In this document: piece by piece, positions 1 to 64,000 of the stretch | How positions within the stretch are numbered: the stretch's first letter is position 1 | Layout of the letters: each line of letters starts with the position of its first letter | Translations under genes and position numbers: made by a program | Notes under the pieces: generated by a model | The model's input: the letters and a program-made list of their open reading frames with translations, nothing else | Database searches by the model: none | What the model was told of the DNA's origin: nothing | Source of the DNA: Macrostomum lignano | Taxonomy: Eukaryota | Length of the DNA: 64,000 nucleotides | Direction of reading: 5' to 3' | NCBI GenBank assembly: GCA_002269645.1 | Contig: NIVC01000493.1 | Span: forward strand, 124,001 to 188,000

Positions 1-30
1 GAGCTGTCAATGCATGGGATATTCGAGCAG

Positions 31-514
31 ACTGGACTTGCTGCAGAGCATAGCAGTCCCAGCCAGGCTACGGGACTGTTGCTGACTGCATGTCTGGACT
101 TGCTGCAGAGCATAGCAGTCCCAGCCAGGCTACGGGACTGTTGCTGACTGCATGTCTGGACTTGCTGCAGAGCATAGCAGTCCCAGCCAGGCTACGGGAC
201 TGTTGCTGACTGCATGTCTGGACTTGCTGCAGAGCATAGCTGTCCCAGCCAGGCTACGGGACTGTTGCTGACTGCATGGCTGGACATGATGCAGGGCATA
301 GCTGTCCCAACCAGGCTACGGGACTGTTGCTGACTGCATGTCTGGACTTGATGCAGGGCATAGCAGTCCCAGCCAGGCTACGGGACTGTTGCTGACTGCA
401 TGTCTGGACTTGCTGCAGGGCATAGCAGTCCCAGCCAGGCTACGGGACTGTTGCTGACTGCATGTCTGGACTTGATGCAGGGCATAGCAGTCCCAGCCAG
501 GCTACGGGACTGTT
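31..514. repeat. 62-bp minisatellite, about 8 copies
   Basis: gggactgttgctgactgcatgtctggacttgctgcagagcatagcagtcccagccaggctac; period 62 (74 to 136). Confidence 0.95.
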
Positions 515-1230
515 TCAGAAACTGTCGCAGACCCCAGGCAAACACGAGACGCAGGATACGGGGCTGAATGGAGTTGTGTGTCAACATTGGATCGAATGAG
601 CGGAGAGAGAGAGTGGCTGAGCGACAGACACAGCGGATAGTAATCATCACGTATAACCAGTTCTCTTCCACTTTAAACTTGATGCCAAGGACATGATCGA
701 TACGTCCTATTATTGCAGTCTGTGCAACCGCGGGCCCTAGCAGCGCTGTACAGAACTGTGTCTGGTTTCATTGTCCGCGATCTGTACCAGTGTGTGTAGA
801 TAAAATTCTAAGCCATGACAATCGTACCGCATGATGAACCCTTTGCGGCCGCAAAGTCATAGCCGTCATTACTCCAAAAACTTTATTACAAGCCTTTCAA
901 GCAATTTTCCTATGTCTGGGTCAAACAATTCAGGCTAGGGTACGAATCCATCCAGCTTTCCACTTTTAGAAGAAAATTTTATGCAAGCCAGCTAGCTAAA
1001 ATTAGTGTTCGATTTTTCAATGATCTATTTTAGCTATGACGTCCGAAGCTATTGTGGCTGCAACACTATTGTTCTGAGAAATCGGTCTTCCGCCCTCCAA
1101 TGTTGGTCTTCCGCCCTCCATTGCTGGTCCTCCGCCCCCTAGAATCTGGTCTTCCACCAACCCCCTCTCGAGCGATATTTCTTACGCCCAAAATAATTTT
1201 GTGATTTCTCTTTGACCACCGGAATTTCAG

Positions 1231-1313
1231 GCTGCGCCTTTCTCACCTACAGCCAGCCGGAGAGCGCCCAGCAGTGCCAGAGCCTGTTGCACGGTAGCCG
1301 CATCCTCCCAGGG
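1231..1313 (+). CDS. CELF: CELF3-6/bruno-3-like protein, exon A (C-terminal half of RRM1); gene is 5'-partial in this window
   Basis: tttcag acceptor and gtgagt donor. Translates GCAFLTYSQPESAQQCQSLLHGSRILPG, matching the CELF RRM1 RNP1 region (KGCAFLTY...LHxxxxLPG). Not in the ORF track; read by hand. Confidence 0.9.
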
Positions 1314-1511
1314 GTGAGTGAGTCCTCCCAGCCGGCTTCAACCACAAGCCCAGAGCTCCAGAGCTTGACGCACTACTGACTCCATGCTATTGACAATTTC
1401 AGTAGTAGATGATGGTTACTGGATTTTTGGGTGGTTCAGCAATTTTTTTCAGAACAGTATTTTTACTGATTCTTAATTATCCTTGACTCTCTCGGTTCTG
1501 CAGAAATTTCC

Positions 1512-1586
1512 GTCTGTCTGTCTGTCTTAGTGTCTGTCTGTCTGTCTGTCTGTCTTAGTGTCTTAGTGTCTGTCTGTCTGTCTTAG

Positions 1587-1651
<65 letters not shown>

Positions 1652-1674
1652 TAGTGTCTGTCTGTCTGTCTTAG

Positions 1675-1743
<69 letters not shown>

Positions 1744-1744
1744 T

Positions 1745-1791
<47 letters not shown>

Positions 1792-1792
1792 C
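1512..1792. repeat. (TCTG)n microsatellite with tcttagtg interruptions
   Basis: Direct reading. Confidence 0.97.
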
Positions 1793-2967
1793 GGTGCCTG
1801 TCTGTTTTACGTATTCTATGATTCGTTCAGCTCCGCCCCTCTTCCTGTTGAGTCCGGAGCAGCGCAGGGGAATAATTAGTTCTCTATCCGCACACAGTTG
1901 GTTGTTAATTTTTCCGAGTGCCACCGGATCAGCACGCGCCTCAGCTTCTCCGCCCCATCAAAGCCCCAATGCTGAGTGAAACATGATGAAGCCACTGCGC
2001 AGCTGAAATTCATTTTCTCTAAACATCTGCACTCTCGTCTCTCCCTCTCTCGCAAACGATGACGCAGCTTGCTTCCCCTTCTTCAAGTCAAATCCCGCCT
2101 CGATCCCCTCTCCCTCTCTGCTTCACTCTTCACCCCTTCGCCTCGCTCTCCCACTCAGATTTCCATTTTTCCTGCGAGCTCTTTCGCTACAGCCGCGCCA
2201 CGGGAGGGGGGATTTTAGGAGCGCCTCACCCGTGTTGCGCCTTGCCGAGGGAGAAAAGGGGAGGTTAGGGGATGAGATGGAGCGGGGAGCAGCTGGAAAC
2301 TGTGAGGACAGCGAGTTCTCAGACAGGGAGATCCTGGAGAGGCAACAGAGCTGCTTTCATAGATATTAATATTTTGTTCATAGCTCGGAGGAACTGCAAA
2401 ATAATTTGTAGATTATTTTTTGTTATAGCTTAAAGAGGAAGTGTTTAAGTAAGGGTTTTTTAAAATATTGCAGCCCAGGTTCTTGGTGTGACCAAATTCG
2501 CAAAACTCGATTCGACTTAACAATATGTGTCAATCTGCTGCATGTCTGAGTCAGAAAATCAGGTCTTTGTGTACAGCTGGCTTCAGGAAGGTTTCAGCCG
2601 CGGTAAGGAGAGGAAAGAGGGCAACAACCTGCAGATGGGGTGAGAGAACCAGAGAGGAAGGTGGCTCAGAAATCAGTCAGTCATGCATCCACTCAGCTCT
2701 CCCCTTCTCTTTCCTTTATTACATTTCGCTAAAACGCCTTGGCCAGTCGCTGGGCAACCAGCTCGAGTGGCTTGAGCTGGGGAGAGGCCGAGTTCGAGAG
2801 GCAGGAAGAGGGCAGAGAAAAAATATTAGGCTATGAAAATATGGGGGAGATTGGTAACGCAGCTTGGGATCAGATGGATGATGGTTGCGGTGAGTTCATT
2901 TATCAAGAGGAATTGCAATAACATTATAATATTGCAATGGATGGAGGTGAGTCAAAAGCAAAGCAGA

Positions 2968-3520
2968 GATGAGAGTAGCTGATGTAGCTGAGATGGGAGA
3001 CTGGAAGAGCTGATGGAGCTGAGATGGGAGACTGGAAGAGCTGATGGAGCAGAGATGGGAGACTGGAAAAGCTGATGGAGCAGAGATGGGAGGCTGGAAA
3101 AGCTGATGGAGCAGAGATGGGAGACTGGAAAAGCTGATGGAGCAGAGATGGGAGGCTGGAAGAGCTGATGGAGCAGAGATGGGAGACTGGAAAAGCTGAT
3201 GGAGCAGAGATGGGAGACTGGAAAAGCTGATGGAGCAGAGATGGGAGGCTGGAAGAGCTGATGGAGCAGAGATGGGAGACTGGGTGAGAGTAGCTGATAA
3301 AGCAGAGATGGGAGACTGGAAGAGCTGATGGAGCAGAGATGGGAGGCTGGAAGAGTTGATGGAGCAGAGATGGGAGACTGGAAGAGCTGATGGAGCAGAG
3401 ATGGGAGACTGGAAAAGCTGATGGAGCAGAGATGGGAGACTGGGTGAGAGTAGCTGATAAAGCAGAGATGGGAAACTGAAAGAGCTGATAGAGCAAGAGA
3501 TGAGAGGCTGAGGAAACTGA
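2968..3520. repeat. 31-bp minisatellite
   Basis: gagctgatggagcagagatgggagactggaa; period 31. Confidence 0.95.
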
Positions 3521-4179
3521 TGGAGAATAGAGCAGCCGAAGATGCAACGCAGATTCATCCTGTGGATTTTGCTGACGAATCCGACGAGGGCGCAGGTGCG
3601 ATGGCGGGGGTGGCGATACGTGACGGGCGCTGATAGAGAGGCTCTTGCAATATTTCTGCAAGGGCAAGGGGAATCTATCCCCTCTGCTCACCCACCTCCT
3701 CATCACGGCTTTCCCCTTCATCTCTTCCTTCCCCGATTTCTCCCTCACTCTCTACCTCATCAGCGCTGGCCCAGGATCCCTCGGCTTCTGTCGTCACTCC
3801 CCATCCCCATCCTGACTTCTCCTTCCCCTCCGCCCCCTCAGGGCAGGGCTCGAGTCGCTCGTATCGCCTGCCGCGCATCCCGGGAACAAAATTAATCCTC
3901 CTCCACCCTCAACCAGTGAAAACCACCGCCCCCTCGCTCGGCTGCAATCTCAAAAATAATTCGAGACTCGGCCTCCAACAACCCGACGGCAGCTCCTCAG
4001 CTCCCCTCTCCATTCTCGCTGATTCGGAAGAGGCCAGAGACAAAAATATATCAGTTTCACTTAGACCGCAGCAGAGGCCCAGCGCAGATTCCGGAGATGC
4101 TGCTCGGCGTGAGTTGCTACGGCGGCTGCCCATAATCTTACGCTGTACTACTTGGCAGTAACGCAAAATGTCAAATTCT

Positions 4180-5057
4180 GAAGCTTCTCATTCTCCAAGC
4201 TTCACATTTCTCCAAGCTTCTCATTCCCCGTGATTCACATTCCCATTATTCACATTCCCCATGATTCACATTCCCCATGATTCACATTCCCCATGATTCA
4301 CATTCCAATGATTCACATTCCCCATGATTCACATTCCCATGATTCACATTCCCCAAGCTTCACATTCCCCATGATTCACATTCCCCATGATTCACATTCC
4401 CCAAGCTTCACATTTCTCCAAGCTTCTCATTCCCAATGATTCACATTCCCATTATTCACATTCCCCATGATTCACTTTCCCCATGATTCACATTCCCCAA
4501 GCTTCACATTCCCCATGATTCACATTCCCATGATTCACATTCCCCATGATTCACATTCCCCATGATTCACATTCCCATTATTCACATTCCCCATGATTCA
4601 TATTCCCCATGATTCATATTCCCATTATTCACATTCCCCATGATTCACATTCCCCATGATTCACATTCCCATTATTCACATTCCCATGATTCACTTTCCC
4701 ATTATTCACATTCCCCATGATTCACATCCCCATGATTCACATTCCCCATGATTCACATCCCCATGATTCACATTCCCATTATTCACATTCCCCATGATTC
4801 ACATTCCCCATGATTCACATTCCCCATGATTCACATTCCCATGATTCACATTCCCCATGATTCACATTCCCCATGATTCACATTCCCCATGATTCACATT
4901 CCCCATGATTCACATTCCCATGATTCACATTCCCCATGATTCACATTCCCATGATTCACATTCCCCATGATTCACATTCCCCATGATTCACATTCCCCAT
5001 GATTCACATTCCCCATGATTCACATTCCCATGATTCACATTCCCCATGATTCACATT
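4180..5057. repeat. 15/16-bp minisatellite
   Basis: attcacattccccatg, with aagcttcacattcccc variants at the left end. Confidence 0.95.
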
Positions 5058-5094
5058 GCAGCTCCTACCCCACCCGACTCAACCCGACTTTCAG

Positions 5095-5143
5095 ATGACC
5101 CGCCCGATGCAGGTGAAGCCGGCCGACTGCGATGGCAGATCAG
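5095..5143 (+). CDS. CELF: CELF exon B (end of RRM1 / inter-RRM linker)
   Basis: tttcag|ATG...TCAG|gtgag. MTRPMQVKPADCDGRS matches CELF MNRPIQVKPADSESR. Phase 0 in, phase 1 out, compatible with both neighbours. Confidence 0.9.
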
Positions 5144-5214
5144 GTGAGAGCGTAGCGGGCCCTGGACCCCGTGAGTCTGCCTGCAACTCTGAGGGACCCT
5201 TTTTGAAAGACCAT

Positions 5215-6540
5215 GAGAAACTCTATGAGATTCCCCGACATCATTCCATGAGATTCCCTAACGAACCCCATGAGATTCCCCAACGAACCCCATGAGATTC
5301 CCCCAAATCATTCCATGAGATTCCCCAACACAACACCATGAGATTCCCCCAAATCATTCCATGAAATTCCCCCAAATCATTCCATGAGATTCCCCAACAC
5401 AACCCCATGAGATTCCCCAACACAACCCCATGAGATTCCCCAACACAACCCCATGAGATTCCCTAACACAACCCCATGAGATTCCCCAACACAACCCAAT
5501 GAGATTCCCCAACACAACCCAATGAGATTCCCCAACACAACCCAATGAGATTCCCCAACACAACCCAATGAGATTCCCCCAAATCATTCCATGAGATTTC
5601 CCCACATCATTCTATGAGATTCCCTCGCACAACCCTATGAGATTCCCCAACACAACCCCATGAGATTCCCTCACACAACCCCATGAGATTTCCCAACACA
5701 ACCCCATGAGATTCCCCAACACAACCCCATGAGATTTCCCAACACAACCCCATGAGATTCCCCAACACAACCCCATGAGATTCCCTCACACAACCCCATG
5801 AGATTCTCCAACACAACCCCATGAGATTCCCCAACACAACCCCATGAGATTCCCCAACACAACTCCATGAGATTCCCTAACACAACCCCATGAGATTCCC
5901 CAACACAACCCAATGAGATTCCCCAACACAACCCAATGAGATTCCCCAACACAACCCAATGAGATTCCCCAACACCACCCAATGAGATTCCCCCAAATCA
6001 TTCCATGAGATTTCCCCACATCATTCTATGAGATTCCCTCGCACAACCCTATGAGATTCCCCAACACAACCCCATGAGATTCCCTCACACAACCCCATGA
6101 GATTTCCCAACACAACCCCATGAGATTCCCCAACACAACCCCATAAGATTTCCCAACACAACCCCATGAGATTACCCAACACAACCCCATGAGATTTCCC
6201 AACACAACCCCATGAGATTCCCCAACACAACCCCATGAGATTCCCTCACACAACCCCATGAGATTTTCCAACACAACTCCATGAGATTCCCCAACACAAC
6301 CCCATGAGATTCCCCAACACAACCCCATGAGATTCCCTCACACAACTCCATGAGATTCCCTCACACAACCCCATGAGATTCCCCAACATAGGAGTTTTCC
6401 AACAGCATTTTATGGAATTCCCCCAAATAACCACCACGAGATTTCCCAAAAATCATTCTATGAGATTTTCTAACGACATTTAATGAGATCCCCTCGAAGC
6501 TGTATGAGATTCTCCAACGTCATTCCATGAGATTCCATGA
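5215..6540. repeat. 23-bp minisatellite with higher-order duplication
   Basis: ccatgagattccccaacacaacc; a variant block at 5581 recurs at 5995. Confidence 0.95.
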
Positions 6541-7014
6541 AATTCGGAGGTGTCAAGCAGACATCTAGGAGCATGACAAGAACAGCAGTACATGAAAGCA
6601 GAAACGTCACTTGTTGAGAAGCAGGAGGATAGAGTCGCTGGTGACTGCGAGCTGTGGCGGGTCAAAGGCAAGAATGAAAAAAATGAGGCCCTGAGCTGAC
6701 TGTGTGTGAAACTGCGAGTGTGCGGTAGGGAAGCGAGCCGAGCTAAAAGGCCTCATGCAGAGTGGAGCCAGTGGAAGCAATAATTCGGCCAGTGATTAAT
6801 CGACAATTCGACAGCAAAGAGGAGCTGAGAACTCAGCCCCGACCGCGGCCATTCATCACTGCTGCTATATAGTCAGCGAGAATGAGAGTTCGGTGACCTT
6901 TACTGAAATTGCTTGGCCCATTGGTAAGCAGTGTGACCGTAGAAATGCTCCTGCAACTTGAGTAATGATTCATTTAACGAAGAGTTGAGTCGAAGGTCGA
7001 ATATCGTAGCTCGT

Positions 7015-10000
7015 AATGTGCAAGGGTCACAATCATCGGTAGGAGCACTCTCTGCAATGTGCAAGGGTCACAATCATCGGTAGGAGCACTCTCTGCAATG
7101 TGCAAGGGTCACAATCATCGGTAGGAGCACTCTCTGCAATGTGCAAGGGTCACAATCATCGGTAGGAGCACTCTCTGCAATGTGCAAGGTCACAATCATC
7201 GGTAGGAGCACTCTCTGCAATGTGCAAGGGTCACAATCATCGGTAGGAGCACTCTCTGCAATGTGCAAGGTCACACTCATCGGTAGGAGCACTCTCTGCA
7301 ATGTGCAAGGGTCACACTCATCGGTAAGGGCACTCTCTGCAATGTGCAAGGGTCACAATCATCGGTAGGAGCACTCTCTGCAATGTGCAAGGGTCACAAT
7401 CATCGGTAGGAGCACTCTCTGCAATGTGCAAGGGTCACAATCATCGGTAGGAGCACTCTCTGCAATGTGCAAGGTCACAATCATCGGTAGGAGCACTCTC
7501 TGCAATGTGCAAGGGTCACAATCATCGGTAGGAGCACTCTCTGCAATGTGCAAGGGTCACAATCATCGGTAGGAGCACTCTCTGCAATGTGCAAGGGTCA
7601 CAATCATCGGTAGGAGCACTCTCTGCAATGTGCAAGGGTCACAATCATCGGTAGGAGCACTCTCTGCAATGTGCAAGGGTCACAATCATCGGTAGGAGCA
7701 CTCTCTGCAATGTGCAAGGGTCACAATCATCGGTAGGAGCACTCTCTGCAATGTGCAAGGGTCACAATCATCGGTAGGAGCACTCTCTGCAATGTGCAAG
7801 GGTCACAATCATCGGTAGGAGCACTCTCTGCAATGTGCAAGGGTCACAATCATCGGTAGGAGCACTCTCTGCAATGTGCAAGGGTCACAATCATCGGTAG
7901 GAGCACTCTCTGCAATGTGCAAGGGTCACAATCATCGGTAGGAGCACTCTCTGCAATGTGCAAGGGTCACAATCATCGGTAGGAGCACTCTCTGCAATGT
8001 GCAAGGGTCACAATCATCGGTAGGAGCACTCTCTGCAATGTGCAAGGGTCACAATCATCGGTAGGAGCACTCTCTGCAATGTGCAAGGGTCACAATCATC
8101 GGTAGGAGCACTCTCTGCAATGTGCAAGGGTCACAATCATCGGTAGGAGCACTCTCTGCAATGTGCAAGGGTCACAATCATCGGTAGGAGCACTCTCTGC
8201 AATGTGCAAGGGTCACAATCATCGGTAGGAGCACTCTCTGCAATGTGCAAGGGTCACAATCATCGGTAGGAGCACTCTCTGCAATGTGCAAGGGTCACAA
8301 TCATCGGTAGGAGCACTCTCTGCAATGTGCAAGGGTCACAATCATCGGTAGGAGCACTCTCTGCAATGTGCAAGGGTCACAATCATCGGTAGGAGCACTC
8401 TCTGCAATGTGCAAGGGTCACAATCATCGGTAGGAGCACTCTCTGCAATGTGCAAGGGTCACAATCATCGGTAGGAGCACTCTCTGCAATGTGCAAGGGT
8501 CACAATCATCGGTAGGAGCACTCTCTGCAATGTGCAAGGGTCACAATCATCGGTAGGAGCACTCTCTGCAATGTGCAAGGGTCACAATCATCGGTAGGAG
8601 CACTCTCTGCAATGTGCAAGGGTCACAATCATCGGTAGGAGCACTCTCTGCAATGTGCAAGGGTCACAATCATCGGTAGGAGCACTCTCTGCAATGTGCA
8701 AGGGTCACAATCATCGGTAGGAGCACTCTCTGCAATGTGCAAGGGTCACAATCATCGGTAGGAGCACTCTCTGCAATGTGCAAGGGTCACAATCATCGGT
8801 AGGAGCACTCTCTGCAATGTGCAAGGGTCACAATCATCGGTAGGAGCACTCTCTGCAATGTGCAAGGGTCACAATCATCGGTAGGAGCACTCTCTGCAAT
8901 GTGCAAGGGTCACAATCATCGGTAGGAGCACTCTCTGCAATGTGCAAGGGTCACAATCATCGGTAGGAGCACTCTCTGCAATGTGCAAGGGTCACAATCA
9001 TCGGTAGGAGCACTCTCTGCAATGTGCAAGGGTCACAATCATCGGTAGGAGCACTCTCTGCAATGTGCAAGGGTCACAATCATCGGTAGGAGCACTCTCT
9101 GCAATGTGCAAGGGTCACAATCATCGGTAGGAGCACTCTCTGCAATGTGCAAGGGTCACAATCATCGGTAGGAGCACTCTCTGCAATGTGCAAGGGTCAC
9201 AATCATCGGTAGGAGCACTCTCTGCAATGTGCAAGGGTCACAATCATCGGTAGGAGCACTCTCTGCAATGTGCAAGGGTCACAATCATCGGTAGGAGCAC
9301 TCTCTGCAATGTGCAAGGGTCACAATCATCGGTAGGAGCACTCTCTGCAATGTGCAAGGGTCACAATCATCGGTAGGAGCACTCTCTGCAATGTGCAAGG
9401 GTCACAATCATCGGTAGGAGCACTCTCTGCAATGTGCAAGGGTCACAATCATCGGTAGGAGCACTCTCTGCAATGTGCAAGGGTCACAATCATCGGTAGG
9501 AGCACTCTCTGCAATGTGCAAGGGTCACAATCATCGGTAGGAGCACTCTCTGCAATGTGCAAGGGTCACAATCATCGGTAGGAGCACTCTCTGCAATGTG
9601 CAAGGGTCACAATCATCGGTAGGAGCACTCTCTGCAATGTGCAAGGGTCACAATCATCGGTAGGAGCACTCTCTGCAATGTGCAAGGGTCACAATCATCG
9701 GTAGGAGCACTCTCTGCAATGTGCAAGGGTCACAATCATCGGTAGGAGCACTCTCTGCAATGTGCAAGGGTCACAATCATCGGTAGGAGCACTCTCTGCA
9801 ATGTGCAAGGGTCACAATCATCGGTAGGAGCACTCTCTGCAATGTGCAAGGGTCACAATCATCGGTAGGAGCACTCTCTGCAATGTGCAAGGGTCACAAT
9901 CATCGGTAGGAGCACTCTCTGCAATGTGCAAGGGTCACAATCATCGGTAGGAGCACTCTCTGCAATGTGCAAGGGTCACAATCATCGGTAGGAGCACTCT

Positions 10001-13000
10001 CTGCAATGTGCAAGGGTCACAATCATCGGTAGGAGCACTCTCTGCAATGTGCAAGGGTCACAATCATCGGTAGGAGCACTCTCTGCAATGTGCAAGGGTC
10101 ACAATCATCGGTAGGAGCACTCTCTGCAATGTGCAAGGGTCACAATCATCGGTAGGAGCACTCTCTGCAATGTGCAAGGGTCACAATCATCGGTAGGAGC
10201 ACTCTCTGCAATGTGCAAGGGTCACAATCATCGGTAGGAGCACTCTCTGCAATGTGCAAGGGTCACAATCATCGGTAGGAGCACTCTCTGCAATGTGCAA
10301 GGGTCACAATCATCGGTAGGAGCACTCTCTGCAATGTGCAAGGGTCACAATCATCGGTAGGAGCACTCTCTGCAATGTGCAAGGGTCACAATCATCGGTA
10401 GGAGCACTCTCTGCAATGTGCAAGGGTCACAATCATCGGTAGGAGCACTCTCTGCAATGTGCAAGGGTCACAATCATCGGTAGGAGCACTCTCTGCAATG
10501 TGCAAGGGTCACAATCATCGGTAGGAGCACTCTCTGCAATGTGCAAGGGTCACAATCATCGGTAGGAGCACTCTCTGCAATGTGCAAGGGTCACAATCAT
10601 CGGTAGGAGCACTCTCTGCAATGTGCAAGGGTCACAATCATCGGTAGGAGCACTCTCTGCAATGTGCAAGGGTCACAATCATCGGTAGGAGCACTCTCTG
10701 CAATGTGCAAGGGTCACAATCATCGGTAGGAGCACTCTCTGCAATGTGCAAGGGTCACAATCATCGGTAGGAGCACTCTCTGCAATGTGCAAGGGTCACA
10801 ATCATCGGTAGGAGCACTCTCTGCAATGTGCAAGGGTCACAATCATCGGTAGGAGCACTCTCTGCAATGTGCAAGGGTCACAATCATCGGTAGGAGCACT
10901 CTCTGCAATGTGCAAGGGTCACAATCATCGGTAGGAGCACTCTCTGCAATGTGCAAGGGTCACAATCATCGGTAGGAGCACTCTCTGCAATGTGCAAGGG
11001 TCACAATCATCGGTAGGAGCACTCTCTGCAATGTGCAAGGGTCACAATCATCGGTAGGAGCACTCTCTGCAATGTGCAAGGGTCACAATCATCGGTAGGA
11101 GCACTCTCTGCAATGTGCAAGGGTCACAATCATCGGTAGGAGCACTCTCTGCAATGTGCAAGGGTCACAATCATCGGTAGGAGCACTCTCTGCAATGTGC
11201 AAGGGTCACAATCATCGGTAGGAGCACTCTCTGCAATGTGCAAGGGTCACAATCATCGGTAGGAGCACTCTCTGCAATGTGCAAGGGTCACAATCATCGG
11301 TAGGAGCACTCTCTGCAATGTGCAAGGGTCACAATCATCGGTAGGAGCACTCTCTGCAATGTGCAAGGGTCACAATCATCGGTAGGAGCACTCTCTGCAA
11401 TGTGCAAGGGTCACAATCATCGGTAGGAGCACTCTCTGCAATGTGCAAGGGTCACAATCATCGGTAGGAGCACTCTCTGCAATGTGCAAGGGTCACAATC
11501 ATCGGTAGGAGCACTCTCTGCAATGTGCAAGGGTCACAATCATCGGTAGGAGCACTCTCTGCAATGTGCAAGGGTCACAATCATCGGTAGGAGCACTCTC
11601 TGCAATGTGCAAGGGTCACAATCATCGGTAGGAGCACTCTCTGCAATGTGCAAGGGTCACAATCATCGGTAGGAGCACTCTCTGCAATGTGCAAGGGTCA
11701 CAATCATCGGTAGGAGCACTCTCTGCAATGTGCAAGGGTCACAATCATCGGTAGGAGCACTCTCTGCAATGTGCAAGGGTCACAATCATCGGTAGGAGCA
11801 CTCTCTGCAATGTGCAAGGGTCACAATCATCGGTAGGAGCACTCTCTGCAATGTGCAAGGGTCACAATCATCGGTAGGAGCACTCTCTGCAATGTGCAAG
11901 GGTCACAATCATCGGTAGGAGCACTCTCTGCAATGTGCAAGGGTCACAATCATCGGTAGGAGCACTCTCTGCAATGTGCAAGGGTCACAATCATCGGTAG
12001 GAGCACTCTCTGCAATGTGCAAGGGTCACAATCATCGGTAGGAGCACTCTCTGCAATGTGCAAGGGTCACAATCATCGGTAGGAGCACTCTCTGCAATGT
12101 GCAAGGGTCACAATCATCGGTAGGAGCACTCTCTGCAATGTGCAAGGGTCACAATCATCGGTAGGAGCACTCTCTGCAATGTGCAAGGGTCACAATCATC
12201 GGTAGGAGCACTCTCTGCAATGTGCAAGGGTCACAATCATCGGTAGGAGCACTCTCTGCAATGTGCAAGGGTCACAATCATCGGTAGGAGCACTCTCTGC
12301 AATGTGCAAGGGTCACAATCATCGGTAGGAGCACTCTCTGCAATGTGCAAGGGTCACAATCATCGGTAGGAGCACTCTCTGCAATGTGCAAGGGTCACAA
12401 TCATCGGTAGGAGCACTCTCTGCAATGTGCAAGGGTCACAATCATCGGTAGGAGCACTCTCTGCAATGTGCAAGGGTCACAATCATCGGTAGGAGCACTC
12501 TCTGCAATGTGCAAGGGTCACAATCATCGGTAGGAGCACTCTCTGCAATGTGCAAGGGTCACAATCATCGGTAGGAGCACTCTCTGCAATGTGCAAGGGT
12601 CACAATCATCGGTAGGAGCACTCTCTGCAATGTGCAAGGGTCACAATCATCGGTAGGAGCACTCTCTGCAATGTGCAAGGGTCACAATCATCGGTAGGAG
12701 CACTCTCTGCAATGTGCAAGGGTCACAATCATCGGTAGGAGCACTCTCTGCAATGTGCAAGGGTCACAATCATCGGTAGGAGCACTCTCTGCAATGTGCA
12801 AGGGTCACAATCATCGGTAGGAGCACTCTCTGCAATGTGCAAGGGTCACAATCATCGGTAGGAGCACTCTCTGCAATGTGCAAGGGTCACAATCATCGGT
12901 AGGAGCACTCTCTGCAATGTGCAAGGGTCACAATCATCGGTAGGAGCACTCTCTGCAATGTGCAAGGGTCACAATCATCGGTAGGAGCACTCTCTGCAAT

Positions 13001-16000
13001 GTGCAAGGGTCACAATCATCGGTAGGAGCACTCTCTGCAATGTGCAAGGGTCACAATCATCGGTAGGAGCACTCTCTGCAATGTGCAAGGGTCACAATCA
13101 TCGGTAGGAGCACTCTCTGCAATGTGCAAGGGTCACAATCATCGGTAGGAGCACTCTCTGCAATGTGCAAGGGTCACAATCATCGGTAGGAGCACTCTCT
13201 GCAATGTGCAAGGGTCACAATCATCGGTAGGAGCACTCTCTGCAATGTGCAAGGGTCACAATCATCGGTAGGAGCACTCTCTGCAATGTGCAAGGGTCAC
13301 AATCATCGGTAGGAGCACTCTCTGCAATGTGCAAGGGTCACAATCATCGGTAGGAGCACTCTCTGCAATGTGCAAGGGTCACAATCATCGGTAGGAGCAC
13401 TCTCTGCAATGTGCAAGGGTCACAATCATCGGTAGGAGCACTCTCTGCAATGTGCAAGGGTCACAATCATCGGTAGGAGCACTCTCTGCAATGTGCAAGG
13501 GTCACAATCATCGGTAGGAGCACTCTCTGCAATGTGCAAGGGTCACAATCATCGGTAGGAGCACTCTCTGCAATGTGCAAGGGTCACAATCATCGGTAGG
13601 AGCACTCTCTGCAATGTGCAAGGGTCACAATCATCGGTAGGAGCACTCTCTGCAATGTGCAAGGGTCACAATCATCGGTAGGAGCACTCTCTGCAATGTG
13701 CAAGGGTCACAATCATCGGTAGGAGCACTCTCTGCAATGTGCAAGGGTCACAATCATCGGTAGGAGCACTCTCTGCAATGTGCAAGGGTCACAATCATCG
13801 GTAGGAGCACTCTCTGCAATGTGCAAGGGTCACAATCATCGGTAGGAGCACTCTCTGCAATGTGCAAGGGTCACAATCATCGGTAGGAGCACTCTCTGCA
13901 ATGTGCAAGGGTCACAATCATCGGTAGGAGCACTCTCTGCAATGTGCAAGGGTCACAATCATCGGTAGGAGCACTCTCTGCAATGTGCAAGGGTCACAAT
14001 CATCGGTAGGAGCACTCTCTGCAATGTGCAAGGGTCACAATCATCGGTAGGAGCACTCTCTGCAATGTGCAAGGGTCACAATCATCGGTAGGAGCACTCT
14101 CTGCAATGTGCAAGGGTCACAATCATCGGTAGGAGCACTCTCTGCAATGTGCAAGGGTCACAATCATCGGTAGGAGCACTCTCTGCAATGTGCAAGGGTC
14201 ACAATCATCGGTAGGAGCACTCTCTGCAATGTGCAAGGGTCACAATCATCGGTAGGAGCACTCTCTGCAATGTGCAAGGGTCACAATCATCGGTAGGAGC
14301 ACTCTCTGCAATGTGCAAGGGTCACAATCATCGGTAGGAGCACTCTCTGCAATGTGCAAGGGTCACAATCATCGGTAGGAGCACTCTCTGCAATGTGCAA
14401 GGGTCACAATCATCGGTAGGAGCACTCTCTGCAATGTGCAAGGGTCACAATCATCGGTAGGAGCACTCTCTGCAATGTGCAAGGGTCACAATCATCGGTA
14501 GGAGCACTCTCTGCAATGTGCAAGGGTCACAATCATCGGTAGGAGCACTCTCTGCAATGTGCAAGGGTCACAATCATCGGTAGGAGCACTCTCTGCAATG
14601 TGCAAGGGTCACAATCATCGGTAGGAGCACTCTCTGCAATGTGCAAGGGTCACAATCATCGGTAGGAGCACTCTCTGCAATGTGCAAGGGTCACAATCAT
14701 CGGTAGGAGCACTCTCTGCAATGTGCAAGGGTCACAATCATCGGTAGGAGCACTCTCTGCAATGTGCAAGGGTCACAATCATCGGTAGGAGCACTCTCTG
14801 CAATGTGCAAGGGTCACAATCATCGGTAGGAGCACTCTCTGCAATGTGCAAGGGTCACAATCATCGGTAGGAGCACTCTCTGCAATGTGCAAGGGTCACA
14901 ATCATCGGTAGGAGCACTCTCTGCAATGTGCAAGGGTCACAATCATCGGTAGGAGCACTCTCTGCAATGTGCAAGGGTCACAATCATCGGTAGGAGCACT
15001 CTCTGCAATGTGCAAGGGTCACAATCATCGGTAGGAGCACTCTCTGCAATGTGCAAGGGTCACAATCATCGGTAGGAGCACTCTCTGCAATGTGCAAGGG
15101 TCACAATCATCGGTAGGAGCACTCTCTGCAATGTGCAAGGGTCACAATCATCGGTAGGAGCACTCTCTGCAATGTGCAAGGGTCACAATCATCGGTAGGA
15201 GCACTCTCTGCAATGTGCAAGGGTCACAATCATCGGTAGGAGCACTCTCTGCAATGTGCAAGGGTCACAATCATCGGTAGGAGCACTCTCTGCAATGTGC
15301 AAGGGTCACAATCATCGGTAGGAGCACTCTCTGCAATGTGCAAGGGTCACAATCATCGGTAGGAGCACTCTCTGCAATGTGCAAGGGTCACAATCATCGG
15401 TAGGAGCACTCTCTGCAATGTGCAAGGGTCACAATCATCGGTAGGAGCACTCTCTGCAATGTGCAAGGGTCACAATCATCGGTAGGAGCACTCTCTGCAA
15501 TGTGCAAGGGTCACAATCATCGGTAGGAGCACTCTCTGCAATGTGCAAGGGTCACAATCATCGGTAGGAGCACTCTCTGCAATGTGCAAGGGTCACAATC
15601 ATCGGTAGGAGCACTCTCTGCAATGTGCAAGGGTCACAATCATCGGTAGGAGCACTCTCTGCAATGTGCAAGGGTCACAATCATCGGTAGGAGCACTCTC
15701 TGCAATGTGCAAGGGTCACAATCATCGGTAGGAGCACTCTCTGCAATGTGCAAGGGTCACAATCATCGGTAGGAGCACTCTCTGCAATGTGCAAGGGTCA
15801 CAATCATCGGTAGGAGCACTCTCTGCAATGTGCAAGGGTCACAATCATCGGTAGGAGCACTCTCTGCAATGTGCAAGGGTCACAATCATCGGTAGGAGCA
15901 CTCTCTGCAATGTGCAAGGGTCACAATCATCGGTAGGAGCACTCTCTGCAATGTGCAAGGGTCACAATCATCGGTAGGAGCACTCTCTGCAATGTGCAAG

Positions 16001-18390
16001 GGTCACAATCATCGGTAGGAGCACTCTCTGCAATGTGCAAGGGTCACAATCATCGGTAGGAGCACTCTCTGCAATGTGCAAGGGTCACAATCATCGGTAG
16101 GAGCACTCTCTGCAATGTGCAAGGGTCACAATCATCGGTAGGAGCACTCTCTGCAATGTGCAAGGGTCACAATCATCGGTAGGAGCACTCTCTGCAATGT
16201 GCAAGGGTCACAATCATCGGTAGGAGCACTCTCTGCAATGTGCAAGGGTCACAATCATCGGTAGGAGCACTCTCTGCAATGTGCAAGGGTCACAATCATC
16301 GGTAGGAGCACTCTCTGCAATGTGCAAGGGTCACAATCATCGGTAGGAGCACTCTCTGCAATGTGCAAGGGTCACAATCATCGGTAGGAGCACTCTCTGC
16401 AATGTGCAAGGGTCACAATCATCGGTAGGAGCACTCTCTGCAATGTGCAAGGGTCACAATCATCGGTAGGAGCACTCTCTGCAATGTGCAAGGGTCACAA
16501 TCATCGGTAGGAGCACTCTCTGCAATGTGCAAGGGTCACAATCATCGGTAGGAGCACTCTCTGCAATGTGCAAGGGTCACAATCATCGGTAGGAGCACTC
16601 TCTGCAATGTGCAAGGGTCACAATCATCGGTAGGAGCACTCTCTGCAATGTGCAAGGGTCACAATCATCGGTAGGAGCACTCTCTGCAATGTGCAAGGGT
16701 CACAATCATCGGTAGGAGCACTCTCTGCAATGTGCAAGGGTCACAATCATCGGTAGGAGCACTCTCTGCAATGTGCAAGGGTCACAATCATCGGTAGGAG
16801 CACTCTCTGCAATGTGCAAGGGTCACAATCATCGGTAGGAGCACTCTCTGCAATGTGCAAGGGTCACAATCATCGGTAGGAGCACTCTCTGCAATGTGCA
16901 AGGGTCACAATCATCGGTAGGAGCACTCTCTGCAATGTGCAAGGGTCACAATCATCGGTAGGAGCACTCTCTGCAATGTGCAAGGGTCACAATCATCGGT
17001 AGGAGCACTCTCTGCAATGTGCAAGGGTCACAATCATCGGTAGGAGCACTCTCTGCAATGTGCAAGGGTCACAATCATCGGTAGGAGCACTCTCTGCAAT
17101 GTGCAAGGGTCACAATCATCGGTAGGAGCACTCTCTGCAATGTGCAAGGGTCACAATCATCGGTAGGAGCACTCTCTGCAATGTGCAAGGGTCACAATCA
17201 TCGGTAGGAGCACTCTCTGCAATGTGCAAGGGTCACAATCATCGGTAGGAGCACTCTCTGCAATGTGCAAGGGTCACAATCATCGGTAGGAGCACTCTCT
17301 GCAATGTGCAAGGGTCACAATCATCGGTAGGAGCACTCTCTGCAATGTGCAAGGGTCACAATCATCGGTAGGAGCACTCTCTGCAATGTGCAAGGGTCAC
17401 AATCATCGGTAGGAGCACTCTCTGCAATGTGCAAGGGTCACAATCATCGGTAGGAGCACTCTCTGCAATGTGCAAGGGTCACAATCATCGGTAGGAGCAC
17501 TCTCTGCAATGTGCAAGGGTCACAATCATCGGTAGGAGCACTCTCTGCAATGTGCAAGGGTCACAATCATCGGTAGGAGCACTCTCTGCAATGTGCAAGG
17601 GTCACAATCATCGGTAGGAGCACTCTCTGCAATGTGCAAGGGTCACAATCATCGGTAGGAGCACTCTCTGCAATGTGCAAGGGTCACAATCATCGGTAGG
17701 AGCACTCTCTGCAATGTGCAAGGGTCACAATCATCGGTAGGAGCACTCTCTGCAATGTGCAAGGGTCACAATCATCGGTAGGAGCACTCTCTGCAATGTG
17801 CAAGGGTCACAATCATCGGTAGGAGCACTCTCTGCAATGTGCAAGGGTCACAATCATCGGTAGGAGCACTCTCTGCAATGTGCAAGGGTCACAATCATCG
17901 GTAGGAGCACTCTCTGCAATGTGCAAGGGTCACAATCATCGGTAGGAGCACTCTCTGCAATGTGCAAGGGTCACAATCATCGGTAGGAGCACTCTCTGCA
18001 ATGTGCAAGGGTCACAATCATCGGTAGGAGCACTCTCTGCAATGTGCAAGGGTCACAATCATCGGTAGGAGCACTCTCTGCAATGTGCAAGGGTCACAAT
18101 CATCGGTAGGAGCACTCTCTGCAATGTGCAAGGGTCACAATCATCGGTAGGAGCACTCTCTGCAATGTGCAAGGGTCACAATCATCGGTAGGAGCACTCT
18201 CTGCAATGTGCAAGGGTCACAATCATCGGTAGGAGCACTCTCTGCAATGTGCAAGGGTCACAATCATCGGTAGAGCACTCTCTGCAATTGCAAGTCACAA
18301 TCATGAGTGAGCAGCTCTCTGAATTGCAAGTCACAATCGGCCACTCTCTGAGTGCAAGCACTCTCGGTAGTCAGCACTCTCTCAGTGCAA
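7015..18390. repeat. 41-bp satellite, about 275 near-identical copies (about 11.4 kb), intronic in CELF
   Basis: aatcatcggtaggagcactctctgcaatgtgcaagggtcac; period 41. Variants seen only at the two ends. Confidence 0.99.
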
Positions 18391-19149
18391 GTCACAGCTG
18401 AGGGGCAGCTTGCTCTGCTGTAGAAAGAAAAGCAATATAAGTACTCAGCCGGTGTGGCTGTGGCTTACTTTGCTGTCTCATCTGTCAGCCAGACAGAGAA
18501 GAGACTTTCAGAGAGAAATCGGGGATGACACGGGAAGCCAGCAAATCACCCCAGCCCCCGCTCAGCCTGTCGAACCTGTCCCGGCATTTCTGTTTGCTCC
18601 AGACCTCTCCTGTGTGAGCGGGAGCGTGACTCAAGCCGACCCGAGACGGAGCTGATGGAGGCAGCCTAGGCATCCCCAGACTCCCGAAACCCCCTGCATT
18701 TCGAGCTGGCAAACATCTCGGCATGGCCCCTCCCTGCGGGGTGGGAAAAGGGGAAGCCTGAGGAGAGAAATCCTGCAGACGCAGGATGGATCCGATGCTT
18801 CTATTTGCCTGTCGACCCGTCTGTCCGGGGTGGCGCAGGGACCGCTTTTTTGCGAAACCGACCACCCCCGCTGCGCCGTGACGCGAATGACTGCGAGCTT
18901 TTTTCTGCTCCTGCTCAAGCAGCCGCAAATTCCCCATTCATACTGCAGCGAAGGGAGAAATCATCAGCTTCATTCTAAAATTTCCCAAAGCCAAAAATGC
19001 ATTATAATCGGCACGCGTTCGCTCTCTCCGCCATCGCATACAGGTTTTCACTTCTCATTTTTCTGAGGTTTGCATTGTCTCTCCGGCTGAATTGGCAGCA
19101 CGGCTCTCTTCTGTAGCGCCTCTGCTGCTCTGCGGGCCTCTGCAGCTCT

Positions 19150-19640
19150 GCGCCCTCCTCTCTGCCTTGCCCTCACTCTCTCCCTCACCCTCACTCTCTC
19201 CCTCACCGTCACTCTCTCCCTCACCCTCACTCTCTCCCTCACCCTCACTCTCTCCCTCACCGTCACTCTCTCCCTCACCCTCACTCTCTCCCTCACCCTC
19301 ACTCTCTCCCTCACCCTCACTCTCTCCCTCACCCTCATTCTCTCCCTCACCCTCACTCTCTCCCTCTCCCTCACCCTCACTCTCTCCCTCACCCTCACTC
19401 TCTCCCTCACCCTCATTCTCTCCCTCACCGTCACTCTCTCCCTCACCCTCACTCTCTCCCTCACCCTCATTCTCTCCCTCACCGTCACTCTCTCCCTCAC
19501 CCTCATTCTCTCCCTCACCCTCACTCTCTCCCTCACCGTCACTCTCTCCCTCACCCTCATTCTCTCCCTCACCCTCACTCTCTCCCTCACCCTCACTCTC
19601 TCCCTCACCCTCACTCTCTCCCTCACCCTCACTCTCTGTC
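19150..19640. repeat. 18-bp CT-rich minisatellite
   Basis: ctcaccctcactctctcc; source of the RVRERV / GESEGE / SPSLSP ORFs. Confidence 0.95.
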
Positions 19641-20334
19641 ACTTTCACTCTCTCTCTGATTCTCTCCGCCACTCTCTCTCTCACTTTCACTCTCCATCTT
19701 AAGCTCACCCTGGCCATCTCCTCAATACTTCCGCAGCTCCACATCTGTCCATACAAGCCAGCCTCCGCGAATAACAATCGGTGAAAAAAACCGATTTGCA
19801 GGTGAACCCGGGAGCAAATATCCCCTTGATAAGATCCTGTTTCAATTCCCTCTCCATCTGTCTGTTTCAGCTTCAATTCTCAAGTGCCCAAATTGGAACC
19901 CATTGTCAATGGGTGCCAATCCCGACCAGCCCCAGCTCCTTTCCATCTGGATCCTGCATCATATGCGCGCATCTGGTCAATTCTCCCATCATTGTTGGAA
20001 TTTTAATAGATCTCACATGGTCGCGCATGCCTATAATGCTGCTCGTGTGCAGATGTTTCCTAATGGGGAAATTCTTCCCCTTTTGTAATGGGGCTGTAAG
20101 CAGATTCATAGTGCAGTTATACGAAACGCAGACTTGTTAGCGGTGAGGCTGGATATCCAAACTCTCTGATGACAGTAGTGTATTACGCGGATTATTGAGT
20201 ACAGTTTTATTCATAAACCCAAGACTCAACTCTTACAATGGATATAACATGAGTTGGAAAGATGGACAGCTCGAAAAAATACCACCAAAAGGATTGAATT
20301 TGAGATGGGACTGAGAAATAGATGGGATTTGATT

Positions 20335-20585
20335 GAAATAAGATTTTGAGATGGGGTTGAGACTGGGTTGAGACTGGGTTGAGACTGGGTTGAGATGGGG
20401 TTGAGACTCGGTTGAGATGGGGTTGAGACCTGGTTGAGATGGGGTTGAGACCTGGTTGAGATGGGACTGAGATGGGATTGAGATTGGCTTGAGATTGGAT
20501 TGAGATGGGATTGAGATTGGATTGAGATTGGCTTGAGATTGGATTGAGAATGGGATTGAGATGGGATTGAGATGGGGAAATGAGA
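20335..20585. repeat. Degenerate 10-11-bp gagatgggatt/gagactgggtt repeat
   Basis: Direct reading. Confidence 0.85.
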
Positions 20586-20989
20586 CTGAAATAAAGAATA
20601 CGGCACTGAGATCACAGAAAATAAGGTGGTAAAAAACAATAAATTGAGAAAAGCTGATGACACAGAAGTGCGCGGAACCCGGCTCCAAGTGTCCAATACA
20701 ATTACTTAAATATTAGTTGTGCAAACTGGGTGTCCTGAAAGTGAGTACCGCTTTACCCTAAATATTTTCTACCAGTCAATGGCCGACAATTGGGTCAGTC
20801 CAATATTGAGATGGAATTGCAGTGCAAATAGTCCGCAGTGTAATTGCTGGGTACACACCCTCTTGCCAGCAGTGAGATTGGGAGTCATTCGTTTATTGCT
20901 TCGGGCTGGCGGGCCGCTTAAAAACAGAGAGAATTAAGTGGAGAACGAGAGTGAATGGATTATAGGTGAGAGTGAAATTAAGAGAATGG

Positions 20990-21292
20990 AGTGAGAATGG
21001 GAGTGACGGGAGTGAGAATGGGAGTGATAATGGGAGTGAGAATGGGAGTGAAATTGGGAGTGAGAATGGGAGTGAGAATGGGAGTGAGATTGGGAGTGAG
21101 ATTGGGAGTGAGATTGGGAGTGAGATTGGGAGTGAAATTGAGAATGAGAATGGGAGTGAGAATGGGAGTGAGATTGGGAGTGAGATTGGGAGTGAGAATG
21201 GGAGTGAGATTGGGAGTGAAATTGAGAATGAGAATGGGAGTGAGAATGGGAGTGAAAATGGGAGTGAGATTGGGAGTGAGATTAGGAATGAG
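20990..21292. repeat. 12-bp minisatellite
   Basis: gggagtgagaat/gggagtgagatt units. Confidence 0.92.
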
Positions 21293-21418
21293 AAATACAT
21301 AGCGGTGAGTTCAATCAGTTTGCAGCAACTGGGGGTCACCTGGAGCTCACAGATTAACTCAGCACAAGACATCCGGTGCAGAGGTGAAGATCTGGGCAAA
21401 GTTGCAATGTGATTTTAC

Positions 21419-21483
<65 letters not shown>
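21419..21483. repeat. (GA)n microsatellite
   Basis: Direct reading. Confidence 0.95.
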
Positions 21484-21484
<1 letters not shown>

Positions 21485-21667
21485 AATCCAATATCCCCTT
21501 TGGTAAAAACTGCCTTCTAAGGCGATCTTGGTGGATTTCTGTCTCTTGTACTTTCTGTTGGCTTTTGGGGACGAAGACAAAAAATGCTCCAATAAAACTT
21601 TAGATTGCTTTTAGAATTTTATATCGTTTCTGAAGGCTACAAATGACTCAAAAAAACCTAATTCGAT

Positions 21668-23137
21668 AGTGCCACTATCGAATGACTGATCACAGAAAAG
21701 TGCCACTATCAAATTACTGATCACAGAAAAGTGCCACTATCAAATCACTGATCACAGAAAAGTGCCACTATCAAATTACTGATCACAGAAAAGTGCCACT
21801 ATCAAATTACTGATCACAGAAAAGTGCCACTATCAAATCACTGATCACAGAAAAGTGCCACTATCAAATCACTGATCACAGAAAAGTGCCACTATCAAAT
21901 CACTGATCACAGAAAAGTGCCACTATCAAATTACTGATCACAGAAAAGTGCCACTATCAAATTACTGATCACAGAAAAGTGCCACTATCAAATTACTGAT
22001 CACAGAAAAGTGCCACTATCAAATCACTGATCACAGAAAAGTGCCACTATCAAATCACTGATCACAGAAAAGTGCCACTATCAAATTACTGATCACAGAA
22101 AAGTGCCACTATCAAATCACTGATCACAGAAAAGTGCCACTATCAAATCACTGATCACAGAAAAGTGCCACTATCAAATCACTGATCACAGAAAAGTGCC
22201 ACTATCAAATTACTGATCACAGAAAAGTGCCACTATCAAATTACTGATCACAGAAAAGTGCCACTATCGAATGACTGATCACAGAAAAGTGCCACTATCA
22301 AATCACTGATTACAGAAAAGTGCCACTATCAAATCACTGATCACAGAAAAGTGCCACTATCAAATTACTGATCACAGAAAAGTGCCACTATAAAATCACT
22401 GATTACAGAAAAGTGCCACTACCAAATTACTGATCACAGAAAAGTGCCACTTTCGAATGACTGATCACAGAAAAGTGCCACTATCAAATCACTGATCACA
22501 GAAAAGTGCCACGATCAAATTACTGATCACAGAAAAGTGCCACTATCAAATCACTGATCACAGAAAAGTGCCACTATCGAATGACTGATCACAGAAAAGT
22601 GCCACTATCAAATCACTGATCACAGAAAAGTGCCACTATCAAATCACTGGTCACAGAAAAGTGCCACTATCAAACTACTGATCACAGAAAAGTGCCACTT
22701 TCGAATGACTGATCACAGGAAAGTGCCACTATCAAATCACTGATCACAGAAAAGTGCCACTATCAAATTACTGATCACAGGAAAGTGCCACTATCAAATT
22801 ACTGATCACAGAAAAGTGCCACTATCAAATCACTGATCACAGAAAAGTGCCACTATCAAATCACTGATCACAGGAAAGTGCCACTATCAAATCACTGATC
22901 ACAGAAAAGTGCCACTATCAAACTACTGATCACAGAAAAGTGCCACTATCAAATTACTGATCACAGAAAAGTGCCACTATCAAATTACTGATCACAGAAA
23001 AGTGCCACTATCAAATTACTGATCACAGAAATGTGCCACTATCAAATTACTGATCACAGAAAAGTGCCACTATCAAATCACTGATCACAGAAAAGTGCCA
23101 CTATCAAATTACTGATCACAGAAAAGTGCCACTATCG
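21668..23137. repeat. 31-bp minisatellite, about 47 copies
   Basis: tgatcacagaaaagtgccactatcaaattac; begins at the palindrome attcgatagtg-c-cactatcgaat. Confidence 0.97.
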
Positions 23138-24574
23138 AACAACCCGCGGTCCCAGAATTCAACAGGCCCTCCTTAACCAAAGCTTAATAAAAAGTCAACA
23201 AATAATATATTCGCAAAATTCGAGAAATTTGAACTCTGTCTTTATTGCATACAGCTTTCTCAATCTGCAAAGCCCACATAGGCAAGTCTAAGAGGAACAT
23301 TTGGTCTCGCCTCTTCCTGTTTTCCCAGAGTGAGGGAGCGATAGAGCCTTAAGCAGCCCAGCCAATAGGAACCCCTTGGCCCTGGCAGACCCGCTCAGGC
23401 CTTTCTCATTACTGCCTGACCGTGCCCCCCCACTCTTCGAGCCTTTGTGTCCTTCTTCATCGGATCCCATGTACATTCACACACACGGGACTTCGTATAC
23501 ACCACCAGCCCCACTTCTCCCCTCTCCCCTTTTCCCCAATGAATATTTAGCCCCAACAAATTAGTGTTAAAAGGGGCCCCCAAGCCCAGGGCACTGGAAA
23601 GAACACACAAGAGGAGCTCCACATTCAGAACATTCAGACACTAAAGAAGAACCAAAACTAGACAATCCTTTGACACACCTCAGCCGTTCAGTGTTGTTTT
23701 TCATTCGTATTCTAATAACCTCTGGACAGCCATGATTATCGACCATCACCACGAAGAGCCGCCTGCAGATGCCAAATCTGGCAGTGACAAACTTCGGCAG
23801 ATTCACCTAAATAGTATTAGCAACCATGATGGTACGGATAAGGTTAAACAGATCCAGCGCCACTTGGCAACTCTACCTGGACACGAAGGTAAATCCTATC
23901 AATCATCTCACTGGTGCTCGTGAACTTCTTGGTGTCCTTAAGCAAAAATTCGTTATAGTGTTGCAGTTTCTACTAATTAGGTGGCGAGATATTTACGCAT
24001 ACTAAAATAGTGATAGTTACTCCCGCCGTTTACCCACAGCATCTTAGTTTAGTAGGATAACACTAACACAAACCTGCGCCTGTGGCATTATATTTTAGTA
24101 GTAAGGATCCCGATTAACAGAATTAGATAACTTTTCTTAGGTAAAATAATTTATTTTCGGTCAATCAATGATAAAGCAGCCCCCACCCGCCCAGACCCGG
24201 TCCGGAAATTTTCTCAATTCAACTCTAAAATATCCCAATTCGTAACGTTCTCCATGAAGCTTTCATTGCGTCTTTGTTATCGATTTAGATTTAATTAATC
24301 TCTTCACCGAATCGTCTTAGAATTTGATGGCCACTTTGGCCTTCTATTGCTCGAGTATTCGAAATCAAGAGACGCGTACAGATCGGTACAAAGGCAAAGT
24401 CTGCGATGATTTTAGGCGTGGCTCCCTCTCAGACTGGAAATGAGTCTCTTTGGGTGGGTTAAGGGATATATTGAATAATTTTTATCCTTTCGGTAAGAGG
24501 CGGACATCAAATATTTGTTGTATTGCGTACGTAATGCGATAAATTATATTTTGCTATTTTAGCCTCCACTCCCC

Positions 24575-25500
24575 GTCACACTACCCTCTCTCCCCGACAC
24601 ACTACCCTCTCTCGCCGCCACACTACCCTCTCTCGCCGCCACACTACCCTCTCTCACCGCCACACTACCCTCTCTCCCCGCCACACTACCCTCTCTCCCT
24701 GACACCCTACCTTCTCTCCCCGACACACTCCCCTCTCTCGCCGCCACACTACCCTCTCTCGCCGCCACACTACCCTCTCTCCCCGTCACACTACCCTCTC
24801 TCCCCGCCACACTACCCTCTCTCCCCGACACACTACCCTCTCTCCCTGACACCCTACCTTCTCTCCCCGACACACTACCCTCTCTCCCCGACACACTACC
24901 CTCTCTCCCTGACACCCTACCCTCTCTCCCCGCCACACTACCCTCTCTCCCCGACACACTACCCTCTCTCCCTGACACACTACCCTCTCTCCCTGACACC
25001 CTACCCTCTCTCCCTGACACCCTACCTTCTCTCCCCGACACACTACCCTCTCTCCCCACCACACTACCCTCCCTCCCCGACACACTACCGTCTCTCCCCG
25101 CCACACTACCTTCTCTCCCCGACACACTACCCTCCCTCCCCAACACACTACCCTCCCTCCCCGACACACTACCCTCCCTCCCCGACACACTACCCTCCCT
25201 CCCCGACACACTACCCTCTCTCGCCGCCACACTACCCTCTCTCCCCGCCACACTACCCTCTCTCCCTGACACCCTACCTTCTCTCCCCGACACACTACCC
25301 TCTCTCCCCACCACACTACCCTCCCTCCCCGACACACTACCGTCTCTCCCCGCCACACTACCTTCTCTCCCTGACACACTACCCTCTCTCCCCACCACAC
25401 TACCCTCCCTCCCCGACACACTACCCTCCCTCCCCGACACACTACCCTCCCTCCCCAACACACTACCCTCCCTCCCCGACACACTACCCTCCCTCCCCTC
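24575..25500. repeat. 21-bp C-rich minisatellite
   Basis: acactaccctctctccccgac; source of the REGSVSG ORF. Confidence 0.95.
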
Positions 25501-25594
25501 CATCCTAAAACACCTGCACCTCAGCAAAGCACACTACAAAAGTCTAAACTAACATCCTCTTTACTCTCTCCCTGACCCCCCGATCATGACGCAG

Positions 25595-25803
25595 ACGACC
25601 GCAAGCTGTTCGTCGGCATGCTCTCCAAGCAGCAGTCCGAGGACGATGTCAGACGACTGTTTGAACCCTTCGGCCGTATCGAGGAATGCGCCATCCTTCG
25701 CGACCAGCACGGCGTCAGCAAGGGCTGCGCGTTTATCAAGTACACCAATCACCTGGAGGCGCAGAGTGCCATCAACAATTTGCACGGCAGTCAGACTATG
25801 GCT
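25595..25803 (+). CDS. CELF: CELF exon C (RRM2)
   Basis: gcag acceptor, gtgagt donor. [50 protein letters not shown]...LHGSQTMA is a typical CELF3-6 RRM2. Confidence 0.95.
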
Positions 25804-25864
25804 GTGAGTGACCTGTCCGGTTGTGACTCGCATCTCAGAGTGGGGCATCGTTTGATCTACTAAT

Positions 25865-27190
25865 CTTTTGAGCTGCTGACGGGTATCTTTTGATCAGCTA
25901 ATGGGTATCTTTTGATCAGCTAATGGGTATCTTTTGATCTGCTAATGGGTATCTTTTGATCAGCTAATGGGTATCTTTTGATCTGCTAATGAGTATCTTT
26001 TGATCAGCTAATGGGTATCTTATGATCTGCTGACGGGTATCTTTTGATCAGCTAATGGGTATCTTTTGATCTGCTGACGGGTATCTTTTGATCAGCTAAT
26101 GGGTATCTTTTGATCAGCTAATGGGTATCTTTTGATCTGCTAATGGGTATCTTTTGAGCTGCTGACGGGTATCTTTTGAGCTGCTGACGGGTATCTTTTG
26201 AGCTGCTGACGGGTATCTTTTGAGCTGCTGACGGGTATCTTTTGAGCTGCTGACGGGTATCTTTTGAGCTGCTGACGGGTATCTTTTGAGCTGCTGACGG
26301 GTGTCTTTTGATCAGCTAATGAGTAAATTTTGATCTGCTGACGGGGTATCTTTTGATCTGCTGACGGGTATCTTTTGATCTGCTGACGGGTATCTTTTGA
26401 TCAGCTAATGGGTATCTTTTGATCTGCTGACGGGTATCTTTTGATCAGCTAATGGGTATCTTTTGATCTGCTGACGGGTATCTTTTGATCAGCTAATGGG
26501 TATCTTTTTATCTGCTAATGGGTATCTTTTGATCTGCTGACAGGTATCTTTTTATCTGCTAATGGGTATCTTTTTATCTGCTAATGGGTATCTTTTTATC
26601 TGCTAATGGGTATCTTTTGATCTGCTGACAGGTATCTTTTGATCAGCTAATGGGTATCTTTTGATCTGCTAATGGATATCTTTTGATCTGCCGACAGGTA
26701 TCTTTTGATCAGCTAATGGGTATCTTTTGATCTGCTGACGGGTATCTTTTGATCAGCTAATGGGTATCTTTTGAGCTGCTGACGGGTAATCTTCTGAGCT
26801 GCTGACGGGTATCTTTTGAGCTGCTGACGGGGTAATCTTTTGATCTGCTGACGGGTATCTTTTGATCAGCTAATGAGTATATTTTGATCTGCTGACGGGT
26901 ATCTTTTGATCTGCTGACGGGTATCTTTTGATCTACTAATGGGTATCTTTTGATCTGCTAATGGGAATCTTTCGATCTACTAATGGGTATCTTTTGATCT
27001 ACTAATGGGTATCTTTTGATCTACTAATGGGTATCTTTTGATCTACTAATGGGTATCTTTTGATCTGTTGACGGGGTATCTTTTGATAAACTGAATGGGC
27101 ATCTTTTGATATACTGAATGGGCATCTTTTAATCTGCTAATGGGTATCTTTTGATCTGCTAATGGTTTAATAGGTATCGTTTGATCTGCT
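25865..27190. repeat. 22-bp minisatellite
   Basis: gggtatcttttgatc(a/t)gct(aat/gac). Confidence 0.95.
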
Positions 27191-27370
27191 AAATCCATTA
27201 TAGGTCAGTTATAAGAGCGAAGTTGCCGCAATATTTGGTTTTTCCGGTATTCTTTCGTTTCCAATTTAGGCCTAGCAAAAAAAAAACTAGCACCCTACTA
27301 CAAGTAGCCATTCACGCTTCGATTTTTTATGTTAATACTATTTAATTAAAGTTGCACTTTTCCTCCTCAG

Positions 27371-27529
27371 GGCGCCAGCAGCTCCATCGTGGTGAAATTC
27401 GCCGACAACGAGAAGGAGCGGCAGCTGCGCAAGCTGCAGCAGATGGTCGGGCCGCTGGGTCTCGTTAATCCCGGATTAACCACGGCTGGTCAGGCTAATC
27501 CTGTGCCCACGGCTGCTCAGTTTGGACAG
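27371..27529 (+). CDS. CELF: CELF exon D (end of RRM2 and start of divergent linker)
   Basis: ctcag acceptor, gtaggc donor, 53 codons. [25 protein letters not shown] matches CELF GASSSLVVKFADTEKER. Confidence 0.93.
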
Positions 27530-27536
27530 GTAGGCC

Positions 27537-29867
27537 ACTGACTGACTGACTGACTGACTGACTGACTGACTGACTGACTGACTGACTCACTGACTGACTG
27601 ACTGACTCACTGACTCACTGACTCACTGACTGACTGACTGACTGACTGACTGACTGACTGACTGACTCACTGACTGACTGACTGACTGACTAACTGACTG
27701 ACTGACTGACTGACTGACTGACTGACTGACTCACTGACTGACTCACTGACTGACTCACTGACTGACTGACTGACTGACTGACTCACTGACTGACTGACTG
27801 ACTGACTGACTGACTGACTGACTCACTGACTGACTCACTGACTGACTGACTGACTGACTGACTGACTGACTGACTCACTGACTGACTCACTGACTGACTC
27901 ACTGACTGACTGACTGACTCACTGACTGACTCACTGACTGACTCACTGACTGACTGACTGACTGACTGACTGACTGACTGACTGACTGACTGACTGACTC
28001 ACTGACTGACTCACTGACTGACTCACTGACTGACTGACTGACTGACTGACTGACTGACTGACTGACTGACTCACTGACTGACTGACTCACTGACTGACTG
28101 ACTCACTGACTGACTCACTGACTGACTGACTGACTGACTGACTGACTCACTGACTGACTGACTCACTGACTGACTGACTGACTGACTGACTGACTGACTG
28201 ACTGACTCACTGACTGACTCACTGACTGACTCACTGACTGACTGACTGACTGACTGACTGACTGACTGACTGACTGACTGACTGACTGACTGACTGACTG
28301 ACTGACTGACTGACTGACTGACTGACTGAATGTCTTACTGACTGACTGACTGACTGACTCACTGACTGACTGACTGACTGACTCACTGACTGACTGACTG
28401 TCTCACTGACTGACTGACTGACTGACTGACTGACTGACTGACTGACTGACTGACTGACTGACTGACTGACTGACTGACTGACTCACTGACTCACTGACTC
28501 ACTGACTCACTGACTGACTGACTGACTGACTGACTGACTGACTCACTGACTGACTGACTGACTCACTGACTGACTGACTGACTGACTGACTGACTGACTG
28601 ACTCACTGACTGACTCACTGACTGACTCACTGACTGACTGACTGACTGACTGACTCACTGACTGACTGACTGACTGACTGACTGACTGACTGAATGTCTT
28701 ACTGACTGACTGACTGACTGACTCACTGACTGACTGACTGACTGACTCACTGACTGACTGACTGTCTCACTGACTGACTGACTGACTGACTGACTGACTG
28801 ACTGACTGACTGACTGACTGACTGACTGACTCACTGACTGACTGACTGACTGACTCACTGACTGACTGACTGACTGACTGACTGACTGACTGACTCACTG
28901 ACTGACTGACTGACTGACTGACTGACTGACTGAATGTCTTACTGACTGACTCACTGACTGACTGACTGACTCACTGACTGACTGACTGACTGACTGACTG
29001 ACTGACTGACTGACTGACTGACTGACTGACTGACTGACTGACTGACTGACTGACTGACTGACTGACTGACTGTCTCACTGACTGACTGACTGAATGTCTT
29101 ACTGACTGACTGACTGACTGACTGAATGTCTTACTGACTGACTGACTGACTGACTCACTGACTGACTGACTGACTGACTGACTGACTGACTGACTGACTG
29201 ACTGACTGACTGACTGACTGACTGTCTCACTGACTGACTGACTGACTGACTGACTGACTGACTGACTGAATGTCTCACTGACTGACTGACTGACTGACTG
29301 ACTGACTGACTGAATGTCTCACTGACTGACTGACTGACTGACTGACTGACTGAATGTCTTACTGACTGACTGACTGACTGACTCACTGACTGACTGACTG
29401 ACTGACTGACTGACTGACTGACTGACTGTCTCACTGACTGACTGACTGACTGACTGACTGACTGACTGACTGACTGACTGACTGACTGACTGACTGAGTG
29501 ACTGTCTCACTGACTGACTGACTGACTGACTGACTGACTGACTGACTGACTGACTGACTGACTGAATGTCTTACTGACTGACTGAATGACTGACTGACTC
29601 ACTGACTGACTGACTGTCTCACTGACTGACTGACTGATTCACTGACTCACTGACTGACTGACTGACTGACTCACTGACTGACTGACTGACTCACTGACTC
29701 ACTGACTGACTGACTGACTGACTGACTGACTGACTGACTGACTGACTGACTGACTGACTCACTGACTGACTGACTGACTGACTGACTCACTGACTGACTG
29801 ACTGACTGACTGTCTTACTGACTGACTGACTGACTGACTGACTGACTGACTCACTGACTGACTGACT

Positions 29868-29918
<51 letters not shown>

Positions 29919-30256
29919 TGACTCACTGACTGACTCACTGACTCACTGACTCACTGACTGTCTCACTGACTGACTGACTGACTCACTGACTGACTCACTG
30001 ACTCACTGACTCACTGACTCACTGACTGTCTCACTGACTGACTCACTGACTCACTGACTCACTCACTCACTGACTGACTGACTGACTGACTGACTGACTG
30101 ACTGACTGACTGACTCACTGACTGTCTCACTGACTGACTCACTGACTCACTGACTCACTCACTCACTGACTGACTGACTGACTGACTGACTGACTGACTG
30201 ACTGACTGACTGACTGACTGACTGACTGACTGACTGACTGTCTCACTGACTGACTG
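27537..30256. repeat. (ACTG)n microsatellite, about 2.7 kb, with ACTC and aatgtctt variants
   Basis: Direct reading; starts at intron position +8. Confidence 0.98.
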
Positions 30257-30760
30257 GCTTCACTAAAGAGCATTCAGAGAACAGCAATCTCTGAGCGAGC
30301 GCAGGTATCAGCCAGCAGCGAATCTGACAGTGCAGCCGTCAAGAATGGCTAACGGCGCTACCCGAAAGCAACAGAGAATTTTGCCAACGCTGGGCAAATG
30401 GTGGTCAATAAATTTAAGAGCATAATTTTATATTGCCTGCTCCTAGAAGGAAACAGGAAGCCCTATTTCTAGCCACTGTAGCGGCTGGGATGAGGAGAGT
30501 CAGCAGGAAGTTCGGTAAAAAGGTTGGTGTGAGGTGAGCACGGAGTGCGCAGCACTACGCTTCCCCTCACGGCTCGAATCCCGCAGCTCCCCTCAGCTGT
30601 TAGATAAGGAGAGGCAGGGGGCGCGTGTATCTGGTCTCGGCTCACCTCGAGACACGCTTTGCGAGGTAAAAAAAGGGAGGCAATCGGATCAGGAGAGTAA
30701 ATCAGAGTTCAGCAGGCCAGCGCAGAAGGGAGAGAGAGAGAACAGACTGCCAGCCAGTAT

Positions 30761-30767
30761 TATAAAA
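30761..30767 (+). promoter_or_regulatory. Candidate internal TATA box within CELF intron
   Basis: TATAAAA starting 47 nt before the ATG at 30808, preceded by a GAGA run at about 30729-30741. Confidence 0.4.
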
Positions 30768-30807
30768 CACTGAGCCGAGATAGAAGACAGACTCTGAGAG
30801 GACCGGG

Positions 30808-30984
30808 ATGTCGGAGCTAACACAAGAAATGTCTACAGAGCAGCAGCAGCAGCAGCCGCAGCAGCAGGCTGAGCAGCAGGCGGTGCCCATGAGACAAAAT
30901 CATCCAGCGGGAGCTGCGGCGCTGGCAATACCAGAAGGAAAATTTGGCTACGTTTATTCCTGCGGATCCGTAACATATGGGACT
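30808..30984 (+). CDS. Candidate alternative first coding exon of CELF (or, unspliced, a 67-aa nested ORF 30808-31011)
   Basis: TATAAAA at 30761, ATG with a purine at -3, 59 Gln/Ala-rich codons, then a phase-0 GTGAGT donor at 30985 that is compatible with the phase-0 acceptor at 31361. No transcript evidence. Confidence 0.45.
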
Positions 30985-31023
30985 GTGAGTCCAGGCACAG
31001 CCAAAAAGTAGCACCAATTAGTC

Positions 31024-31330
31024 GCCGATATGTATCGAAATTAATTTAGGGCCGATATTTTTAAACATCGATTTGGCGCCGATATGTATCGAAATCAATT
31101 TAGGGCCGATATGTATCGAATTCGATTTGGCGCCGATATGTATCGAATTCGATTTGGCGCCGATATGTATCGAAATTGATTTTTATGGCCAATATGTATC
31201 GAAATTGATTTTTATGGCCGATATGTATCGAAATTGATTTTTATGGCCGATATATATCGAAATCGATCAAAATTGTTTGTTTTTGCAAAACTTATCGAAA
31301 AGATATCAGCGCCGATATGCATCGATAAAA
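31024..31330. repeat. Approximately 27-bp degenerate repeat
   Basis: gccgatatgtatcgaaatt units; a single copy also occurs at about 48224. Confidence 0.85.
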
Positions 31331-31360
31331 AACGTAATCTTTCTCAACCACAATTCACAG

Positions 31361-31619
31361 GCCGGCGCCGGCGGTCCCAGCGGTGGCTACATCAATCCAG
31401 TTGCCGCTCTGGCGCTCCAGCTACAAAGCGGCGGCGGCGGCGGCGGCCTGCAGCAGCACCAGCAGAGTCAGCAGCTGCTCAGCTCGGCTGTCTCCTCATC
31501 GAGTATGCTCAGTCCGACCACCGTGGCCAACGGTGGCGGAGCGGCCGGCGACGCGGCGTCCACAGCGGCTGCTCTGTATGCGGCCGGCGTCATGCCGGGG
31601 CACCTTCTTGGCACGGCCG
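31361..31619 (+). CDS. CELF: CELF exon E (low-complexity linker)
   Basis: ttcacag acceptor, gtaagc donor. GGYINPVAAL resembles the CELF linker GGYLNPMAA. Phase 0 to 1. Confidence 0.85.
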
Positions 31620-31746
31620 GTAAGCCGCTAGTTTTTGCGGATATTATTGTGCGCATGCGCCTATTTAGCTACTTATGGTGCTAGTCAGTAGAATGAATGG
31701 AATATTTTTGTCAAGACTAACATGATTTACTTTTTGATTTTTTCAG

Positions 31747-31809
31747 GCTCAGAGCATCTGCAGCAGGCTTACACGGCAGCCATGTCCCCCAGCATGTACC
31801 CGAGCCTGC
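31747..31809 (+). CDS. CELF: CELF exon F (linker)
   Basis: ttttttcag acceptor, gtgagt donor. GSEHLQQAYTAAMSPSMYPSL contains the LQQAY motif of CELF linkers. Phase 1 to 1. Confidence 0.82.
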
Positions 31810-31837
31810 GTGAGTAACTGCCCAGACCGCTACTCAG

Positions 31838-33686
31838 CCACACTGCTGAAGCGATTCCCAGCCTCACTCCTGAAGCGATTCCCAGCCTCACTCCTAAATC
31901 GATTCCCAGACACACTCCTGAAGCGATTCCCAGCCTCACTCCTGAAGCGATTCCCAGCCTCACTCCTGAAGCGATTCCCAGACACACTCCTGAAGCGATT
32001 CCCAGACACACTCCTGAAGCGATTCCCAGACACACTCCTGAAGCGATTCCCAGCCTCACTCCTGAAGCGATTCCCAGCCTCACTCCTGAAGCGATTCCCA
32101 GCCTCACTCCTGAAGCGATTCCCAGCCTCACTCCTGAAGCGATTCCCAGCCTCACTCCTGAAGCGATTCCCAGCCTCACTCCTGAAGCGATTCCCAGACA
32201 CACTCCTGAAGCGATTCCCAGACACACTCCTGAAGCGATTCCCAGACACACTCCTGAAGCGATTCCCAGCCTCACTCCTGAAGCGATTCCCAGCCTCACT
32301 CCTGAAGCGATTCCCAGCCTCACTCCTGAAGCGATTCCCAGCCTCACTCCTGAAGCGATTCCCAGCCTCACTCCTGAAGCGATTCCCAGCCTCACTCCTG
32401 AAGCGATTCCCAGCCTCACTCCTGAAGCGATTCCCAGCCTCACTCCTAAAGCGATTCCCAGCCTCACTCCTGAAGCAATTCCCAGCCTCACTCCTGAAGC
32501 GATTCCCAGCCTCACTCCTGAAGCGATTCCCAGCCTCACTCCTGAAGCGATTCCCAGCCTCACTCCTGAAGCGATTCCCAGCCTCACTCCTGAAGCGATT
32601 CCCAGCCTCACTCCTAAAGCGATTCCCAGCCTCACTCCTAAATCGATTCCCAGCCTCACTCCTGAAGCAATTCCCAGCCTTACTTCTGGCCTCACTCCTA
32701 AAGCGATTCCCAACCTCACTCCTGAAGCAATTCCCAGACTCACTTCTGGCCTCACTCCTGAAGCGATTCCCAGACTCACTTCTGGCCTCACTCCTGAAGC
32801 GATTCCCAGCCTCACTCCTAAATCGATTCCCAGCCTCACTCCTAAATCGATTCCCAGCCTCACTCCTGAAGCAATTCCCAGCCTCACTTCTGGCCTCACT
32901 CCTGAAGCGATTCCCAGCCTCACTCCTGAAGCGATTCACAGCCTCACTTCTGGCCTCACTCCTGAAGCAATTCCCAGACTCACTTCTGGCCTCACTCCTA
33001 AAGCGATTCCCAGCCTCACTCCTGAAGCAATTCCCAGACTCACTTCTGGCCTCACTCCTAAAGCGATTCCCAGCCTCACTCCTGAAGCAATTCCCAGCCT
33101 CACTTCTGGCCTCACTCCTGAAGCGATTCCCAGCCTCACTCCTGAAGCGATTCCCAGCCTCACTCCTGAAGCGATTCCCAGCCTCACTTCTGGCCTCACT
33201 CCTGAAGCAATTCCCAGACTCACTTCTGGCCTCACTCCTAAAGCGATTCCCAGCCTCACTCCTGAAGCAATTCCCAGACTCACTTCTGGCCTCACTCCTA
33301 AAGCGATTCCCAGCCTCACTCCTGAAGCAATTCCCAGCCTCACTTCTGGCCTCACTCCTGAAGCGATTCCCAGCCTCACTCCTGAAGCAATTCCCAGCCT
33401 CACTTCTGGCCTCACTCCTGAAGCGATTCCCAGCCTCACTCCTGAAGCGATTCCTAGCCTCACTCCTGAAGCGATTCCCAGACACACTCCTGAAGCGATT
33501 CCCAGACACACTCCTGAAGCGATTCCCAGACACACTCCTGAAGCGATTCCCAGCCTCACTCCTGAAGCGATTCCCAGACACACTCCTGAAGCGATTCCCA
33601 GACACACTCCTGAAGCGATTTCCAGACACACTCCTGAAGCGATTTCCAGACACACTCCTGAAGCGATTTCCAGACACACTCCTGAA
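31838..33686. repeat. 24-bp minisatellite (with 12-bp sub-unit) filling the last CELF intron
   Basis: gcctcactcctgaagcgattccca; source of the 764/615/384/304-aa ORFs. Confidence 0.97.
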
Positions 33687-33713
33687 ACGCCCCGCCCCCC
33701 AAACGCTTTGCAG

Positions 33714-34090
33714 CCGGGTTCAACGCAGCGTTCGCGCACCCGTTCATGTCGCTGGCCCAGCAGGCCATCACGATGCCGGTGCAGCACAAGGAGGGCTCGA
33801 AGGATTTCATCCTGACCGGGCCCGACGGCTGCAACCTGTTCATCTACCACCTGCCGCAGGAGTTCGGCGACACGGAACTGGCCCAGATGTTCGCCCCGTT
33901 CGGCACGGTGATCTCGGCCAAGGTGTACGTAGACCGGGCCACCAACCAGAGCAAGTGCTTCGGCTTCGTCAGCTTCGACAACTCGGCCTCGGCTGCCGCG
34001 GCCATCCAGGCGATGAACGGCTTCCAGATTGGCACCAAGCGGCTCAAGGTGCAGCTCAAGCGGCCCAAGGGCGAGGCCCGGCCCTACTGA
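33714..34090 (+). CDS. CELF: CELF terminal exon (RRM3 and stop)
   Basis: tttgcag acceptor. [18 protein letters not shown]...[16 protein letters not shown]...[19 protein letters not shown]...RPY* is the highly conserved CELF RRM3. Confidence 0.97.
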
Positions 34091-34127
34091 ACTCAGCGAT
34101 ATGAAATCTGACTGCGGCTGAGTGTCT

Positions 34128-34552
34128 GAGGCTTAGAGATCGATAGCTGAGGCGCTTAGAGATCGATAGCTGAGGCTTAGAGATCAATAGCTGAGGCGCT
34201 TAGAGATCGATAGCTGAGGCTTAGAGATCGATAGCTGAGGCGCTTAGAGATCGATAGCTGAGGCGCTTAGAGATCGATAGCTGAGGCGCTTAGAGATCGA
34301 TAGCTGAGGCTTAGAGATCGATAGCTGAGGCGCTTAGAGATCGATAGCTGAGGCTTAGAGATCGATAGCTGAGGCGCTTAGAGATCGATAGCTGAGGCTT
34401 AGAGATCGATAGCTGAGGCGCTTAGAGATCGATAGCTGAGGCTTAGAGATCGATAGCTGAGGCTTAGAGATCGATAGCTAAGGCTTAGAGATCGATAGTT
34501 GAGGCTTAGAGATCGATAGCTGAGGCGCTTAGAGATCGATAGCTGAGGCTTA
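34128..34552. repeat. 21/23-bp minisatellite just 3' of the CELF stop
   Basis: gcttagagatcgatagctgag(gc). Confidence 0.95.
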
Positions 34553-35244
34553 CAGACAGTTCTGCAGTTCAGCCAGCAACAGCAGTGCAAATATCAATCG
34601 CTAACCAATATGAAGTGCTAATCAATTCCAAGATGAAGGAAAACATTTGTTAATCTGCTGCAATTCGAATTTTTGCCCCCATTGTGACTAATATCTATTG
34701 TGCTCAGCTATTTAGCACTGAGCACAGCTGATCTCATGCATTCGATAGTCCAACACTTGACGATTGACGCCGCACATTCAAGTTAATTGAGTTGATTCCT
34801 CATCATTTATTAAGTTTATTTACTATTCAAGTTTATTTTTTTGTTTAATTATAAGCGCAGGTTACTGAAGTCAGTTCTCTCTGTGTGTACTTTTCCGTAG
34901 TCAGCCTACTGCTGCGATATTCGAAAGCGCACCGCCATTCAGCCAAATCAATGATTAATAATTCTCTCGTCTAATAATTCACAATTTATATTCCATAATT
35001 CTTTACTGCTATGCGAATTTTCCTTTGACTGCTTATGATTATTCTTGTGGTAATACAATATCTGAATTATATTACTAACAGTAAGGCATTACCAGCAGTG
35101 CGTCGACAGCTCACTTGAGTCCCATCATTGCTTTCTCTCTTCTATACTGAACTGCCCCTGCTCTCTGCTCCTTTTGGTTAGTGTCTCCCTGGATCTGCTA
35201 GATCCCCAACCCTTCCTCCGCCATTGTGAAAACCTCTAGTCTCT

Positions 35245-35610
35245 CCCCAATCTCTAATCTCTCTCCCGAATATCTAATCTCTCTCTCATCTCTTATCTCT
35301 CTCTCCCGAATATCTAATCTCTCTCCCGATTATCTAATCTCTCTCTAATCTCTAATCTCTCTCCCGAATATCTAATCTCTCTCTCCCATCTCTTATATCT
35401 CTCTCCCGAATATCTAATCTCTCTCTAATCTCTAATCTCTCTCCCAAATACCTAATCTCTCTCTTCCGAATATCTAATCTCTCTCTCTCCCCCTATTAAC
35501 TAATCTTGCTCCCCAATCTCCAAACTCTCCCACCATACCGGTATCTAACCTGTCCCCCATGTCTAATCTCTTTCCCTAATCTCTAATCTATCCCCGATAT
35601 CTAATTTCTC
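35245..35610. repeat. Degenerate CT-rich repeat
   Basis: tctaatctctctcccgaata units. Confidence 0.85.
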
Positions 35611-35844
35611 TGTCTGACTCTAATCCTACTATCCTCATCAGCCATAAATCCTTTAGTCAGGCCAGTTTTCCGCACTCAAATTGATCAGTGTTTTTCTTCG
35701 ATTTAAAAAAAATAAACATAATGTTCTCTGTACCAAACGGTATGTATCCATTGTTTCTCCAAGTTCGGAGCGAGGCTGACTTCGAATAGCTCGAAAATAT
35801 AAGCCATGTTGTGACCGCGTCTTTGACCCCATTTTATCAGAGTC

Positions 35845-36188
35845 AGGGGCTGTGAGCACCCTGGCGCACTTTAAGCGACATTGGCACACAACCGGCGAGA
35901 GGCATTGCTGCCCATTCCACCGACTCCCCTGAGCAGGCACACAAGCGCGCGGATACGTACGCACAGGCACACCTCACACAGGAGTGTACAGCGGCCCTAA
36001 CTTATTTATCGTTAGGCATGTAAACTGCACTGTGCCTTGGGGGGTTGGCTCTCAAGGCCGTTCATTGCACGAGCAGAGCCAAGCCGAGATTCCAATTCAG
36101 CCCCAAATTAATGTGACTGCACTTGGAATTGAGCCTGGGCCGCAGGCACATCAAAGCGCAGCGCCAGACCACTGGGATACACGGGCCC
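35845..36188 (-). mobile_element. tRNA-derived SINE, copy 1
   Basis: Minus-strand head with A-box-like TATCCCAGTGG and B-box-like GGCTCAATTCC. The body aligns by eye to 40130-40338 and 56712-56835 (gagagccaaccccc-aaggcacag...agggccgctgtacac). Confidence 0.7.
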
Positions 36189-37081
36189 CAATTGCGTCTT
36201 CGACGAACGGCCCTGACTTTCGGCCTGATTCCTTCCCTAGTTGGGATTCCTAATCTTCAATTCCTCATTCCATATTGCAGGAGAGACTATATGCATGCAT
36301 ATGTGAAATTCACCTGCTAGCACAAACTAGCAGGCTCAGATTTGCACCAAGCATAATTGTAATTATTACAACGCTAAACCGAAAGCAACAAAGTGACAGC
36401 AAAAAAACTAAAATTACAACTACGAGCATAAATTTATGAACTCAAGCGTAACAAAAATGCAGTGCCGAAGTCGCTGTACGACCGTGAGAATCGCAAAGTC
36501 AGGATTGAGGTTTGTATTAAGGTATATAATAATATATACTGCTCATTTCTAAAGCAGTTCAGGAAAAACAGCTTGAAGTCGAACAAAACAATTGTAATAC
36601 CTTAGTAAGTGTTTTATTCGAGTGCAGGCAGCTCAGGGGGAGGAGAGCGGTCTGAGAGCCTGAGACTCTGCAGCACCCGCAGTTGCCTTCTTTGGCTCGT
36701 TGAGCGGAAAGAAGCCTCCCCTCTCTGGCAAACAATGGATGGCTAAGTGTTTGGAGGAGGAGAGACAGTCTTGCTTGGCCTCGTGGGTCTGCTTGCTATT
36801 TAGCATAGATTATATATAGCATAGCTCCAGCCGGAGAGGCCGTCTGCTAAATAGAAGAGGGCTCAACTCCTCTCTAACTGTGTTTTTCTTTCGCCTTCTA
36901 TTCGACAATCTGCTTCGGCGAGGACTCCAGTGCTTTTTTAGCGAGCTATAACCGCTTCCTCTGGCCTCAACAACTCGAAGTTTCAATTTTGCTTTGTTGC
37001 GAAGTGAGCTTTTTTGTTTTGTTTTGCAGATCGACTTGATGTAGATTTGGTCTGCCATCTCTCAGTTGCTTCCAAGGTGTG

Positions 37082-37795
37082 ACTGAGATTCTCCAGTGAG
37101 CGATTCTATACCCCTGAGATTCTCCATTCACCTGAGATTCTCCATTATTGAGCGATTCTATACCCCTGAGATTCTCCTTTCCCCTGAGATTCTCCATTCC
37201 TCTTAGATTCTCCATTAACCTGAGATTCTCCAGTGAGCGATTCTATACGCCTGAGATTCTCCTTTCCCCTGAGATTCTCCATTCACCTGAGATTCTCCAT
37301 TCCCCTGAGATTCTCCAGTGAGCGATTCTATACCCCTGAGATTCTCCATTCACCTGAGATTCTCCATTATTGAGCGATTCTATACCCCTGAGATTATCCA
37401 TTCACCTGAGATTCTCCATTATTGAGCGATTCTATACCCCTGAGATTCTCCTTTCCCCTGAGATTCTCCATTCCTCTTAGATTCTCCATTAACCTGAGAT
37501 TCTCCAGTGAGCGATTCTATACGCCTGAGATTCTCCTTTCCCCTGAGATTCTCCATTCACCTGAGATTCTCCATTCCCCTGAGATTCTCCAGTGAGCGAT
37601 TCTATACCCCTGAGATTCTCCATTCCCCTGAGATTCTCCAGTGAGCGATTATATACCCCTGAGATTCTCCTTTCCCCTGAGATTCTCCAGTGAGCGATTC
37701 TATACCCCTGAGATTCTCCAGTGAGCGATTCTATACCCCTGAGATTCTCCAGTGAGCGATTCTATACCCCTGAGATTCTCCAGTGAGCGATTCTA
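37082..37795. repeat. Composite 17/31-bp minisatellite
   Basis: gagattctccagtgagcgattctatacccct alternating with gagattctccattcacct. Confidence 0.92.
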
Positions 37796-38087
37796 GTTTC
37801 CCCGAAATTTCTCGTCTCTGGTTTTATTCAATAAGTCGCTATAACATTTTATTAAATCTTGGCTGTGTCTCTGTGGAATATGCTACTCATACTACCAGTA
37901 TTATAGGCGAGGACTCAACTGTATATGTACGTACTTCCTATCCTCCCTCCTTCCCCATCAGGCCCCCCGTCAGCTTCTCTTTAACAACAAGGAATGCTAT
38001 ATTTTCTTGCGTGCAGGCCACTTCTTATTTGCCTCATCACCTGGCCCAGCAACTGGGAGATTTCTGGGGTAGCTCTAGAATAGGCTT

Positions 38088-38419
38088 GTAGAAGGTGGCT
38101 GTTATTGGTCTGTTATGGGGGGTCAAGGCAGAGGCGCACAGAGACCCACCTCATGCTGTCTGTCTAAGCGTGTACACCTCTGTCAGGGCCTCCACAGCCC
38201 TTGGGATAACCATGTGCACTTTATCCGGGCGAACGCTTGTATGGTAACAGGCTCAGTCCCACTGGCTCTCTCCCCCTGTCCTCTCTGGCTTTCCCTGCCC
38301 CTTCTTCCACTTGACGCCTGTACGCAACCGCCTCATCTCCTCTCGCTCCCTGTCATGTACTCTCCGCCCCCCTCTCTTGGCTTAGCTCTAATAAAGAGGT
38401 ATATACAATAGCGTTACAT
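38088..38419 (+). mobile_element. Possible solo LTR
   Basis: TG-initiated (tgtag/tgtta), pyrimidine-rich, AATAAA near 38390, ends cgttaca. No target-site duplication found. Confidence 0.3.
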
Positions 38420-38976
38420 ACACATGAGGTACTGGCGCGGGGCCATCATTTGCATGTATTGACTAAGATTTCATTATATAGGTAATAAATTTACCGTAAT
38501 ATGAACGAGCGCAATAAATGGTTGATTTGCTGTATGGGTGCGAGTTGCTAAGCTGTTGTGGCTCTCTGGTAAGTTTCTGCGTTTGCCTGCTTGTGCAAAC
38601 TGTGTGTTTTGCTGGTTAAGATTTTGCACGAGTTGTCTGAAAATTCGAACACAGGACCTTCGTGGAATGACTCATCACCGTTAGTTTGCCGAATTTTTGT
38701 TTGACTCAAACACAGCCCCACCCACTGCATCCTTGAGTGCGAGGTCAGTTTCCAAGCTTCTCAGTGATTCTGTCACGCACCTACTAGCTCATTAATAGTT
38801 AAATAGCCATAGTATTGAAGTGCAACTTGCAAGCTCTGCATCTGCGTGCTCAGGCACTGCTCATAAATAGGGCGATGCTTCACTCCTTTAGGTGCGCTGA
38901 GTCATTCGCATTGGATTTTTGGGCGTTTTCTCGTTTTAAATCAGTGAAACAGACTGTGAAACAGCATACTGTGATG

Positions 38977-39925
38977 TAGAGTGACTGAATGTCTGCAGAG
39001 TGACTGAATGTCTGCAGAGTGACTGAATGTCTGCAGAGTGACTGAATGTCTGCAGAGTGACTGAATGTCTGCAGAGTGACTGAATGTCTGCAGAGTGACT
39101 GAATGTCTGCAGAGTGACTGAATGTCTGCAGAGTGACTGAATGTCTACAGAGTGACTGAATGTCTACAGAGTGACTGAATGTCTGCAGAGTGACTGAATG
39201 TCTGCAGAGTGACTGAATGTCTACAGAGTGACTGAATGTCTGCAGAGTGACTGAATGTCTACAGAGTGACTGAATGTCTGCAGAGTGACTGAATGTCTGC
39301 AGAGTGACTGAATGTCTGCAGAGTGACTGAATGTCTGCAGAGTGACTGAATGTCTACAGAGTGACTGAATGTCTACAGAGTGACTGAATGTCTGCAGAGT
39401 GACTGAATGTCTGCAGAGTGACTGAATGTCTACAGAGTGACTGAATGTCTGCAGAGTGACTGAATGTCTGAAGAGTGACTGATGCATGCAGAGTGACTGA
39501 ATGTCTGCAGAGTGACTGAATGTCTGCAGAGTGACTGAATGTCTGCAGAGTGACTGAATGTCTGCAGAGTGACTGAATGTCTGCAGAGTGACTGAATGTC
39601 TACAGAGTGACTGAATGTCTGAAGAGTGACTGAATGTCTACAGAGTGACTGAATGTCTGAAGAGTGACTGAATGTCTACAGAGTGACTGAATGTCTGCAG
39701 AGTGACTGAATGTCTGCAGAGTGACTGAATGTCTACAGAGTGACTGAATGTCTGCAGAGTGACTGAATGTCTACAGAGTGACTGAATGTCTGAAGAGTGA
39801 CTGATGCATGCAGAGTGACTGAATGTCTGAAGAGTGACTGAATGTCTGCAGGGTGATTGAATGTCTGCAGAGTGACTGAATGTCTGCAGAGTGACTGAAT
39901 GTCTCCAGAGTGACTGAATGTCTTA
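38977..39925. repeat. 19-bp minisatellite
   Basis: gactgaatgtctgcagagt; period 19. Confidence 0.96.
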
Positions 39926-39989
39926 TAGAACAACTACACAAATGCGCCTTTAAGGATGACTGAGGTGACAAATTGGTTGAGTGATTTAC

Positions 39990-40338
39990 AGTATGAAGTG
40001 ACTGAGTGGTCTTTGACTCCCGCGACACAACCCCTGGTTCGATTCCGCGCGCAAACTGATTTGATTCATTTGCGGCTGGTGTGCACGAAAATTGGCCGGC
40101 CGGGGGGGGGGGTTGTCATGCAATTCACAACCCATGAGGGCCAACCCCGAAGGCACAGAGAGTGAACATGGCTGACGATTAGAAAGTCCAAGGGCCGCTG
40201 TACACCCTGCGTGAGCGTGTGTGAGTGCGTGCCTTCGGCGCGCTTGCATGTTTTCAGGAGTCAGCGGAATGGGCAGAATTGCCGTAAGCGCTGGCTGTGG
40301 GACGATGTCGCCGAAGGCCCGCAGGGTGCCCGCAGCCC
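39990..40338 (+). mobile_element. tRNA-derived SINE, copy 2 (upstream of GAS2L)
   Basis: A-box-like TGACTGAGTGG at 39999, perfect B box GGTTCGATTCC at 40036; body homologous to copy 1. Confidence 0.7.
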
Positions 40339-40527
40339 ACCTGCAAGTGCGAGTAGCATTTTTTTCTGAGTGGTCTTAGAGAGCACCCTGAAAGAGCGAT
40401 TGTCCTTCGCCCTTCAGGGTGTCAGAAATCTGTTCGCAGATCACTAAACTTCGCGGAACTGAGCTCAATAAATCCTGTCTCTATTTCATTGACGTTTCCC
40501 CCAGGCTGAATCCCAGCAGCGCCATCC

Positions 40528-41337
40528 ATGACGGCCAACTCGACGGAGCCGCTGCCACAACAGCCGCCGCCGCCGCAGCAGTCAAGCGTGCGTGGATTCA
40601 GCAGCGGCGAGGCCTTCCTACAGGCGATGATCGCCGACTTGGCCGACTGGCTCTCCTGCCTGCACGACTGCGACCTCCCCGGCGACGACCAGGAGGGCTT
40701 CCTGGCCGGCCTGGACTCCGGCGCGCTGCTGTGCCGCCACGCCGCCATGGTGCAGGCAGCCGCCGCTGACCAGCTCAGCTCCAGCGCTGCCGCCGCGTCA
40801 ACCCTGCTGCGACCGCTGCGCGCCGGGGCGCCGCCTCTCCGCCTGCCGCACGCGGCGCCACCGGTTCGGCCGCGCGCTCCGCCCGGCAGCTTCATGGCTC
40901 GCGACAGCATCGCCTGCTTTATCGCCTGGTGCCGCGCGCTCGGCCTGCACAACTGCGTCCTGTTCGAGACCGAGGACCTGGTTGGCAGGAAGAACCCACG
41001 CAGTGTGGTGCTGTGCCTGCTGGAGCTGGCCAGGGCCGGGGCTCGGTTCGGCCTGGAGGTGCCCGAGCTGGTGCACTTCGAGCAAGAGATCGAGGCCGAG
41101 CTGATGAAGAGCAGCCCGACCTGCTCAGACTCCGGCTTGGCCTCCCCCGCCAGCAACTCCCTGCAGTCGGTGCCGGAGCAGTCCGAGGAGCCGCGGTCGC
41201 CGGCGTCTGTCGAGGACGGTCCGACTGAGCAGCCGCCAGCCGCTGAGGCAACTCCGTCGGAGGCGGCGCCGGTCACGGAGCTTCAAAGACGACGTAACAG
41301 AAGATGGCAGTGCGACCTGAAATCGCTGGACGAGCTG
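40528..41337 (+). CDS. GAS2L: GAS2-like protein exon 1 (calponin-homology domain)
   Basis: ADLADWL...LDSGALLC...FMARDSIACFIAWCRALG...LFETEDLVGRKNPRSVVLCLLELAR is a GAS2-family CH domain. CTG|gtgaga donor after LKSLDEL. Confidence 0.92.
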
Positions 41338-41863
41338 GTGAGACCGGCTTCGGGGATTCTGCCTGGGTTGGGGAGGCTCATGGATGATTGATGACTGTTT
41401 CTGAGCATAGACAAGCGCTTCTTAGTAGGCTAGATTAGCAATCCATTCCATTCCTGTATCTGTGGTGTCGGCTAGATTAGCAATCCATTAATTTTTTTCC
41501 CAGGATAACTATTCAAAGTCCGATGATCCCATTGATCAAATCGTCAATATTCTGCAGTCGAGTTTATACCAAATATTTTTAAATTGCCCCGCACTTCCGG
41601 ACTGAAGTCAGACTGACGCTTAGAATTCAGCATGCAGTCAGCAGATGATCCTTACATATACTGATACTAATGCCGAATTTCCCTGGTTGAACTTTCTAAA
41701 ATTTGACCCTGGAAGCAGCAGTTTTAAACTTTGGTTGGATTACAGTTAGACTAGGCAGGCTGTATCGGTTGTAACTGACGTACCCCCAAGGTGAAACCTA
41801 TACAGCGTCCTTGTTAAAGCAGCGTAGCCAATGTTCCTGTAGAATCGCCATCCTCCTCCGCAG

Positions 41864-41971
41864 GTTCGCGAGCTGGTCAGCGAGTGCGGCTGCGAGGAAA
41901 AGTTCCCCATGAAACGGCTGGACGAGGGCAAGTACCTGTTCGGCGACTCGCAGATGCTCATCTTTGTTCGG
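41864..41971 (+). CDS. GAS2L: GAS2-like exon 2 (GAR/Gas2 domain, first half)
   Basis: ccgcag acceptor, gtaaat donor, 36 codons: VRELVSECGCEEKFPMKRLDEGKYLFGDSQMLIFVR. Confidence 0.92.
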
Positions 41972-42245
41972 GTAAATGCTCTCTGCTTCTTTTCCAAAGA
42001 GCGGAAACGTTAGTTTTAGGGCCGGTTTCGTTTGTCAAACTCAAAAACCCTTCGATACTTTGACTTACTGGGCTACTTGGATGCACTACAATTATTGAAA
42101 GGACCTCACCTGGGGACGCACACGTTCGAACTTCTATCTAAAGATCAGTGCACTATAAGAGATTCGCTCTACATTCTTTCCTTACTACTCTTCAGTAGGT
42201 ACGATCTCCTCTAACTGCAACTCCCAACCTAATTCACGCGCTCAG

Positions 42246-42965
42246 GTGTTGCGCAATCACGTGATGGTCCGTGTAGGCGGCGGCTGGGACTCGCTGGAGC
42301 ACCTGCTGCTCAAGCACGACCCCTGCCGGAGGGAGGCGGCCGCTGCGACCTCCGCGACTTCCTCTGACGCCGCCGCGGGCTGCCTTCGCTCCGGGGTGCC
42401 AGTCGGCCACCGGGAGGAGCGCGAGCGCCGCAGGCGGCTCCTCACCCAATCACCGGCAGCGACCGCCGGCGTCAAGGACGACAATGACTCGAGAGACTCT
42501 GCTGCGACCGCCGCTGCTATCGACCGTCCAGACGGCGACCGTCAGCGGCAGCAGCAGCGGAGGAAGATGAGCGCGCCAACTTTGTCAATGACGGAGGTGG
42601 CGAGCGCGGCCGCGGCTGCGGCTGCGGCGGTAGCGAAGGCGGAGGGGCAGAAAAAGTCGGCGCGAGGCGGCGTCGAGCGGCAGGACCTCGCCGACCTTCG
42701 AGACCTTCGGCCGCTCAGCCGGACTCAGCAGCCGACTCCTTCGCCGACGCCTCCGTCGAAGAGGAAGACCCAGACCACGCAGTCGCCTTTGCCCAGCCGC
42801 GGTGGGCGACGCGCGTCGCTGCAGTCGACGTCGTTGTCGGCGGCCAGCTTCGGTGGCGCGTCGCGCATTCCTGTGCCGGTGAACCCGACGGCGCCGCGCC
42901 CGCCTCCACTGCTGCTGGCGTCAAAACGGCAGGAGCTGCAGGCCAGCGCGGGCTCCCTGGAGTGA
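42246..42965 (+). CDS. GAS2L: GAS2-like exon 3 (GAR second half and disordered tail with SxIP motif); full protein about 545 aa
   Basis: ctcag acceptor. [28 protein letters not shown] is the GAR signature. SRIP at 42861-42872; TGA ends at 42965. Confidence 0.92.
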
Positions 42966-43329
42966 AACTGGCAGTTCCCCCCACCCGTTCCACACACAGC
43001 CTTTGGCCGCGTTGAACCACAAAATGCGTTCTTTCTTTCCACTGCTCTACCACTACTCTACTGTTGAAGACTGTTCGAGCCTGTTTGGTTCGTTTCTAGC
43101 CGCAGATTTCGCGTGTTAACAAAAACACTTGGCGCCGTTGATGCGTGACTTTGCCAGGCAACTACAGTATATTCCACTTTGCTGACCTGTTGTCATTTTG
43201 AGTATATTTTACTATACGAGCGTATGTACACAATTTTTGCCTCCATTGCTCCACCTTGCCAGCGTTTGAACAGTCTGTGTCTTTCTATTATGCTCCAAAT
43301 GATCTGTTTGGCTAGTTCATGTACATACC

Positions 43330-43481
43330 TGTCTGTCTCTCTGCCTGCTTGTCTTAGTGTCTGTCTGTGTGTCTGTCTGTCTTAGTGTCTGTCTGTCTGT
43401 CTGTCTGCCTGCTTGTCTTAGTGTCTGTCTGTCTATCTGTGTGTCTGTCTGTCTTAGTGTCTGTCTGCCTGCTTGTCTTAG

Positions 43482-43514
<33 letters not shown>

Positions 43515-43533
43515 TAGTGTCTGTCTGTCTGTT
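43330..43533. repeat. (TCTG)n microsatellite with tcttagtg interruptions
   Basis: Same family as 1512-1792. Confidence 0.95.
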
Positions 43534-44403
43534 TCTCGAAATTCACAAGTTTCCCATTCAATATATCTCTTTGCTCGCCCATATATTTTTCTTTCCACCA
43601 GTTTAGAACTGGCCCTAGAAGCAGTGCTGGCTATACACGTGTTGACATACAAATCTCTTATTTTCGCTTATTTCCAATAATTAATATATATTGCTTTTAG
43701 AAGTTCAAGCACGTTTTAAAATATACGTTACATGAGTAGTACAGACTGCATGCACTTTAATCGATGAAATTGATCCATCAGTTAGGAGTTAAGCATTTGC
43801 AAAGAACTTTAAGGCTTAAAATTATACGTATATTTTGTTTGATTCTTAAAACAAATACACGACTGACGCGAATATTATTCACAGCACAGATCGTGTCACA
43901 GCAGGGAAGATCGCAAACACCGGCGGGCATTCGGCGAGAGTAGGCCGACACCCTGGGGCGACCTCGTCCCTTTCAAAAACTGGCTTTCCGACAATCACTG
44001 GAATGCCGGTGGTCTGCTGTTTCCAGCATACCGTTATTTTCCTTACTCATTAGATTAAGGCATAAGAACTTTTTGGGAAGGTTTAGCTCGTATTAAAAGT
44101 AGACCAACGAATTTCTGAATAGAAAATTCGTTTTCGTAAGAAAGTTATAATTGAATAGTTTTTCAAAATTTAAGAACTCAAAACAAAACAAAGAAGTTCG
44201 TTTTCCGATTCTACTATTTACGAATCGATTTTGTAAGACTTACCGGTTATTTCATAAGCGAATTGTCTTTTAGGAGGACATCAAAATATTAATGTAAAGG
44301 ATCTTACTAAACATGCATTTTACCTACTAACAGTAGTCTAATGTATCAAACAGGCTTATTTGCGAGTAACAAAACAGCTTTTTAAGATCGTATCAAAACC
44401 ACT

Positions 44404-44915
44404 GGGGATTGTGAAGCTTGGGCATTGTGAAGCTTGGGGATTGTGAAGCTTGAGGATTGTGAAACTTGAGGATTGTGAAGCTTGAGGATTGTGAAACTTG
44501 AGGATTGTGAAGCTTGAGGATTGTGAAACTTGAGGATTGTGAAGCTTGAGGATTGTGAAACTTGAGGATTGTGCAGCTTGAAGATTGTGAAGCTTGGGGA
44601 TTGTGAAGCTTGGGGAATGTGAAGCTTGGGGATTGTGAAGCTTGGGCATTGTGAAGCTTGGGCATTGTGAAGCTTGGGGATTGTGAAGCTTGGGGATTGT
44701 GAAGCTTGGGGAATGTGAAGCTTGGGGATTGTGAAGCTTGGGCATTGTGAAGCTTGGGCATTGTGAAGCTTGGGGATTGTGAAGCTTGGGGATTGTGAAG
44801 CTTGGGCATTGTGAAGCTTGGGGAATGTGAAGCTTGGGGATTGTGAAGCTTGGGCATTGTGAAGCTTGGGGATTGTGAAGCTTGGGGAATGTGAAGCTTG
44901 GGTAATGTGAAAGGA
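44404..44915. repeat. 16-bp minisatellite
   Basis: ggggattgtgaagctt; reverse complement of the left-end units of 4180-5057. Confidence 0.95.
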
Positions 44916-45739
44916 TTGTAAATTTCGAAGTTTATGACATGACCTTATAAAAAAGTTGGAAAAAAGAAACAAATAACGATATTTGAAGCCAAAATTTGTA
45001 TCTGCAACTCCACTACGAGTCCACAGTAATGAAAATTTGCTTTGGAGGCGTCCACCGGAGACAGATGCTGTATCATCCAACAGGCAAATTTTTGTTAAAT
45101 CGAGCGAAACTAGCTCAAAATTAGCTAAGCTAGTAATTTTTTCGGATCAATTTGGCTCAATGCCAGGCGTAAAACCAAAAGAAGTTTGTCTTCCGCCCAC
45201 GCACCGCGGTGAAAGAGGGACCAAGAAAAGTGGGAAACCCCCCTACTAGCACATCTCTTGTATTCATTCACGGAAATCTCGGAAATTCTCTCCTCCCCTC
45301 AGCCCCACTTTTAAGGTCGAAATCATGGCTATTGCCTATTAGTGTACCGCAGCAAATGGATGGGCGTACTTGCCAGCCTCGACTTGGAAATGGAAGGCCT
45401 AGGGGGGTGTGTCATGCAGCAGAGGAGGGGAGAGGGGAGGCGAGAGGAGGAGGGGGAGGCCGCCGGGTGACTCATGCCATAACACTACTTCATAGCGTGC
45501 ACGCCCGTTATCGCTTTGCACGCTCCCCCCCCCCCACGAAAGGACGACCCCCTGGCCTAGAATGCTTGTCCCAACTCGCGGAAGCCTCAATCCAAGCATC
45601 TGGTTGGGAAACTGAGCCAATGAAATTTACCCATTATATGCTTAACAACAAGTTAATTGCAATTTTAGAATTTATTCATTTACGAGCATGTTTTTGGTAA
45701 ATTTCGATAAGTCAGTCCACCATAATTAACTGCAGCAAT

Positions 45740-46100
45740 CTGACTGCCAGTGAGATTTGACTGCCAGTGAGATTTGACTGCCAGTGAGATTTGACTTCCA
45801 GTGAGATTTGACTGCCAGTGAGATTTGACTGCCAGTGAGATTTGACTGCCAGTGAGATTTGACTGCCAGTGAGATTTGACTGCCAGTGAGATTTGTCTGC
45901 TAAAGAGATTTGACTGCCAGTGAGATTTGACTGCCAGTGAGATTTGACTGCCAGTGAGATTTGACTGCTAAAGAGATTTGACTGCTAAAGAGATTTGACT
46001 GCCAGTGAGATTTGACTGCCAGTGAGATTTGACTGCCAGTGAGATTTGACTGCCAGTGAGATTTGACTGCTAATGAGATTTCACTGTCAGTGAGATTTGA
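45740..46100. repeat. 17-bp minisatellite
   Basis: gactgccagtgagattt. Confidence 0.95.
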
Positions 46101-47326
46101 CATCTCAAAGGGAGATTTGATAGCCAAACCGAAACCTTACTCCAACCTGATCCCTTACTCTAACCCTAATCTAAAATGTGGCAGTCAAATGACACTATCC
46201 CTCGATAAGTGTGTAAACATTGCATTTCAAAATCTGCCAATGGCTTGATTGGCAAAGAAATAAGTCTTTTCTGGACTTGACACCGGTTTGGTTAGGCTTT
46301 CTCGAAAAGTTGAAGACTGTCAAATCTTCTGATCTCTACTTTATTGCAACTTCAAAACTGAGTCAGCCTTACTTTAACTAATCAGATGCCCGGCAGTTGA
46401 AAGAATTGTGAAGCATGCGCCTATTTCTGGCCAAATTTTTGTCAGCTTGGGGGGTCCTGACGCTCCAGACTCTCTCTTCAGTAATCCCCGGCTCCCCCAC
46501 CCCCATGCGGATTTTCCCTCGTCAGAGAGCTACATTTTTGGCACAATTCCAATTTCGGCAATTTTTACGCAGCGCAACTCTCGACGCTCTCTCGCTCAGA
46601 TGAGATGCGACACTGACTGTTGAGTAGTTATGAATAGGACAATCGACTCTAGTCAGGTTATTTAGCAGATGAAGAGGCGCAACAGGAGGCTGAGGCCTGT
46701 CAGAATCCAAGCAAAGCTGCTCATTCGCTTTGAGTTTGCTCAGTAAAAACTGGCAGCATGCCAAAAATTGATGCGCACAGTCTAGGAAATCGGCTCTCGG
46801 GGATTAGGGGGAGCCGGGATGAACCCGAAGTAGATTTCAGCTTGATAGCAACTGACTTGATAGTATTGTGATTTCAAAACACAGATATTATGATGCCACA
46901 AGATAGTCGACTTTACACTCGGTGTTGTTCGGTCGGCAATGTCGGTGGTCGACCAGAAGATCCAGGTGTGGCGCAGAGGGGCAGCGGTTGGAGTCGCAGG
47001 GCTCTGGAGTCCCCCGATTGGGTCGAACGCTGGTTGGAGAGCGGCAGGCGCCACCAATTCAGAACGGCGAGCGGCTGACAAATAAAGGAGAGCCGCCGAC
47101 CGCGGTTGAACCGAGCGTGTTTACCTTGTGCGCCTTCTATAGTTGAATTAGCATTTTTGGCACGCTTCCAAAAAAAGTTGTCACCCTGACTGCGCTAAAT
47201 TTCTGTTGGAGGAAGCATTCGGAGCATTCGGCCGCGGTCTCAGTTGAGCAGCTGCTTAGCGGTATTTCATCGAGCTCAGGGGTGTTTGCAGTTTCAGATT
47301 GTCAGCTGCGAGGCGGCAAGGCGTCC

Positions 47327-47339
47327 ATGACCTCTGACG
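47327..47339 (+). CDS. lin-28: Lin-28 probable first coding exon (MTSD-G)
   Basis: ATG then G|gtgagt donor; phase 1 matches the acceptor at 47628. Very short, so less certain. Confidence 0.6.
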
Positions 47340-47627
47340 GTGAGTGCCGAATCCGCTCTGTGAATCTCACTTTGCTAGAGTGAATCTCTTTGAGTCAAGT
47401 ATGTGATATGGCAAGCAGGTACTGCTACCTAATCTATAATTGTGGCTCAATGAAATCTCATTATTTGACACCACATGGCAAGGAAACCAAACACTCCCCA
47501 GTCCTGACAGTTATCGCTGTCCAGAGGGTGCAATCAGGAATATGCCGATATGTTGTGTCAATAATTTCTTATTAGTGATCCCACAATGAATATGTGACTG
47601 GGACTGTGAAACCGTGCGTAATTTCAG

Positions 47628-47773
47628 GGCAGCATCCGTGCGGTTCGAACGCTCCCGGGCCGTCCAGCAGCTGCGTGGACCGCCGACTCGGCCGGGTGAA
47701 GTGGTTCAACGTCATCAAGGGCTTCGGTTTCATCACGCCGGACGATGGCGGACCGGAAGTCTTTGTGCACCAG
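47628..47773 (+). CDS. lin-28: Lin-28 exon (cold-shock domain, N-half)
   Basis: atttcag acceptor, gtaagg donor. [28 protein letters not shown] contains CSD RNP1 and RNP2. Confidence 0.93.
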
Positions 47774-47878
47774 GTAAGGTGGTGTCGTCAGATGTACCAA
47801 TTTTATTCTGCGGCTATTGTAGGAGAGTGAACCAAAGCAAATGGGCAAGGCTCTGGAGTTTGCCAGCCAAACTTTCTT

Positions 47879-47950
47879 TGGTCAAGCCGGGAATCGAACG
47901 CGGGTCCTCCTGGACAATAAGAATCCTGATCTCGTACAATGGGAATCGTA
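47879..47950 (-). pseudogene. tRNA-like fragment in a lin-28 intron
   Basis: Minus strand ...gacccgcgTTCGATTcccggcttgaCCA: a T-arm/B-box with one stem mismatch and a terminal CCA. The 5' half does not fold convincingly. Confidence 0.3.
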
Positions 47951-48020
47951 GCAAAGTGGATATCGCATCGTTAACTGGTACTTATGACTGTGTGCAAGTG
48001 TCTGCATTGATAAATTCCAG

Positions 48021-48190
48021 TCAGTCCTGCAGATGCCGGGATTTCGTAGCCTTGGCGATGGCGAACGGGTGGAATTCGAGTCCAGGACGACGTATAAAGG
48101 CGAAGAAGCAACGCTCGTCTGCGGCCCTAACGGTGTCGACTGTGTTGGCAGCCAGCGACGCCCGGCTGGGCGCAAGAAGCGGCGAATGCG
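48021..48190 (+). CDS. lin-28: Lin-28 exon (cold-shock domain C-half and basic linker)
   Basis: ttccag acceptor, gtgag donor. SVLQMPGFRSLGDGERVEF...VCGPNGVDCVGSQRRP matches Lin-28 GFRSL...GPGG..C.GS.RRP. Confidence 0.93.
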
Positions 48191-48423
48191 GTGAGCTTTA
48201 TAGAGAGCGAATTACACATTTTGCCGATATGTATCGAAATAAACTTTCGTAAGGAGACTTCTTATATTAAAATAATTCAAAGGGACTAAATTTAGTAAGC
48301 AGTGGGGCTTCGGGCACTGCCCGCAAATAGAAGCAACAGTCCACTGCAATTTGACGATTGACGATTTGTGACGCTTTTGTCAACAAAGTGTAATGCAATA
48401 TTTACAAACATCATGTCTCCCAG

Positions 48424-48571
48424 GTGCTACAACTGCGGCCAGTTCTCGGATCACATGGCGGCGGATTGTCCTTCGGGCCCGCTGCCGAAGTCCTGCTATC
48501 AGTGCCGCTCCATGGGCCACTTGGTGTCCGACTGTCCGCTGATGAAGCAGCAGCAGCAGCCGCAGCAGTAG
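48424..48571 (+). CDS. lin-28: Lin-28 terminal exon (two CCHC zinc knuckles); full protein about 158 aa
   Basis: ctcccag acceptor. RCYNCGQFSDHMAADC...CYQCRSMGHLVSDC. A CSD plus two CCHC knuckles is diagnostic of Lin-28. Confidence 0.95.
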
Positions 48572-48711
48572 AATTGAATTTGTAGTTCTTTAAAAAGATG
48601 AGCCAATCGATCTTTAATAGGTTTAGGTGGAAAATTCAGATTCAGGGCCAGTTTTTTGTTATAATTTTACTCTTAGCGTTACGCGAAAGCATTTGGGTGT
48701 CACGTCACCTC

Positions 48712-49742
48712 AATGATTGAAGTCACGTGATTAGCTGGACTAGGGTCAGACAACTTCACTGATTGAAGTCACGTGATTAGCTGGACTAGGGTCAGACAAC
48801 TTCACTGATTGAAGTCACGTGATTAGCTGGACTAGGGTTAGATGACTTTAATAATTGAAGTCACGTGATTAGCTGAACTAGGGTCAGATAACTTCGACGA
48901 TTGAAGTCACGTGATTAGCTGAACTAGGGTCAGATAATTTCGACGATTGAAGTCACGTGATTAGCTGGACTAGGGTTAGATAACTTCGACGATTGAAGTC
49001 ACGTGATTAGCTGAACTAGGGTCAGATAATTTCGACGATTGAAGTCACGTGATTAGCTGGACTAGGGGTAGACAACTTCACTGATTGAAATTACGTGATT
49101 AGCTGGACTAGGGTTAGACAATTTCAATGATTGAAGTCACGTGATTAGCTGGACTAGGGTTAGACAATTTCAATGATTGAAGTCACGTGATTAGCTGAAC
49201 TAGGGTTAGATGACTTCAATGATTGAAGTCACGTGATTAGCTGGACTAGGGTTAGATGACTTCAATGATTGAAGTCACGTGATTAGCTGGACTAGGGTTA
49301 GATGACTTCAATGATTGAAGTCACGTGATTAGCTGGACTAGGGTTAGATGACTTCAATGATTGAAGTCACGTGATTAGCTGGACTAGGGTTAGACAATTT
49401 CAATGATTGAAGTCACGTGATTAGCTGGACTAGGGTTAGATGACTTCAATGATTGAAGTCACGTGATTAGCTGGACTAGGGTTAGACAATTTCAATGATT
49501 GAAGTCACGTGATTAGCTGGACTAGGGTTAGATGACTTCAATGATTGAAGTCACGTGATTAGCTGGACTAGGGTTAGATGACTTCAATGATTGAAGTCAC
49601 GTGATTAGCTGGACTAGGGTTAGACAATTTCAATGATTGAAGTCACGTGATTAGCTGGACTAGGGTTAGATGACTTCAATGATTGAAGTCACGTGATTAG
49701 CTGGACTAGGGTTAGATGACTGCACTGACTAGAGTCACGTGA
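48712..49742. repeat. 46-bp minisatellite, about 22 copies, carrying a TCACGTGA E-box in nearly every unit
   Basis: gattgaagtcacgtgattagctggactagggttagatgacttcaat. Confidence 0.96.
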
Positions 49743-50499
49743 TATTTTGAGCTTAAGTACGTGGGCTCTCGAAAGGTATTCTGAAAAAAATCTGCATTAA
49801 TTTTCGTTCATCAATGCAAAGCATCTTTTAGCTGAAACCCGTTGCTCATAATTTCCACAGCTCATGTCATTTTTATTACGCTTACATATCTCTACACCTG
49901 TCCGTTTCTACGGATTTAAATAGAGCTTCGTTGCCACTTAAAGGCAGAGGTTTTAGACAGGCCCATTGAAGGTGCTAAAGCCATTGAAAACAATTTTGGG
50001 ATTCTTAGACAACCCAAGAGAATTTTCGTTTCCCCTACTTCCCTTCTCGTCTGGATACGCGCCATCGTATTTTTAGACTCAAGTAAAGTGAAGTACAATA
50101 AAAATCATCAATCCTATTTTACTCAAATTATTGCAAAATTTAGATCTTTCTCTCCCGTTTCCATTGCAAAGATCTCCACTCGCTACTTGCAGCATAATTG
50201 GACAGTAGTAAGAAGCACAGTGAAATGTAACTAAGCATCTGTTGCAAGAGTAGACTTTTTACCTCTCTCTATATCTCTAGCAATCGATATCAATGCAATT
50301 CGGCTGTTGTCTTCGACTCGCTGACCGGTTCAGCCTTGGACGGACCAAAATTTACTGCGATATTAGCTCGGTGATCATCGAGTCACGTGACGCAGAAATA
50401 CATTGTGTGTGCGAGCTTTTAATTTGGGAGTTGTATTTGTTGCATTCTACAGTCTGGAGCTCTCTTTTGATGATTATTTTAAGACAGGCAAGACAAACG

Positions 50500-52097
50500 A
50501 CACTAAGACGCTAACCAAGACACTAAGACGCTAACCAAGACACTAAGACGCTAACCAAGACACTAAGACGCTAACCAAGACACTAAGACGCTAACCAAGA
50601 CACTAAGACGCTAACCAAGACACTAAGACACTAACCAAGATACTAAGACACTAACCAAGACACTAAGACACTAACCAAGATACTAAGACACTAACCAAGA
50701 TACTAAGACGCTAACCAAGACACTAACACTAACCAAGATACTAAGACACTAACCAAGACACTAAGACACTAACCAAGACACCAAGACACTAACCAAGATA
50801 CTAAGACACTAACCAAGATACTAAGACACTAACCAAGACACTAAGACACTAACCAAGACACTAAGACACTAACCAAGATACTAAGACACTAACCAAGATA
50901 CTAAGACGCTAACCAAGATACTAAGACGCTAACCAAGATACTAAGGCGCTAACCAAGACACTAAGACGCTAACCAAGACACTAAGACACTAACCAAGATA
51001 CTAAGACACTAACCAAGACACTAAGACACTAACCAAGATACTAAGACACTAACCAAGATACTAAGACGCTAACCAAGACACTAACACTAACCAAGATACT
51101 AAGACACTAACCAAGACACTAAGACACTAACCAAGACACCAAGACACTAACCAAGATACTAAGACACTAACCAAGATACTAAGACACTAACCAAGACACT
51201 AAGACACTAACCAAGACACTAAGACACTAACCAAGATACTAACCAAAACTCTAAGACACTAACCAAGATACTAAGACACTAACCAAGATACTAAGACGCT
51301 AACCAAGACACTAACACTAACCAAGATACTAAGACACTAACCAAGACACTAAGACACTAACCAAGATACTAAGACACTAACCAAGACACTAAGACACTAA
51401 CCAAGACACTAAGACACTAACCAAGATACTAAGACGCTAACCAAGATACTAAGACGCTAACCAAGATACTAAGGCGCTAACCAAGACACTAAGACACTAA
51501 CCAAGACACTAAGACACTAACCAAGATACTAAGACACTAACCAAGATACTAAGACACTAACCAAGATACTAAGACACTAACCAAGACACTAAGACACTAA
51601 CCAAGATACTAACCAAAACTCTAAGACACTAACCAAGATACTAAGACACTAACCAAGACACTAAGACACTAACCAAGATACTAAGACACTAACCAAGATA
51701 CTAACCAAAACTCTAAGACACTAACCAAGATACTAAGACACTAACCAAGATACTAACCAAAACTCTAAGACACTAACCAAGATACTAAGACACTAACCAA
51801 GATACTAAGACGCTAACCAAGACACTAACACTAACCAAGATACTAAGACACTAACCAAGATACTAAGACGCTAACCAAGACACTAACACTAACTAAGACA
51901 CGAAGACGCTAACTAAGACACTAACTAAGACACTAACTAAGACGCTAACTAAGACGCTAACTAAGACGCTAACTAAGACACTAACTAAGACACTAACTAA
52001 GACGCTAACTAAGACACTTATGCACTGAGACACTAAGACACTAACTAAGACACTAAGACACTAGACACTAACTAAGACACTAGACACTAAGACACTA
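50500..52097. repeat. Approximately 20-bp AC-rich minisatellite
   Basis: gacactaaccaagacactaa and variants. Confidence 0.95.
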
Positions 52098-53292
52098 TGA
52101 CAGATGAGAATCCATATTTAATATGAATATGCATGCCGTGGGAGGCGGTCACAATGTAATAGAATCTCCCGCAGACAGCAGGCATCTCCAGACCAGTCGA
52201 TATGCAGTCGTGTCCACGTGGTGAATCTCAGCTCATCAGTCAGAGAGAATGCAAACTGGGCCAGAGATTTCTCAGCAAGCCAGATCGGTGTAAAGGTGTA
52301 ATTCAATACGGGAATCGCACGAAAGCTGATAGGGGCCCGGGGAGATTTCCCGTCAACCCCCCGGTTTCTCCTACGCCAAGAAGATCGATTGCAGACCTGA
52401 GCGAATTCACTCAAAAAATCAGTCTGCTTGAGCCTTTCCTAAAACTCCGCAGTCCATGCAGATCGATTATTGCGCTACGTAGAGAGCGCAGAGTCAGCTG
52501 GGAAAGTCGCGAACGGGGCCGCAAGCTCACACTCTGGTTAAGCGTCAATGGAATCGGGAAGCGAACAGGGGCAGTTGTGTGAACAGCTGATGCGCTGCAG
52601 AGCAGGACTAGACTGAGGCCATGGCACTGCACGCCAGTTGATTTCCAACTACAGGCCTAGCGTCCGCTCCACCTGTTAGCTTGCGGCAAGTCGCTGCATA
52701 GAAGCGAGAACGAAATAAAGATAAGGAAGCAGACTGACCGAGCTGTCAGCAGATGACGCTCTTCCACCGGTGTGTGTGTGAGTCCCCTTTTCGAGCCTTT
52801 CCTCTCCTGTCCCACCCTTCCCAAAGCTAGTCTCAGCAAGCAAGCAGGCAATATATTAGTATGGAAGGCCGAGGAAAAAAGCATATTTATTTGCGTCACG
52901 GCAGGACCCAGCAGAGCCGATCCCATAGCTTTGAGTCCACTCCAAGAGTGGAGCCCGTGTAGGCGGGAGTTAGGAAGTATATTTGAGATTTCGTCTCAAC
53001 TCACGTGAACCGGTCATCAGCTGTGCTAAGCTGGGCTCTAGACTCAGTGGGCGGTGTGGACACAACTCGCTCTCAGCCAAGGAACTATTGGCAGTGGCAG
53101 CGGGGCTGGACAATTGTCCTCGGGGAAATATAGGAAACGCTGATTGAACTCCCGACTGAATGCTCCAATGATTTCAATTTCAATTTTAAGTCCGGCCAGT
53201 TTGGCATTTCGCGATGATTTAACAAAAATTGCGTAAGCATAAACTAGTGCCTCAGGATGATAAATAGCCGCTATTTGGTTATTTTACTGCAG

Positions 53293-53551
53293 CAGGGGGT
53301 CGGCAAACCTATTTCCTCAAGGACCAGATAAAGAATCTAGCTCATGGCTGCAGGCCAGATGAGAGGAATGGAGAGGGAATAGTGTAGAGAGAGAAGAGGA
53401 TGAGAGAAGAAAGAAGAGGGGAGAGAGAAGAGAAGAGAGAATAGAGAAGAAATCTGAGAACAGACACAAACCTTGAGCGGGACGGATTGCAATTGTGAAG
53501 TTTCAAAGGCCGGATAGAGAGGCTTTGCAGGCCGGAATTTGACGACCCCTG
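53293..53551 (+). mobile_element. Non-autonomous hAT (Charlie-like) MITE
   Basis: Terminal inverted repeats CAGGGGGTCGGCAAA and TTTGACGACCCCTG. Interior homologous to 61100-61600. No intact 8-bp TSD. Confidence 0.65.
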
Positions 53552-53739
53552 CTTTACATTCGTGTAGACTGGTCGTACGACACGTGTATACAATTTGTAC
53601 CCTGCTGTGATTGGGTAGTGGCTCTGATCTGCCGTAGAAGCTCTTCCATGGCGGCGGTCTGGTTCTCGACGTCCGGGCGGATCTGCGGAATCGTCGCGGT
53701 TTGCCTGGGTCGCCTTTCATTCTGTGAGGATGCTGGAGA

Positions 53740-53935
53740 CCCTGCCCGACCGCCAGAGGACGGCATCTGGAAGGCAAAAGCGGTGGCCGAGACCGTCCTG
53801 CTTTGCAACGCCGAGACCTGGACGCTGACGGATTCGCTCAAACAGTGAGTTGAAGTGAGCCAAACACAAGGACCCTCTGCGCGTAGTCTAGAAGCAACTG
53901 GAAGGAAACATCATCACAGCTCTCAGCCGGTTCAG
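53740..53935 (+). mobile_element. Degenerate non-LTR retrotransposon (LINE) RT C-terminal fragment
   Basis: AVAETVLLCNAETWTLTDSLKQ* resembles the LINE motif VESVLLYGxETWTLT; interrupted by a stop. Confidence 0.6.
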
Positions 53936-54902
53936 GAGGTTCAATTTTTAACTATTAGCGTACTTTGATATCGTAATTGATGTCGGCCTTCAGTTTCACT
54001 AACCAAAGTTGCAGTTTTTGTGTTGCCAAGCAAAGCAAATTAAAGAAGTCGTTATTAAAAAAAGACAATTCCGGAAACAATTTAGCCAAAACATGGTTGC
54101 CTTGAACCGACACTTAACAAAAGTGGAAAACACTGTATTATTTATTGTCTGACGGGTACAAACAACGTTAGAAAATTGGTGAAAAAAACGAACCTCAGGT
54201 CACAGTTGCGCTTTAATTAGCATTCCCACTTGCAGTCCAACATCTGCAGGCACCTGCAGCTGCAAACCTTAATTATTAAAAAACAGGGAAATGGACTCCG
54301 AATTTAGAGGACTGGCTGAAATGTCATCGTCATCCCGTTTCAAACTCAAAGTCTGTAGAAAAAAACAACAAAGACAATGCAATTTTTATGCAGAGTTTAG
54401 CTAATTGAATGAAAGCGATTATTGTCTAGAGCGGTAGAAAAAACAAAGACTTGCTTCAGGAACATTGCTTACAAAATTCAGGCTGATCTAAGCGTCAAAA
54501 GTTACAGATACAGACGGAAAAACACAGGTCTGAGCCGCTACCACAAAACTGAAGAGGCACAAATTAAAAAAACTAATTTAAATAGAAAAAACGAAAAACA
54601 TCTACGATAAACTCCCTTTGCTTCCCGTCACCAATGGACACAGAACACGCAACAAGATCGGGTTAGTGAAATGTAAACCAAAGCAAAAGCAAGTGCAGTA
54701 TGGTATGAAAACTGAAAATATGGTCCAAGGGAAAACCAGGGCCCGAGAGAGAGAGAGGATGACTCGGTAATGATAAATAGTTTAACTGAAAATAAACGAC
54801 CGTAGTGAATGCAGCAGTAGGTCATAAAAATCACGACAATTTTTAATGACATCCAATTTAAATAAACTAAGCAGCCGGCCCTGAAAACTTTCTCTATGAT
54901 TT

Positions 54903-55200
54903 CTCGGATTGGCTGCGGGCTTGGAGGAGGCTTTATTAGGCTTGGCGTGAGGTGGGCAGGAACGATAGGGGAAGAACTGAGATAAGAAAGGCGTTCTATG
55001 ATTGGCTGCTGGATTACGAGCTCGGAGAGGCTTGGTGTGGGGTGGGGACCAGACGGGTAGAACTGAGATAAGAAAGGCGTCTATGATTGGCTGCTGGGTT
55101 AAGAGTTGGGGGAGGCTTGGTGTGGGGTGGGGACCAGAGGGGTAGAACTGAGATAAGAAAGGCGTCTATGATTGGCTGCTGGGTTAAGAGCTGGGAGAGG
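54903..55200. repeat. Approximately 86-bp tandem repeat, about 3 copies, downstream of Tob
   Basis: aactgagataagaaaggcg at 54975, 55061 and 55146. Confidence 0.9.
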
Positions 55201-55310
55201 CCTGTCATGGGGTGCTATGTCCATAATTAGCAGCTTGTTTTCACCTAAAGAAAAACGTTCACTAACTTGAGGCGAGTTTCATGAGTGGATTTTAATCCAA
55301 AGAAAACATT

Positions 55311-56059
55311 CTAATTGGCCAGCAGCAGCTGCTCGGTGTGTCGTCCAGACGCTGACGCAGCAGAAGCAGCTGCCGCAGCCGCAGCCGCAGCCGCAGCACC
55401 CGGCGAAGTCTGCCGGCTGGAACCGTTGCTGCTGTGGTAGCTGGCGCCAGCGGTCGGGATGTGCACCGACAGCCTCTGACCGCCCACGTCGCTGCCTCCG
55501 GGACCTCCAAGGCCGGTCGACCAGTCTACGCTTGAGTAGCCAATTCCCGGCGACATTGACACCGAGCGATTGAAGGCGACCGTCGAAGCTGCCGCGACTG
55601 TTGAGTGGCGCCCGAGGCTCGCCTGAATCGGTGGCTGCTGCGCGCTGAAGTTCAACGGGGCTCCGGCCACGGCACCGAAGCCACCGCCGCCACCGACAGC
55701 TCGACTAGCGGCACCCCGACGACCGGAGCTATCCCCGAAGCCGCCGCCGTTCGATCGACCGCCGGCCGTCCGTCGAGTCTGCTGGCGCAGCTTCGTGCTG
55801 CCGAATTTGGTCTGGGCAAAGGCGGCCGCGGTGAAGAAATTGGGCGCCGAGCTGCTCTTCTGCAGCATGTACTGGCTGTAGTTGATGAGGTCCTGCTGCT
55901 GCTGCTGCTGCGAGCTGTACAGCTGGCCGAGCCCCAGCTGGGCGAAGTTCTGCGCCAGCAACAGCTGCTCCGAGGCTGGGACGAAGTCTTGGGCCTCCGG
56001 GTTGAACTCGCTGGGAGACTCGTCGTGACCTTTGTCAGTGTAGAGCACCGATACCGCTC
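55311..56059 (-). CDS. Tob: Tob exon 2 (end of BTG domain, PAM2 motif, Tob-conserved FAQTKFGSTK motif, low-complexity tail)
   Basis: cccgccag acceptor on the minus strand. FNPEAQDFVP is a PAM2 motif and TAAAFAQTKFGSTKLR is Tob-specific. Phase 1 join; full protein about 356 aa. Confidence 0.9.
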
Positions 56060-56087
56060 CTGGCGGGAGTCCGTTTTGGGATTTGTA

Positions 56088-56245
56088 GCTTGGGGATTTG
56101 GAGCTTAGGGATTTAGAGCTTTGGGATTTGGAGCTTAGGGATTTGGAGCTTCGGGATTTGGAGCTTAGGGATTTGGAGCTTTGGGATTTCGAGCTTTGGG
56201 ATTTCGAGCTTAGGGACTTGGAGCTTAGGGATTTGGAGTTTGGGT
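56088..56245. repeat. 15-bp repeat inside the Tob intron
   Basis: gggatttggagctta; source of the IPKLQ repeat in the ORF track. Confidence 0.9.
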
Positions 56246-56357
56246 ATGGAATATTTCTTTGGATTTGATGATATAAGATTTACGCTCGTATTAATTAAAG
56301 GATTGAAGATTTCCGAAAAATGGATCCCCCAAAAACAGGCTGAACAGCCGGCCTCAC

Positions 56358-56679
56358 CCTTCTCGCCGATCCGGTAGGACACTTCCCCGGGATCAATCCA
56401 CAGGGTGAGGCTGTCCGGCAGGTGCTGAAGTATCTCAGCGGCCTCTAGCCCGATCTCCCTCGCCGCCTCGAACAGCAGCAGGTTGGGGTTGTCGCCGGAC
56501 AGCTTCAGGCAGCGGTAGGCCGTGCCCTTGAGCGGCTGGTCCGGGTACCAGTGACCCCGGAACTTGGCCTGGATGGCCTTGTCCAGCTCCTCGCCAAGCA
56601 TGAGCACCCGCCGACGGGGCAGCTTGCCGTACAGGAAGGAGGTGACGAAGCTGACGGCTACGGACACTTCGGTGAGCAT
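56358..56679 (-). CDS. Tob: Tob exon 1 (BTG/APRO anti-proliferative domain)
   Basis: MLTEVSVAVSFVTSFLYGKLPRRRV...HWYPDQPLKGTAYRCL (box A)...LPDSLTLWIDPGEVSYRIGEKG (box B), then G|gtgagg donor. Confidence 0.95.
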
Positions 56680-56711
56680 CTGGAGGCTGGGCGGTTCGGC
56701 GGGAGATTTTG

Positions 56712-56835
56712 ACAACTGGCCCGATTCGCAGCCATGAGGGTCAGCCCCCATGGCACAGAGACTGTACATGCCTGATGATTAGAAAGTCAGGGCTGCTGTA
56801 CACCCTGTGTGAGCGAGTGCATGAGTGCGTGCCTG
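56712..56835 (+). mobile_element. SINE central-domain remnant, copy 3 (upstream of Tob)
   Basis: catgagggtcagcccccatggcacagag...gattagaaagtcagggctgctgtacaccctg aligns to 40131-40235. Confidence 0.65.
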
Positions 56836-56857
56836 CACGGTGACTATGCTGGGCGTA

Positions 56858-57100
56858 TTATTAGGTGCTAGGGGTAATTTATTAGGTGCTAGGGGTAATT
56901 TATTAGGTGCTAGGGGTAATTTATTAGGTGCTAGGGGTATTTCATTAGGTGCTAGGGGTATTTCATTAGGTGCTAGGGGTATTTTATTAGGTGCTAGGGG
57001 TATTTCATTAGGTGCTAGGGGTATTTTATTAGGTTCTAGGGGTAATTTATTAGGTGCTAGGGGTAATTTTTAGTTACTAGGAGTATCATTTAGGTGCTAG
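56858..57100. repeat. 21-bp minisatellite
   Basis: ttattaggtgctaggggtaat. Confidence 0.92.
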
Positions 57101-57417
57101 GGATGTTATCCGCGCCAACCTCAGCTACCAGTCATCATGGATCCTAATCTTTATCGAATAAGGTTTCTCTAATCTTTCTATAGAGTTCGTGTCAGCCACG
57201 GAATAGGGAGGGAACTGATTCAAATCAATAGCAGAGACAGTCTCAGGAGGGATGCCCTCTGAAAGCTAGCGGCTTTATTTTCTTTTTCTCTTTACTCATT
57301 TAGCGTGCCTGTATCTTAATTACAGGGAATAATTAATATAGCTTAGATGTTTCGCAGTAGCAATCATTCGCTTCAGCTAAAATCCAGGTAAGCAGAGGAT
57401 TAAGAAATGCACAAGGA

Positions 57418-58040
57418 CTCCACTCTCTGTGATATAACTTACTATAGAGCACTCCACCACTCTCTGTGGGATCACTCACTATAGAGCACTCCACTACTCT
57501 CTGTGAGATAATTCACTATAGAGCACTCCACTACTCTCTGTGAGATCACTCACTATAGAGCACTCCACTACTCTGTGAGATCACTCACTATAGAGCACTC
57601 CACCACTCTCTGTGAGATCACTCACTATAGAGCACTCCACTACTCTGTGAGATCACTCACTATAGAGCACTCCACTACTCTCTGTGAGATCACTCACTAT
57701 AGAGCACTCCACTACTCTCTGTGAGATCACTCACTATAGAGCACTCCACTACTCTGTGAGATCACTCACTATAGAGCACTCCACCACTCTCTGTGAGATC
57801 ACTCACTATAGAGCACTCCACTACTCTGTGAGATCACTCACTATAGAGCACTCCACTACTCTCTGTGAGATCACTCACTATAGAGCACTCCACTACTCTC
57901 TGTGAGATCACTCACTATAGAGCACTCCACTACTCTGTGAGATCACTCACTATAGAGCACTCCACTACTCTCTGTGAGATCACTCACTATAGAGCACTCC
58001 ACTACTCTCTGTGAGATCACTCACTATAGAGTACTCCCCT
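57418..58040. repeat. 35/37-bp minisatellite
   Basis: actatagagcactccactactctctgtgagatcactc. Confidence 0.95.
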
Positions 58041-58494
58041 ATAGAGATATTGAAAGCGAGTTTACTCACCGAGAAGAAAAGCGCAATCCACTAAATGGTA
58101 AAATATAAAACACGGCACGGTACAAATGTCTCGTTGTAAACTCAACAATTTCATTCACTAGAGAATTGCGAACCCGTTTGCCTTCTTATAGACAAGCCAC
58201 ACGCTCTTCCCTACTCAAACCAAATTCTCTTCTCCATTTTTTTCAAACTCAACAGCTATTACCCGCTGGGATTGGCTGGGAAGTCAGCTTTCCAAAAATA
58301 CCCGCTCCACAGCACTGCTGTGCCCGCCCACTCAGTCATGAATGGAATTATGAGCGTCATATTTCTTGTCTCCTCCGAACTCTACACACACACCAGCTCA
58401 TCGAACTCGTAAACTGAAATGAAATGAATTTTACTCTCCTATTTGCTAGTTCAATTAGCTGCATTTGGCAATGTCAGTACTAGATCCTGCTCAA

Positions 58495-60045
58495 CCAGTA
58501 CCAATCTGACATCCTACCAGTACCAATCCGACATCCTACCAGTACCAATCTGACATCCTACCAGTACCAATCTGACATCCTACCGGTTCCAATCTGACAT
58601 CCTACCGGTACCAATCTGACATCCTACCAGTACCAATCCGACATCCTACCAGTACCAATCTGACATCCTACCGGTTCCAATCTGACATCCTACCGGTTCC
58701 AATCTGACATCCTACCAGTACCAATCCGACATCCTACCGGTTCCAATCTGACATCCTACCGGTACTAATCTGACATCCTACCAGTACCAATCCGACATCC
58801 TACCGGTTCCAATCTGACATCCTACCGGTACTAATCTGACATCCTACCAGTACCAATCCGACATCCTACCGGTTCCAATCTGACATCCTACCGGTACTAA
58901 TCTGACATCCTACCAGTACCAATCCGACATCCTACCGGTTCCAATCTGACATCCTACCGGTACTAATCTGACATCCTACCAGTACCAATCCGACATCCTA
59001 CCAGTACCAATCTGACATCCTACCGGTTCCAATCTGACATCCTACCGGTACCAATCTGACATCCTACCAGTACCAATCTGACATCCTACCGGTTCCAATC
59101 TGACATCCTACCGGTACCAATCTGACATCCTACCGGTTCCAATCCGACATCCTACCGGCTCTAATTCGACATCCTACCGGCTCCAATCTGACATCCTACC
59201 GGCTCCAATCTGACAACCTACCGGTTCCAATCCGACATCCTACCGGTTCCAATCCGACATCCTACCGGTTCCAATCTGACATCCTACCGGTACCAATCTG
59301 ACATCCTACCGGCTCTAATTCGACATCCTACCGGCTCCAATCTGACATCCTACCGGCTCCAATCTGACATCCTACCGGTTCCAATCTGACATCCTACCGG
59401 CTCCAATCCGACATCCTACCGGCTCCAATCTGACATCCTACCGGCTCCAATCTGACATCCTACCGGTACCAATCTGACAACCTACCGGTTCCAATCCGAC
59501 ATCCTACCGGTACCAATCTGACATCCTACCAGTACCAATCTGACATCCTACCAGTACCAATCTGAAATCCTACCAGTACCAATCTGACATCCTACCAGTA
59601 CCAATCCGACATCCTACCGGTTCCAATCCGACATCCTACCGGTACCAATCTGACATCCTACCAGTACCAATCTGACATCCTACCAGTACCAATCTGACAT
59701 CCTACCAGTACCAATCTGAAATCCTACCAGTACCAATCTGACATCCTACCGGTTCCAATCCGACATCCTACCGGTACCAATCTGACATCCTACCAGTACC
59801 AATCTGACATCCTACCGGTTCCAATCCGACATCCTACCGGTACCAATCTGACATCCTACCAGTACCAATCTGGCATCCTACCAGTACCAATCCGACATCC
59901 TACCGGTTCCAATCCGACATCCTACCGGTTCCAATCTGACATCCTACCGGCTCTAATTCGACATCCTACCAGTACCAATCCGACATCCTACCGGTACCAA
60001 TCTGACATCCTACCGGCTCCAATCTGACATCCTACCGGTATCAAT
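58495..60045. repeat. 22-bp minisatellite
   Basis: accaatctgacatcctacc(agt/ggt). Confidence 0.96.
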
Positions 60046-61099
60046 CTGATCAGGATTTTTATCACAGCACGTGCAAAACCTTGCAAAGCAAAAATTGGCT
60101 GTTTAACTTGAGCAAAAAAACTCATTTCGCTATTCACGTGTACTGTCTGTCTCGCATCTCCCCCGAACTCGCAGATTATTTGCATGACTCTTCCTTAGAA
60201 CCTACATGTTACTATCCCCCACACAGCCTCTGCATAGGCATACGGTCCCTCAGGGTCTCATGTTTTCCGCAGCATGCCACACATGGACTCTCCGAGTCAT
60301 TTGACCCATCCAACTCGACACACTAGGCCAAACAATATGTTATTTACATTGGCTTCTACCCCATTAAACATCTTCTGGGTTTAGCCAGTGTTTATCTGTT
60401 CCACTTTCACATTACTTTGCCTACAGCAGTTGTGCTTGTACAGAACGAGCCAGGTACAAGACATGTTGCAGAATTGTCTTTCCTACACGTGAACACTGGG
60501 CCGCATTGAGCAAATACGCGTCTCTTCTTTAGCTTTCTCTTGTTTCTCTGTCTGTCCGTCTTTCAGTGCTTCCTCATTCTTCTTCCTACTAAGCCATTGC
60601 AATGTCTGCTTGCCTCCGGAAAGGCCCAGTTAAGGACTTTTTTTGCAAGGAGGCGGGCAGGCAGCAAGTAGCAAACGTGTGCCTTTGTCAGCAGGCAGGC
60701 AGGCGCAGTCTGTACAGTGCAGGAATAAGGGAGGATTTGGAGTGTGGGGGGGGGCTTCGGGCGGTAGTATAACTATAATACCACTGAGTCGGTATTAAAG
60801 TAATAATGCTAAACCAGTGGGGAAGCTCAGGGACTTTATGCGTGAATTAGGTGCATGGTTTGGAATTCTATAACCTATAGACGGGCACTGAAATCCAGTG
60901 TTTTCTACAGCTGCAAAAGAATTTGCGTAAAACTAGGGAGCCTAAGAAAGTTGAAGTTTGTCTTCGCGAATGAAAATGGGCAAGAATTTGAAGGAATTGA
61001 CGTTACGAGCCGTATTATAGAATTTCTCCCCCCCCCCCTAGAGACAATTTGAATCAAGAACAACTGAAGTTACGTTGTCCTTGATTTGAATTTTTTAAT

Positions 61100-62198
61100 T
61101 TAAGGGCCGAATATAGAATCTAGAGAGAAGAGGAGAGAAGACGGGGGAGATGAGAGAGTAGAGGGGAGAGGAGGGTAGAAAGGTGAGAGGGGAGAGGGGA
61201 GAGGAGAGAAAGTAGAGGGGAGATAGAGGGGAGGGGAGAGGGAGAGGGGAAGAGGGGAGACAAGAGGGGAGGGGAGAGGAGAAAAAAGAAAAGAGAGCTG
61301 AGAAGAGACAAACCTTGAGCGGGCCGGAGGGGTCGCTTCACAAGCTCGAAATTTCACAAACTCGAAAAGCACTTCTTTTCACAAACCCGAAACTTCATAA
61401 GCTCGAAATTTCACAAGTTCGAAATTTCACAACCTCGAAAATTTCGAGCTTATGAAATTTCGAGCTCATGAAAGTAACTGGTTTCGAGGTTGTGAATTCG
61501 AGCTTGTGAAAGCAACCCGGGCCGGATTGCTATTGTGAAGTTTCAAAGAACCCCCCGAGGGCCGGATAAGAGGCTTGGTGGGCCGCATGCGGCCCGCGGG
61601 GGCCCATCACAAGCTCGAAAAATCACATCGTCGAAAAGCATCCACCATCACAAGCTCGAAAAGTCATAAGCTCGAAAAATCACATCGTCGAAAAGTTTAG
61701 CAACCACCATCACAAGCTCGAAAAGTCATAAGCTCGAAAAATCATATCGTCGAAAAGTCTAGCAACCATCATCATAAGCTCGAAAAGTCACATCGTCGAA
61801 AAGGTTAGCAACCACCATCACAAGCTTGAATAGGGTTAGGGTTAGAGCTTGTGCCTTAGGGTTAGGGCTTAGGGTTAGGGTCGGGGTTAGAACTAGTGCC
61901 TTTAAGTTAGGGTTTAGGGTTAGGTTAGGGTTGGGGTTAGGGTTATGGTTCAGGGTTAGGCTAGGGTACTGGTGCCTTGGGGTTAGGGCTTGTGCCTTTT
62001 CGAGCTTGTGATGGTGGTTGCTAAACTTTTCGACGATATGCTTTTTCGAGCTTGTGATGGTGGTTGCTAAACTTTTCGACGATGTGAGTTTTCGAGCTTA
62101 TGACTTTTCGAGCTTGTGATGGAGCCCTGTTTCGACGATATGATTTTTCGAGCTTGTGATGGCGACCCGGCCCGCGGACCGGAGTTAGCCGACCTCAG
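61100..62198 (+). mobile_element. 5'-truncated hAT-type MITE interrupted by a foldback element
   Basis: Shares gaatctag, acaaaccttgagcggg and attgtgaagtttcaaag with 53293-53551. Contains gggccgcatgcggcccgcgg and ends agttagccgacctcag (degenerate right TIR). Confidence 0.55.
61600..62168. mobile_element. Foldback/MULE-like element with a degenerate (TTAGGG)n core
   Basis: Modular inverted arms (61600-61828 and about 61995-62168) around TTAGGG-like repeats. Flanking 9-bp direct repeat GGCCCGCGG at 61591 and 62169. Confidence 0.65.
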
Positions 62199-62689
62199 CG
62201 GCCTATGGTCCGCTTCCAGTCCACATTGTTTCATAGAAATCCATGGCGGTTTCGGGAGCAGTGGGGGTGGGGCGGGGAAGGGACGGAACTCAGCGAAACG
62301 CCCACACAGACCCACGCCTCACAGGCCCGGCCCCCACTCCTCATTCCAATGGAGTCCCCGCGGCACCTCCGGAGTCCGGACTACAGCTGTTGTTTACAGG
62401 GACTAAAAATGGAAGGCCAGTAAGTAGAAACGGAATGGCTTCGTCTTCTGCTTTTGCTCAAGCAAAGAAAACGTCAGGGGATTTGACTCCGCTCTCAATA
62501 TTTTGGGAGTGTGGGGGGTAATTCCTTTGATATTTCTTTACGACTGCCTGCTAACCGCGGGAACCCCCCCCTCGTACACTTTTAAACAGCGCTGCATTGC
62601 TACTCGAATAAGCTGATTTTTTGGCCTTTATATTGCGTTTCTGCAATTGCGAGAAATTGAGAAAAGAATCACATGCATTCATTCTGGGA

Positions 62690-63845
62690 GGGAGGGCAGG
62701 GAAGAGGATGAGAGGGAGGGCAGGGGAGGGGATGAGAGGGAGGGCAGGGAGGGGATGAGAGGGAGGACAGGGGAGGGGATGAGAAGGAGGGCAGGGGAGG
62801 GGATGAGAGGGAGGGCAGGGGAGGGGATGAGAAGGAGGGCAGGGGAGGGGATGAGAAGGAGGGCAGGGAAGGGGATGAGAAGGAGGGCAGGGAGGGGATG
62901 AGAGGGAGGGCAGGGGAGGGGATGAGAGGGAGGGCAGGGGAGGGGATGAGAGGGAGGGCAGGGGAGGGGATGAGAGGGAGGGCAGGGGAGGGGATGAGAG
63001 GAAGGGTAGGGAAGAGGATGAGAGGGAGGGCAGGGAGGGGATGAGAGGGAGGGCAGGGGAGGGGATGAGAGGGAGGGCAGGGGAGGGGATGAGAGGGAGG
63101 GCAGGGGAGGGGATGAGAGGGAGGGCAGGGGAGGGATGAGAGGGAGGGCAGGGGAGGGGATGAGAGGGAGGGCAGGGGAGGGGATGAGAAGGAGGGCAGG
63201 GGAGGGGATGAGAGGGAGGGCACGAGAGGGGATGAGAGGGAGGGCAGGGGAGGGGATGAGAGGGAGGGCAGGGGAGGGGATGAGAGGGAGGGCAGGGGAG
63301 GGGATGAGAGGGAGGGCAGGGGAGGGATGAGAAGGAGGGCAGGGGAGGGGATGAGAAGGAGGGCAGGGGAGGGGATGAGAAGGAGGGCAGGGGAGGGGAT
63401 GAGAGGAGGAGGACAGGGGAGGGGATGAGAAGGAGGGCAGGGGAGGGGATGAGAAGGAGGGCAGGGGAGGGGATGAGAAGGAGGGCAGGGGAGGGGATGA
63501 GAAGGAGGGCAGGGAAGGGATGAGAAGGAGGGCAGGGGAGGGGATGAGAAGGAGGGCAGGGGAGGGGATGAGAAGGAGGGCAGGGGAGGGGATGAGAAGG
63601 AGGGCAGGGAGGGGATGAGAAGGAGGGCAGGGGAGGGGATGAGAAGGAGGGCAGGGGAGGGGATGAGAGGGAGGGCAGGGGAGGGGATGAGAAGGAGGGC
63701 AGGGGAGGGGATGAGAGGGAGGGCAGGGGAGGGGATGAGAGGGAGGGCAGGGGAGGGGATGAGAAGGAGGGCAGGGGAGGGGATGAGAAGGAGGGCAGGG
63801 GAGGGGATGAGAGGAAGGGTAGGGAAGAGGATGAGAGGGATCTCA
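62690..63845. repeat. 24-bp G-rich minisatellite
   Basis: gggagggcaggggaggggatgaga; source of the 477-aa Pro/Ser-rich ORF. Confidence 0.96.
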
Positions 63846-64000
63846 GCACTCCCTTCTCAACTCGATCTATATGCCTCTTCCCTCTCACTCCCCTCCTTCT
63901 CATCCTCTTCCCTACCCTCCCGGCCTCCCTTTCATCCTCTTCCCTACCCTCCCTCTCATCCTCTCTCCTGCCCTCGGAGTGCATAAAAGAGAAAGCAAGC

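Follow-up and report, generated by a model that had tools for sequence, protein, structure and literature searches.

Alternative promoters that shorten RNA-binding proteins are well known. The closest described system to the locus studied here lies in the same gene: the CELF/Bruno-like gene of Macrostomum lignano has an internal first exon at about 23607-23888, within the roughly 20-kb intron that separates the RRM1 exons from the RRM2 exon. This exon starts the transcript-based models of all three genomic copies of the gene and gives an isoform without RRM1, so that an internal start is documented for this gene and is a precedent for a further one. The candidate exon beginning at 30808 resembles it in several respects. 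Both lie in a large repeat-filled intron; the annotated exon has no acceptor at its 5' end, and the candidate has none within 30784-30880. Like the annotated exon, the candidate would encode an orphan N-terminal peptide of low GC3 and would be spliced in phase to a common exon to give an N-terminally truncated CELF protein. Exon 23607-23888 differs in its transcript-based annotation in three copies, in keeping both RRM2 and RRM3, and in having no canonical TATAAAA, whereas the candidate would retain RRM3 only.

Other systems bear on the architecture or on the function of such a product. CELFdelta and NLSCELFdelta are engineered truncated CELF proteins which are reported to be inactive alone and to block wild-type CELF-mediated splicing (PMC3082560). 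They offer a functional analogy for a dominant-negative isoform, and they differ in being artificial and vertebrate. A TNRC4-like protein of Dugesia japonica (P0008, 460 aa) has a novel N-terminus followed by RRM2 and RRM3, as does the annotated M. lignano isoform. A 'CELF2' of Cichlidogyrus casuarinus (P0010, 169 aa) consists of Met, linker and RRM3 only, which is the architecture proposed here; its contig is 7.9 kb long, and the model may be incomplete. Both proteins lack the peptide MSELTQ with which the candidate product would begin. No natural RRM3-only isoform is given in the Drosophila Bru1 paper.

The DNA analysed (the window) is a stretch of 64 kb of contig NIVC01000493.1, assembly Mlig_3_7 (GCA_002269645.1). 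Window position n corresponds to contig position n + 124000, and the locus of the NCBI protein PAA82132.1 matches the window at 100% identity. Its host gene lies on the plus strand and was assigned to the CELF family by its two N-terminal RRMs, divergent linker, C-terminal RRM3 and high similarity to CELF proteins, in agreement with a Pfam RRM_1 match at E = 2.6e-19. Homologues of the candidate spliced product number in the thousands and are CELF proteins, the top ones being M. lignano CELF models with 90-91% identity. By tblastn, partial RRM1 was placed at 1218-1349, RRM2 at 25600-25800 and RRM3 at 33716-34087, and these placements, combined with direct reading of the sequence, gave the following exon map.

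1231-1313, plus strand: exon of the second half of RRM1, with donor GTGAGT
5095-5143, plus strand: small exon MTRPMQVKPADCDGRS between RRM1 and RRM2, in the full-length form
About 23607-23888, plus strand: internal first exon with which the NCBI transcript-based models begin; its CDS ATG is at 23732 and its donor is G|GTAAAT
25595-25803, plus strand: RRM2 exon
27371-27529, plus strand: constitutive exon after RRM2, ending in AAQFGQ and in phase 0, joined directly to 31361 in transcript-based models
31361-31619, plus strand: linker (divergent-domain) exon with the common acceptor
31747-31809, plus strand: 63-nt linker exon SEHLQQAYTAAMSPSMYPSLP, phase 1 at both ends
33714-34090, plus strand: last coding exon, with RRM3 and the stop codon

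The 5' end of the internal first exon was taken from position 7297 of L002, one of the two other genomic copies (L002 and L003), where the equivalent exon spans 7297-7578.

The candidate lies in the intron 27530-31360, in an island of unique sequence flanked by an (ACTG)n array at 27537-30256 and by a 27-bp repeat array at 31024-31267. Its features are as follows.

30257-31023, plus strand: unique-sequence island of 767 bp, holding all candidate signals
30564-30603, plus strand: pyrimidine-rich tract with acceptor-like CAG|30587, CAG|30597 and TAG|30604, identical in L002 and L003
30761-30767, plus strand: TATAAAA, 47 nt 5' of the ATG (48 nt in L002 and L003), kept in both of these copies
30781-30783, plus strand: TAG in frame with the ATG, 27 nt upstream of it, kept in L002 and L003
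30788-30793, plus strand: Inr-like CAGACT, with its A at 30789, 28 nt past the first T of the TATA
30808-30984, plus strand: candidate exon, 59 codons from the ATG, MSELTQEMSTEQQQQQPQQQAEQQAVPMRQNHPAGAAALAIPEGKFGYVYSCGSVTYGT
30841-30879, plus strand: imperfect CAG (Gln) run QQQQQPQQQAEQQ, 39 nt, open in all three plus-strand frames
30985-30990, plus strand: donor GTGAGT, phase 0, fitting the acceptor at 31361

A sequence-only reading of the window had proposed that this segment is a TATA-driven first exon, and its coordinates proved exact throughout: the TATAAAA at 30761, the TAG at 30781, the ATG at 30808 in the context gggATGt, and the 59 codons (MSELTQ...SVTYGT) to 30984. The ACT|GTGAGT donor at 30985 and its phase-0 junction to the acceptor cacag|GCC, with the exon starting at 31361, were likewise found in the sequence, and the same donor hexamer is indeed shared with three accepted exons, ending at 1313, 25803 and 31809. 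We could also reproduce the proposed protein, which carries the linker and RRM3 and lacks RRM1 and RRM2. Joining 30808-30984, 31361-31619, 31747-31809 and 33714-34090 gives an uninterrupted product of 291 aa, and Pfam, run on the version without the 63-nt exon, finds in it a single RRM_1 domain, which is RRM3. The peptide QNHPAGAAALAIPEGK would mark the product of the candidate exon in proteomics.

According to this proposal, a TATA/Inr promoter near 30789 would lead to the AUG at 30808 and to a 59-codon first exon spliced from 30984 to 31361. The resulting RRM3-only isoform, 291 aa here and 288 aa in the other copies, would combine a new Gln-rich N-terminus with part of the linker and RRM3; it would be minor or tissue-restricted, and could compete with full-length CELF. 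We consider this a substantial possibility that falls short of an even chance. In its favor, all signals are there, correctly spaced and kept in three genomic copies. At motif level the arrangement is that of a core promoter, TATAAAA followed 28 nt downstream by the A of an Inr-like CAGAC; CAGACT is a low-information motif, and its use as a start is a prediction from the letters. From 30789 the predicted 5'UTR would be about 19 nt long and would hold no AUG before the one at 30808; this very shortness of the 5'UTR counts against the proposal. TATA-type promoters do exist in M. lignano, because the validated ELAV4 promoter has a TATA-like box 28 nt 5' of the engineered ATG, as read from the primer of its 3' end. 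The GC content and CpG of the island were not discriminating as a promoter mark.

We then asked how often such an arrangement would be expected by chance. TATAAAA occurs four times on the plus strand of the 64-kb window. Both strands (128 kb) were scanned for GTRAGT donors at which an ORF opened by an ATG and 40 or more codons long ends, in any phase. This gave six site-and-phase combinations, two of which are the real RRM2 exon and one the candidate, and the candidate alone among the six has a TATA-like box within 150 nt. Allowing for the free choice of location, we estimate that about 0.0005-0.005 such configurations are expected by chance in the gene. The arrangement is thus unusual, albeit that 39 nt of the ORF are a CAG run open in every frame. 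Because TATAAAA, a first ATG, a 59-codon ORF and a phase-matched GTGAGT are rare together, this result speaks for the first-exon proposal and weakens the reading of the segment as a pseudo-exon, as does the fact that the gene already has one internal first exon.

The transcript-based gene models point the other way. The annotation of Mlig_3_7 drew on RNA-seq, a de novo transcriptome, trans-splice and poly(A) data, and TransDecoder (PMC5730564), and RAMPAGE libraries have been made for M. lignano (PMC5173321, PMC5730564). In the model of the window copy (P0003; PAA82132.1, BOX15_Mlig013790g1) and in that of the L002 and L003 copies (P0121; NCBI proteins PAA48459.1 and PAA67962.1), 27529 is joined straight to 31361 (AAQFGQ|AGAGGPSGG), so that the segment is skipped in all three genomic copies. 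None of the transcript-based models of the three copies has the candidate as its 5'-most exon, no protein in the searched public collections begins with MSELTQ, and no other gene is annotated on the island in Mlig_3_7. NCBI displays a single model for each gene copy, and an isoform that is rare or confined to certain tissues could therefore go unlisted. Literature searches for Mlig013790, Mlig031217 and M. lignano CELF isoforms gave no papers.

What is shown is that the sequence carries the signals and that the transcript-based models leave the segment out. Because these models skip it in three copies, they support the reading to which we give about an even chance, namely that the segment is an unused pseudo-exon or proto-exon, a lineage-specific exon-like stretch of intron. 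It would be removed with the rest of the intron 27530-31360 in the mRNAs documented so far, and its ORF would be kept open partly by the CAG repeat. The TATA, the ATG and the consensus donor would lure human readers and ab initio gene finders alike, and would contribute nothing to the main CELF products. That the segment is wholly unused is what we infer. In weighing this reading against the others we took into account the rarity of the motifs, the low prior for a coding internal first exon, the absence from the models, and the composition and substitutions described below.

The candidate peptide is already public as predicted coding sequence, in two UniProt models from an older M. lignano assembly, A0A1I8IDG2 (P0001) and A0A1I8HTD9 (P0002). 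Both carry it as an internal exon and share the candidate's donor junction, SVTYGT|AGAGGPSGG. They differ from the first-exon proposal in joining the segment to RRM2-side exons, and their 5' boundaries disagree with each other and are implausible on the Mlig_3_7 sequence. A0A1I8HTD9 enters the segment at a purine-rich 'cag|CAG' in the Gln run (pyrimidine fraction 0.35). The junction residues VSTGM of A0A1I8IDG2 can be reproduced solely by joining 27463|GT to AG|30801 with the frame shifted; read in the CELF frame on the window sequence, this join leads to a stop. The residues AVSTG, which link QQMV to MSELTQ in this model, can be read from Mlig_3_7 27446-27463/30801 only with such a frame shift, and the mismatch suggests an indel error or an allele in the older assembly. 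Because both models take an internal Met in the RRM2 exon as their start, they look like ab initio calls made from the same signals rather than expression evidence, in line with the pseudo-exon reading; presumably they derive from a MAKER/SNAP-type pipeline. An exact-sequence look-up returned no record for either of them or for the 67-aa unspliced ORF.

To judge whether the segment behaves as coding sequence, we compared its codon composition with that of the other exons. GC3 was 0.53 for the candidate, falling to 0.40-0.45 when the CAG run is left out, whereas five constitutive exons had 0.72-0.95 (mean 0.83). This composition is non-coding-like and unlike that of the gene's other exons; it stands against a coding first exon and supports the pseudo-exon reading, since GC3 lies below that of the constitutive exons. 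The annotated internal first exon 23607-23888 has a likewise low GC3 (0.46), which favors the first-exon proposal. Homology gave a similar picture. Among 1.84 billion protein representatives, A0A1I8HTD9, from the same gene, was the sole homologue of the candidate peptide, and the peptide occurred in none of 120 CELF homologues, a set that contains P0004 and P0009, paralogues from M. lignano. A search with the peptide alone and a shortened Gln run gave no matches and missed even A0A1I8IDG2, so that it carries no weight in either direction. The peptide is thus an orphan, which counts against the first-exon proposal; because it occurs only in the two UniProt models, and no protein starts with MSELTQ, the pseudo-exon reading gains further support.

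Comparison of the three genomic copies yielded evidence in both directions. Over the aligned island L002 and L003 do not differ from each other, and they diverge from the window by about 2%. Both retain the TATA, the TAG, the ATG, the ORF and the donor, with a predicted product of 288 aa. Identity of the island to L002 and L003 is 95.7-96.4%, no better than for other unique intron. Against L002, the candidate exon shows 3 substitutions in 168 aligned nt (1.8%), unique intron about 2.0% and many indels, and the constitutive exons 1.0%. Divergence of the candidate thus matches the intron background, which supports the pseudo-exon reading and tells against a first exon, at what is a shallow divergence. 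The kinds of change, few in number, lean slightly toward coding sequence. The events in the candidate comprise two synonymous substitutions and, in the repeat, a Pro/Gln change and an in-frame indel of 9 nt; the constitutive exons (1068 nt) have 10 synonymous changes, one non-synonymous change and no indels. Outside the CAG run the candidate has no indels, and both of its substitutions are synonymous third-position changes, a pattern resembling that of the constitutive exons, which weakens the pseudo-exon reading and agrees with a coding first exon. With so few events, the likelihood ratio of about 1.4-7 leans slightly toward coding constraint on the candidate.

The copies also bear on what the segment would encode if left unspliced. 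A nested ORF of 67 aa had been proposed for this case. It is present in the window, and in L002 and L003 the stop is absent and the frame runs to 75 aa. A conserved micropeptide is therefore disfavored, and the failure of L002 and L003 to share this stop is a further point for the pseudo-exon reading.

The acceptor sequences bear on what kind of exon the segment could be if its donor were used. At five known acceptors of the gene, CAG is preceded by sequence with a pyrimidine fraction of 0.60-0.75, whereas every AG in 30784-30880 lies in a purine-rich context (0.30-0.40). For these AGs the sequence-only reading was correct that no pyrimidine-rich CAG acceptor is present, and its argument against a cassette exon holds for a short in-frame cassette: given such contexts, a first exon is the simplest and more plausible interpretation if the donor is used. 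The in-frame TAG at 30781 closes the frame of any exon beginning farther upstream. Spliced-leader trans-splicing onto the exon was set aside, there being no acceptor with a pyrimidine tract from the TAG to the ATG. Farther upstream the claim fails. YAG sites resembling acceptors occur 200-360 nt upstream, in and near the tract 30564-30603, with exon starts at 30447, 30482, 30587, 30597 and 30604 and pyrimidine fractions of 0.65-0.70. Together with the donor at 30985 they would define a cassette of 381-538 nt that reaches stops within 3-58 codons of the CELF frame, a possibility which had been overlooked.

Poison exons are common in RNA-binding-protein genes. The predicted sites would supply a usable acceptor, a donor and a premature stop in the host frame, so that inclusion of an exon from 30587, 30597 or 30604 (or from 30447 or 30482) to the donor at 30985 would lead to down-regulation of CELF or to truncation after RRM2. 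In YAG and pyrimidine fraction the sites are like the real acceptors of the gene, each leads to a stop as described, they are identical in three copies, and the donor is consensus. On the other hand, this reading requires the TATA, the ATG and the phase-matched 59-codon ORF to be coincidental, and the island is conserved no better than other intron, at a divergence too small for a strong test, where poison exons are typically highly conserved. We consider a poison cassette very unlikely.

Equally improbable in our view is a short in-frame cassette as in A0A1I8HTD9, even though alternative exons are frequent in CELF linker regions. Here 27529 would be joined to 'cag|CAG' at 30844 and the exon would end at 30984, inserting about 47 residues between RRM2 and RRM3. 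A published model uses this junction, and the 141 nt preserve the frame on the window sequence and read through to the stop. It is the CAG run itself that furnishes the in-frame 'cag|CAG' pseudo-acceptors, and the length fits a cassette but the acceptor context, at a pyrimidine fraction of 0.30-0.40, is purine-rich where the five real acceptors have a pyrimidine tract. The model looks ab initio and the transcript-based models skip the exon; GC3 is low, and other CELF proteins have no homologous insert. Even with both kinds counted, a cassette or poison exon is an unlikely account of the segment.

With respect to function, we consider it somewhat less likely than not that the island is a working internal promoter. 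Together with the annotated start near 23.6 kb, it would let the gene produce a nested series of RRM1-2-3, RRM2-3 and RRM3-only proteins, the last of which, with a lineage-specific Gln-rich head, would compete with full-length CELF or act as its dominant negative in particular cells. If the isoform exists, a dominant-negative function is reasonable, because truncated CELF acts in this way in vertebrates (PMC3082560); the same observation lends the first-exon proposal some plausibility. The locus would then offer a natural RRM3-only CELF in a flatworm model with transgenesis, a counterpart of the engineered dominant negative used in mice. It would be a way to ask what RRM3 and the linker do alone, and a handle on the tuning of CELF activity in stem-cell or neural lineages. 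The mechanism itself is familiar, so that this further example would add incrementally to what is known. If, as the pseudo-exon reading has it, the segment is unused, the repeat-rich introns of M. lignano hold islands that mislead ab initio predictors. The segment would then stand in UniProt as coding sequence with two incompatible boundaries, a case of automated annotation being misled.

The surroundings of the island are dominated by repeats. The island itself is single copy in the window, and its origin as a dispersed repeat or transposon was ruled out, as it is single copy in the window and at the other loci and has no Pfam or protein homologue. A search for non-coding RNA in the island gave a sub-threshold mir-50 match alone, which lies inside the 27-bp repeat and was rejected. 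The CELF introns consist mostly of tandem arrays, such as those at 7015-18338, with 276 copies of a 41-bp unit, and at 31835-33686, with a 24-bp unit. The 41-bp array spans 11.3 kb with 99% matches, a uniformity that suggests either a very recent expansion or an artefact of assembly collapse or expansion. Nearly each CELF intron has its own micro- or minisatellite, including (ACTG)n over 2.7 kb, the 24-bp unit over 1.85 kb, and 21- and 22-bp units; the satellite-filled stretches are 27537-30256, 31835-33686, 24569-25498 and 25863-27165. Array lengths explain why the gene measures 10.4, 7.0 and 7.3 kb in its three genomic copies.

Downstream on the plus strand, a neighboring gene at 40528-42965 encodes a 545-aa protein with CH and GAS2 domains and lies 3' of the CELF gene in three genomic copies, and an open frame with a cold-shock-domain-like motif was seen at 47579-47827. 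The 27-bp repeat at 31024-31267 (unit GCCGATATGTATCGAAAT...) has one more exact 18-nt copy at 48223-48240, 17 kb away, and may be a member of a dispersed repeat family.
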